DNA of 64,000 nt from Paraspadella gotoi (lineage: Eukaryota > Animalia > Chaetognatha). Positions 1-64,000 of this stretch are shown here, one piece after another (position 1 is the first letter of the stretch; the number at the start of each line of letters is the position of its first letter). The translations under genes and the position numbers were made by a program. The notes under the pieces are model-generated. The model was not told the origin of the DNA and did not search any database. It was given only the letters and a program-made list of their open reading frames with translations. The stretch is taken from the NCBI GenBank assembly GCA_051294375.1, contig CM119266.1:19231657-19295656 (forward strand). The letters are read 5' to 3'.

Positions 1-3000
1 GGAAGTCGAAAAAACGAGAAGAGAAACAAAGAACAAAACCGAATCTCCAGCGATACTCACGAAAAACATCGTCCAGAAATCGTCGAACGGTTCGGCGAAA
101 CAGAGGCGAAAATCGAATAAATCCGGATGCTGTTTCCGAGTCTGCTCTGACAACGAAATGGAATTTTCGCGTTCAGAGTCTTCTTTAATTCTCCATCGTA
201 TTCCTCGTCATCATCATCATCTTCCTCTTTCTTCGATCAAACATCTTCTCGGCTTCGAGAGGCGGAACTCTCCTCATCCTCCTCGGGTCGCATCCTCCAG
301 CGCCCAAACTGCCGGCGCCACGAATCCCCGAAGACCCGCGGCGAATCCGAAACGCCAAACGACGGCCCGCCAAATACTTCAGCTACGTGGGCGGTCACGG
401 GGGTCCCGTACGGGGTCGCTTCGATGACAACTATTTCGATTATACCATAGAAGCAGGTTCCTCTACCGGAACTCAACGTCCTTGTCCGGATCGGACGGAC
501 TATTCCGACTTTTCGCCAATCCCATCGACGCCGTCGAATCGGACGTCGGCACAAAGATATCTACTTTCGATTACGCCGACCGAATCCCAGGGCGACCGGG
601 AGTTCACAAGGATCGCCTCTTTCACAAATCGGGTCCAAGGCGGGTCGCCAATATTGAGAGAGGCTTCGACGTTATTGCCAACTACGTACATCCGGAGCTT
701 ACTCCTCCGACCGATCAACCAGGATTCGAATTTACGAAAGACTATTACGATCTACTAGACAAAAATTCACATTATTCACCAGGTTATACATGAGAAAAGA
801 ATAATTTCGATAAAGTAAAAAAAATTTCATCTGTTTACATTGAAGAGCGTACTTCGGAGAGTACTAGCGGAGCAACTCTATAGCTAAGTCTCTCTCGCTG
901 GTTCAGTCCCTGTCGGAATGTCCGTCGGTTTGGTTTTTTTTTTTGCTAAAACTTGAGTTAATAAACCATAAGATGCTTCTGTGCAATATGTTCCACTTGG
1001 TTGTCACGTGATCATCAGAAACTGCATATGGTCTTTTTCATACAATTGAAACATTCTGTGAATTTTATAACCAAATCATTATATGGGAAGCAGTACTCTG
1101 GCAAGTGATAAACAAGACTGTGAGAGAGTCTCGATTGAAAGCTTGCAGCACCTGCTATGTCCATATCTTGTAAGAGGTGATGGAGATCTTAAACCACCAA
1201 AGCATGTCCAAAGTCAGGGGCAAGATAGCTTATTAATAGCTAGTTCTGAGGCGGCAACATTTTGAATTCGTTTATTACATAAATAACTTGTTACATCAAT
1301 CATTTATGTCATTATAACGAAATAAGTTTAACTCAATAATTCGATAAATGAATAGCATTTAATACGTTTTCGTCCTTCATCCCTTCCGATCTTCCGCTCC
1401 GCAAGAAGTGGGAATCTGACTTGACGATTTAGCCCGAGTCCAACGAGCTCCTTCAAACTCCTCGTGAAAAACTACCGATCCGACAATTCGCGTCAATCGA
1501 CGGGCTTCCGCCAACGAGGCAGGCTTGGATCGACGAGAAGCTCCACCAGACTTCCAAATTTCCCGAAACCGCCGCCACGTGACGACTTCGCGCACGACAC
1601 CGCCTCCCGCCGCCATTGCCAGCATCCGCTCGGTCCGGAATCGTCGGCAAAGTAAACAACGACGACGACGACTTGAATCGACAATGAAGACGACGTAGAT
1701 GTTCGCTTCGAAGTTAAAGCCACCCGCGGTTATCCACCTGGAAAACGAAGAGGAACAAATCATCGACGGTAAACCGAATAAAAACTCTGCGTTTAAAAAG
1801 GAAAGAAAACAAGTTCGCTGCTTACTAAATAAAAACAAAACAATAAACGTCGTAAGTGAAGTCGAGCAAGAAGGTGACCCGAAACACCCGCCTTTTTTTT
1901 TTTGTTTCACCCACGAATTTCAATTTTTTTCACTCGTTGCTTTGACCATTGATGGCATTAAATGGATAATTAACTCCGGGTCGTCCATTAACTATGACAC
2001 TTCTTTATCTTCGCTGTTTTAGATAATTTTTTTTCCCTTTCAAATGCAGAGATGAAATGCTTAATTTGCTAATGTCAAACGCATACAAATCCGTGATTGC
2101 GATTTAAACGCAGAATTTTAATTTAATCTCCTTTCTTTCAAATTGTTTTATACTAAAGTGACTTGCCGTGATGTGACTAAAATAATATGGAATAATAACA
2201 AAGCTATAGATCGTATGGAATACAGTCGTTTAAACACATAACAATAAACAAATATTTTCCTACAAAATAATTTCTTCCCTAACGCGGGATCTTTGTCGAT
2301 TATTTGAGTCATGTATACCAACCTAATTTTATTTTAATATCTAAACTGAATTATCGGATTTTGGCCCATGTAAGTGATGTTATCATCACGAATAAACGAT
2401 TTAGAACTAAAAACGGCTTTTTTGATACCCCTTTCGATTGTGCGTAGAATTAGCCAAATATTTAAGATATCTTTAATATTAAGAAAAGCTCTAGAATAGA
2501 AATGAATCGGCTAATTTGTTTTTTTAGGAGGAATCTACTCAACGTTATCCAATTCAATTCCTGACCCGAATATGGAAGATACGACGCTAACATACCAGAT
2601 CCTCGGCCGGTAATCCTCAGCCCGATCCCCCGCGGGTCTTAACCTCAGCCCGATTCCAGGGGACTACCCTCAGCCCGACGCCAGGATCCATAACCCACTC
2701 CAGACAAACGGATATCCTCACCAGGTAAAAGACAGTGTCGACGATAGCGTGGATAAATTGATGAATTAACAAAAAAAATTTTGCGTTGTTAAATAGAAGT
2801 AAAGAGGTATTTTTGCCGCCCCCAATTTGCAGTTTAAAACTATAGTACAATCTAAAATCAAATGTAGATTTTTAGAATTTTACTACTCAAAAATTTAACA
2901 TTATTTCCACATCAAGTTAAAAAGTAAATTACATCGATATAGAATCAAGATGAAGTAATCGCGAGCAGCCCTTAATTTCATAGTTTTTATTTTCGCGACC

Positions 3001-6000
3001 GGATCCGTTTTTTAGACACAAAGGATTGCAGCCGCGCCGCACTCCCTGCAAGGACTGTCAGCATTGACATTGACCTGGAAACGGTGATTTCTTTGGATGC
3101 TCATTCCATCTCGGTTCCCAATATCACTGACAATTCGAGTGGCAGTTTGTCACCTGACATCGTATGCCAATGATGTCGGGATAGTCCCCGGGGCTAAAAT
3201 ATTAGAAATTTCTCGATGAACCAGTTTGGTACGACAATCCTCTCCGCTTTCGATCCCATGGCAATTTCCCTTAACAAGTCGAACCTTTTAAACCTCAGTT
3301 TTAAACTCCGTGAAAAGTGATCACTAATGATGCAATGACGTTCTCTTCGTTGGTCCTCACAGTTTTCATCGCGCAGCGACGATGGAACCGACTTCTTGTC
3401 GTCTTGCAATGAATCTTGTCGGAGACGAAACTCATTTAGCATTTTTGCAATTCACAACTGATGAGTTGAAAACCTTATTTTGATTATTATGACGATCGGA
3501 TTAAGAGCTTCCAGTTATTTTAATAACTTTTACAGCTAAATATTTTATTCACTGTTTGTCACCAATTTCGGCCCCTTATTTTTCCAGAACGCCACCCCAT
3601 TTCATCTTAAACGGCGGAATTAGGTTAATCTTTTAATAAAAATTAGGTGGAGGTAAGGTTTAAGGATTAGGTTAAGCTTAACGTTAAAAGATTAGATTAT
3701 AAATAATGGATTAGGTTTAAGGTTTAGGTTCCAAAAATTAGGGTAGGGTTATTAGATAAACAGTAATTCAGGTAAGGATTAAGATTATGTTTTTAGAATA
3801 TATTTATTTAAATCTAAAAGTGTCAAAATTAAATACGGGAATAAAGGACAGATATGAGGCGCTTTTGAAAAGAGAGCCTATAATTTTCCTGATACTTTTA
3901 GTTGGATAAATTTGTATGTCGTACTTTGTCAGATTGATTGGTGACTCAATGAATTCGTTTTTATTTTAAACCAGAGGAAGTAGTGAAGAGCTCAGGATCC
4001 TCGAGGAACTCGATTGACCTCCCTAGATGGACTTAGAGGCGGATCACATCGAAGGGGTAAACATTTTGTCTCTGTCAAACTGAGCCTAATTCCGCTGTGT
4101 GCTGCTGCATAATTTGCTGCGAGCTACCGATATTGTTGCTTAACATTCGCTTCACAATAATATTTATTCGTTTATATTTTTTTGCGGCGTATCTCTCGGC
4201 TAATTTCGGGTAATTGAAGCAATATTGTCCTTTCAACAGATGCACGGACATTATATACAATAATTATTCAAGCTTTTTTTTGGTGGAAACGGATACATAA
4301 TATATATCGAATAGCCGTATCTTTTATATATTTATAATAATGTATATGGTAGATGAAGTAAACTAACTAAGTCTAAACCAAGTCTAAACAATAAATAATT
4401 AAACAAAATCATCAAAATTACGTTTGAAGTTCAATAGCAATATAATTAACAGTTGTTTGTTTTTTTTTCAACTCACACTTCCATTTTTATTTGTTTAGTG
4501 GCATGTTCTTAGGTGCAAGCTCATAGTTTAAAATAGCAGTAAAGTCTGAAGCGATGACCGGTCCCTACAATCTATAAAAAAAAAAATTTTAACGTAATAA
4601 TTTCATACTTCAGCACAACTACTTGGTGTTTCAAACAACAGGGTCCTGTAATGTTAGTTTAAATCTAATCTGCAATCTTTTTTAAAATAAAACTAAATAT
4701 ATGGTGCCGCAGAAATTTTAGAAGTTCACAGCACGGCTCTCGTCCGGCTTTCATTTCCATTGGCCGGAGCAGATCGAGCTTCCACCCAATCCAAGTTCTC
4801 GATATGCCTTTGGAATCAGAAATGGCCAGATGGGAGCCGCGAGGACGCTTGTTCTCACATCTTTGTGCAACGTACGGCATCGTGTTTCAGCAATGATACG
4901 AAAAATTATAAAACCCTAGAAATTTTCAATGCGTTCGCGTTGATGATAGTCCTCAACTCCTTCTGCGGGTACAATGAAAATACATAATAATAAATTATAA
5001 ATATATAATAAATATGTATCAAATTTGTAAGTAGACAGTCTCTTCGGAGGCCGTGGGTTCGAATCCCACCGCTGCCAACCACAATTTAGTAAGTAGACCA
5101 GGGATTTCTGAGCGAAACCAAAGTGGATTTTATTTCTTCGAAAAATAAACGATAAACAATGACGGGTGTCAAATTTCAAGCAGAGTGAATCAATACAGAA
5201 TTCGGTTCCCGTTTTAATACAGCCCCCAAACGATCGGAGGTAAGGTAAAATTTCCGACCATCTTGTTCATTTGGCCGGTGCCAATTTTGTCTTTCAACCA
5301 ATGAGAATGTTCCATTGTATTTCCGATCCGACCGTTGATCCGATCCGTTGATCCATTCGATTTCTTGAAGTCCTGATTCCTCTGCGATGTAATCATAAAT
5401 AGTATTGTATTTTTTGATAAAAGAAAAATGAGTTCAACAATAAAATTAAATAAATATGAATAATTTGAAAATAAAATTGAATAGTCAATTGTTCATCAAA
5501 CGGCTATGTATTTGTTGTTTAGTGAAGATTACTAGGCGACTGAACTACAGTAAATTTACTTTGTACCCTCGCGTGGTTTGGTTATTTGATTTTTTTTATC
5601 TTCTTAGATAACAATTAAATTTATTTATCTAATTAATGATCATTAACATCCTCATTTCTAACCGATAAAAGTGGCCAAGAGATACATTATTAATTATTTT
5701 GACAAATGGAAAGTTTTACAGGACCCTGTTTAAAACACAGACATGTTTTCGTTCACGCGCATAGATAACACAGTTTAGAAAAGATAACACTTTATTAAGC
5801 ATTCATTTCCATTTTCGATAATAGAAGGAAAGAAATCCAGTTTTCACGCCAAGTCTCATTAGAATGCGTTGAATTAGAAACGGACTGCCAACAAACCTAG
5901 TACTCCATTGTTTAAATTTCATAATTTTTCCGTCGTTGCTCTTTTGTCCCAGTTCCGCCTGTGGCGTCCATCCAACATGAATATCGCCATATGTCGTTTT

Positions 6001-9000
6001 GGGTCATTTCGAACAAAAACAAAAAACCAAAAGAACATTAATACAACTTTATTCTTTAGAATTGCTTTCTTATTGACATCATTATACTCGGCCGTGTTGA
6101 TATTTTATTTTAATATATTATTTCAGTGTGTCCTAAGTTGAATACGTATAGAGCTTTTTTACCGACGCTTGCCTTCGAATCGAAGTTGCATCCCTTAGCT
6201 GAAAGGTTCCCTCCATTGCGCCGTTAATGTGTTCTCTTTAAACCTTTACAATGATTTTTTAAAAATCAGAAAGCCGTCGTTTTATTTTTTTTTTTAAGTG
6301 AAAAAAAAAAATAAGACTCTAATTTATAGAAAACAATATTCGTTGTTATTTTTGTGATAGTCTCTTTTTTAATCGTCCGCGTGCATGCAGTGATCATCAT
6401 ATCATCATAATGAATCATTTTTAAATAGAAACGCTTTTTTTTTTTTTCGTTTCCCGCCTCACCGAAGCCGAAAACGTTCGTCGAAGATTTTTCTCCATGA
6501 TTTTACGAACTGTTTATTTCAAAATCACCAGCATTGCGAACAATGGAAATTAAAAAAAAAAAAAATAACTATTCCTCTCAACAAACGCTTTTTAGCATTA
6601 AACCGTTAAGTATGTCATTCATAAGATTTCACATCTGACGAGAAATAAAAAATTATTTTATAACTTTGATTTCAGGCAGCAGCGGGCAAGCCCTCTCCGT
6701 GTCAGGAGAGCATTGCTATCCGGCCACGGGCGATCTTCTCATTGGACGAGACAGGATAAGTATCAGCTTCGTCCACCTGCGCGATTCGAGCGTGAGTCAA
6801 AGTCTCCTCTGCAACAGATTCAAAGTATGAGTAATAATAATTAGGCATAATGGGACTAGCCAAGTTTTTCTTACAAGAAAATTTAAAAATATTATTAACT
6901 TTTTTTATAAGCTGAATAAAAATTTGATTTTTTTTTTAGTCAAATTTTATTTGTCATTATTCATTTGAAAGCTCTACCTCTGGCCCTCTTTTGTTGCCCT
7001 CGCTCTCTGTATTTCCATGTCTCTCACCAATACATTTCTGAAATGCGTGTAATAGTTTTATTTAATGAAATAACAATATGTATATTAATATCCACCTATT
7101 TTCCTGTCCCTTGTCCTGAAGGACAACGCGCTACTGCATCGTCCTCCATCTCGAGACGAGAAAAAATGTTTTTTCATGTGCGACTCTCGGCGCCCGTTCA
7201 GATGAGCGGCCAACGAGAAAGTCACAACATTGAAACGTCGTTTCCACTTTTAACAACAGGAGGTCAGTTGTGGGCCACTCATTGTTTACTCTTTTCAACT
7301 TTAATGATTGCATAATTAAAAATAAGGAGTATAGTATCAGTATGTCCACGTCTAAGTACTTAAAGGAGTGGTCCTATTTTACCTTTTACAAATCGCAACA
7401 TTTCTTGAAAGTTTGAAACAAAGCTTATCATAAGGGAGGCCATGTACTGGGAGTGACAGATATAACTGTGAGAAAGTCCTTGATGAAAGCTTGCAGTGGT
7501 CCAGTACGTTAAATTTTGTTAGAAGGAGAGAGGGCTTAACTCAACATAATAGCCTAAGGGGCAATGAATTATCTAATTTTAGAAAATAAATGAATGAATA
7601 ATTTTAATAATTGGCTGTAGCAATTCCATCGCTTTACAAGATCGGTTCACCAATGTGTTGCGCCCGCAGTGACTTTATTTTGACGTTTATTTCTTCTTGA
7701 TATGACATGACGTGACATGACATGACACAATAACTTCTTAGCTTGTCATTTATGATACGCACTTTTTATTCTTATAGTTTAGGATTTCCTAAGGTGGCGC
7801 TAGCAGTCCCTTAATTTTGAGTTGTTTTTTTTTTCAGTCTTAAACAAATGAGCAAATGAGCAAATAGCAAGCCAAAGCAAGTAGGCGAATTATATGTATT
7901 TTTAACGTAAGTGGCAGACCGACCGGGCAAGACATAACCGACCAAACAGACCGACCGAAAAAGTGACTATAGTGTTGCTCCGCGAGTACTCGCGACTTAA
8001 CTAAAAACCAAGCAGAGGCAAATCAAATCGCGATTGCTCTTTTTTCAGAAAATCTGGTGCAATCGAAAACGGGAAGGAGTTCGTCTCGCTGCGTTTGGAC
8101 TCGAGGCCGAGTTCACTTACTCACCTCATTATGACTTTAAGACTTTTCGTCCCGCCGCATTCCTCACATCGAAAGACATAACGAATCATGGACAAACTTG
8201 GAAGATTTACAGATATTTCGCCTACAGCTGCTACGACTCTTTTTCCCAGTATGTTTTGTTCAATCGGTTTGATTAACAAGGATGTTCAATGTTAAGAAAA
8301 CCTGTTCAATGTTACATTATGAGAAACGTAAAATAATCTCTACAAGATCGAATGAATTGCGGACAATTTAATGGCAAAAAAGACCGGTAAAATGAGAGAA
8401 ACTTTTTAAAAAAATTGAGCCCATAAAAAAATATACAGGAATCTTGCTCTTTTAGAAAAGTATGAGAAAATTGGTTTAAAAGGTAGAATTAAATAATTTT
8501 TCTTTAAATTCAGGATGACTCAAAAAAAACGAGATTGACTAAAATTAATAATTTCTACATGATTGAATTTCTTTAGGCGCCATTTGTTAGTTGTTTACCC
8601 GTTGAAAGATCAAGATCAAGAATTTCAAAAATGTTTTTCATTTTATTCGAAAGTTTAACAGTTAACAGTTCTAAGTTATTGTAAATCAATAACAATCATA
8701 ACAGTAACGCAACGAATTTTCATTTATCATAAATTAATAAATAAATAAAATTTAACAACAACATGCCAATTAATTTTATAATATCGTCGACAAAAATGCT
8801 ACTCGTCAGCAATCTGTTAGCTCTTACAGCGGCTCAGGCACCCTATAATCGAGACAAAACTTAAACGTCCTGCCCTGTCTGAACGATTTGAGATACAATA
8901 TAAAAATGGGTGAAAAAGTTTTTATAGAGGGTTTTTGATTTTATATACACAGAAACAATAATTTTTAAGTCACTGCAAGGCGTTGTGGATGTTTTCAAAA

Positions 9001-10159
9001 CATTTAGTCGTTTTATGCTTGCCTTGATTAGCATACGATGAAGCATATTTGTAATATTTATTGGTTGTTTTCGGAATGTCTTATCTTCAATTAACCTGAT
9101 TAAAGCTTTTCATTACTATCCTAATTAACAACCCTTAACTTTCTTCTCTTGCAACAACAAAATTTTTTTTTTTGAGGTAAGTAAACACAAAACTTTTAAA
9201 AGAGATATAATGAATAGCTTAAATTGTTAAGCTTATATTTCTTACTTTTGACACACCTTTTTATGCATTCAGAAATTTTACATAATTCATTTATTTACTG
9301 ACAATATTGTTAATATTTTATAAAAGTAAGTTTTAATAAAAAATGAAACCAACAGTAAACTTACCATGAACCTTACCTGCCTTACTGAGCAGTTTCTTTG
9401 CTTTCAAAAAGCATATTATCAAAGAATTTCAACACGAAATTAATGTATTGTCCAAAAGCTAAGAGAGAGTATTATAAGAAATAGTTTATTCAGATTGAAA
9501 TCATTAAGAGCTAAAGAGTAATGATTTTTTCAATTTTGTCTCGATATAGTGGTCCCACCCCTGTAATTTCGAGAAAATTTACCCGAAAAAGTTCTTATCA
9601 ATCTTTAAGTTGGATGGCAAAGATATTTTCTTTTAAATCAACAAAACAAACATTTGGAAAGGACGGAACATTAATCTATTTTTATTTCTGATTAATGGCG
9701 TAGCTTGATTGTATTTGCCAAAGATTGAGAAAACAAAGATCACATAATAAAAATCGCTTTATATTTTCAAACCCGACGCTTTCTAAACGACTTTTAATTC
9801 TTTTTTCTCTCCTCTCGAATAAAATAATTACAATATAATAATAATAAAGGGTAAATTTGACATTAACAAAGTAGAATTTTGGCTTCTTTTCAACCAGCTA
9901 AACCCCAACCTAGCCCCCCCACACCCCACCTAAACCCTAGTCGGTGAATATAAAATTAAGCCAATAAGATATCTACTAATTTTAACAATTTTCCAACACC
10001 CCTTTGGTCTCAACAGACATCCCACGGACCCACGGTCAATCGGCGAAAGTTGTTCTGCGAGTCTTCGCTATCTCTACGTCCTCCAATCTACCGACGGCGA
10101 AGTCAGCTTTCAGAGTTTGAGTCCGAATATGAAATCGATACCCATACGCCGAAAACGTC
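1..10159 (+). repeat. Indel-rich direct copy of ~12598-22476 (5' laminin exons), probable assembly artefact or unpolished alternate haplotype
   Basis: Colinear over 10 kb, including introns. Differences are mostly 1-nt indels that frameshift the exons. Ends mid-exon at a 25-N gap (10160-10184). Confidence 0.9.
5036..5081 (+). pseudogene. tRNA-Leu 3'-half fragment (variable arm, T arm, acceptor strand, apparent CCA)
   Basis: CAGTCTCTTCGGAGG(C)CGTGGGTTCGAATCCCACCGCTGCCA(A)CCA matches the 3' half of metazoan tRNA-Leu(AAG/TAG). No D arm or anticodon upstream. Confidence 0.8.
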
Positions 10160-10184
10160 NNNNNNNNNNNNNNNNNNNNNNNNN
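10160..10184. other. Assembly gap (25 N). Other gaps: 29281-29290 and 29514-29523 (10 N), 43085-43109 and 44145-44169 (25 N)
   Basis: Runs of N in the sequence. Confidence 0.99.
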
Positions 10185-10443
10185 TTTTTTTTCGCTTCGT
10201 GATGAACGGGAAAATTTTTTTTTCTTTTCTCTCATTCTAAATGTGAAAAACCGAGATTATGTTTAGTTCTCTTATCGTTTTGGGGTCGAAGCTTAATGGT
10301 GTTGACGCGTGGGACGACGACCTTTAAAGAATTTGATGCCGAGGGTCAAACTTGCTTAATGGTCATTCTTATTCTATATTTCGTTGGAACAAACTCATCT
10401 GACAATACAATATTTCGATTTCCTTGGCGTGGGCAATATTTTA

Positions 10444-10543
<100 letters not shown>

Positions 10544-11801
10544 CCCTGTAAGTTTAATATCTTTCGCCTTCTCTCGCCGCGTTCGACGTCCCGCGGGGTT
10601 TTTTCAAATCTCTCCGATTATTCTTTTTTTTTTTTAATTATTTTCTTGACGTTTCCGAATAAATTCGACTCCTCCCCCCCGCCCCCCCAATTCTACCATC
10701 ACCATCGCGCAAACATGTGTCGCGCGCAATAGTTCCTTCTGATGCCTTTTGTTTGAACCATTTATTTCTAATCTTAACGAACTTTCTCTCTATCTTTATC
10801 TCTATATCTATCACTCTCTCTCTCTCTCTCTCCTTGCCCTTCATCTCTCTCCCCTCTCTCGTCTGTCCCTCTCCATGGAAAAACGACGAAATGTCGCGCT
10901 TCCGACTCTACAATAAACTTGTTGAGTAAAGATAATTCACATTTTAGAGAAAAGAAAAAACAGGCAAGTGTCACACAAAATCTTTCTTCATTTTTGAAGA
11001 AAAAGACAAAGAAAACAAAGAAAGAAAGAAAGAAAGAAAGAAAAAGAAAGAAAGAAAGAAAGAAAGAAAGAAAAGAACAAAGAAAGAAAGCAAGCAAGCA
11101 AGCAAAGCAAGCAGTGAAAAGAAAGACTCTTAAACGCCGCGACTCTCATAGTCTTTTTTGTTTTTTTGCCTTTCCCTCCTTAGGACATTTAGTAAAACTC
11201 AGCGCGTAGGGTACTACGACACGGGAGCGGCGGGGTGACGCCACCACTCCAGTCCCTCGTCGTCTCCCCATCGCCGCCCTTCACTCCCCGCTTCACCCCC
11301 CGCCACTCGCCCGTGGCGGGCAGCGCGAGGAGTAGGAGGAGGCTAGGAGGAGATTATGGGAGGAGAGAGAGAAGGAGATAGAGAGGGAGATAGGAGGAGG
11401 AGGAGGGAGAGAGAGAGGATGCTGAGAGAGAGGGAGACGCTCATTAGGCAGAGAGAGAGGGAAAGCCAGAGCGGAGAGAGAGAGAAGGGAGAGAGAGAGG
11501 CAAAGGACGGCGAGGCAAAGGCTGGAGAGAGAGAGGCTTGGAGAGAGAGACGAGCGGAGAGGAGGAAAGGTGGAAGTAGAAATAGGTACCTATGTATTTC
11601 ACATTAATTTACATTATTCTCTCCCGAAAAAAAAAAAAATCGTCGGAATGATTTTAAGAACGGCACGTTTAAAATCGACTGCTCTGCATGGCTTTCAATC
11701 AAATTTGAAATTATAAAAAAATTTTTACCGATAACGATGGCTGTTTTATACTCTATCCTATCAATTCCATGTATCGATTCGCCATGAATAACATAAATTT
11801 A

Positions 11802-11892
11802 ATGAAATCTATTAGGCCTGCTATCGATCGATTGAAATGTTTCGTCGTTCTCCGTTACGCGGCAGTTTTGACGACGTCACTGCAGATTAGCT
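11802..11892 (+). CDS. Candidate first coding exon (signal peptide) of the laminin beta gene
   Basis: ATG-open frame [30 protein letters not shown] with a basic n-region and a moderately hydrophobic core. Ends phase 1 at a weak donor (GTATAT) and joins 12358 in frame (T+GT = Cys). In-frame ATGs also at 11769 and 11784. Confidence 0.5.
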
Positions 11893-12239
11893 GTATATAT
11901 ACATACATACATTACATAGTGTATAACCAACTCATCTTTTACCTTTAACTTCTATTAAAACTGACCGAGTATCAGATTCTTCTAACCTTCGTTTTCTTTT
12001 CTTATAAGTGAAGACGAAGCAACCGCCTCTTTTCTCTTTTCACTTTTTCTATGTATTTTCGTTTGTATTATTTTCCATTTATCATTTAAATTGATTAGGT
12101 TTTGTCCTATTTCCACTTTTTCATCGCAAGAGAAAATCACTCGGAAGAAAAATAATGAAGAGATCGGAGAATTATTACCTGAGTGAGAGAAAGCCACATT
12201 TAAAAAGCTTTTCGCGAAAGCTATAAGCTATAGGGTTTT

Positions 12240-12317
<78 letters not shown>

Positions 12318-15300
12318 CAGTTTGTCCGCTTTCCCCCCGCATTGTCCTGACGCTTAGGTTCTTCCCGCGCTTCCCATCATTCCATCCATGTGCATGCGAA
12401 TTCGCATGACGTTACCAACGAGACCAATGACCCCGCCAACGACCCCTCCAATGACCCGCGCAGACGACCCCGCCAACGACCCCGCCAAAGACGTCATTGC
12501 AGCAAAAAGCGCGGCGGAAGAAAACAGAAGCCCGAACGTGATAGAGGATTTGTTGGAACCGGCGTTGATTTTGTTGGACGATCGAACGTCGAATATCGAA
12601 GTCGAAAAACGAGAAGAGAATCAAATAACAAAACCGAATCTTCCCCAGCGACTACATCACGAAAAACATCGTCAGAAATCGTCGAACGGATTTCGGCAAA
12701 ACAGAGGCGAAAATGCGATAAATCCGGATGCTGTTTCCGAGTCTCGCTCTGACAACGAAATGGAATTTTCGCGTTCAGAGTCTTCTTTATATTCTCCATC
12801 GTATTCCTCGTCATCATCATCATCTTCCTCTTCTTCGATCAAACATCTTCTTCGGCTTCGAGAGGCGGAACTCTCCTCATCCTCCTCGGGTCGTCTTCCT
12901 CCAGCGCCCAAACTGCCGGCGCCACGAATCCCCGAGACCGCGGCGAATCCGACGCCAACCGACTCGGCCGCCAAATACTTCAGCTACGTGGGCGGTCACG
13001 GGGGTCGTTATCGGGGTCGCTTCGATGACAACTATTTCGATTATACCATAGAAGAGGTTCCTCTACCGGAACTCAACTCCTTGTCCGGATTCGAGACGGA
13101 CTATCCCGACTTTTCGCCAAATCCCATCGACGCCGTCGAATCGGACGTCGGCACAAAGATATCTTCTTTCGATTCGGCCGACCCGAATCCCAGGGCGACC
13201 GGGGAGTTTCAACAAGGATCGCCTCTTTCACAAACGGGTTCCAAGGGCGGGTCGCCCAATATTGAGAGAGGCTTCGACGTTGAGTTGCCAAACTACGTAC
13301 ATCCGGAGCTTACTCTGCCGATCGATCAACCAGGATTCGATTACGAAGACTATTACGATTCTTACTACGACAAAAATTCACATTATTTCACAGGTTATAC
13401 ATGAGAAAAAGATAATTTCGATAAAGTAAAAAAAATTTCATCTGTTTACATTGAAGAGCGTACTTCGGAGAGTACTAGCGGAGCAACTCTATAGCTAAGT
13501 CTCTCTTCGGCTGGTCAGTCTGTCGGTATGTCCGTCTGTTTGGTTTTTTTTGCTTAAAACTTGAGTAATAAACCATAAGATGCTTCTTGTGGATATGTTT
13601 CTCACTTGTGTAGTCACGTGATCATCAGAAAATGCATATGGTCTTTTCATACAATTGAAACATTCTGTGAAATATTATACCAAATCATTTATAGGGAAGC
13701 CAGGTACTCTGGAAGTGAATAAACGAGACTGTGAGAGAGTCTCGATTGAAAGCTTGCAGGGACCTGCTATGTCATTATCTTGTAAGAGTGATGGAGATCT
13801 TAAACCACCAAAGCCTGTCCAAAGTCAGGGGCAAGATAGCTTATTAATTAAATGAATGAATAATTTTTTAATATTTTTATACGAATTCTAGTTCTAGCGG
13901 CGCAACGTTTTGAATTCGTTTATTACATAAATAACTTGTTACATCATATCATTTATGTCATTATAACGAAATAAGTTTAACTCAATAATTCGATAAATGA
14001 ATTAGCATTTAATACGTTTTCGTCCTTCATCCCTTCCGTCTTTCGCATCGCAAGAAGTGGAATCTGACTTTGACGATTTTAGCCCCGAGTCCAACGAGCT
14101 TCCTTTCAAACTCCTCGTGACTCCGACCGACAATTCGGCGTCAATCGACGGGCCTTCGCCAATCGAAGGCGGCCTTGGGATCGACGAGAGCTCCACCGAC
14201 TCTCCAAAGTTTCCCGAAACCGCCGCCACGTCGACGACTTTCGCCGCAACGACACCGCCTCCGCCGCCATTGCCGCATCCGCCCGGTCGCGGAATCGTCG
14301 GCAAAAGTAACAACGACGACGACGACGTTGAATTCGACAATGAAGACGACGTAGATGTCGCTTCGAAGTTAAAGCCACCCGCGGTTATCCAACCTGGAAA
14401 CGAAGAGGAACAAATCATCGACGGTAAAACCGAAATAAAAACTTCTGCGTTTTAAAAAGGAAAGAAAACAAGTGTCGTCTGCTTACTAAATAAAACAAAA
14501 CAATAAACGTTCGTGAAGTGAAGTCGTAGCAAGAAGATGTGACTCCGAATTCACCCGCCTTTTTTTTTTGTTTCACCACTAATTTCATTTTTTCACTCGT
14601 TGCTTTGACCATTGATGGCATTAATGGATAATTAACTCCGGTGTTCCTCCTATTAACTATGACATCTTCTTTTATCTTTCGCTGTTTTAGATTAATTTTT
14701 TTCCCTTTCAAATGCAGAGATGAATGCTTAATTTGCTAAATGTCAAACGCTAATACAAAATCCGTGATTGCGCTTTTTAGACGCAGAATTTTAATTTAAT
14801 TCTCCTTTCTTTTCAAATTGTTTTATACTAAAGTGACTTGCCGTGATTGTGACTAAATAATAACTGGAGATAATAACAAAGCTATAGATCGTTGGAATAC
14901 AGTCGTTTTAACACATGAACAATAAAAACAAATATTTTCTACAAAATAATTTCTTTCCCTAACGCGGATCTTTTGTCGATTATTTGAGTCATGTGATACC
15001 AACCTAATTTTATTTTTAATATCTATAACTGAATTATCGGATTTTGGCCATGTAAGTGATGTTATCATCACTGATAGAACGATTAGAACTTAAAAACGGC
15101 TTTTTTGATACCCTTTTCGATTGTGCGTAGAATTAGCCAAATATGTAAGATATCTTTATATTAAGAAAAGCTTCTATGATATAGAAATGACATCGGCTTA
15201 ATTTTGTTTTTTTAGGAGGATCTACTCAACGTTTATCCAATTCAATTCCTGATCCCGAATATGGAAGATACGACGCTAACATACCAGATCCTCGGGGCCG

Positions 15301-18300
15301 GTATCCTCAGCCCGATCCCCGCGGGTCTTACCCTCAGCCCGATTCCAGGGGGCCTTACCCTCAGCCCGATCGCCAGGAGCCATACCCACTTCCAGATCAG
15401 AACGGATATCCCTCACCAGGTAATAAGACAGTGTCGACGATAGCGTGGATAAATTGATGAATTACAACAAAAATTTTGCGTTGTTAAATAGAAGTAAAGA
15501 GGTATTTTTGCCCCCCCAATTTGCAGTTTAAAACTATACGTAAAATCAATCTAAAATCAAATGTAGATTTTTAGAATTTTACTCAAAAATTTTACATTAT
15601 TTCACATCAGTTTAAAAAGTAATTACATCGATATAGGAATCAGATGAGTAATCGCGAGCAGCCCTTAATTTCATAGTTTTTATTTTCGACGACCGGGATT
15701 CGTTTTTTTTAGACAAAGGAGTTGCAGCCGGCGTCGCACCTCCCTGCAAGGACTGTAGCATTGACATTGACCTCGGAAACGGTGATTTCTTTTGGATGCT
15801 CATTCCATCTCGTTCCCAATATCACAGACAATTCGAGTGGCAGTTTTGTCACCGACATCGTGATGCCAATGATGTCGGTGATAGTCGGCGCTAAAAACTA
15901 TTTAGAAATTTCTCGATTAACCATTTGTAGCCGACAATCCTCTCCGCTTTCGATCCCATGGCATTTCCCTTAACAAGTCGAACCTTTTAACTCGTTTTAA
16001 CTCCGTGAAAGTGATTCACTAATGATGCATGACGTTCTCTTCGTTGGTCCTCACAGTTTTTCATCGCGAGCGACGATGGAACCGACTTCTTCGTCGTCTT
16101 GCAATTGATTCTTGTCGTGAGACGAAAACTCATTTAGCATTTTTGACAATTCACAACTGATTGAGTTGAAACCTTATTTGATTATTATGACGATCTGGAT
16201 TAAGAGCTTCAGTTATTTTAATAACTTTACAGCTAAATATTTTATTCACTTGTTTGTCTACCAATTTCGGCCTTATTTTTCCAGAACGCCCCATTTCATC
16301 TTAAACGCGGAATTAGGTTAATCTTTTAATAAAATATTAGGTTGGAGGTTAGGTTTAAGGATTAGGTTAAGCATTAACGTTAAAGATTAGATTATAAATA
16401 ATGGATTAGGGTTTAAGGTTAGGGTTCAAAATTAGGTAAGGGTTATAGATTAAAGTTAATTCAGGTTAAGGATTAGATTATGGTTTTTAGAATATATTTA
16501 TTTTAAATATAAAAGTGTCAAATTGAATTACGGGATAAAGGAACAGATATGAGGCGCTTTTGGAAAAGAGAGCCTAAATTTTCTGATACTTTTAGTTGGA
16601 TAATTGTATGTCGGTACTTTGTACAGATTGATTGGTGACTCAATGAATTCGTTTTTATTTTAAACCAGGAGGAAGTAGTAGAGCTCAGGATCCTCGAGGA
16701 ACTCGATTGACCTCCTCTAGATGGACTTATGGAGGGGATCTACATCGAAGGGGTACAACATTTTGTCTCTTGTCAAACTGAGCCTATTCGCTTGTGTGGC
16801 TGCTGCATATTTGCTGCGATGCTACCGATATTGTTGCTTAACATTCGCTTCACAATAATACTTTATTTTTCGTTATATTTTATTTGCGGCGTATCTCTCG
16901 CTATTTCGGGAATTTGAAGCATATTGTCTTTCAACAGATGGCACGGACATTAGTTATACAATAATTATTCAAGCTTTTTTTTTTTGGTGAAACGGATACA
17001 TAATATATATCGAATAGCCGTATCTTTTATATAATTATAATAATGTATATGTAGATGAAAGTAAACTAACTAGTCTAAACCAAGTCTAAACAATAAATAA
17101 TAAACAAAATCATCAAATTTCCGTTTGAAGTTCATAGCATATAATTACAGTTTGTTTGTTTTTTTTTCAACTCACATTCATTTTTATTTGTTTAGTGGCC
17201 ATGTATATTAGGTGCAAGCTCATAGTTTAAAATAGCAGTAAAGTCTGAAGCGATGACCGTCCTACAGATCTATAAAAAAAAAATTTTAACGTAATAATTT
17301 CATACTCACAAACTACTTGGTGTTTCAACAACAGGGTCCTGTAATGTTAGTTTAAATCTTAATCTGCAATCTTTTTAAAATAAAACTAAATATAGTGCCG
17401 CAGAAGTTTTTAGAGTTCACCACGCCTCTCGTCCGGCTTTCATTCCCATTGGCGCTGGAGGCAGATCGAGCTCCACCCAATCTCAAGTTTCTCGATATGC
17501 CTTTGGAATCAGGAAATGGCCAGATGGGCCGCGAGGACGCTTGTTCTCAGCATCTTGTGCAACGTACGGCATCGTGTTTCACAATGATACAAAAATTATA
17601 ACAACCCTAGAAATTTTCAAATGGCGTTCGCGTTGATGATAGTCCTTCCAACTCCTTCTGCGGGTACAATGAAATATATATAATAATATAATAAATATAT
17701 ATTTATATATTTATCTTTATACAATTATATATTAAATATAATAATTATATAATATGTAATAATAATATGTATTGTATTTTTGATAAAAGAAAAAAAATGA
17801 GTTCAACAATAAAATTAAATAAATATGAATAAATTTGAAAATAAAATTGAATAGTCAATTGTTCATCAAACGGGCTATGTGATTTGTTTTGGTTAGTGAA
17901 GATTACTAGCGACTGAACTACAGTAAATTTACTTTGTACTCCTCGTCGTGGTTTTGGTTATTTGATTTTTTTTTATCTTCTTAGATACAATTAATTTATT
18001 TATCTTAATTATGATCATTAACATCCTCATTTCTAACCGATAAAGTGGCAAGAGATACATTATTAATTATTTTTGACAAATGGTAAAGTGATTTACAGGA
18101 CCCTGTTTAAAACACAGACATGTTTTTTCGTTCACGTAGATAACACAGTTTAGAAAAGATAACACTTTTATTAAGCATTCATTTCATTTCGAATAATAGA
18201 AAGGAATGAAATCCAGTTTTCACCCAAGTCTCATTTAGAATCGTTGAATTAGAAACGGACTCCAACAAACCTTAGTTGCTCCATTGTTTAAATTCATATT

Positions 18301-21300
18301 TTCCGTCGTTGCTCTTTTGCTCCCAGTTCCGCCTGGTGGCGTCATCCAACATGAATATCGCCCATATGTCGTTTTGGGTAAAATTCGAACAAAAACAAAA
18401 ACCAAAAAGAACATTAATACAACTTTATCTTAGAATTGCTTTCTTATTTGACATCATTATACTCTGCCGTGTTGATATTTTTATTTTAATATTTAATTTC
18501 AGTGTGTCCTAAGTTGATACGTATAGGCTTTTTTTACCGACGCTTGCTTCGAATCGTAGTTGCATCCCTTAGCTGAAAGGTTCCTCCCATGCGCCGTTAA
18601 TGTTTCTCTTTAAACCTTTACATGATTTTTTTTTCTTATTTTAAAAATCAGAAAGCCGTCGTTTTATTTTTTTTTTTTTAAGTGAAAAAAAAAATAAGAC
18701 TCTAATTTATAGAAAACAATATTCGTTGTTATTTTGTGATAGTCTCTTTTATCGTCCGCGTGCATGCAGTGATCATCATATCATCATAATGATCATTTTA
18801 AATAGAAACGCTTTTTTTTTCGTTTCCGCCTCCCGAAAGCCGAAAACGTTCGTCGAAGATTTTTCTCCATGATTTTACAGAAATGTTTTAATTTCAAATC
18901 CACCAGCATTGCGACATGGAAATTAAAAAAAAAATAAACACATATTCCTCTCACAAAAACGCTTTTAGCATTAACCGTTAATATGTCATTCATAAGATTT
19001 CACTCTTGACGAGAAATAAAAATGGTTTTTATTAACTTTGATTTCAGGCAGCAGCGGGCAACCCTCTCCGTGTCAGGAGAGCAGTTGCTATCCGGCCACG
19101 GGCGATCTTCTCATTGGACGACAGGATAAGTTATCAGCTTCGTCCACCTGCGGACTTCAAGGTGAGTCAAAGTCTCTCTGCAACAGATTCAAAGTATGAG
19201 TAATTATAATTAGGCATAATGGGACTAGCCAAGTTTTCTTACAAGAAAATTTAAAATATTATTAACTGAATAAAAATTTAGATTTTTTTTTTAGTCAATT
19301 TTATTTGTCATTATTCATTTGTGGCTCTACCCTGGCCCTCTTTGTTGCCCTCGCCTCTCTGTATTCCATGTCTTCTCACCATACATTTTCTGATGCGGTA
19401 TAGTTTGATTTATGAAATAACAATATGTATATTAATATCCCCTATTTTCTTGTCCTTGTCCTGAAGGACCAACGCGCTACTGCATCGTCTCCCATCTCGA
19501 GGACGAGAAAAAATGTTTCATGTGCGACTCTCGGCGCCCGTTTCAGATGAGCGCCAACGAGGAAAGTCACAACATTGAAAACGTCGTTTCCACTTTTAAC
19601 AACAGGAGGTCAGTTGTGGGCCACTCATTGTTTACTCTTTTCAACTTTAATGATTTGAATAATTACAAAATAAGGAGTATAGTATAGTATTCCACGATCT
19701 AATACTTAAGGGAGTGGTCCTATTTTACCTCTTTTACAATCGCAACATTCCTTGAAAGTTGAAACAAAGCTTTATCAATAAGGGAGCCATGTACTGGGAG
19801 TGAACAGACTAGACTGTGAGAAAGTCTTGATTGAAAGCTTGCAGTGTCCAGCTACGTTATAATTTGTTAGAAGGAGAGAGGCCTTAACTCACCATAGCCT
19901 AAGGGGCATGATATCTAATTTTAGAAAAATAAATGAATGAATAATTTTAATATTGGCTGTAGCAATTCCATCGCTTTACAAGATCGGTTCATCCAATGTG
20001 TTGCGCCGCAGTGACTTTATTTTGACGTTTATTTCTCTTGATATGACATGACGTGACATGACATGACTACAAGAACTTTCTTCGCTGTGTATTTATGATA
20101 CGCACTTTTATTCTTTATAGTTTTAGGATTTCCTAAAGGTGGCGCTAGCAGTCCCTTAGATTTGAGTTTTTTTTTTTCAGTCTTAACAAATGAGCAAATG
20201 AGCAAATGAGCAAGCAAGCAAGTAGGCGAATTATATGTATTTTTAACGTAAGTGGGACAGACCGACGGGCAGACATACCGACCAACAGACCGACCGAAAA
20301 GTGACTTATAGTGTTGCTCCAAGCAGAGGCAAATCAATCCGATCTGCTCTTTTTTTCAGAAAATCCTGGTGGCAATCGGAAAACGGGAAGGAGTTCGTCT
20401 CGCTGCGTTTGGACCTCGAGGCCGAGTTTCACTTTACTCACCTCATTATGACTTTTAAGACTTTTCGTCCCGCCGCCTTCCTCATCGAAAGATCATACGA
20501 TCACGGACAAACTTGGAAGATCTACAGATACTTCGCCTACAGCTGCTACGACTCTTTTCCCAGTATGTCTTTGTTCAATCGGTTGATTAACGAGATTGTT
20601 CAATGTTAAGAAAACCTGTTCAATGTTACATTATGAGAAACGTAACATATCTCTAACAAGATCGAATGAATTGCGGACAATTTAATGGCAAAAAGACGGT
20701 AAAATGAGAGAAACTTTTAAAAAAATTGAGCCATAAAAAATATACAGGGAAATCTTGCTCTTTTAGAAAGTATGAGAAAATTGGTTTAAAAGGTAAGAAT
20801 TAATATTTTTTTTTTAAATTCAGGATGAAACTAAAAAAACGAGATGTGATAAAAAATTAATAATTTCTACATGATTGAATTTCTTTAGGCGGCCAATATG
20901 TTTAGTTGTTTACCGATTGAAAGCTAAGATCAAGAAAATTTCGAAAATGTTTTTCATTTTATTCGAAGTTTAACAGTTTAACAGTTCTAAGTTACTTGTA
21001 AATCAATAACAATCAATAACAGTAACGCAAACGAATTTCATTTATCATATAATTAATAAATAAATAAATTTAAACAACAAACAATGCCAATTAATTTATA
21101 ATATCGTCGAACAAAATGCTATCGTCAGCATTGTCTAGTCTTACAGGGGTGGCACCCTATATCGAGACAAAACTTAACGTCCTGCCCTGTCTGAACGATT
21201 TGAGATACAATAATAAAATGGGTGGAAAAAGTTTTTTCTGGGTTTTTGATTTATATACACTGAAACAAAATAATTTTTTAAGTCACTGCAAGGCGTTGTG

Positions 21301-24300
21301 GATGTTTTCAAAACATTTAGTCGTTTTTATGCTTGCGCATTGTATTGCATACGATGAAAGCCATATTTGTTAATATTTTTATTGGTTGTTTCGGAATGTC
21401 TTATCTTCAATTAACCTGATTTAAAGCTTTTCATTACTATCCTAATTAAACCTATTGAATTTTTTTTGAGGTAAGTAAAACAAAATTTTAAAAAGATTAT
21501 AATGAATATGCTTAAATTGTCAAATACTTTATATATTTCTTACCTTTTTGACACCTTTATTATGCATTCAGAAATTTTACATAATTCATTTAATTATCTG
21601 ACAATATCGTTAATAAATATTTTTATAAAAGTAAGTTTTAATAAAAATTAAACCATAACAGTAACTTACCTGAACCTTACCTGCTTACTGAGCAGTTGCC
21701 TTTGCTTCATTAAAAAAAGCATATTATCAAAGAATTTCAACACAATTAATGTATTGTCTAAAAGCTAAGAGAGAGTATTATACGAATATTTATTCAGATT
21801 TGAAAAATCATTAAGAGCTAAGAGTAATGATTTTTTAAAATTTTGTCTCGATATATGGTCCCACCCCTGTATTTCGAGAAAATTTTACCGACAAAAGTTC
21901 TATCAATCTTTAAGTTGGATGGCAAAGATATTTTCTTTTAATCAACGAGAACAAACATTGGGAAGGACGGGAAACATTAATCGTATTTTTATCTGATTAA
22001 TGGCGTAGACTTGATGTATTGCCAGATTGAGAAAACAAAGATTCACATAATAAAACTCGCTTTATATTTCAAACCCGACGCTTTCTAAAACGACTTTAAT
22101 TCTTTTTTCGCTCTCTCGAATTAAAATAATTACAATAATAATAATAATAAAGGGTTAAATTTGACATTAACAAAGTAGAATTTTGGCTTCTTTTCAACCA
22201 ACGCTAAACCACCCCTAACCCTAGCCCCCCCCCACCCCACCTAAACCCTAGTCGGTGAATATAAAATTAAGCCAATAAGGATATTCTACTAATTTTAACA
22301 ATTTTCCAACACCCCCTTTGTCTCAACAGACATCCCCACGGGACCGCAACGGTCGATCGGCGAAGTTGTCTGCGAGTCTCGCTACTCTGACGTCGCTCCA
22401 TCTACCGACGGCGAAGTCATCTTCAGAGTTTTGAGTCCGAATATCGAAATCGATGACCCATACGCCGAAAACGTCCAAGGTCACTTTCCATTTTTATTTT
22501 AACGTTTTGGATTGTTTTTTTTTAAGAATGTTTTATTTCTGTTCTTTTATCTCGAAATTTAATTTTAATTTTAATATTTTAAACTTTTAATTTAATGCTT
22601 AATCATTCTAATCCTCAACTCTAACTTAACTCTTATCCTAAATTTTTACCCCTAACCTCTGACCATAAACCTTGGTCCTTAATCTAAATTCTGAATTTAA
22701 AAAAGTTAGCCTAAATCCCAATATAAAATGAAATGGGCCGTTCTGGGAAAATAACGCCCTACAATTCTGCAAAACCAGAATTACTGCGAATGACGAACTT
22801 GCGCATCAACTTCACAAAACTGCACACACTTGGCGACGATCTGTTGGACGCGAGGGCAGAAATCGATGAGAAGTACTATTACGCTGTGTACGATATGGTT
22901 GTCCGAGGGTCGTGCTCGTGTTACGGGCATGCGTCCAGATGCATACCCTTGGAGGATCAGCAAGTTCACAGGAGAGACATGGTGAGTGGGATGGTGAGTG
23001 GGAGAAAAAGTGGTACAAGATTTTAAAAGAAAATGAAAATTATAATCATTGAATATTTGCTTTTCTTAATTTTTTTTTTTTTGTACTTTGTGCCGCAAAA
23101 TAGGCTTTTAGTTTTAATGTTTGAAACAGCCAAAGTGACAAAAGTTTTTTTGAAAGCTGAAAGTCCATTGGCGTTAAACTAACTCTTTATTTCTCCTTCA
23201 AAACGCTTTGTATTCCCACCTCATCCAACGCATGCAGCCGGAGCAGCATCATCTTCGTAAAGTAATCCCAACATCTACATACCGTCACAACCTTACTCGC
23301 TAGTCAATAAAAAACGTCTTAAAAATAGAATATACAAATTTGTGGTTTTCCAATTGACTCTTTAAAAGACCAAGTGTTTAATACTTATAACCGGTTTTAA
23401 AATAACATCGGAAAAAAGGGGAAATATCCGCTCGTCTCAAATTATTTGTAATTCTTTTTTCCAAGAACTTCAAATACATTGGAGACATTTTGTTTGGACA
23501 CTACCAAAAGGCCTAGACGTATGGTTTCGCACAGCTGTCGCACTAGAACTCTTTTCACTTAATAAGCAAAACTTTAGTCAGTCTCTTCCTTGCTGTTTTA
23601 TCTCGTCGACTGTCGTGCATGAATGTCCCGTCTCCTAGTTAAATAAGCTTTCAACGAAACATTGTTTTAACTTTAAATTTTTTCTCTGTCGCCCTCTTAG
23701 GTTTACGGAAAGTGCGATTGTCAACACAACACGAAAGGACTCAACTGTGACGAATGCGAAGACTTCTACAATGACCTACCGTGGAGACCGGCGATCGGAA
23801 GCCTCACTCATGCGTGTCAACGATGCGAGTGCAACGGACACGCCACGCGATGCCACTTCGATCTGGCGGTGAGAATGACCAAGTTTTTTTTTGGGGGGGG
23901 GAGATTTTATTCGATAAAGGAGCTGAACAATTGAACATTGTCGTTCCAGAAATAAGGAAGTAACCAAATTTCCGTTTTCAGGTGTACGTGGCTTCTGGCA
24001 ACGTATCGGGCGGCGTCTGTGACGATTGCGCTCACAACACGATGGGTCGTAATTGTCAAGAATGTCGACCGGGTTTTTTCCAACAAGAGGGAAGGGCGGT
24101 GCGTGACCCAAACGTCTGCCAACCCTGCGACTGTGATCCCGTCGGATCGGAGAACAACGGAGAATGTGAGAGTCGCACCGATCCCGCGAACAACCTCGTC
24201 GCTGGCAGGTTTGATGTACTTTTGTTTTGTACTTTTTTCTAATAATAATAATTGTAAAAATAATAATGATAATAATCTTTTTTTTTTGTTTCTTCGTTTT

Positions 24301-25320
24301 TTTTTTCAATAATGATTATAATAAAACTGAACTCGTTGGTTTCCAGGTGCATCTGCCGGAGAAATGTCGACGGACGGCGGTGCGACAGATGCAAGGCCGG
24401 ATTCTGGAATCGCAATGTGAACAACCCGGAAGGATGTGAAAGATGCGGATGCAATACGCTCGGTACCGTCAATAACCGCGGCTGCGACGAAATCACGGGA
24501 GAATGCACTTGCAAGCGATTCGTCGTCGGTCGCAGCTGCGATCAATGTCAGGTTAGGTTACATTTGGTTAGGATAGGGTTAGGGTAGGGTTTCAGGAAGA
24601 ATATAAAGCAATTAGTCTTCGTTAATTGCCTTTTCAGCCGTAGTTAATGAATGCCGTGGTTTTTCCCGTACACGCTTCAAAGTTTTTTTTAGCAGTTTAA
24701 AAAAAAATGATGGATATCGCAATTTCTCGAAGTACTTTTTTTTTTCTATGTTTCTTAGTCTTCTTTCTTTATTTTAGACAGTCAAGGTCTTTGCCATTCC
24801 TGTTATTCCAAAGGCGCCAATTTCAATGATATTCGGATTTTGTCGGTTTTCTTGGGTCGCAGTTGTTTTTGTTTTTTTCCTTCGAGGAAATACTCTAAAA
24901 CATTTATCATAGACAAACCTGGCATCCCCTTTATCTTCACAAAAATGAACAGAGCTCATTGAACAATAAACATAATACTTATGTTTATACACACATTTAA
25001 TTCTGCAAATATTACTGAAGCTATGAATACTTTTTTCTCTTTTTTTTTTTTTTTTGCAGCCAAATTTCTACGGTTTAAGCGACAGCGAGGAGGGATGCAA
25101 ACCCTGCGAATGTGACTCAGGTTTGTTTTTTTAAATTTTTTTGTGAAAATATCACTTTATTGCCAATCTCTATATCCGGATTAATAATAATAATAATAAT
25201 AGTAATAATAATAATAATAATAATAAAATAGTAATAATTTTTGTCTGGTTTAAACACAACAACGTTATAGACTTTGCATCTGAGCCTTTTTGACTGTTAT
25301 TATTATTATTATTTTTATTA

Positions 25321-25351
<31 letters not shown>

Positions 25352-28300
25352 ATTATTATTATTATTAACCGTCTGCTGGTTAAGTGTGATGGTGTCGGCA
25401 TAAACAAAACACGCCAGTTGTCGGGAGATACGTCACACCCCAGGCATCACACATGTCTCCCAGTTGCCACGATATATTAATAATTTGACTCGACTCAGGA
25501 GGTTCGTACGACAACAGTTGCGATCCGATCAACGGTCAATGCCGCTGTCGTCCGCACATGAACGGACGACGCTGCGATCGTCCTGAGTCAGGCTTCTACT
25601 GCGTCCTTCTGGATCACTACAGATACGAGGTACGCCTTTTTGAACGTACTGGCGGACTTTATAGGAAAATCCTGTCTCATTGGTGATTATTATATCATGA
25701 GGAACTCTTCTTCCGTCAGGCCGAGTACGCGAGGGGGGAAGGACAGACGAAGGTGATCGTCCGCGCGCCTCATCCCGGACGCCCCACCACCTGGACGGGT
25801 GAGGGCTTCATGGAAGTCCACGAGGCGGACAAGATTGATTTTGAGATTTCCAATCTCGGCGCCTCCATGGAATACGACATCGTCATCAGATACGAGCCTC
25901 AGGTGCATTTAATTGGTACAACGAATGTAATAATTATCCAATTCATCATCCATTCATTTAATAAGTAAGCTATCTTTCCCTTGACTTTGGACAGGCTATT
26001 GTGGTTTAAGGCCTCCATCACTCTTACAAGATAATGGCAAAGCAAGTCCCTGCAAGCTTTCTATCAGGAAACTGTTTGTCTCGTTTATTCACTTCCAGAG
26101 TACCTGTCTTTCCTATCGTGTTATTTGTCGAAAATATTTCACCCTTTGTTAGTTTTCTCATGAAGTAATCCTTATAACATGTTATAAAATACTTGCTTTA
26201 ATGTCATCATCTTAGCCATGGATGACTTAGAAAAAAAGTCGAAATAAATGGCAAATAATTTTTTAAAAAAATTGTTTCTTATGCTCTGATATTCGATAGT
26301 GAAAATTAGTATTTATTTATTTATGTTGTAAAATATCTGTTTAGATGCCGGAACGGTGGGACGACGTACGTATTAAAATAACCCGACCAGGTGCAGTGGA
26401 CCAAACGGGTCCTTGCGCCAACGTTGTTCCTCAGGATGACCTTAAAGCGGCGTCTCTGCCTCCCGGTGAGAAAAAAATTCAAAAGAACAACAAGTTAATT
26501 TAATGTGAACAAAATTAGGTATCTATAATTTCGTAGCACGATTCGAGTAAAGTTCGATTTTTTTTCTTTACGATTATCCAAATAACAATATCAATGTTTT
26601 TGTTTTCATTGTTTTATATATTTGTTTGTTTTTATTTTTGTTTCAATTTAATAATTGTTACATTTTGCTTCGTGGTCGTTGTTAATGCGCCAAAAGCGTG
26701 TTGCGATGATAGCAGCCCAGTTGGTAAGGCACGATTTTCTGTTGAACACTTTTAAATGCACAACGATTTGAAAATGAAATATAATCCAGAGGGAAAGTTC
26801 TCGGATTAAATCTAATATCGGGCGTAGAATATTTATGTAATTTTCATTGAAGGGACCACAAATAATTAGAATGTTCTTTTTTTTCTCATTCTTGCCGCAA
26901 TTGCACCTTGTGATGCACTTTTCCAGGAAAAGGAGAACCGGGATGTTACTGTGGTATCCAATTTTTCACGTAGTGTTTTTAACTTTCTTTTTCATGTAAA
27001 TTGATTTTATGCTTTTTTAACGTTAACTTGCAAAATTATTTGTTCCTGCTAAAATTGCTGTTAGTGAAATTTCTTTGCTTTTCGTTCGATTTCCCAAATT
27101 TCGCTTTTTTTAAAAAAAATTTTCTCCTAAATTCTATCTCAACAATGTTCTTCTAATCGGCATAAAGTCATTTTGCGGTTAAATATTTTTCTTGCTATTT
27201 AAAATGTAAAAACAATAATAAAACCCGGTTTCGTTAACTATTGACAATACGATAACGATAAACTAACAAATAAATCGTTGATAAAATTGATCTCACTAAA
27301 TCGTACGCTTCATTCTCAATAGTTTCTCGATTTTAAGTAGATAACCATGAGATTGATTCTTACGATTTCGTTCTTGATAAAACCTACTTTCGCTCTCCTC
27401 CATTGACCACGCTTAACACTATTTTTAAATCATTAAATTTTAATACTAGTTTTATATTCACTTTTCAATTACTACCAGTTTTTTCACACAGGAACACAAA
27501 GTGTTTTTTATAGAAGGGTTTCCCCAAGTGATACATAACCTTTTAATCAATGCGATACTGTAACAAAGTTAAGGACAAAGTTAAAAACGAAGGCAAAGCC
27601 CTATTACAAAAAAATTATAAAAATGACTGAAAGTAAAGTTTGCACTTAATGCGACGTTACGTTCTCGTAAAACTCGCAAAATTTTGAAATTTAGCATGTC
27701 GAATTTTTCGTTCATTTTTCAGTTTATTCAGATGTAGTGTGTTTTCGTTAAAACTACTCTGTATAACTCAGCCCAGGATTTTATCCTGACAAGATTTACG
27801 CTTCAAGCTCGATATCTTTTTCACTTAAAAAGGATTTGATGTCAAATCTCGTCAGTAACGCTTTGATTTCTGCCAGGGGCTGTCATTTCTGAGAAAAGGC
27901 TTACTCTTTAGCGAAATCCTCGTCACATTTTAACCTTTTACTTTTTCTCTTCTCCCTCTTCGCGGTCATCCGCCTTTTATCACGCCCTCTGCCCGGCTCG
28001 GCGGAACAAATCCCAATTCCCTATTCCTTCCTCAAACCCTCAACAGGAAACAGGTACTACGTGGTACCGGGACCGGTCTGCCTTGAAAAGGGAGTCAGAT
28101 ATACGATCGCGTTCGAATTTCCATCGTACAAAAGCGGACAAGTGACTCCGGAGGCACAGATGCTCATCGACTCGGTGAGCGGACAAAGGCGGAGGCTAAA
28201 TAGTTGCCAAATGTTTGGAATCAAAACGAACTTACTTCGTTTGTGATCTATCCGAATTATTAACTTTACTTTTTCCCTCGTTTCTTCTTTCTTTGTATAG

Positions 28301-31300
28301 TTTATTATTTTAATTCAGTTCATTTTCTTTTTTCAGATCGTCCTTGTGCCAACCGTGGACTCGCTCTCGATATTTCAAGGGCGTGGCCTCCCACAAGAGT
28401 TAAAGAACGAGTACCTCCGGTTTCGGTGCCGCGAGAATGCGTTCGGCGTCGTCAAGCCAACGCTGACTCCACCCTGTCGTCGTTTCGTCTGCTCCATTTC
28501 GGCTCTTTTGCTGCAGCAAGGGCAGGGTAAGTTAGGGCAGAAAACTATGGGCTATGGGCAATCGTAGCAGATAGTGACATGCGTGTAACTAAAACTAATT
28601 TAAACGAAATCGAAACCACAAAGATGTTCCTTAAGTAATGATTTCTTTATGCGGAATATCTTTCTTGTCACGATTTCAGACGTTAGTAGAGGTAGAATGA
28701 AAGTTTCGGTTTGTCTCACGTATTTATTTATTTTGTTTCGTAAATCTTAATATGATTGAGAAAGGAACGAGTGATTAAAACCTAAAAGATAATATTTAAA
28801 TTTTCTATAAAAAAAAAAAAGAGAGTGTTAGTCAGACACGACGCCGGCGCTCCGCCTGCCACCCTGTTTGTTCCGTCTGTCCGACTGGACTTAGCAGGCG
28901 CCAGCGGCAGCGGCGGCAAGTCCGCTGCCCAGCCTGTCCGGCATTTTGTCCGCTGCCGCCGCGGCCTAAACCAGGCAAGTAATCAAAGCCCTTCGCGAAA
29001 GACGCGGCCTCCCGATGGCGAAAAGTGAAAAGATTCTGATGAGAAGTTGTCACTTATGATTCTCCATCGCAATTGCCTTGGATCGATACTAGCGCCACTC
29101 TAATGTTTGCGAAACTCTGCTTTACTTTTGTTTTAGAAATATCTTTACTTTAGGAAACTTTTCGAGGCTTATTTTATTTTCTCTTTAAATATGTGATAAG
29201 TTATATAGAATTATATTTATAGCAACAGCCGGGTTGCCTGATACTACAAAATTAATATTAACTGCCTATCATTAATTCAGNNNNNNNNNNAATATTTGTT
29301 ATGAAAATAAAATATTATGCTATTTAACCAATATGTATTTTAATTCAGCCTTAAGCGTATTAGGTCCCTTATGACCAATGAATTTTCAACAATATTTTTT
29401 TATTTAAGTATTTTTTTGAAATACCTTTTTTAAAAATAGTTAAAAATTTTAATTAGGGAGGCCTAAGTCATAAACTTAATATTAACCTCCTATCATTAAT
29501 TCAGTTTTCATAANNNNNNNNNNATAAGCTGAGCGCAGTATCGAATATTTGCCGTAGATATCGCATGCCTCCAAACAACTGCGGTTGAATGATCTTCTCC
29601 CATCACATTTCTGTCCGTATCAACATCATTTGCAAAACTGTTAACGCACATATTTTTGCAAAAAATCTTTGATTGGATTTAACTTTGGCCGACCACGACT
29701 TTGCCTCTGCTTCTGCTGCTTCAAGGCTATGCGCAATATCGAACGTTCTCGAAAACTCAGAACGTACTAATTTTGGTTAAAATAATAAATATATAATGAG
29801 AAATTTATTTCGTACAGTTACAGCACCATATCATAAATTTTTATTCAGGACTAAGTTAACTTTTATTAAATATTTCTCTCTTTGTTTTTGCTTTTGTTTA
29901 TGTTTTTTTTTTTTCATCGACGCCATTTGTATCACACAGTATCCAATCCATAACCCCGCTTATAATTTAAGTCATTTTTATTATATCACCTAATTTAGCC
30001 ATTACAAGCTATTTTAATTAATCATTTCATTCTTCAACGTGCCAATATTTAGCTTATTGAATTCTGGTTATGTTAACTTTAAAGTAAACCAGACGTTTAT
30101 TATGTTTGTCAGGTATATATTTAAATTCTCGGGGGAATTAGCAAAGTAGGAAGTGAAAATTTTTGTTATCAAGTCTATGACAATTACAAAATCAAATTAG
30201 TCGGAATGCTTCATTAAATTCAATGAGAATGTTTATCTTTTAATTAAGGCACCAGGGATAAGCTGTAGTCGGGCATTTCTAATAAGAAGCTAAGAAATAA
30301 AAAAAAACATAATACAAAATGTACGTACAATACCATCATCCAATCATGCAGCCGAAAATAGTACAGTAAAAAGTTGAAATAATTTTTTTAATTCTTCCAT
30401 ACCGTTGCAGCTTTCACGAGCATTTTTAGAATTGACACAGCTTGCATAAAGTTCTTCCCCCCCCCCTTTTTTTTTTTTTTTTTTTTTGCTGTATTTCACA
30501 ACAAGCGGCATATTCCTTTCTTTTGCTCCGGCGGCGGCTCCAGTGCAGCCATGATCGCCTCGTCGAAAACATTCTTGAGACCCTTTTGGGTGAGGGCGGA
30601 ACACTCTACGTATTTCATAGATTTCAATTCTCGCGCGTATTTTTGAGCCTGCTCTTCGCTGATTGGGCGTTGCCTGCATTGTTGGTGGGCCTTGTTTTGT
30701 CATAAATTACTTAATGATTGAATCAAGTTGTCTTTACCTGTTCTTAGCCAGTTTATCAAGTTCCTTTTGATCCTCACGGAGGTCCACTTGTGTTCCGACC
30801 AGCAAAAACGGGGTTCTAGGAAATTAACTCGCGAATTATACTATATTTATTAAGCCAAATCACGTTTGAATACGATCTTTTTTCTTAATATTTCAACCTC
30901 TCGTTTCGTTTTTATTCCAAATACCTTGGATTGTGATGCCGGATTTCCGGAACCCACTTCTCTCTAACGTTTTCGAACGAGTGCGGAGAGATGACGGAAA
31001 AACAGACGAGAAAGACGTCGGTTTGAGGATAGGATAGAGGGCGTAGGCGATCGTAGTCCTCCTGTCCCGCCGTGTCGAAGAGACCTCATCCCAATAAAGA
31101 ACATTTGAACCTTCTAGACTGACCAGTTTAGACTCTGGACGAGACGCGTCATCACAAAGCGAGACCATGTACTCACCGAGAGTGTACGGCTCTCCGCCAA
31201 TCATGACCGTGACGGCATAATTGTCAAAAACCGTAGGCACGTATTCCGAGGGAAATTTGTTTGTCGTGTAAGAGATGAGCAGACATGTTTTACCAACGGC

Positions 31301-34104
31301 TCCGTCACCAACCACGACGCATTTAATCGTCTGCATCGCTATCCGTCAGTGAAGGAAGAATAAACCTATCACACGAAAATTGAAAAAAAAATGTTAAAAG
31401 AAAAGTTATTTTTCTTTACAGTTGAACAATTTAAATTTGTTTCTATGGTAATGAAACTGTTTTATTTTCATAAAGATTCAATTCAAAAAACATGAATTCC
31501 GAGGAACTACTATGTATTATCCAAAAATAATCAATTTAACAAGTTCCTTTCGCCACTCGCATATGCAGGCGGAAACACACATCTCGCTAAATTACATAAA
31601 ACCTCAGATTCAGTTAAGATTAAACAACTTCAGGGTTAAGCCTTTAAGAATAAGGGGGTTTTTCTCAAGGGGTATTAAAGGTAGGTCATTTGGGGGGAGG
31701 AGTGTTAATCGTTAATGGTAAGGGGATTTCCGGTCAAGGAGCAGGTAATGTTTATCCTTTTTTATGTTTTTTAAATTTTTTTTAAATATAACTGAATAAA
31801 AAAGAAACGAAGAAAATATCGGAGTCCAGTCTCTGAAACGGAAGTTTTGTCCATAAAATTTATGTATGAATGAAAGATCCGTGTTTAGTGTATTTCGTCG
31901 TTCCCCAATTTGATTCAAATTCACACCCTCATTTCACAGTTTTGTCGTCGAGTCATTTTAAAGAGACAATGCGGGCGACTGCTCCTTTGTTTTCACCTTC
32001 TGTATCCGTAGCGATCTGTGCCGCCTAGTGTTAGTTTTATCGAGTTTTGATAAGTACTTCGTTACATTTTATATGGGAATTTGTTTTTAAATAATAAGTA
32101 TTTTATTCCAAAAAAATATTCAAGGTTTGGAACTAGTTACTAGGACTTTTAAAGTATAACTTTAGGGATATTTAGGGACAAAATTAAAAAACAAACCAGG
32201 AATTATAAAATTTGAAAAAGGCCGTTTATTTTTGTTTTTGCTGTGTTTTTCGCGACACGTCTTCTAAGTTTTGGTCGGTTGCCGACCCTTAACATATGTA
32301 AATTTACTTAAAACACCTTCCTCCGTAAATTCCGCTAATTTCTCCTTTTTTCAGAATGCAATTGCAATCCAACTGGATCGATCTCCACCGTCTGTAACGA
32401 GTACGGAGGTCAGTGTCAGTGCAAAGCCAATGTCATTGGTCGAACATGCGACAGATGTGCACCGGGATATTTCGGATTTGGACCCCAAGGATGCCAAGGT
32501 GTGGGAGGCAATCAAACTGTCAAATATTTCAGAACCAAATAGTACTTCTCTAAAACCGAATTTGTTTTATGTACGCATACGATAAGGATAATAGTTAAAT
32601 TATAAAGTGAAAATTTCAAGAGAAAAGAAATCTTTAAATGTTTGGCAAATTTTTTTCATTATATGCGCCGAGAAAGGCTCGAGAAACAAGACTCAAAACA
32701 TGTACTTTTATTTTTAAATAAAAATGGTTGTTTGTTAACAAAGAAACCTTGTTTTTCTCTGTAAACTTATTTATACATAAAACACGGAAAATTTTAAGCA
32801 TGCAACTGCGAGTCAACGGGATCTCGATCTAACTTCTGCGACGAAGTAACGGGACAATGTCCTTGCGTGGCCCGCGCTTACGGCCGACGATGCAACGAGT
32901 GTCAACCCGGATATTATGGGTTCCCCCAGTGTCAACCGTGCCGCTGTAATGGTCACGCCATCAACTGCGAGAGTAGGACCGGAGTTTGCGACAATTGTCA
33001 GGTTCCTCGCTATTTAATATTTATATTATAATTATCGTTCATGCTTGTCCTTTTTCCTTTTTCTTTGTAAAACATTTATTGGACAACATTCCGACGTCAG
33101 GATTTCACCGGTGGAGCGAACTGCGAGAGATGCATCGAGGGCTACTACGGCGACCCCCGCCTCGGGATGGGTATTCCCTGCCGACCCTGCATGTGCCCTG
33201 GCGGTGTATCGTCGAGCCAACAGTTCGCCGACGCGTGTAATCTTATCAGCGACCCACATGACCCCAGGGCTCAGGTAAGACAAAAAGAAATTAAGCCGCA
33301 GCCACGAGACTTATCTGTTGTTGTTTGTTTCGAGGATGTTCTGTGCAACTGTCGTCCGGGCTACACTGGCTTACGATGTGATCAATGCGACGATAACTAC
33401 TTTGGGAATCCTCTCGCTCCTGGTGGAAGTTGCAAAACTTGCGAATGCAATAACAACATCGACTTAAACGAGCCCGGTCAGTTATGTTGATCTCGACCAC
33501 GGTGTTCTATCAATTAAATTAGTACAATCAATATAAAAAATATTCATTCGTTTAATAAATGAGCGATCCTGACGTTGGACAGGCAATGCTTGGTTAAGGC
33601 CTCCATCTCTCTTGCAAGTTTATAATATATAGGGACCCTGCAATCTTTTAACTTTTAACTAAAACTCTCAGTCTCCCAGAGTACCGGGCTTCCCTATTAA
33701 AAAATGTTTCAACAGTATAAAAGGACCACTCCCTCAAGTATTAGGGTATACTATATTGTACTCAACTTTAGCATTAAATTCCGAGGAGTTGACTGTTATA
33801 AAATTGGTACAACCAATATAAATTATGTAAATATGTCCACCACTTCTGACTCGAAGATTTCATCGTTCTCTCGTTTTCTTCAGGATCTTGTGACGTGAAC
33901 AATGGTCGGTGTCTCAAATGCAAATACAACACAGTGGGCTTCAACTGCGACCAATGCCAGCCTGGATTTTGGGGCGACGCCAGACGACAGGATTGCAGAT
34001 CGTGCGACTGTAATCTTTTGGGCACCATGCAATCCGAGATACAAAATTGCGATAGAAGAACCGGTGAGATGAATATCGGTTTCCTTTATCTTTCTCATTT
34101 CCTA

Positions 34105-34160
<56 letters not shown>

Positions 34161-37100
34161 CCATCTCTCTCCCCCCCTCTCGCTCCTCAACACTAGACAC
34201 ATGTAAGATTCACCCTGTCACTTTTTCAAGGCCAATGCCGCTGCCTCCCCAATGTGGTTGGACGCCAATGCGACAGATGTGCAGAGAATCATTGGAAGAT
34301 CGCATCGGGTGCCGGATGCGAGGCTTGCGACTGCGACCCTTCAGGGTCTCAGATGTGAGTGGGTGTTACGTCGTCCTTTGACTTCACTTGCGTCCTCAAA
34401 ATTTTCTGTTTAATCAGGCAACAATGCAACGAGTTCACCGGCCAATGCAGGTGCCTCCCTAAGCGAGGGGGCAGGACTTGCTCGGACTGCGAGGATTATT
34501 ACTGGGGCGACCCGAGACGAGAATGCAAGCGTGAGTGTTATATCGTTAATCCATCTGGTCACTAAATTGATTTAATCAATCAATCAATCAATCAATCATC
34601 CTTCATGTAAGTCGAAATACCTTCCAGCTTGCAACTGCGACTCCCGCGGATCACGTGAGCAACAATGCGACCGTCAAACGGGACAGTGTCGCTGCGAAGA
34701 GGGCGTTGCGGGATATCTGTGCGACCGATGCGATCGCGGGACGACAGGGTCGCTGCCCAACTGTCAGCCTTGCGGAGAATGCTTCGATAATTGGGATCGA
34801 ATCATTCAGGTTTGTGCGTCTATATAGCCTCGATCCCAAAACATTATTTACGCCATGTAATGTTATGTTATTGAATCGGGGGGAAGTGTGTGATGCCCGG
34901 GGCTCAGGGCTTTGGACCTGCAGTGACCACCCCATGTTTACTGGCGTGTTTACGCTAGCACCATCACACTTAACAAGCGTGACTGTGAGGCGATTGAGCC
35001 CGGAACTCACGGTCGGTAGGTACTCAGCTGTCCAAGCTATGTATACGGGAGGCGAAGTTATTATAATTTCCTACAATGTCGTCACGATGATCAACATAAT
35101 AAGATTTTTTTTCTCCAAACGATCACTTTAGTGGCAAAAGAAATAAATGATTTTCTTTTTTTTCTTTTTTTTAAATTAAGGGTTTGAAAAACGAGACGAG
35201 AGTCTTGACTCAGATGGCGAAGGAACTCCGCGACAACGGCGCCACCGGAAGTTACGAGGCGCAACTTCGAGAACTGGAGGAGAAATTAGCGGCCGTGAGA
35301 CGAATCTTGGATTCGAGCCAAGTCAGCGAAGACGACGTGGATGACCTCAAAAGACAATTGCAGGAAATCAAAGACCAACTTAAGTCTGAGGTCAGGCAAA
35401 GGAACGATCCGAATAAAAAGATACTTTCGGTCACCCAAATTTCTTTCTTTCATTTTTCTTTAGTTTTTTTTTTTTTTTTTTTTGTTATTTGTCTCGCTGC
35501 ACTTTTATTTCCCGGAATTTGCTTTTTTGTTGTTGTCGTTATTTTTATTTGTTTTCGCATTTTCGTCTTTTTAAAACTTCTTTTATTTCACCCTTTCTCC
35601 TCAACTTTTAATTGATGAACCGTTTGGAATGAAAGGAAGAAAGAAATTCCTTAAGAGATGTTTACACTTTTCTCTCTCTTTTTTTTAAAATTTGCTTTTT
35701 CTGTTGACAGGAGGAGAGGATCAAGGGACTTTCCAAGGATTTGAGAGACATCAAACGAGATGCGGACGCAACAGACAAAAAGGTTGAGAGAGAGAGAGAA
35801 CGAAATAGATTTGAAATTTTCCTCGTATAGCGAAGAAAATACATTATAGTACCAAGTATACAAATTAAATTATTATTTCCGTAATTCGTCGTTCTCCGAT
35901 GGCTCGGCGGAATCATTTTGCACCTCGACGTATCGACGTCGATGTATTTAAATGCCTGATAACGTATCATTGCGTTTTATTTCTAGTATTTATTCACAAT
36001 CTTTAGCTCCGAAACATGGAGTCGCCTTTGGAGGACGCCAAACGTCGCGCCGACGATCTCGTCCGAGATTTGGATTCGGTTCAGGAACGCGATCTTGATT
36101 CCGCATTCAAAATCATTCAGGAAAGCAAAGCCAAATCTGACAGGGCTGAACAGGAAGTACGTCAAGTGCCCAACATCGTCAGGCAGTCGGAGTAAGTCTT
36201 GGTCTTAGTTTAGTGGGGGTGGTCGACATCAAATTGACGAACAAAATGAGATGTATCGATTTATTTAAATCAGAATGGCGAATTGGCTAATTATAGTAAT
36301 TGCATAAGGTGGCATTCATTTCATAGGGAGAGACAGAAAATTTGATAAATAGTAAAAGTAAATAATTTTAAAAATACATGTCATCGCGGCTTTTTTTTTT
36401 TTTTTTCCAGGAGCGTTCGTCGCGAGGTCGAGAGCTTGTTGGCGCGCGAATCGGATCAATTCGAGCGGCGTTATCAGGAGAACATCGATAATTTGAACAC
36501 AGTTCAGGTCAGCGGTGGGGGATGTAATTTAAAAAGCATAACCTCGGATTTAAATACGTGAACATCCTAATCATTTTCTGTAAATTCGAATTCCTGCCAT
36601 TTCAAATTGGCAGAGTTTGGCCGAAGACGCAGAATCGAAGCTCTCAGAGATAAGTCGGTTGACTTGCGGCGGACGCGAGGGTGAGACATGCGATGCTCGA
36701 TGCGGCGGCGTAGGCTGCAGCAGCCCTGATTGCGGATCCGGACGAGCCTGTAACGGAAGCCTCAGATTCGCTAAGGTACATTCGACGCGAGAGAAATCAA
36801 CTCTAGATCATTTTGAAACGGCGCTATTATCATGAAATTGGTACAATTAATATAAAATTATACATTCATTTAATAAAAAAAGCTATCTTGCCCAAGGCTA
36901 TAGTGGTTTAAAGATTATGACATAGCAAGCTTTCAGTCTTATTACTTTTACCACTATTATTATTTACGTACAATCTTTACAATCTAATAACGTAAGTGCC
37001 AACCCAAGAACTACTTTCTTTCAGGACGCGGTTGAGTTCGCGGAAAAGGCCGAGGAGGAGCTCAGCCGAAAGGAGGCGGAGGCACGAGAGACTTTGTCCA

Positions 37101-38892
37101 AAGTCCGCGATGCGAATCAAGATGCGTCTGACGCCCACGACGCCGCCAAACGTGCCTTCAATGTTTCGCAGATGGCGCGCGACGAGGCGATGGGCGCCAG
37201 GTCCGCTCTCGACGAACTCATTCAGAAGGTGGGGGCGGGGGGGGAAAGCGTCGAATTGCGGTCTCAAAAAGATAGATAGCAAAATTAAGTATACAAAATC
37301 ACTCTTTTATGTCCCGCGCATCAGATTAAAGACTTCATGGATCCTGGGGCAGCGACGCCAGAAGACATTCGCCTGATAGTGGAGCAAACTCTGGCAATCA
37401 CCATCAACCAAAACCCGGCCGAGATCGATGACCTCGCTCGGCAGATCAACGAAACCATTAAGAGTCTCACAAAGATCGACACAATTCTGGCGCAGACGCA
37501 AGCTAATCTCACAATGGCTGAAACACTAAAGAGAAGGTTGACTTTCCTCTTGTTTGATTTTGTAAATCGTCCGCATTTTTATATTGACGATGTAATTTTA
37601 GTTTTATTTAATTTGACTCACAGAGCATAAAAATTGGTTCCTATAGGGCGGACGAGGCCCGCCGTGCGGCCGCCGACATTTTGGGCAAAGCGACGGGCAT
37701 CGTGTCCAAATTGAATGACGCTGGAGAGAAGCAAAAGGTGGCAGAAGCGGCTCTCAATGCCACTGACTCCAAGATGGAGCAAGTGCAAGATCACATGACC
37801 AAGGTGCGGTTAAATTCTTTCGTCGCCTGTTAAAAACCTCGTGCGTAATTATTCTTCTAATTAAGTCGTTTTAAACCAAGAGTCGTAAAAATCCTTATTT
37901 ATGGTTTCTTCGGGTTTTAATTCTACCGATTTTTCCATAAAACTGGTTCTCTGATTTCAGATCACAAAGGAAACTGGAATCGCGAGCAAAAAGTCTTCAG
38001 AATCGATAGCTAAGCTCAACGATATGGAATATCGCGTCAACGATCTTCAAGGAAAGATGGTTGATTACGAAACCAAGGCCAACAAGGCTGAAGCCAGCGC
38101 CAACGAGGCTAACGATGTTAGTTAATAAACAAGTTAATTATACTCATTACATTCACATACACATGGTAGGTTTTCTAGCGACGCAATTCTGTTCGATCGG
38201 TCTGTCTTTCGCTTTAGGTTCCACTGAATTTAGATAATACTTATTAGTTCGTTCATTTTGTCAACTGTTGTTTAGTTGCAAAAATATTTTTTTTATTTTT
38301 ACCATCGAGACAGATTTTGTTTATGCGTGAACAATGTTTCATGCTAATTAGAAGTAGTAAGCGAGAAATAGAGAGAGAGAGAGATTATTATTATTTTTAT
38401 AATTATACAATTATTATCCAAAATCTCAATGGTCCCTACTACTTATAATTTTTTTTCTCGATTGAATCAGGCGGCTATGGAAGCAGACGCCAAAGCGGCA
38501 GATGTTCAGTCAAAGTTCGACGAAGTCAAACGCGAGTTGGACAAGAAATATTCCGGCGCTGGCGGCGGCGTCGGTGGGAACGTCAACGCCGGATCCCTAA
38601 AGGATCGCGCTGAGAATCTTTATAAAAGCACTAAAGACAAACTGGAGAGACTTAAAGGTGAACGGGAGATTGCAAGAATTTGTCGGCGCCAATTTGAATT
38701 CCCTTCTGCTTCATTGACTCTTTTTTTCCTTTCGGTCTAGAATTGGAGGAGATCTTCAACAACAACGACGACAAACTGATGGATCTTCAAGATAAGATCG
38801 AACTCTTGAATCAGCGAATGATGGATGCACTCTACACGCCTGTCACGGGAATTCAACCTCGTGCAAATTTCTACCGAACATGTCAACCCTAA
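11802..38892 (+). CDS. LAMB1: Laminin subunit beta (LAMB1/LanB1-like), multi-exon, with predicted long N-terminal extension
   Basis: Hand-spliced GT-AG exons: 11802-11892 (tentative), 12358-13393, 14055-14423, 15216-15419, 16669-16752, 19048-19161, 19467-19608, 20360-20562, 22330-22479, 22779-22981, 23701-23868, 23982-24208, 24347-24551, 25060-25120, 25499-25629, 25720-25902, 26345-26465, 28047-28174, 28337-28526, 32355-32498, 32799-33001, 33101-33274, 33335-33476, 33884-34063, 34231-34354, 34418-34530, 34628-34809, 35181-35390, 35711-35782, 36007-36191, 36411-36507, 36614-36775, 37025-37228, 37325-37536, 37647-37803, 37961-38116, 38471-38657, 38741-38892 (TAA). Beta-type LN motifs ([58 protein letters not shown]), LE repeats, LF domain, coiled coil with beta-knob, C-terminus FYRTCQP*. 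The 19048-38892 part is near certain; linkage of the 5' exons is inferred. Confidence 0.93.
12241..12314. repeat. (CT)n microsatellite
   Basis: Direct reading. Similar (CT/GA)n tracts at 10449-10543, 34108-34170, 40590-40619 and 53594-53650. Confidence 0.9.
12358..13393 (+). CDS. Laminin beta N-terminal extension exon 1 (acidic, Ser/Pro/Tyr-rich, ~345 aa)
   Basis: Acceptor gcttag/GT and donor ACAG/gttata, phase 1-1. Reads [33 protein letters not shown] and then needs one base removed near 12457 to continue into ORF 12388-13404 ([15 protein letters not shown]...[16 protein letters not shown]). Contains NDPA repeats and a poly-Ser tract. Confidence 0.65.
13693..13861 (+). mobile_element. ~165-bp SINE-like or LINE 3'-end dispersed repeat (family A) ending in (AATG)n
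   Basis: AGGGAAGCCAGGTACTCTGGAAGTGAA...GAAAGCTTGCAGGGAC...CCTGTCCAAAGTCAGGGGCAAGATAGCTT...AAATGAATGAAT. Diverged copies at 19780-19943 (+), 25950-26114 (-), 33541-33695 (-) and 36863-36940 (-, partial). Confidence 0.75.
14055..14423 (+). CDS. Laminin beta N-terminal extension exon 2 (acidic, Thr/Pro-rich, 123 aa)
   Basis: Polypyrimidine tract plus gcaag acceptor, GACG/gtaaaa donor, 369 nt, phase 1-1, open ([12 protein letters not shown]...[15 protein letters not shown]...EEQIID). Confidence 0.7.
15216..15419 (+). CDS. Laminin beta N-terminal extension exon 3 with YPQPDxRG tandem repeats (68 aa)
   Basis: ttttttag acceptor, CCAG/gtaata donor, 204 nt, phase 1-1. Reads [68 protein letters not shown], with a 24-nt repeat unit. 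Confidence 0.75.
16268..16575. mobile_element. Non-autonomous element with inverted repeats enclosing degenerate TTAGGG/TTAGG-like repeats
   Basis: TTTTCCAGAACGCCCCATTT (~16277) and ATATGAGGCGCTTTTGGAAAA (~16547) are imperfect inverted repeats around GGTTAGG/GGATTAGG/GGTTTAAGG units. A related inverted end with a CCTAA-type tract is at ~22600-22758. Confidence 0.55.
16669..16752 (+). CDS. Laminin beta N-terminal extension exon 4 (28 aa)
   Basis: ttttaaaccag acceptor, AGGG/gtacaa donor, 84 nt, phase 1-1. Reads [28 protein letters not shown] and reuses the DPRG motif of the previous exon. Confidence 0.65.
19048..22981 (+). CDS. LAMB1: Laminin N-terminal (LN) domain exons of laminin beta
   Basis: Five exons: [30 protein letters not shown] / [22 protein letters not shown] / [49 protein letters not shown] / [23 protein letters not shown] / [54 protein letters not shown]. 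Confidence 0.97.
19780..19943 (+). mobile_element. Family A SINE-like repeat copy
   Basis: Shares AGGGAGCCATGTACTGGGAGTGAA...GACTGTGAGAAAGTCTTGATTGAAAGCTTGCAG and the AAATGAATGAAT tail with 13693-13861. Confidence 0.7.
23701..34809 (+). CDS. LAMB1: Laminin EGF-like (LE) repeats and LF (domain IV type B) exons of laminin beta
   Basis: Cys-rich LE repeats ([46 protein letters not shown]) interrupted by the LF domain (YRYEAEYA...TWTGEGF...[13 protein letters not shown]...LIDSIVLVP) at ~25620-28526. Confidence 0.95.
25182..25366. repeat. (AAT)n and (ATT)n microsatellites in opposite orientation
   Basis: (AAT)n at ~25182-25237 and (ATT)n at ~25297-25366, inside a laminin intron. Confidence 0.85.
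25950..26114 (-). mobile_element. Family A SINE-like repeat copy
   Basis: Reverse complement of the 13693-13861 element (CATTCATTTAAT...GCTATCTT...TGACTTTGGACAGGCT...CCCTGCAAGCTTTC...TTCACTTCCAGAGTACCTG). Confidence 0.75.
30496..31336 (-). CDS. CDC42: Cell division control protein 42 (Rho-family GTPase), 4 coding exons, 191 aa
   Basis: Exons 31336-31177, 31084-30925, 30815-30738, 30673-30496 total 576 nt. [191 protein letters not shown]. Has the Cdc42-type TQxD motif and CAAX. Confidence 0.97.
31998..32040 (-). promoter_or_regulatory. Candidate non-coding first exon / transcription start region of Cdc42
   Basis: GC-richer island with a minus-strand donor (CAGAAG/gtgaaa) and an acceptor (tag/GTTTATTC) about 30 nt upstream of the Cdc42 ATG. 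Boundaries approximate. Confidence 0.3.
33541..33695 (-). mobile_element. Family A SINE-like repeat copy (more diverged)
   Basis: ATTCATTC...TTGGACAGGC...TTAAGGCCTCCATCTCTCTT...CCCTGCAA...CCAGAGTACCGGGCTTCCCT. Confidence 0.65.
34878..35050 (+). mobile_element. Second short dispersed repeat (family B), related copy at 25296-25462 (-) with (AAT)n tail
   Basis: Shared blocks TGTGTGATGCC, CTGGCGTGTTT and CACCATCACACTTAAC in both copies, in opposite orientation. Confidence 0.55.
35181..38892 (+). CDS. LAMB1: Coiled-coil long arm and beta-knob exons of laminin beta
   Basis: Heptad-rich exons. Cys/Gly knob [31 protein letters not shown] at 36614-36775, which is diagnostic of beta chains. Terminal [13 protein letters not shown]. 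Confidence 0.93.
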
Positions 38893-39558
38893 TTTGAGTT
38901 CTTGGCTAGAATTTTTTTTTTCCACTCGGCGTCTGTCGAAAAAAAACCGATGAATGAAATTCTTTGAGGGGAAAAAAATGTATTGAACGAACAAAGAAAA
39001 GGGTCGTGTATTCTGGGCGGGGTTTGAGGAATATCCGAATTTTAAATTTAATTTAATTTTTTTCTCTACAATTCGCATGGTATTTGTAAATTTTAGGTAT
39101 TGGTCAAGTGACTAAACCTCATGCTTCGAAACTGCCGAATCATTATTCCAGCGATTGCATTTATAGCTTTTTTTTAATTGTTATTAATTGTTCATATGGG
39201 TTTACACGTCTTTGCAGAGAATAGAAAAAGCGGCAAAAAGTTAATTTTTCAAGTACATTCATGTTTTGAAATTTTATTTCTTTGGGTTATTGCATGTTAT
39301 AGCCATTTTTTCCTTCACAGTATCAACTTTATTAATCGTGATGAATTTTTATGTACAGAAATGTGGCATTCTGACGTATTCAACATTATTTAGATTGTGA
39401 AATCTATCTATTTACATAGGTTTTAATTTTTGCATTTTGTTATAATTTGTTATGCATATTGTACCATTAGAATTTATGTGTAACTTATAAATTTTGTATA
39501 GTACTTTTTAATATGGTTACATTGAAAGCTCCCACTTTCGGTAGTTGCGGATGTTACA

Positions 39559-39564
39559 AATAAA
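39559..39564 (+). terminator. Candidate polyadenylation signal (AATAAA) of the laminin gene
   Basis: AATAAA about 670 nt after the stop, at the end of an AU-rich 3' UTR-like stretch. Weak evidence in AT-rich DNA. Confidence 0.35.
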
Positions 39565-40586
39565 AAGTGGTGGAAAGCCAAAAAAAATAACCTCAGAAAA
39601 AATACGAAATCAAATTGAAATTTCTCCGCGGCTTAATCTGACATTTATCACAAAGCAATTTTTTATTATTTTTTTTTTGCTTCAATTTAAGGGTTTGGTT
39701 TTAAATGCTCGATAATTTGTGTGATGGTGACGCAGCTTTGTTTATAGTCACTTTATGTTAAAAGGGTATGTACCAATATGTTGGCATGAAATTTTCATTC
39801 AATCGTAGATGGCAGTTGGTGTTTTGGTTGACATTGTCCGAAAATGTTTGTTTAGAAAGGGATAAAACGATCGCGATGATAAATACCCTGTTAACCACTT
39901 TAAATAGTTGGTATTTACTGTTGCATTACAACCTAGAATTTATTTATTTAGTCGTAATAATTCTGGGCATATTAGTTTAAAATATCAAATACAATTGCCA
40001 CTTACACCAGAATGTGCTGTATTTCCATTCAACAAGTTTTAGTTTCCCGAAATGTTATGTTAAGAATAAAAGTTATTTAAACAAAAATTAGTCCTCAGCT
40101 CAATTATTCTTTGTCAACTGCCCATTATACTTCTGAAAGGTTTAGTTAAATCTTTATTCTAAAATTGTGTATTCGCTGGAACTTTTTTAGTTAGACTCTT
40201 AATGCCAAAGGGTGCTGTTCGCCCAGTTATCCGAGGATTCTGGTCCAGAGAACCTGTTTCTGCCAGAGCCCCTGACTACTCAATTAGAATAATGACTACT
40301 GCTGATAACGAATTACAAACCAGACCGACTGGGCCACGGCCACTAAAATTCTTTCAACATTTCCCGTACCATTTATTCATTTTTTAATATTTATATATTT
40401 TTTTATACTTCAAAATTTTCTGCTTCGCACCTTCGAAAAAAAATCTTTAGTCGCCCAAATTTCGGCTGCTTTTTTTTCACACCCACTAATACACTCAGTC
40501 ACACAAGCAAACTATTTTAAGTAGTTTTAATTATACTCTCCTCATGACTTTACTATTGTGTTGATGCAAAGGAAATCAGATAATCA

Positions 40587-40622
<36 letters not shown>

Positions 40623-40689
40623 TAACTTTGCTTAGGATAAGTAAGGGAACAAGGAATTTCCTCTATTTCGGCGTGATAAAGATAAGTAT

Positions 40690-43084
40690 TTAAGTACATG
40701 AGTGACCAAGTGTGAGGCCGAACGCAAAACGAGACGCAAATATCGTCAGTCGGCTTTTCGCTGTGAACTTCTTAGCGAATTTCGTCGGCGTTAAAATCCT
40801 CTGCAGTCTGCACATTTAGTTTACAATTAAGTGCAAAAGGCATAGGATTATACCTCAAAAAGACGAAGATGGGTCAAGTGCAAAATACTTTCTTTACGAA
40901 CCGAGATAATTTTCTCGGACCTCGGTACGACGCGACGATATTGACTTTTTTTATTTTGGGTATTTCGGGTCAACAAAGAAGAATCGGGTCTCTTTTCATA
41001 GACTGACCCATTTCTGCTCCTGTATCCCTGAATATAGTTTTAATTTTTAAATTTATTTTCAATTTATTAGTAAATTCATAACTTAATATTTAACCGTAAT
41101 CCTTAGCCCTCCACACTACTCCTTAGCCCTAATCCTCAACAATAATCATTAACCTAACCTTAATACAGTTTTTTTATTTAATCTTTATTTGAAAGTTAAT
41201 TAAATTCCGTATTTAAAACGAAATGTGGCGATTTGGGAACATTCGGCCCGAAGAATCGATATCTTTTTCCTCTTCCTCTTCTTCCTCCTCCTCCTCGCAC
41301 GAGTTCGGAAAACCTGGAAGGCGATAAGTTTGGCAAGTGATCCTCATCTTTGGAACTCACCCACTTCCCCTCGTCTCGCCTTTCTTCTATCCTTTCTTTC
41401 AACGTCTTCTCAGCGAGATAATGCATGACACGAACGAATGAGAACAAGTCTTAAAAAATAATATTAATAATCAACGGCAATCAACGATTTTTTTTTTAAA
41501 GAAAATAACTTTTTTTTTCTGTACAAACGTATGTGGCTTATTATTTCCTAAAAGGATGATTATTAATTAACAATAGAATGTTTTTTCCCAAAACGGTTTC
41601 TCGGTCCCCCCCCCCGTCTGCCCCCCTCCCCCCCCACCCCCCTCCCCCTCCGCCGTGGGGGCTCTGGCCCCCCCCCCCCCCCACCCCCCTCCCCCACACT
41701 TCTTAGCGTCGCCCACACTTACGTTTCACAGCCCTCCGGTCACTGTTTTGCTTCCCCACCCCCTCTAAAGACCGCGCCCGATATTCCGCTCCACCACTAC
41801 CCTCCTCACCTCTCCTATCCTGCCTATTACTCATCAACCCCTATACCTACCTCATCTCACCTCACCCCTAATCCTTCACCACCCTCTCCACCCCGCTCCC
41901 GCGGTGGCTCGCTTTTTACTAATATCGCCCCCCCCGCCCCCCGTCCCAGTTTGTTTCCTGTTCCTCCACCTATCCGCAAGTCGCCTGGTTCCCCGTTACC
42001 GCCAGCCCGGCTCCTCCCCCCTATGTACTAAAATTAAGCATGCATATTTAAATATACTACTGAAATTTCAAGATTTTCCTTTATTACTGTATTAGAATAA
42101 ATTTAAAAATAAATTAAAAAGTTTAATAATGAAGTAAAAAAATAATAAACAAATCATTAAAAAAGAAACCGCAGAGCGTTCGGCACGTTCACTTAAAACT
42201 CCTGGAATCGATAAAATTACTATATTAGCATCGCACTAATTAGTTTAGACTACTATAGTCAGTTACTCACTTAATCACGTTAAAAATTTTTAACGTAGCA
42301 ACAAAGTGCGAAATCAAAAAGCAAGGGCATTTTTATTTTTCCCCGACCGCAATAGCAAACTACTGTTATTCATGACCAATATCATTTTAGTTCAATAAAA
42401 TGTTAACATCTAAATGTTCAAAAAACGCTGTCCTAACAGTTCAGTGTTTACTCGGTGATTCGTACCTAATTTCCCTTCCTCACTTTGGAGGCCTTCGGAA
42501 CTAGGGCTAGTAGGAATCTAATAGTATCAGTAGTGAAACCGCCTTCGCCTTTTCACCTAAATTTGTATCCTTTGCCATTTGATGACAGAAGAAAATGAAA
42601 AAAAAAATCAAAAATTGGATACCTGCGCTTTTTCTTCCGTATATAACTGTTTAAAACTGGCACGGCGCGAAATTTTTTCGATCTAATGTTCGCCGTCTTT
42701 CATTTTTACTCCGTCTTTCCCTCTTTGGCATCGTCATCCTCGTTCCAGACATTCGTCGAATTTTCTTGTCATTCCTAATCCAGTGACCGAGAGAGCAAGG
42801 AAGACACGATCGCGCACTCTGGCAAACAGTTTGCCCAACTAGCATTCGAATGTTAGAACTAAATGTTTATGGCTGCTTTATGAAACGACGCGGACTCGGA
42901 GAGGATTTTTCATCGGAAATGACCACCCTTTTATTTCAAAACGGGGAGACAAGAACCTGATCCTTTTATAGTCCTTTACCTCGCTCGTTCACGCGGGGAA
43001 TTTCAACAGATTGTAAACATTCGTCGCAGCGATAGCTGTTGTCTAGCAGCTTCGCCAATCCGCTATCATCTTAGGCTCAATGAT
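40690..43084 (-). CDS. Error-damaged multi-exon gene downstream of laminin, possibly thioredoxin/PDI-like
   Basis: GC-richer islands with GT-AG boundaries on - (about 43084-42957, 42900-42660, 41410-41225, 41026-40853, 40806-40697), mirrored on + at ~44790-46760. Comparing copies gives RRFIKSHNDLVLT.NASWATVCQRVRDRVF, KTLKERIEERRDEGKW, SCEEEEEEEEEEKDID and KYPNKKVNIVASYRGPRKLSRFVKKV. Frames need indel correction. Confidence 0.35.
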
Positions 43085-43109
43085 NNNNNNNNNNNNNNNN
43101 NNNNNNNNN

Positions 43110-43800
43110 ATCTTTTTTGGAATAATATCGTTTTATTTTTTCGAAACCATTTTGTTATTAATTTCACGAGAAACGTTTTTTGTTTGAGATGAAAATGAAA
43201 GGAACGGTTATTTATGGCGATTTTTCTCTGAGATAAGCACAAAAAAATTTTTTAAAATTTTTCCGCTTTAAACGGAATCATTGAGCCAAGATGATAGCGG
43301 ATTGGGCGAAGCTGCTAGATTGACAAAGCTATCGCTGCGACGAATGTTTACAATTCTGTTGAATTCCCGCGCGTGACGAGCGGGAAAAAAAAAGGATTCA
43401 GGTTTTGTCCCCGTTTTTGAATAATATGTTTTCCATGAAATTTCCGCCAGTCGCGTCGTTTCATAAAGAGCCATAAACGATTTAGTTCTAACATCGAATG
43501 CTAGTTGGGCAACTGTTTTGCCGAGAGTGTCGCGATCGTGTCTTCCTTGCTACTCTCAGCTCGGGTCACTGGAATTAAGGCAATGACACAGGAAATTCTA
43601 TAATACAGCTACGTATTTAGGCTTTGACCAGTGTCGTTACGAATGTTGAAAGCACGGAGGACATCGAATGTATTGTGGGTTAGAATTGCACCGACGGGGG
43701 AGCGCAGTGTGCGCCTTACGCTGAGAGTAGAGACTGAAAGCGCAGTCTGAAAGAACGGCGAACATTAGGATCCGAAAATTTGCGCAGTGCCAGTTGGGGG
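43110..43800 (+). repeat. Third noisy direct copy of ~44620-45205 next to a gap
   Basis: Colinear with 44620-45205 (ATCATTGAGCC(T)AAGATGATAGCGGATTGGGCGAAGCTGCT...), with a junk insert at ~43580-43745. Lies between two 25-N gaps. Confidence 0.8.
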
Positions 43801-44236
43801 GGGGGAAGCGGAGAGAGAGAGAGAGATTTTAAAGATCAAGTACCGAAGTCCAGTCAGTGAGTCACCACTGACGAGAAAATCTAAATTGTGTACCACAAAT
43901 TTATTCAATTATATTAGTTATAACAATTGTTGGAGTTGCAGAGTTTAATACTAAGGTTAGGAGATGATTTGAGTGATTTACGCCGTAAATTACGGACAAG
44001 ATTTTGGGGTGGTAACGACGGACCGACAAAGTAGATTATAGAGCCGGATTAGCGGCTCGGCTAAAAATAGAGAAAGGAAGAAAGCAAGCCGGACCAAAGA
44101 CGACAGAGGAAGAGATGGTAAATAAATGTCGAAAATAAAGGCTTNNNNNNNNNNNNNNNNNNNNNNNNNATGAAATTATCGCGCACTTTGATGAAATATA
44201 TATGCCAATAAGAGTGGACACACACATCGCAAAAAA

Positions 44237-47200
44237 AAGCTTTATTTTATCGAACATATAGATGGTTAAGCCGAATGCGAATCTTCCTCTCTGTCGTCTT
44301 TGTGGTCCGGCTTGCTTTCTTCCCTTTCTCTATTTTTAGCCGAGCCGCTAAATCCGCGCTCTATAATCTACTTTGTCGTGTCCGTCGTTCCTAACCCAGT
44401 AAATCTTGTCCGTAATTTACGGCGTAAATCACTCAATCATCTCCTAACCTTAGTATTAAACTCTGCACTACACACAATTGTTATAACACTAATATAATTG
44501 AATTAATTTGTGGTACAACAATTTAGATTTTCTCGTCAAGTGGTTGACTCACTGACTGGACTTCGGTACTTGATCTTTAAAATCTCTCTCTCTCTCTCCG
44601 GTTCCCCCCTTCCCTCCACATCTTTTTTGGAAATATATCGTTTTTATTTTTTCGAAACACCCATTTTGTTATTATATTCACGAGAAAACGTTTTTTGCTT
44701 TGAGATGAAAATGAAAGGAAACGGTTATCTGGAACGATTTTTCTCTGAGATAAGCACAAAAAAATTTTTTTAAATTTTTCGCTTAAACGGAATCATTGAG
44801 CCTAAGATGATAGCGGATTGGGCGAAGCTGCTGACAACAGCTATCGCTGCGACGAATGTTTACAATCTGTTGAAATTCCCCGCGTGACGAGCGGGGAAAA
44901 AAAGGATTCAGGTTTTGGTCCCCCGTTTTGAATAATATGGTTTCCATGAAATTTCTCAGAGTCGCGTCTGTTTCATAGAGTAGCCATAACGATTTAGTTC
45001 TAACATTCGAATGCTAGTTGGGCAACTGTTTGCCAGAGAGTGCGGATGCGATCGGTCTTCCTTGCTCTGCTCTCGGTCACTGGATTAGGATACGAAAGAA
45101 AATTCGACGATATATGTTGGAACGAGGATGACGATGCAAAGAGGGAAAGACGGAGTAAAAATGAAGACGGCGAACATTAGGAATCGAAAAATTTCCGCAG
45201 GTGCCAGTTTTAACAGTTATATACGGAAGAAAAGCGAGGATGATTTTTTTTTTTTTCATTTTCTTCTCCGTCATAAATGGCAAAGATTCAACAAATTTAG
45301 GTGAAAAGGCGAGGTCGGCTTTCCAAAATTCTGTTTAGGTGAGAGGCAGCCCTAGTCCGAACTCCAAAGTGGAAGGTAATAGTAGTGGAGTTCACGAGAT
45401 GTTAACGGTTTTTGACAATTTAGATTTACATTTTTATGAACATTTTTGAATAATACATGGGTGTTCTTATTGCGTGGGAAAATAATCCCTCGATGCACTT
45501 TGACGTTTAAAATTTTACGTATTAGTTAACCTAATAGGTAAATGCTAATAGTTGGCGATGCTAATATATATTTATCGATTTCAGGAGTTTTATAAGTGTA
45601 ATCCGCTACTTTGCGGAGTTTGCTTATTTAATGATTTGTTTTATTATATTTTTTACTTCATAATTAAACTTTTAATTTATTTTTTTTAAATTTATTCTAA
45701 TCAGTAATTATAAGACTATTGAAATTCAGTAGTATAATTTAAATTAATGCAATGCCTTAATTTTAGTAACATATAGAGAACCGAAAACATCCGTTTTGGG
45801 AAAAAACATCTGCTATTGTTAATTATATAAGTCTACATCGCTTTTAGGATAGATAATAAGCCACATACGTTTGTACAGAAAAATAAAAAGTTATTTTCTT
45901 TAAAAGAAAAAAATCGTTGATTGTCCGTTGATTATATACATAATTATTTTGTGTAAGGACGTTAGTATCTCATTGCGTATCGTAGGTCATGGTCATTATG
46001 CTGCGCTGGAAGACGCTTGAAAGAAAGGATAGACAGGAAAGGCGAGACGGAGGGAGAAGTGGTGTGAGTTCCAAACTGAGGATCACTTTGCAACACTTAT
46101 CGTTTCTTCCAGGTTTTTCGCTTCGTGCGAGGAGGAGGAGAAGAACGAGGAAGAGGAAAAAAAGATATGATTATTCCGGGCCGAATGTTCGCCAAAATCG
46201 CCACCATTTGTCGTTATTAAATACGGGAATTTACATTATATTTTCTAAATAAAGATTAACTAATAAAAAACTGTATTAAGGTTAGGTTAATGATTATTGT
46301 TGAGGATTAAGGGCTAAGGAGTAGTGTGGAGGGCTAAGGATTAGCGTGTTAAAATTATTAAGGGTCGAATTTTTAACCTAATAAATTGAAATAATATTTA
46401 AAAATTAAAACTATATTCAGGTGATGCAGGAGCAGAAATGGGTCAGTCTATGTAAAACCGAGACCCGATTCCTTCTTTGTTTACCCGAAATACCCAAATA
46501 AAAAAAGTTCAATATTCGTCCGCGTCGTACCGAGGTCCGAGAAAATTAATCTCGGTTCGTAAGAAGTAATTTTGCCACTTGACCCTCTATCGTCTTTTTG
46601 AGGTTAATCTCAATGCCTTTTGCACTTATTGTAAACTAAATGTGGCGACTGCAGAGGAATTTTACGAGCCGAGAAAGTTCGCTAAGAAGTTCACAGCGAA
46701 AAGCCGACAGATATTTTGCGTCTCGTTTTGCGTTCGGCGCTCAGGCACTTTGGTCACTCATGTACTTAAATACTTATCTTTATCACAGCGACCGATAATA
46801 GAGAAAATTCGTTGTTCCCTTACTTATCTTAACAAAGTTATTATATCTCTCTCTTCTCTGCTCTCCTCTCTCTTCGATCATCTCTTCCTCTTCTCTCTCT
46901 CTCGTGATACATCTCTGCTTTCTCATCTCTCTTCTCTCATCTTTTAAGATTATCTGATTTGTCCTTTGCATCAACAAATCAAGTAAAGTCATGAGGAGAG
47001 TATAGATTAAAACTACTTTTACAATCAGTTTGCTTGTGTGACTGAAGTGTATTAGTGGGTGTTGGAAAAAAAAGCGCCGAAATTTGGGCTCGACTAAAGG
47101 TTTTTTTCGAAAGGTGCGAAGCACGAATTTGAAGTATAAAAAAATATATAAAGTATTAGGAAAAAGATGAATAAATGGTACGGGGACATTGTTGAATAGA

Positions 47201-50200
47201 ATTTATAGTGGCCGTGGGCCGCAGTCGGTCTGGTTTGTAATTCTCGTTATCAGCAGTAGTCATGTATTCTAATTGAGTAGTCAGGGGCTCTGGCAGAAAC
47301 AGGTTTCTTGGACGCAGAATCCGTCGGATAACTGGGCGAAAACAGGCACCCTTAAATGGCTTAAGAAGTCTACTAACAAGAGTTTCCGCGAATACACATT
47401 TAGAATAAAGATTTACATAAAACCTTTCAGAAGTATATGGGCCAGTTTGAACAAAGAATAATTTGAGCTGGAGGACTTATTTTTGTTAATTAACTTTTAT
47501 TCTTAACATAAACATTTCTGGGAAAAACTAAAACTTGTTGAAAATGGAAATATAGCACCATTTCTGGTGTAGTGGCAAATTGTATTTGATTAATTTTTAA
47601 AAACTAATATGCCCAGAATTATTACGACTAAATAAATATTCTAGTTTAATGCAACAGTAAATACCTAACTATTTAACAGTGTATTACAATGCGGTATTTA
47701 TCATCGCTGAGTCGTTTTATCCTTTCTAAACAAACATTCTTCGGACATGTCACCCAAAACACTCACTGCCATCTACGATTGAAGAAAATTTCATGCCAAC
47801 ATATTGGTACATAACCCTTTTAACATAAAGTGGCCTATAACAAAGCTGGTCACAATCACACAAATTATGAGCATTTAAACCAAACCCTTAAATTGTAAGC
47901 AAAAAAAAAATAATAAAAAATTGCTTTGGTGATAAATGTCAGATTAAGGCTCGCGGAGAATTTCATTTAAACCTTTGATATTCCAGCTTATTTTTTCTGA
48001 TGGTTATTTTTTTTGGCTTTCCACCACTTTTTATTTGTAACATCCGCACTACCGAAAGTGGGAGCTTTCAATGTAACCATATTAAAAGTACTATACAAAT
48101 TTATAAGTTACAAATAATTCTAATGGTACATATGCATTAACAAATTATAACCAAATTGCCAAAAATTAAAACCTATGTAAATAGATAGATTTCAGCAATC
48201 TAAATCAATGTTGAATCGTCAGAATGCCACATTTCTGTACATAAAAATTCATCACGATTAATAAAGTTGATACTGTGAAGGAAAAAATGGCTATAACATG
48301 CAATAACCCAAAGAAATAAAATTTCAAAAGCCATGAAATGTACTTGAAAATGTAACGTTTTTGCCGCTTTTTCTATTCTCCTGCAAAGACGTGTAAAACC
48401 CATATGAAACAATTATACAATTAAAAAAAAGCTATAAATGGCAATCGCTGGAATGAAATGATTCGGCAGTTTCGAACATCGAGGTTTAGTCATTGACCTA
48501 CTAAAAATTTTACAAATACCTGCGAATTGTAGAGAAAAAAATTAATTAAAATTAAAATTCGATTTCCTGCAACCCGCCCAGAATAGTCACCGACCTTTTC
48601 TTTGTTCGTGTCAATACATTTTTTTCCCTCAAAAGAATTTCATTCATCGGTTTTTTTTGCGACAGAACGCCGAGTGGAAAATATAAAATCCTCTAGCGCA
48701 AGAACTCTAAATTAGGGTTGACATGTTCGGTAGAAATTTGCACGAGGTTGAATTCCCGTGACAGGCGTTGTAGAGTGCATCCATCATTCGCTGATTTCAA
48801 GAGTTTCGACTCTTATCTTGAAGAATCGCCATCATGTTTGTGTCGTTTGTTGTTGAAGATTCTCCTCCAATTCTAGAAACCGAAGAGGAAAAAGAGTATG
48901 AAGCAGAAGGGAATTCAAAATTGGCGCACGTGACAAATTCTTGCAATCCCGTTCACCTTTAAGGTCTCTCGCAGTTTTGTCTTTAGTGTTTTATAAAGAT
49001 TCTCAGCGCGAAATCCTTTAGGGAGTTCGGTCGTTGACGTTCCCATTGCCGACGCCGCCGCCAGCGCCGGAAATATTTCTTGTCGCAATCTCGCGTTTGA
49101 CTTCGTGCGAAACTTTGACTGAATCATCTGCCGTTTGGCGTCTGCTTCCTAGCCGCTGATTCAATCGAAGGAAAAAAAAATTATAAGTAGTAGGGACCAT
49201 TGAGATTTTGGATAATAAATTGTATAATTCATAAAATTAATAATAATAATCCTCTCTCTTCTCTATTTCTCGCTACTAACTTCCTACATTAGGCATGAAA
49301 CATTCGTTCACGCATAAAACAAAATCTGTCTCGATGGTAAAAATAAAAAAAAAAATATTTTTTGGCAACCTAAACCAGTTGACAAAATGAACGAACTAAT
49401 AAGTATTATCTTAAATCAGTGGAACCTAAAGCGAAAGACAGACGCGTCGAACAGAAATTGCGTCGCTAGACAAACCTACCATGTGTGTATGTGAATGTAA
49501 TGAGTATACTTACTTGGTTTATTAACTAACATCGTATAGCGCTCGTTTGGCGGCGGCTTTCAGCACTTGTTGGCGCTTGGTTTTCGTAAATCAACCATCT
49601 TTCTTGAAGATCGTTGACGCGATATTCTCATATCGTTGAGCTTAGCTATCGATTCTGAGACTTTTTGCCTCCGCGATTCACAGTTTCCTTTGTGATCTGA
49701 AATCAGAGAAGCAGTTGTTATGGAAAAATGGTTAGAATTAAAAACCCGAAGAAAACCATAAAATAGGATTTTTACGACTCTTGGTTTAAACGTTGACTTA
49801 ATTTTAGAAGAATAATTACGCAGAGGTTTTTAACAGGCGACGAAAGAATTTAAGCCGCAGCCTTGGCATGTGATCTTGCACTTGCTCCATCTTGGAGTAG
49901 TGGCATTGAGAGCCGCTTCTGCGACCTTTGCTATCTCTTCAGGTGATTTCAATTTGGACAGCGATGCCCGTCGCTTTGCCCTAAAATGTCGGCGCGCACG
50001 GCGGGCCTCGCTCGCCGTATAGGAACCAATTTTTATGCTCTGTGAAGTCAAATTAAATAAAACTAAAATTACATGCGTCAATATAAAAACTGCGGACACA
50101 GATTTACATAAATCAACAAGAGGGAAGTCACCTTCTCTTTTAGTGTTTCAAGCCATTGTGAGATTTAGCTTGCGTTCGCGCCAGAATTGTGTCGATCTTG

Positions 50201-53200
50201 TGAGACTCTTAATGGTTTCGTTGAATCTGGCCGAGCGGGTCATTCGATCTGGCGGCGGGTTTTGGTTGTGGTGATTGCCCAGAGTTTGCTCCACTATCAG
50301 GCGAATGTCTTCCTGGCGTCGCTGGGCCCAGGATGCCATGAAGTCTTTAATCTGGATGCGCGGGACATAAAAGAGTGATTTTGTATACTTAATTTTGCTA
50401 TCTATCTTTTTTGAAGACCGCAATTCGACGCTTTCCCCCCGCCCCCACCTTCTGAATGAGTTCGTCGGAGAGCGGACCTGGCGGCCCATCGCCTGTCGCG
50501 CGCATCTGCGAAACATTGAGAGGCAACGTTTGGCGGCGTCGTGGGCGTCAGACGCATCTTGATTCGCATCGCGGACTTTGGACAAGTCTCTCGTGCCTCC
50601 GCCTCTTTCGGCTGAGCTCCTCCTCGGCCTTTCCGCGAACTCAACCGCGTCCTGAAAAAGTAAGTTTCTCTGGGTTTGCACTTAGCGTTATTAGATTGTA
50701 AAGTTGTAGCGTAAATAATAATAGTGGTAAAAGTAATAAGTCTGAAAGCTTGCTTATGGTACTATCTTTTTAAAAACACTATAGCCTTGGGCAAGATAGC
50801 TTTTTTTATTAATGAATGTATACATTTTAATATTAAGATTGTACCAATTTCATGCTATAGCGCCGTTTTCAAAATGATTAGAGTTGATTTCTCTCGCGTC
50901 GAATGTACACTTAGCGAATTCTGAGGCGTTCCCGTTACAGGCTCGTCCGGATCCGCAAATCAGGGCTGCTGCAGCCTACGCCGACCGCAGATCGAGCATC
51001 GCAGTTCACCCTCGCGTCGCACGCAAGTCAACCGACTTACTCTGAGAGCTTCGATTCTGAGTCTTCGGCCAAACTCTGGCCAATTTGCAGAAATTACGGG
51101 AATTGCGAACTTTAACAGAAAATGATTAGGATTTAAATTTTAAATCCGAGGTTATGCTTTTTTAAATTACATCCCCGCAACCGCTGACGGCTGAACTGTG
51201 TTCAAATTATCGATGTTCTCCTGATATACGCCGCTCGAATTGATGCCGAATTCGGCGCGCGCAACAAAGCTTCTCGACGCATCGCGACGAAACGCCTCCT
51301 GGAATAAAAAAAAAAAAGGCGGCGATTGAACATGTATTTTTAAAATTATTTACTTTTTACTATTTATCGAAATTTTCCTGTCTCTCCCTATGAAATGAAT
51401 GCCACCCTTATGCAATTACTATAATTAAGCCATTCGCCCATTTTGATTTAAATAAATCGATACATCTCATTTTGTCGTCAATTTTGATGTCGACCACCCC
51501 ACTAAACATAAGACCAAATGACTTAACTTCCGACTGCCTGACGATGTTGTGGCACTTGACGTATTCGCTGTTCAGCCCTGTCAGATTTGGCTTTGCCTTT
51601 CCTGAATGATTTTGAATGCGGAATCAATTCAAGAATCGCGTTCGCTGAACCGAATCCAATGTCGGACGAGATGTCGGCGCCGACGTTTGGAGTCCTCCAA
51701 AGGCGACTCCATGGTTTCGGAGCTTAAAGATTGTGAATAAATACTAGAAATAAAAACGCAATGATACGTTATCAGGCATTTAAATACATCGACGTCGATA
51801 CGTCAGAGCGTGCAAAATAGTGATTCCGCGCGAGCCATCGGAAGAACGACGAAATTACGGAATAATAATTTATTTGTATACTTGGTACTATATATGTATT
51901 TTCTTCTTCGCTATAAGCGAGGAAAATTTCAATCTATTTCGTTCTCTCTCTTCTCTCAACCTTTTTGTCTGTTGGCGTCCGATCTCGTTTGATGTCTTCA
52001 AATCCTGAAGTCCTTGATCGCTCTCCTCCTGTCCACAGAAAAAGCAAATTTTAAAAAAGAAGAGAGAAAAAGTGTAAACATCTCTTAAGGAATTTCTTTC
52101 TTACCTTTCATTCCCAAACGGTTCATCAATTAAAAGTTGAGGAGAAAGGGTGAGAATAAAAGAGTTTTAAAAAAGACGAAAATGCCGAAAAAAAAAAAAA
52201 AATAACGACAACAAAAAAAGCAAATTCCCCGGGGAAAGTGCCAGGCGAGACAAATGAAAAAAAAAAAAAAAAAAAAACTAAGAAAAATGAAAGAAAAGAA
52301 ATTTGGTGACGAAAGTAATTTTTTATTCGGATCGTTCTTTGCCTGACCTCAGACTTAAGTTGGTCTTTGATTTCTGCAATATTGTCTTTTGAGGTCATCC
52401 AAGTCGTCTTCGCTGCTTGGACTCGAATCCCAAGATTCGTCTTCACGGCCGCGCTTAATTTCTCCTCCAGTTCTCTGAAGTTGGCGCTCGTAACTTCCGG
52501 TGGCGAGTTGTCGCGGAGTTCTCGCCACTCTGAGTCAAGACTCTCGTCTCGTTTTCAAACCCTTAATTTAAAAAAACAGAAAAAAAAGAAAATCATTTAT
52601 TTCTTTTGCCACTAAAGGTGATGTTTGGAGAAAAAAATCTTATTATGTTGATCTCTGTGACGAATTGTAGGAAATTATAATAACTTTCGCCTCCGTAATC
52701 ATAGCTTGGACAGCTGAGTACCTACCGGAGCCTGAGTTCGCGGCTCAATCGCCTTCGCAGTCCACGGCTTGTTAAGTGTGATGGTGCTACGCGTAGACAC
52801 GCCCAGTAAACATGGGGTGGTCACGTGCAGGTCGCAAGCCCTGAGCCCCGGGCATCACACACACTTCCGCCCGATTCAATAACATAAATTACATGGCGTA
52901 AATAATGTTTTGGGATCGAGGCTATATGGACGCACAAAACTGAATATTCGATCCCAATTATCGAAGCATTCTCCCGCAAGGCTGACAGTTTGGGCAGACG
53001 ACCCTGTCGTCCCGCGATCGCTCGGTCGCACAGATATCCGCAAACGCCCGTCTTGAAGATCGACACTGTCCGTTTGACTCGCATTTGTGTCTGCACGTGA
53101 TCCGCGGAGTCGGCAGTAGCATAGCTGGAAGGTATTTTCGACTTACATGAAGGATGATTGATGATTGATTGGATTGATTAAATTCAATTTGTGACCAGAT

Positions 53201-53593
53201 TGGTATTAACGATATACACTCACAGCTTGCATTCTCGTCTCGCGGTCGCCCCAGTAATGAATCTGCAGTCGAGCAAGTCCTGCCCCTCGCTAGGGAGGCA
53301 CTGCATTGGCCGGTGCTCGTTGCATTGTTGCCGTGATTAAACAGAAAATTTGAGGAGCAAGTGAAGTCAAAGGACGACGTAACAAACTACCATCACATCT
53401 GAGACCCTGAAGGGTCGCAGTCGCAAGCCTCGCATCGGCACCCGATTGCGATCTTCCAATGATTTCTCTGGCACATTGATGTTGCATTGGCGTCCACCAC
53501 ATTGGGGAGGCAGCGGCCATTGGCCTTGAAAAGTGACAGGTGAATCTTACATGTGTCTAGTGGTTGAGGAGTCGAGAGGGGGGAGTAGAGATG

Positions 53594-53656
<63 letters not shown>

Positions 53657-54290
53657 TAGAAATGAGAAAGATAAACGGAAAACCGTATATTCATCTGCAC
53701 GGTTCTTTCTAATCGGCAATTTTTGTAATTCGGACTTGCAGCGGTGCCAAAGATTACGTCGCACATCTGCATCCTGTCGTCTGGCGTCTGCCCCAATCAA
53801 CTGGCTGGGAGGTCCGGCAGTTGGGAAGCCCCCCAACTTCCCTGGTTTGTTTATTTGGGGCCCCCCCCATTTGAGACACCGACCATTGTTACGTCACAAG
53901 ATCTGAAGAAAACGAGAGAACGATGAATCTTTCGAGTCAGAAGTGGTTGGGACATTTTACATAATTATATTGGTTGTACCAATATTTTATAACAGTCAAC
54001 TCCTCGGAATTTCTTGCTAAAGTTGAGTACATATAGTATACCGCTAATACTTGAGGGAGTGGTTCTTTTATATGTTGAAACATTTTTTAATAGGTGGCCC
54101 GGTACTTGGAGACTGAGAGTTTTGTTAAAAGTTAAAAGATTTGCAGGGTCCTATATATTATACATTGCAGAGAGATGGAGGGCTTTACCAAGCATTGCCT
54201 GTTCGCAACGCTCAGGATCGCTCATTTATTAAACGAATGAATATTTTTTATATTGGATTGTACTATTTTATTGATAGAACACCGTGGTCG
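44237..54290 (-). repeat. Indel-rich inverted copy of ~33490-44144 (3' laminin exons and downstream DNA), probable fold-back/gap-fill artefact
   Basis: Reverse-complement matches, for example 48715-48875 with the last laminin exon, 53881-53925 with 33865-33907, and 45241-45310 with 42545-42610. Frequent insertions, 25-N gaps at the centre, and junk sequence at the outer end. Confidence 0.92.
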
Positions 54291-56562
54291 GCAAATATTC
54301 ACAAAGTTGCGCTATATTTCACTCTTGTCCGATGTCCGGGGCATTTACCACATTCCCGGTGAAAAAAAACATTCCAAGATCTTTGGTTATTCCATTGACG
54401 CCGGACCGGGCCATTTGTGGAGGAAAGTCGTCATTCGGGAGATTGGTGCGGTTGTGGCGACGAAAGGATTTGTTTGTGCCACAAATGGTGGGCGGATTTA
54501 ATAAACTTTGTGTAATATGAAGGTGATGGTCGATTTATATCCTTGTTTTGGAGGGAATAAGTGGCCGTAAGAGGGTTTTAACAAATTGCTCTAGCCTGAG
54601 AATTTACGGAAAATAAATGGAGCCAATCCTTTATTCAATAACCCTAATATAATCCTCGAATTCTTAACCTTAAATCGCAATCTTTAACCTTAAATTAAAT
54701 CCTAATACTAATTCAAACTCTCTAACCTATTCTTCATACGTGAATAAGGCATAATACATGCACATTCAAACGCATTCACAAAATAAACGAAAATACTAAC
54801 CGCTCACTTACCAGGCAGCAGACAGTACTGAATAACAAAACCCTAATCCCCCTAAAAAACTAATATTTCTTCCTAACCAGCCCCTCTCACCGGAATCTTT
54901 AAAACCAGATCGGTGGGGGCGGCGGGGCGGCGCGGGGGAAGGCGGGGGGGCGGAAAATTAACAACAACCTCCACTCTTACTATCACTAAAATACTAAAAC
55001 TAATCATCCAATGCAAAAAATAACACAATACAACTAACTTTAATAATACATAAGTCACCATTATATACGTGATCCCAAACATGCCAAAACACGCCAAAAC
55101 TATATGGTTTCGCCCAAAAACAATCTCTTAAACACTAATCTAGAAAGCGCAACATTAATCATCAAATGCATTATAAAAACCAAAAAAAACAAAATTTCAT
55201 TCTCAAATAAAGCTCAAACAGGGCGCTTTAAGAAAAATGGACAATTTGATTAAACAGACATAGATCGGAATATTTTTGAAAATTATAGATTAACACGTTA
55301 ATTGATTAGTTTAATAATGTTACCATTAACATTTGAATTTGGTTGGATGTCGCTTGACTTCAAGTGTTTTTTTTTTAAGTTGAGAAGAAGATTTCAAAAC
55401 CTTTGGATGAAATAAACTTTTTTTTTTGGACTCAGAAAATCATCAAAAGTTTTAATTTTTTTTAAAAAAGATCTGAGAAATTTTTAAGCTCTTTCTTCAA
55501 CTGGGTAAAAATAATTTTAATCTAAACGTTCATCGAAGAGTAAACTATTAAAAAGTGCTACGTCTAAATATTAAAATTTAAGTTAGGGAGCGATTATTTT
55601 TTTTTAGGTACGTAAACCTAAAGCGAAGGGTTCTTTTTTTGGTTAATTCATATGGAAGGCTGTTGTTATTTTTTTTTTTTGTCCGGAGAAGAGGGGAGGA
55701 AAAAATCAAAGTTCGAGTTTTTCATCAAAACGTAAAACCTTTTAGCGAAGCCGAAATTGACAAAAGAAATCACATTTTGATATTACAAAAAAAAAAAAAA
55801 ACAAAAAAATTCAACCTTATTTATAAGCTTTTCCAAAAGTTTTCTTCTGTTCAATCACGAAATTTAAAATAAAAGTTTTTTCGTTATAATCATTCCCCCT
55901 TTTTATTTCAGAAAAAAATGAGCGACGATCTACGTTCCAAATTTCTGATCACTGAAAAGAAAACTGGAAAGAATGAAGAAAACAAACAGTACTCGACCAA
56001 CAACAAACCTAAGCAATAACCATAAGGTTGATCGTTTATTATAGGATTCACTGTGTGCGATTGTACGTTCTACGAAACAAGTAAAATTCGAGCCCTTTAT
56101 TCGCGAATGTGATCGTCCACTTTCTCCGAATTCGTCGTCATCGTTGCCGTCAACCCTTTGTTCATCCTAACCAACCGATACAAGTTTTTTGGATTGCCCT
56201 AACCAATAATTATGTAAAAAAAAAAGGAAGGGCCGAATTGTCGCGCTTTGCATTCGAGAGGCAGTCAAACGATGGACCAATCGCGAACTGATTCAACGAA
56301 CCATATCGACTTGAGAATCCGCCACAATGACGTCGCGTGGAATTAAAATGAGCCAACGAGCGGTTAAGAAAACGGAGGCCATGACGACGTCGGCGATGAA
56401 ACTCTCTAATGGGACCGTTCCATTTAAAATCCCGCCCGCGATCCAATAAAGGATAAATCTACATCGAACGACACGGGAGGAACGAGAACTGATACAAAGA
56501 AATCCAAAGCGAAATTCGGCGACAAATTTGGCGTCAATAGAATTTATATAAACGGAGAAGAC

Positions 56563-59500
56563 TTGACTTACGAGGTGTCGACGAACCTAAGGACGGCCGT
56601 CGTCACCGAGAAAGTCACTTGCTCGGACATTTTCATCGACGAACCGACGAGCGAGGATTTTTCAAAGAAAATGAACGGAAACGAGACTCAACCTCATGAC
56701 CTGTTGTCGACTGTAGACGACGGTGTAGTCGAAAAGAACGAGGAAAAAAACGACGACGACGACAATAACAACAACAACGAACCTGCGAATGAAGGAACCG
56801 TTTCATTTAAAACTCGTTCGCCCAAAGGTTTTCCCGACGTGAAGGCAATCATCAAAAGCTTTTCTCGCGCGGGAAAATCTTCTCAATCTGAACGAAATTA
56901 CTTTCAATTCCCGAGTCTTAAGTCGCCACAATCAAAGCCAAACAAAGCAATTACAACGGATTTAAATTCAAACGAACAAACTGAAATGAAATTTGAAGAC
57001 ACGAAAGTTGCAAATTTGGAGAAACTACGAAATGGCGTCACAAACGAATCCAGCCGAGCTCTTCGCTTGTCCAAGGACGTTCCTGCCGAAAATCCCGACA
57101 GAGAAATTTCGACGATTCAGGTCTCGAGCCCTGAGTCAGGAGATATGGTGACACTTGGTCACCCAATCAGTGGAAACCAATTCGTCTCCCTGCTCTGCGT
57201 ACCGATCAACAGTGATGATCAGCGAAGAGTTTCGAAACCAGGGATGGCCTTGAGAAAGCCTAAATCTGCGGAAGCGAATCAACGGCGGCAAAATGTTGAA
57301 GTCTTTGACAGTCACTCGGACGAGTCTTTCGAAAATCTCCTGGCGACGAGCTCCTTGATGAACAGCGTAGCCGACTCGCGCGAGGGCGAAGACGTGTCAG
57401 CGACAGAAGCAAAGAACTACGAGGCTATCAACTCCGGCGTCCCGATCGAGGATCGCACGTCGATTCAGGCGCCATCACGACGATATTCACAGCTCGTCTT
57501 CGTCTCTGATTCTTCTTCCTCAAGCGACAAATCACTCGAATGGTGTTCCAATTACGAGGTCGGAGTCAAGCAGATGACAGATCAGGGCGGGGCGAGCACC
57601 ACCACGCGGCGAAACAGCGTAATATCGACTGGCAACTCGGAAAACGTCGTTGGTCGATCATCCAATGGGAAGATGACGAGTCCGTCGTCGACCGAGCTGA
57701 CGGAGATTATGAAAAAAGAAATAAAGACAGAACTTGATCCTTATCTCGACGAAATCAGAGCGAAAATCTGGTTGACTGCGTCGTCATTTGCCGGAAAGGA
57801 TTCGGCGGAAGAAGCGACTCCAATTCAAGAGGCGCTGAAGATGATGCATCTCGACAACGAAAATCCAGCGAGCGAACGAAGCGTAAGAAGAGATTTCACG
57901 ACCGGAATAGAGCCGACATACAAGGCTAAGGAAATAAAGCGAGATGCTGCAAGAATCGCGCCAGTTCTTCACCTCAATTCTGCGATGCAGTCGTTGGACG
58001 ACGTCGCCTTTCCTACGTCAGAAATTGAAGACGATTCGGACGCAGAATCCAAGAAGAGCAATACTAAAGACAAAGGAACATTTCCGGCGGGCAATTCGAA
58101 TTCACCTGGAAGTCGCAAAAGCGGATCCATCGATGTTTACTTGAAACCGCAAAACGGTTCGACTAACAGTTCTCCCCTCTCGTACCGTGGAATCAATCAC
58201 GCTTCAATCAACAGTTCTCCCCTCTCGCCCCGTAGAATCAATCACGCTTCGACTAACAGTTTTCCTTACGATAAGAGTTCAACTAACAGTTCGCCTTTTT
58301 CTCAAATTCCTAATATTCCACTGCCATTATTTCTGCAGTCGGGTGAGGATGAAAACCGCTTGGTGGAAACGCTTCATGCGGAATACACGGCGTTGCTGGT
58401 GGAACACGCGCGGGCCAAGAATCTCATTGATCAGCTAAAGATCGGGACCAGAGTTAACCTCACGACGGTGGAAGAGAACGACGCCGAGGATAGTTGCTCT
58501 GTGATGCCGGATGGGAAGAAGCAAAATGAGAGGCGGAGCGACGAAAACGTCTTTCGATCCTATGAAGACCACATCGAGGACGGTGACGTTACGGACGAAG
58601 TTAGGAAGCCGTTCGCTACTCCGAAAGACGTCGCCGTGTCGGAATGGCTCGAGACTCTCCCCCATCCCGACTCGTCTTTTTCAAAAAATGAGAATCTCTC
58701 CTCACAAATCAATGAAGTCGAGGAAAAGATCGATACCCTCATGATTCTTCTTCAAACGCAGAACGTTTCTCATGAAGAGAGGGATAAGATTCACGCGATG
58801 ATCAGATCCGATCTGAAGGAATTGTCAAAAAGATTCCAGGATAGCTTGTTCAATTCCACGCTGGACGAAACTAATCAGAGGACCAAAGCTGAGCTAAGAC
58901 ATAGACTGACCAGAATCGAAGCCAAGTTGGAAGACACTTATCAGTTCGTCGTAGGACAACAAGGACCTGCTACACTTAACGCTTGTTCTAAAGGGAATGA
59001 AACGAATTTCGATAGGGGTAACCACCTAAACTACGAATTTGGCATCGAATCCGAAAACAGGATACCAGATCCGCCTCTCAACATCGTTAAATCCGATTCT
59101 TCGACACCAGTCAAATGCGCTTCTTGTCATCGGGACCAAGAATTCTTCGGTTCGTACTACAGAACCAAAACGAGTCCTGTCGTCGACGAAAGTCTTTTTT
59201 ATGCTCCTTCGCCCCTAAAAAATTGGACACCTTCACCCCGGTCGACCAACGAAAGGCGTGGCCAAGAATCGCCAAGCTTGAGACTTAGAGAAAGATCGGG
59301 TCTTTCACCCAAAGAGGAGAGCGAAAAAGAGAAAGATCGGGACAGCGGGTTCGTCGGTTCAGAAAATCGTTTTTCATCTCAGGACTGGACTCATTCGTTG
59401 CCAAGGCGACGGCGCTACGAAAAAAGCGAAAGGGGAAAATACCGTCGCAACACAATCGCAGACAGTGTGCTTTCTGTCGAACCACGCCCGTTGCTTGATG

Positions 59501-60513
59501 AAGATGACAACGCCTTAAGAACCTCAAACTCAAAGAGAACGAAGCATAAGATTAAGAATGATGGCAGCGATAACGACAGCGAAGACTCTTATAGCAGTGA
59601 TCACAACGACGCGCTGGCGGCTCTGCAGAAAGAGGTGCGCCAGCTCAAGAAGCAGCTTCAGCTGCAGAAAGCGGCAATGACGCCCCGATTCACGCACAAC
59701 CTTGAAGAGGCGCAAGAACAAGGAGCCAGAAATTGGAATGCTGAAGAAATTGGACAAGAGTCTGAATACAACCTGCCATTCGATCGTCATAGTAAAACTC
59801 TCGATCGCCGACGCGGTAGAAAATGGAAATCTTCCGGCCATCTGTCGAGGTCGACGGAAAACGTCTCATTCGCCGCTTTAGACTTTGAAACGCCCGAAAC
59901 GCGTTTTGGCCAACATATTAATTATAACCAATCCGTTACTGACCTTCATTCACCTCATTTGGTGGCCAGTCCACCGCCGGTGCTGTCAACGTCGACGCAA
60001 CAACGCGCCACTCGACCGAAGAGCCTCAACCTACATTCGTCGCACCATTTGGCAAGAGAACACCGTTTTCTTTCACAGTTCCAATGTGATACGGGAATCG
60101 AGGGCCGGCATTCAGACATTTTCGATTCCGACACGGATGAAGATGTGAGGATGAACGACACACGATTCAACGAACACAACCATATGGCGACTTTTAAGGA
60201 AGGGGGTAAACATCCTCCCCAGCACCTGGCGAACCCAGTATATAACCATTCAGTTTACAATCCTCTTTTCCAACCGTCTACCTTTTCGCCGGATGTGTAC
60301 CCGAACCCACATTACACTCAAGAACGGTTGCAATTTACCCAAAAAGTTTCATGGATGGACCCTCGGCAGCTTTATCATTCTAACCGAACACAATCAAGCT
60401 TTCGGTCACCAACGTCGCAAGAAACCACGTTTCACCAAGAACACGGAGCGCAGTTGGCCGAATCCAAGATTTTTAACTGGGCCCCGAACCAGAGGCGCGA
60501 GTCAAAGTCGTGA
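56563..60513 (+). CDS. AKNA: AKNA-family (centrosomal microtubule organisation) protein, one very large exon
   Basis: 1316-codon ORF. LVETLHAEYTALLVEHARAKNLIDQLKIGTRVNL (~58360-58461) resembles my recollection of vertebrate AKNA LVHQLQEDYHRLLTKYAEAENTIDQLRLGAKVNL. It is followed in the AKNA order by a coiled coil (QINEVEEKIDTL...), ELRHRLTRIEAKLED, DRDSGFVGSE (~59335-59364) and DALAALQKEVRQLKKQL. The ORF opens at TTG, so the true start is upstream (possibly ATG 55918 across frameshifted sequence). Confidence 0.8.
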   Translation: MTYEVSTNLRTAVVTEKVTCSDIFIDEPTSEDFSKKMNGNETQPHDLLSTVDDGVVEKNEEKNDDDDNNNNNEPANEGTVSFKTRSPKGFPDVKAIIKSFSRAGKSSQSERNYFQFPSLKSPQSKPNKAITTDLNSNEQTEMKFEDTKVANLEKLRNGVTNESSRALRLSKDVPAENPDREISTIQVSSPESGDMVTLGHPISGNQFVSLLCVPINSDDQRRVSKPGMALRKPKSAEANQRRQNVEVFDSHSDESFENLLATSSLMNSVADSREGEDVSATEAKNYEAINSGVPIEDRTSIQAPSRRYSQLVFVSDSSSSSDKSLEWCSNYEVGVKQMTDQGGASTTTRRNSVISTGNSENVVGRSSNGKMTSPSSTELTEIMKKEIKTELDPYLDEIRAKIWLTASSFAGKDSAEEATPIQEALKMMHLDNENPASERSVRRDFTTGIEPTYKAKEIKRDAARIAPVLHLNSAMQSLDDVAFPTSEIEDDSDAESKKSNTKDKGTFPAGNSNSPGSRKSGSIDVYLKPQNGSTNSSPLSYRGINHASINSSPLSPRRINHASTNSFPYDKSSTNSSPFSQIPNIPLPLFLQSGEDENRLVETLHAEYTALLVEHARAKNLIDQLKIGTRVNLTTVEENDAEDSCSVMPDGKKQNERRSDENVFRSYEDHIEDGDVTDEVRKPFATPKDVAVSEWLETLPHPDSSFSKNENLSSQINEVEEKIDTLMILLQTQNVSHEERDKIHAMIRSDLKELSKRFQDSLFNSTLDETNQRTKAELRHRLTRIEAKLEDTYQFVVGQQGPATLNACSKGNETNFDRGNHLNYEFGIESENRIPDPPLNIVKSDSSTPVKCASCHRDQEFFGSYYRTKTSPVVDESLFYAPSPLKNWTPSPRSTNERRGQESPSLRLRERSGLSPKEESEKEKDRDSGFVGSENRFSSQDWTHSLPRRRRYEKSERGKYRRNTIADSVLSVEPRPLLDEDDNALRTSNSKRTKHKIKNDGSDNDSEDSYSSDHNDALAALQKEVRQLKKQLQLQKAAMTPRFTHNLEEAQEQGARNWNAEEIGQESEYNLPFDRHSKTLDRRRGRKWKSSGHLSRSTENVSFAALDFETPETRFGQHINYNQSVTDLHSPHLVASPPPVLSTSTQQRATRPKSLNLHSSHHLAREHRFLSQFQCDTGIEGRHSDIFDSDTDEDVRMNDTRFNEHNHMATFKEGGKHPPQHLANPVYNHSVYNPLFQPSTFSPDVYPNPHYTQERLQFTQKVSWMDPRQLYHSNRTQSSFRSPTSQETTFHQEHGAQLAESKIFNWAPNQRRESKS

Positions 60514-62474
60514 ATATTTGTGCGAAGGATTTTCTCCATCACGCCCGCGGAAACGGACGTTCAATACTTCAAAGCCCTTTTACATTTACGATTACAATTT
60601 ACATGCATGTATCATCGTTGCAGATTTATGTATTACATTTACAATTTAGTTTTTGCTAAATACCGCTGACATAATGTTTGTAGTTTTAATAAAAGTCCTT
60701 TTATTCTTATCATCATTATTTAATTTATTGATTCATCTAAATGAAAAAACCGCATTTCTATCACCTGTTAAGTTAAATCTGTCAACAGATGTCATTGAAG
60801 CGGAGTGTTCAGATAAAACTAAAAAAAAATATAACCATGTATTGTTTTATTGAATACAGTCAATAATTATTCAAATAGCACAATACACAATATGAACAAC
60901 AAATTACAAATAATCGAAATAAAAACAAGACAACTGGATGAAAATAAAATAAATGATTATAGCACGATTACAACTCGAAAACTAGAGACATCATACAATA
61001 ACTAAAAACAACAAATCTCAAATAATATTATGGCAACAAGTACAATAAAGCGGTATTTTTCAAAAGGTGCGCACATATGCATCTGGTAATATTCTATTAA
61101 ATCGTATCGATTGAATCAATTGTTTAAAGTTGTAAAAAAGTTACTGGTGAGAACTTAATTTAAACATGCTACATATAATAATAGAGAAATAAAATAGATG
61201 AAGCGAATCTGCGAACTGCGATTGATGATAATTTGATTAACGGTTGGGTGTCTGAGGGCGAAGGTGGGACGTATAAAATTCGTCAAAAGAATACAATGAA
61301 AAGTTACAAGAAATGTTAGGATTGAGAGGCTTAGGAAAATTCTCAGAACGAACGACTTCAATATTTATATTTAAAAAAAAAACAAAAAAAAAACAAATAA
61401 TACAACAATAATCGATATCAAAGTCTTCATGAAAAGGAAATAAAATCTGTCCATGATATACATTTTATTATTGAGTATAACAATGTATGAACAAATATTA
61501 CACTTTGTAACAATACGTTTTTTTTTAATTTAAGAGGATGATCATGATCATCAATGTACGAATTTCGCATATCAAAGCACACGTGAAAAGTTAATCAAGA
61601 ATTTAAAGGAGCACAAAGAAGGGGGACGAAGGAATCTCTCTGCATCACTGTTTTCTATCAATTTCCTTTTGCTTCGGTCTCTTTTTAAGACCATCAATTA
61701 ATGCTTCTGATTGTCATCTGAGGGCGTTACGGACGACGGCATTGACTTCAAGACTGGAAAAAAGGGTAAAAATATTTATATTATAATAATATCAAAAGTG
61801 AAACAAAAGTAACGACTTGAAATAAATAAATCTAAAAATAAAGTAGTTTGATACAAATGTATGGAAAACCTTAATTCTATTTTTCTCAAAATTGATATAG
61901 GTAAATGAAGAATGATTGTGCAGTTAAGGATAGCAAAAATATTAAAATCAAATTGAATAGTAGATCACGAGCAGGCTTGTACCTGTAAACTTTTTTTTTT
62001 TGAACTTTTTATGAGGAATTCGAATCTGCTTTCAAAACTAAGAATACATTATTTTAAAATTTTAACATTTTCTATGGTAAGTACTATGTATAAATATGGG
62101 GTTATGCGAATATTGAGAAATTTTAAAAGAAATTTTTTTATATATCAATGTTCTTTAGTTCAAGACTGTTCATGATTAACTATTCGAATTTTGATCTGCA
62201 ACTTTCACTGCGCCTTATTGTACAGTGTGAACGAGCAGGATCTATTGTTTTATTATTTAGGATAATTTTTAAGTGTTGAAATAAGGCAATTCAAAAAGTA
62301 TATATTAAAAAAATATATATTCAAAGAATCTTATTCTCAAAAGTTAAGGTTTTCTTACACTTATCCAAATAAGGTTTTCTTTTATGATTTTATAAATACA
62401 CAGTATTCATACAATATTGCTGTCAAATTACCAAAAGAAAGGCGCCGGACTAAAGTTTTGGGGACGACGTGACG

Positions 62475-64000
62475 CTATCTTCGTCGGCTGGAACCAAAAT
62501 AAAATACATTATTTTAACAGAAATACTTGGCGAGCGGCAGCGTAATAGGCACTAAATACGATTCGAATATAAGTCAAAACCCTGTATTCTTTCATATGAT
62601 GAAAATTCTTATTAAACTAAAAATATTTTTACAATAAGCGTTAATAAATTTATACGAATTGTATTCGTTTTTAGGTTATAAAGCTTTCTTTCTTCTCAAT
62701 CTTAGATGATCATCTAATAATAGCAAGTTATTAATGATATATTTTATATATTAGGCTTTCAACAACCCATCCAAGAAGCTAAATAAGCACATTATACAAC
62801 AAAGATTTAACATTTCAAGTCTCACTTTGCTTTTCTCGTGGCGACGGCGGCATCGTTAAGAGCGGCGGTATTTTTTTCCACCTTTTTTCCAGCGGAGGAA
62901 ATGAAGGCGGCGACTTCGGGTTCATCGTCCTCGATTCCGTTCGTCGTCGTCGTCGTCGTCGCGGCGGGAAAATTCAGTTGTGATCCTTCGTTATTGGCGT
63001 GCGTCGTCGAATGGCGGGAGAGCGCCGCTGCGCTGCCGAGTAAGCGACCGCAGACGCCGCACTCAAATCTGAGAAAAGTAATGATTATGAATTACACCGT
63101 GAACGACACCATTAAGAAGAAAGGATTCTGGTAATTAAATAGTTTGTAGTAGCGCGTAGAATCTTTACTTTTTGGGTCCTGCGGTTTTGACGGGAGCGGC
63201 GGAGGCGGCGATCGAAGGCAACGTCTTCTCCGTGGCATCGAGACCGACAGTCGGTTTGGAGTTGAGGACGGGGGCACTCACCGCCGCCGTCCCCACGATT
63301 GTCGTTAGTTGACATTTCACGCTGAACACAAATCGTTTTATTATTAATACAATTTAAGAGCGAAATTCTCATGCTAGTTTGACCCACATGTGTTTAGCGA
63401 GGAGGTTGGCGCTCTTAAATTGCCTCTCGCATCGGGGACACGCGGCCTCGTTCGTCCAGGTTTTCACAGCATCACGTGGTGTCATATCCTTGGCGCCCTC
63501 ATCAACATTCTCCCCAGTCTTTTCCACCATAATTTCTCCCGGCTCAGGTTCGTCGAAGATACTGGATGCCTGAATGTTTAAGAGTTGTATCAAATAGATT
63601 AACAGTGACTTGACAATTTGAAAATTATTCCGTTTTAGTAAAAATATAAAAGTTGATGTGTTCTAGTTAGTACTATAGTGCAATAAAATCTGATCAAGGC
63701 GTCGAGAGAAGAAACGGGTGTTGCTTTAATTAGTTCTTAGTATAGTCTACAGATCGTCTACATATTTGACCTCTTAAAAAATTGTAAAAATAAAAATTTA
63801 GCCTTTTTTGAATATCAAAATTGACCTCGATAGTTCATTTATATATATATATTTTATTCTATATATGTAAAATTTCAAAAAGTTCGATCGGTTTGGCAGG
63901 AACCTCATTTTATAATATAATACGTTCTCAGCCTAAGACTCAGTCGAAATGACGCGCTAATTACCATGACGTTGTTCTGCCTTATGGCGTTGAGTTTGGC
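62475..64000 (-). CDS. 3' part of a zinc-finger protein gene (one C2HC-like and one C2H2 finger), 5' end beyond the window
   Basis: Phase-compatible exons 64000-63965 (AKLNAIRQNNVM), 63569-63388, 63321-63169, 63068-62826, 62487-62475 (NRRR*). The splice gives CPRCERQFKSANLLAKHIVKC and KFECGVCGRLLGSAAALSRHSTTH. Confidence 0.75.

What the first reader, a model, noticed from the sequence alone, without database searches (positions are those of the whole stretch)
11802..19161. Laminin beta chain with a ~560-aa disordered N-terminal extension built from four symmetric phase-1 exons
Seen: the first LN exon (19048) has a phase-1 acceptor and no signal peptide. Upstream on the same strand are four GT-AG-bounded exons of 345, 123, 68 and 28 codons, all phase 1-1 and open apart from one 1-nt frameshift near 12457. 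A phase-1 ATG exon with a hydrophobic stretch (11802-11892) precedes them. The noisy copy at 1-10159 shows the same blocks in the same order. Known: in characterised laminin beta chains (human LAMB1/2, Drosophila LanB1, C. elegans LAM-1) the LN domain follows the signal peptide within a few tens of residues and drives alpha-beta-gamma network polymerisation. Inference: this lineage has added a large acidic, Ser/Thr/Pro/Tyr-rich, probably disordered module to the polymerising tip. Because every exon is symmetric, any subset can be skipped, giving a tunable series from canonical laminin to the fully extended form.
Basis: partly seen in the sequence, partly recalled or inferred. Interest (0 to 1): 0.85.

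Follow-up and report, generated by a model that had tools for sequence, protein, structure and literature searches.

The report
Laminin beta with optional spliced tail
In an unidentified non-arthropod invertebrate, the laminin beta gene has six extra exons in front of its network-forming tip, four of them seen spliced together in RNA, and they likely give the protein an optional, predicted-flexible tail of up to about 720 residues, similar in layout to tails already listed in database models of crabs and horseshoe crabs.

Summary
RNA contigs from one run join a missed exon A (ending 11585) to D (15216-15419), then to a missed 69-nt exon E (15713-15781), then to F (16669-). No junction of B or C was seen, the F-to-LN junction was not tested, and the signal exon was not located. 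The copy at 1-10159 has a raw-read error profile. The layout is not unique: arthropod database models, mostly RefSeq, already list optional low-complexity inserts of about 50-580 aa at the same position. This gene falls outside arthropods, and its exons show no similarity to those inserts. Sampled molluscs, nemerteans, a brachiopod and an annelid lack an insert. Eight paper searches found no description. Best reading: a likely independent, splice-tuned flexible tail beside the polymer node.

The parts
10296..10547 (+). Region that may hold the unlocated signal-peptide exon (noisy, (CT)n-rich); candidate only
   Evidence: Best donor upstream of exon A is after 10547 (score 6.1); a hydrophobic ATG stretch lies at 10359-10428 with a weak donor. 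The RNA lay skipped the repeat at 10439-10648. The exon could also lie in or beyond the N gap at 10160-10184.
11184..11585 (+). Exon A (missed by reader): internal Pro/Ser- then Arg/Gly-rich cassette, about 135 codons; window sequence noisy; frame inferred
   Evidence: One 443-nt contig (depth 5.1) covers 11194-11362 and joins 11583 to 15215. Acceptor at 11184 scores 7.1, 98th percentile. The 3' end reads open into exon D's frame; the RNA-listed differences give 48 open codons and then a stop in a zone where differences are not listed, so the full open frame is not shown.
11802..11892 (+).
   Evidence: Donor score 0.3; no joint at 11892. One contig of depth 2.7 covers 11654-11817 without a joint.
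12358..13393 (+). Exon B: 345-codon acidic cassette, phase 1-1, with one 1-nt shift near 12457 that is likely an assembly error in a 12-nt repeat
   Evidence: Open in 4 of 2000 shuffles; two relatives, E 3.9e-19 and 1.6e-10. Covered by three unjoined contigs of depth 2.1-3.4; no junction seen.
13030..13392 (+). Conserved acidic/Tyr/Pro block at the end of exon B (about 120 aa), a candidate binding motif
   Evidence: 43% identity to P0432 and 35% to P0433, both ending at the same F-[TS]-G position. Local pLDDT 59-66 at residues 201-230 in an otherwise unfolded model. No Pfam or Atlas hit.
14055..14423 (+). Exon C: 123-codon acidic, Ser/Thr/Pro-rich cassette, phase 1-1; the least supported exon
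   Evidence: GC 0.57; donor and acceptor at the 94th and 91st percentile. The one listed contig (depth 2.6) reads through its donor into the intron.
15216..15419 (+). Exon D: 68 codons of Pro/Tyr-rich PQPD repeats
   Evidence: Contig of depth 12.6 spans 15215-15419, with joints on both sides.
15713..15781 (+). Exon E (missed by reader): 23 codons with a Cys pair, phase 1-1
   Evidence: GT..AG joints 15419/15713 and 15781/16669 in one contig of depth 10.2.
16669..16752 (+). Exon F: 28 codons, Arg-rich, ending in a dibasic pair; donor not tested
   Evidence: Acceptor in an RNA joint. Donor score 2.4. Read-through would stop nine codons after the donor.
19048..19161 (+). First LN-domain exon, phase-1 acceptor, beginning with a small-x-small-Gln cleavage-like site
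   Evidence: Profile match from position 2; acceptor score 8.9.
19467..38886 (+). Rest of the laminin beta gene: LN, LE repeats, L4/LF domain, coiled coil (31 further exons)
   Evidence: Collinear match to profile positions 34-1738; 31 GT-AG introns that keep the frame.
1..10159 (+). Artefactual noisy second copy of 12598-22475
   Evidence: 89-90% identity dominated by indels, equal in exons and introns.

Best explanation
This is an intact laminin beta gene with six phase-1 exons upstream of its first LN exon; four are spliced together in RNA, and they likely join the LN exon to give an optional, predicted-disordered N-terminal tail that would sit beside the polymer node. Shown: A-D-E-F splicing with B and C skipped, and conservation of exon B as protein. 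Shown in other animals: the LN exon opens with a phase-1 intron inside the end of the signal peptide. Inferred: an unlocated signal exon splices to any cassette or straight to the LN exon, giving chains from canonical, through about +254 aa (the RNA path), to about +720 aa. D and F start with the same small-x-small-Gln site as the LN exon, so each could complete the signal peptide itself. Inferred function: the tail stays attached next to the N-terminal region that forms part of the node interface. It would hinder or slow node assembly by bulk and charge, and would present the conserved exon-B block to a partner, so that splicing tunes the laminin network by tissue or stage. It likely arose independently of the arthropod inserts at the same intron.
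For: GT-AG joints A/D, D/E and E/F. Exon B relatives end at the same position. No exon-like signal exon was found in the scanned parts of the F-LN intron; the one candidate has GC 0.24. Six genomic loci of other animals (L005, L009, L010, L013, L016, L017, among the 14 of 22 loci where the LN start was found) have a pyrimidine-rich phase-1 acceptor just before the cleavage-like site. The small-x-small-Gln site starts D, F and the LN exon, occurs in none of the 8-aa windows of the cassette bodies, and a looser form is in 30 of 31 short-leader chains (motif chosen after seeing the data). Arthropod models show the same layout as within-species series, e.g. Oratosquilla leaders of 182-606 aa and Penaeus japonicus 35-144 aa. 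In the human node structure the N-terminal region is part of one interface set (PMC9852560, passages).
Against: The F/LN junction was not observed, and F's donor is weak (2.4; the RNA-confirmed D donor also scores only 3.6). All joints come from single contigs of one run. B and C have no junction, are covered at the same depth (2.1-3.4) as intronic pieces (2.6-2.8), and C's contig reads through its donor. Exon A's frame is not shown open throughout. B, C and E lack the Gln motif. The genomic context of the two exon-B relatives is unknown, so their link to laminin is unshown. Nothing here tests the function.
Confidence: 0.6

Rival explanations
1. The gene structure is as above, but the extension is a removable pro-piece. 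It would be cut at basic residues by a proprotein convertase, keeping laminin from polymerising until it is delivered.
For: Exon F ends in a dibasic pair just before the LN exon, and exon A's 3' end is Arg-rich. Several arthropod inserts also end in Arg runs. Mammalian laminins undergo maturation cleavages in their short arms (PMC11260871, passages). Convertase site preferences are recalled, not tested.
Against: The end of F lacks the Arg at P4 of the usual furin site (recalled consensus). Forms that skip F would lose that site. Short arthropod leaders without inserts are Arg-rich too.
Confidence: 0.15
2. Exons A-F belong to a separate upstream gene that ends at the stop just after exon F, and the laminin has its own short signal exon.
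For: The F/LN junction is unobserved. F's donor is weak and read-through gives a stop after nine codons, with AATAAA at 17092, 17099 and 17379. The 31 short-leader chains examined have only 28-46 aa before the LN motif.
Against: No exon-like signal exon in the scanned parts of the F-LN intron (one short stretch was not scanned). All upstream exons share phase 1 with the LN acceptor, and D and F begin like the LN exon. Arthropods show the same layout within one gene. AATAAA is common in AT-rich introns.
Confidence: 0.1
3. Only A, D, E and F (about 254 aa) are used. B and C are not spliced into laminin mRNA, or B belongs to a separate nested or alternatively started transcript, possibly from the reader's ATG exon.
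For: No junction for B or C; background-level depth; read-through at C's donor; a contig overlaps the 5' side of the ATG exon. B's acceptor is weak (2.1).
Against: B is conserved as protein up to its phase-1 donor position in two relatives and is open beyond chance. The ATG exon's donor scores 0.3.
Confidence: 0.15

Closest known systems
Canonical laminin beta chains (human LAMB1/LAMB2, Drosophila LanB1, Lingula XP_013395107.1 at 61% identity)
   Same: Full LN-LE-L4/LF-LE-coiled-coil order; phase-1 intron and cleavage-like site at the start of the LN exon.
   Different: They have 28-46 aa before the LN motif in 31 of 31 short-leader non-arthropod chains examined. This gene has six extra exons there.
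Arthropod laminin beta long isoforms in RefSeq/GenBank (Oratosquilla XP_076033711.1, Homarus XP_042225500.1, Penaeus XP_047469022.1, Tachypleus XP_076350667.1, Folsomia XP_035713187.1, Nymphon KAG1659411.1)
   Same: Optional, Cys-poor, low-complexity inserts between signal peptide and LN, with several lengths per species and up to about 580 aa.
   Different: No significant similarity to exons B, C or D among 145 leaders. Their inserts are Ser/Thr/Gly/Arg-rich, this one acidic and Pro-rich. 28 of 36 carry an H-[PS]-[LFM] motif that exons B, C and D do not match significantly. This gene lies outside the arthropod clade.
Laminin alpha3A/alpha3B splice variants, LaNt alpha31 and netrin-4
   Same: Known ways to tune laminin polymerisation at the LN tip by splicing or competition (PMC11260871, passages).
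   Different: They remove the LN domain or supply a competing one; none adds an optional disordered tail to the beta LN.

Membership tests
Laminin beta chain | Beta-type LN domain followed by LE repeats, one L4/LF domain, more LE repeats and a coiled coil | tested here: met
   Collinear match over profile positions 2-1738 of a laminin beta alignment; 52-61% identity to named beta chains.
Laminin beta chain | Intact reading frame from LN to C-terminus | tested here: met
   31 GT-AG introns keep the frame without stops at the junctions.
Laminin beta chain | N-terminal signal peptide | tested here: inconclusive
Laminin beta chain | Polymerises with alpha and gamma LN domains | not testable with these tools
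   Needs biochemistry.
Arthropod-type optional pre-LN insert | Cassette exons between signal exon and LN exon, with skipping | tested here: inconclusive
   Skipping of B and C is shown; the link to the LN exon and to a signal exon is inferred.
Arthropod-type optional pre-LN insert | Sequence homology or the H-[PS]-[LFM] motif near the LN | tested here: not met
   No hit reached the inclusion threshold among 145 leaders; motif HMM scores matched or exceeded by 13-175 of 300 shuffles.
Arthropod-type optional pre-LN insert | Host is an arthropod | tested here: not met
   The arthropod clade (support 100) excludes the window in both trees.

The most novel reading that the evidence does not exclude
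The intron inside the laminin beta signal-peptide end is a hot spot where two animal lineages independently built splice-controlled disordered tails of up to 600-700 aa on the polymerising tip. These tails would let invertebrates with few laminin genes tune network assembly or stiffness by splicing instead of gene duplication, with the conserved exon-B block (and the arthropod HP motif) acting as undescribed binding or auto-inhibitory elements.
Probability: 0.3. Interest if true: 0.8.

Novelty: new variant of a known kind. Interest (0 to 1): 0.5.

Why it matters
Invertebrate laminin beta is treated as a nearly invariant chain whose LN domain starts right after the signal peptide. If optional tails of hundreds of residues sit next to a node interface in arthropods and, separately, in this lineage, then splicing is an overlooked way to diversify basement membranes. 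It is directly testable in beetles, locusts or shrimp, whose long and short isoforms are already in public databases.

Tried and rejected
No whole genome was held. Absence of cover at 16807-17500 and 10300-11022 is not used as evidence. These fit 30-nt overlaps of unseen splice paths (depth about 10 and 5.7) but fit unspliced intron equally well, so they are not used. Codon-usage test: no signal for any cassette (z -1.2 to 1.1), against z 3.8 for an LN exon that was in the training set. Pfam: no hit for B, C or D. ESM Atlas: no usable hit for the B block, and one 0.77 bacterial hit for D, ignored. JGI metagenome scan with the exon-B alignment: none. The LN scan gave 22 loci, none with a tblastn match to B, C, D or the two relatives. 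Homology of the window's exons to arthropod inserts or their HP motif: rejected. A fold of a beetle insert plus LN was uninformative, since the LN itself folded poorly (pLDDT 46.1). My first guess that the host is a crustacean was overturned by the trees. The spiralian grouping had support 97 but was unresolved; priapulids, chaetognaths and several other phyla had no named representative in the trees. The idea that minus-strand intron ORFs are a retrotransposon remnant got no Pfam support. The first tree run timed out. No complex prediction was run.
Full report
Observation. Their GC is 0.51-0.57 against 0.30-0.36 for the introns. Only B is open beyond chance (4 of 2000 shuffles; C 517, D 995, F 1116), and codon usage did not discriminate. 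Downstream, one complete laminin beta gene runs from 19048 to about 38886, with 31 frame-keeping introns. The copy at 1-10159 matches 12598-22475 at 89-90%. Its differences are mostly indels, spread equally over exons and introns, so it is best read as an uncollapsed raw read and adds no support.

RNA. One public run holds half the sampled words of exon B; that it is RNA is a guess in the record, but its contigs show GT-AG joints. Laid on 10300-17500, one contig of depth 5.1 joins 11583 to 15215, which corresponds to a donor after 11585 and the acceptor at 15216. Another, of depth 10.2, joins 15419 to 15713 and 15781 to 16669. Only 8 of 740 pieces and 6 of 179 loose ends were displayed. The LN exon lay outside the stretch, so the F/LN junction is untested.

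First exon. The training range is 4.0-12.0, though the RNA-confirmed D donor scores only 3.6, so the range is no hard cut-off. Exon A has a strong acceptor at 11184 (98th percentile) and no hydrophobic stretch in the parts that can be read, so it is likely internal. Its 3' end reads open into D's frame. With the differences listed by the RNA it reads open for 48 codons, then meets a stop in a zone where differences are not listed; its full frame is therefore inferred. The signal exon was not found. Candidates lie in noisy sequence at 10296-10547 or in the gap at 10160-10184.

Exon B is a real coding exon. A phmmer search of 1.84 billion representatives gave 2 hits, both unnamed (E 3.9e-19 and 1.6e-10). 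They share its last ~120 aa at 43% and 35% identity and lose similarity at the F-[TS]-G that marks the phase-1 donor. AlphaFold2 on these three sequences gave no fold (pLDDT 45.6, pTM 0.14), with slightly higher confidence (59-66) in the conserved block; the alignment is shallow. This fits a disordered chain with a conserved binding motif. The relatives' genomic context could not be obtained.

Why the exons likely belong to the laminin. Six genomic loci of other animals, among the 14 of 22 where the LN start was found, have a pyrimidine-rich phase-1 acceptor just before the cleavage-like site that precedes the LN (transcript-like loci L001 and L004 also gave such AG matches, so the filter is loose). 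The intron therefore appears to sit inside the end of the signal peptide. The window's LN exon, D and F all open with small-x-small-Gln, a motif absent from all 8-aa windows of the cassette bodies. A looser form occurs in 30 of 31 short-leader chains; B, C and E lack it, and the motif was chosen after seeing the data. That set of 31 was hand-picked and leaves out Lottia, one Dreissena model, a partial JGI chain and three Trichinella models with 80-213-aa leaders that look mis-started. No exon-like signal exon was found in the scanned parts of the F-LN intron. Against this, F's donor scores 2.4, and read-through would end in a stop after nine codons. The RNA path adds about 254 aa; all six exons add about 720 aa.

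Comparison. Of 190 fetched chains of 1000 aa or more with a locatable LN motif, 19 have leaders of 175 aa or more. Two are evident mis-models, and the other 17 are arthropod (one unnamed, near-identical to Penaeus) (the set is biased by a crustacean query). Isoform series occur within species, for example Oratosquilla 182-606 aa, Panulirus 93-425, Tachypleus 45-300, Folsomia 62 or 242, and Penaeus japonicus 35-144. These are database models whose junctions I did not check. In 28 of 36 hand-picked arthropod long forms an H-[PS]-[LFM] motif lies 24-62 aa before the LN motif. The window's exons match neither those leaders nor that motif, and they are more acidic and Pro-rich. Two FastTree trees place the gene outside arthropods. 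It grouped with spiralians at support 97 in one and was unresolved near their base in the other. Sampled molluscs, nemerteans, Lingula and Owenia are all about 1760 aa with short leaders. An independent origin is thus likely but not proven, since low-complexity sequence loses homology fast.

Mechanism. In the cryo-EM node, one set of interfaces uses the N-terminal region and an LE1 loop of the neighbouring subunit (PMC9852560, passages). Clustered LN missense mutations in Drosophila LanB1 disturb cardiac matrix (PMC4068974, passages). Known tuning at the tip works by loss of or competition for LN domains (PMC11260871, passages). I infer that an optional charged tail next to this interface would hinder or slow node formation and present the exon-B block to a partner. 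None of this was tested. The rivals are a cleaved pro-piece, a separate upstream gene, and non-use of B and C.

Literature. Eight searches returned no listing that describes such an insert; I saw only listings and abstract starts. Passages of a silkworm laminin beta paper describe an intronless paralogue, not an insert (PMC4515764). The library lacks most subscription journals, and no supplements were read. Earlier scan notes held nothing on this.

Verdict. A real, probably optional extension on an ordinary laminin beta chain, with a corrected exon set and one junction still to be shown. It appears undescribed in the papers searched, occurs here in another lineage with unrelated sequence, and is easy to test. 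Interest 0.5.

Noticed in passing
Arthropod proteins P0059, P0085, P0170, P0186, P0240, P0022 and others: A conserved acidic...H-[PS]-[LFM] motif lies 24-62 aa before the LN motif in the optional insert of 28 of 36 chosen long isoforms, from beetles to horseshoe crabs; several insect inserts also carry RGD. No paper describing it was found.
   Followed up: partly
window 15712-15897, 16054-16173, 17355-17546, 18275-18424 (minus strand): Protein-like open frames of 40-64 aa inside the laminin introns, one antisense to exon E; possibly a nested gene or a decayed element. Only a weak sub-threshold Pfam match (RHD_dimer, E 0.077) for the last.
   Followed up: partly
window 30896-31345 (minus strand): A Cdc42-like first coding exon (Ras family, E 2.9e-13; the name Cdc42 is recalled from the sequence) lies in the laminin intron 28527-32354, near two N gaps; nested gene or mis-join.
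   Followed up: partly
window 33494-41596 versus 54290-45791, and 42022-45773: Noisy inverted duplicate (77-89% identity, many gaps) of the 3' end of the laminin gene and its flank; probably another raw-read or palindrome artefact.
   Followed up: no
window 56428-60510 (+): A 1361-codon open frame with no Pfam hit at cut-off.
   Followed up: partly
window 13650-13875, 19735-19954, 25945-26116: A short interspersed repeat in three introns with very high depth in the RNA run.
   Followed up: no
window 63372-63662 (minus strand): Open frame ending in a C2H2 zinc-finger-like motif, below Pfam cut-off.
   Followed up: no
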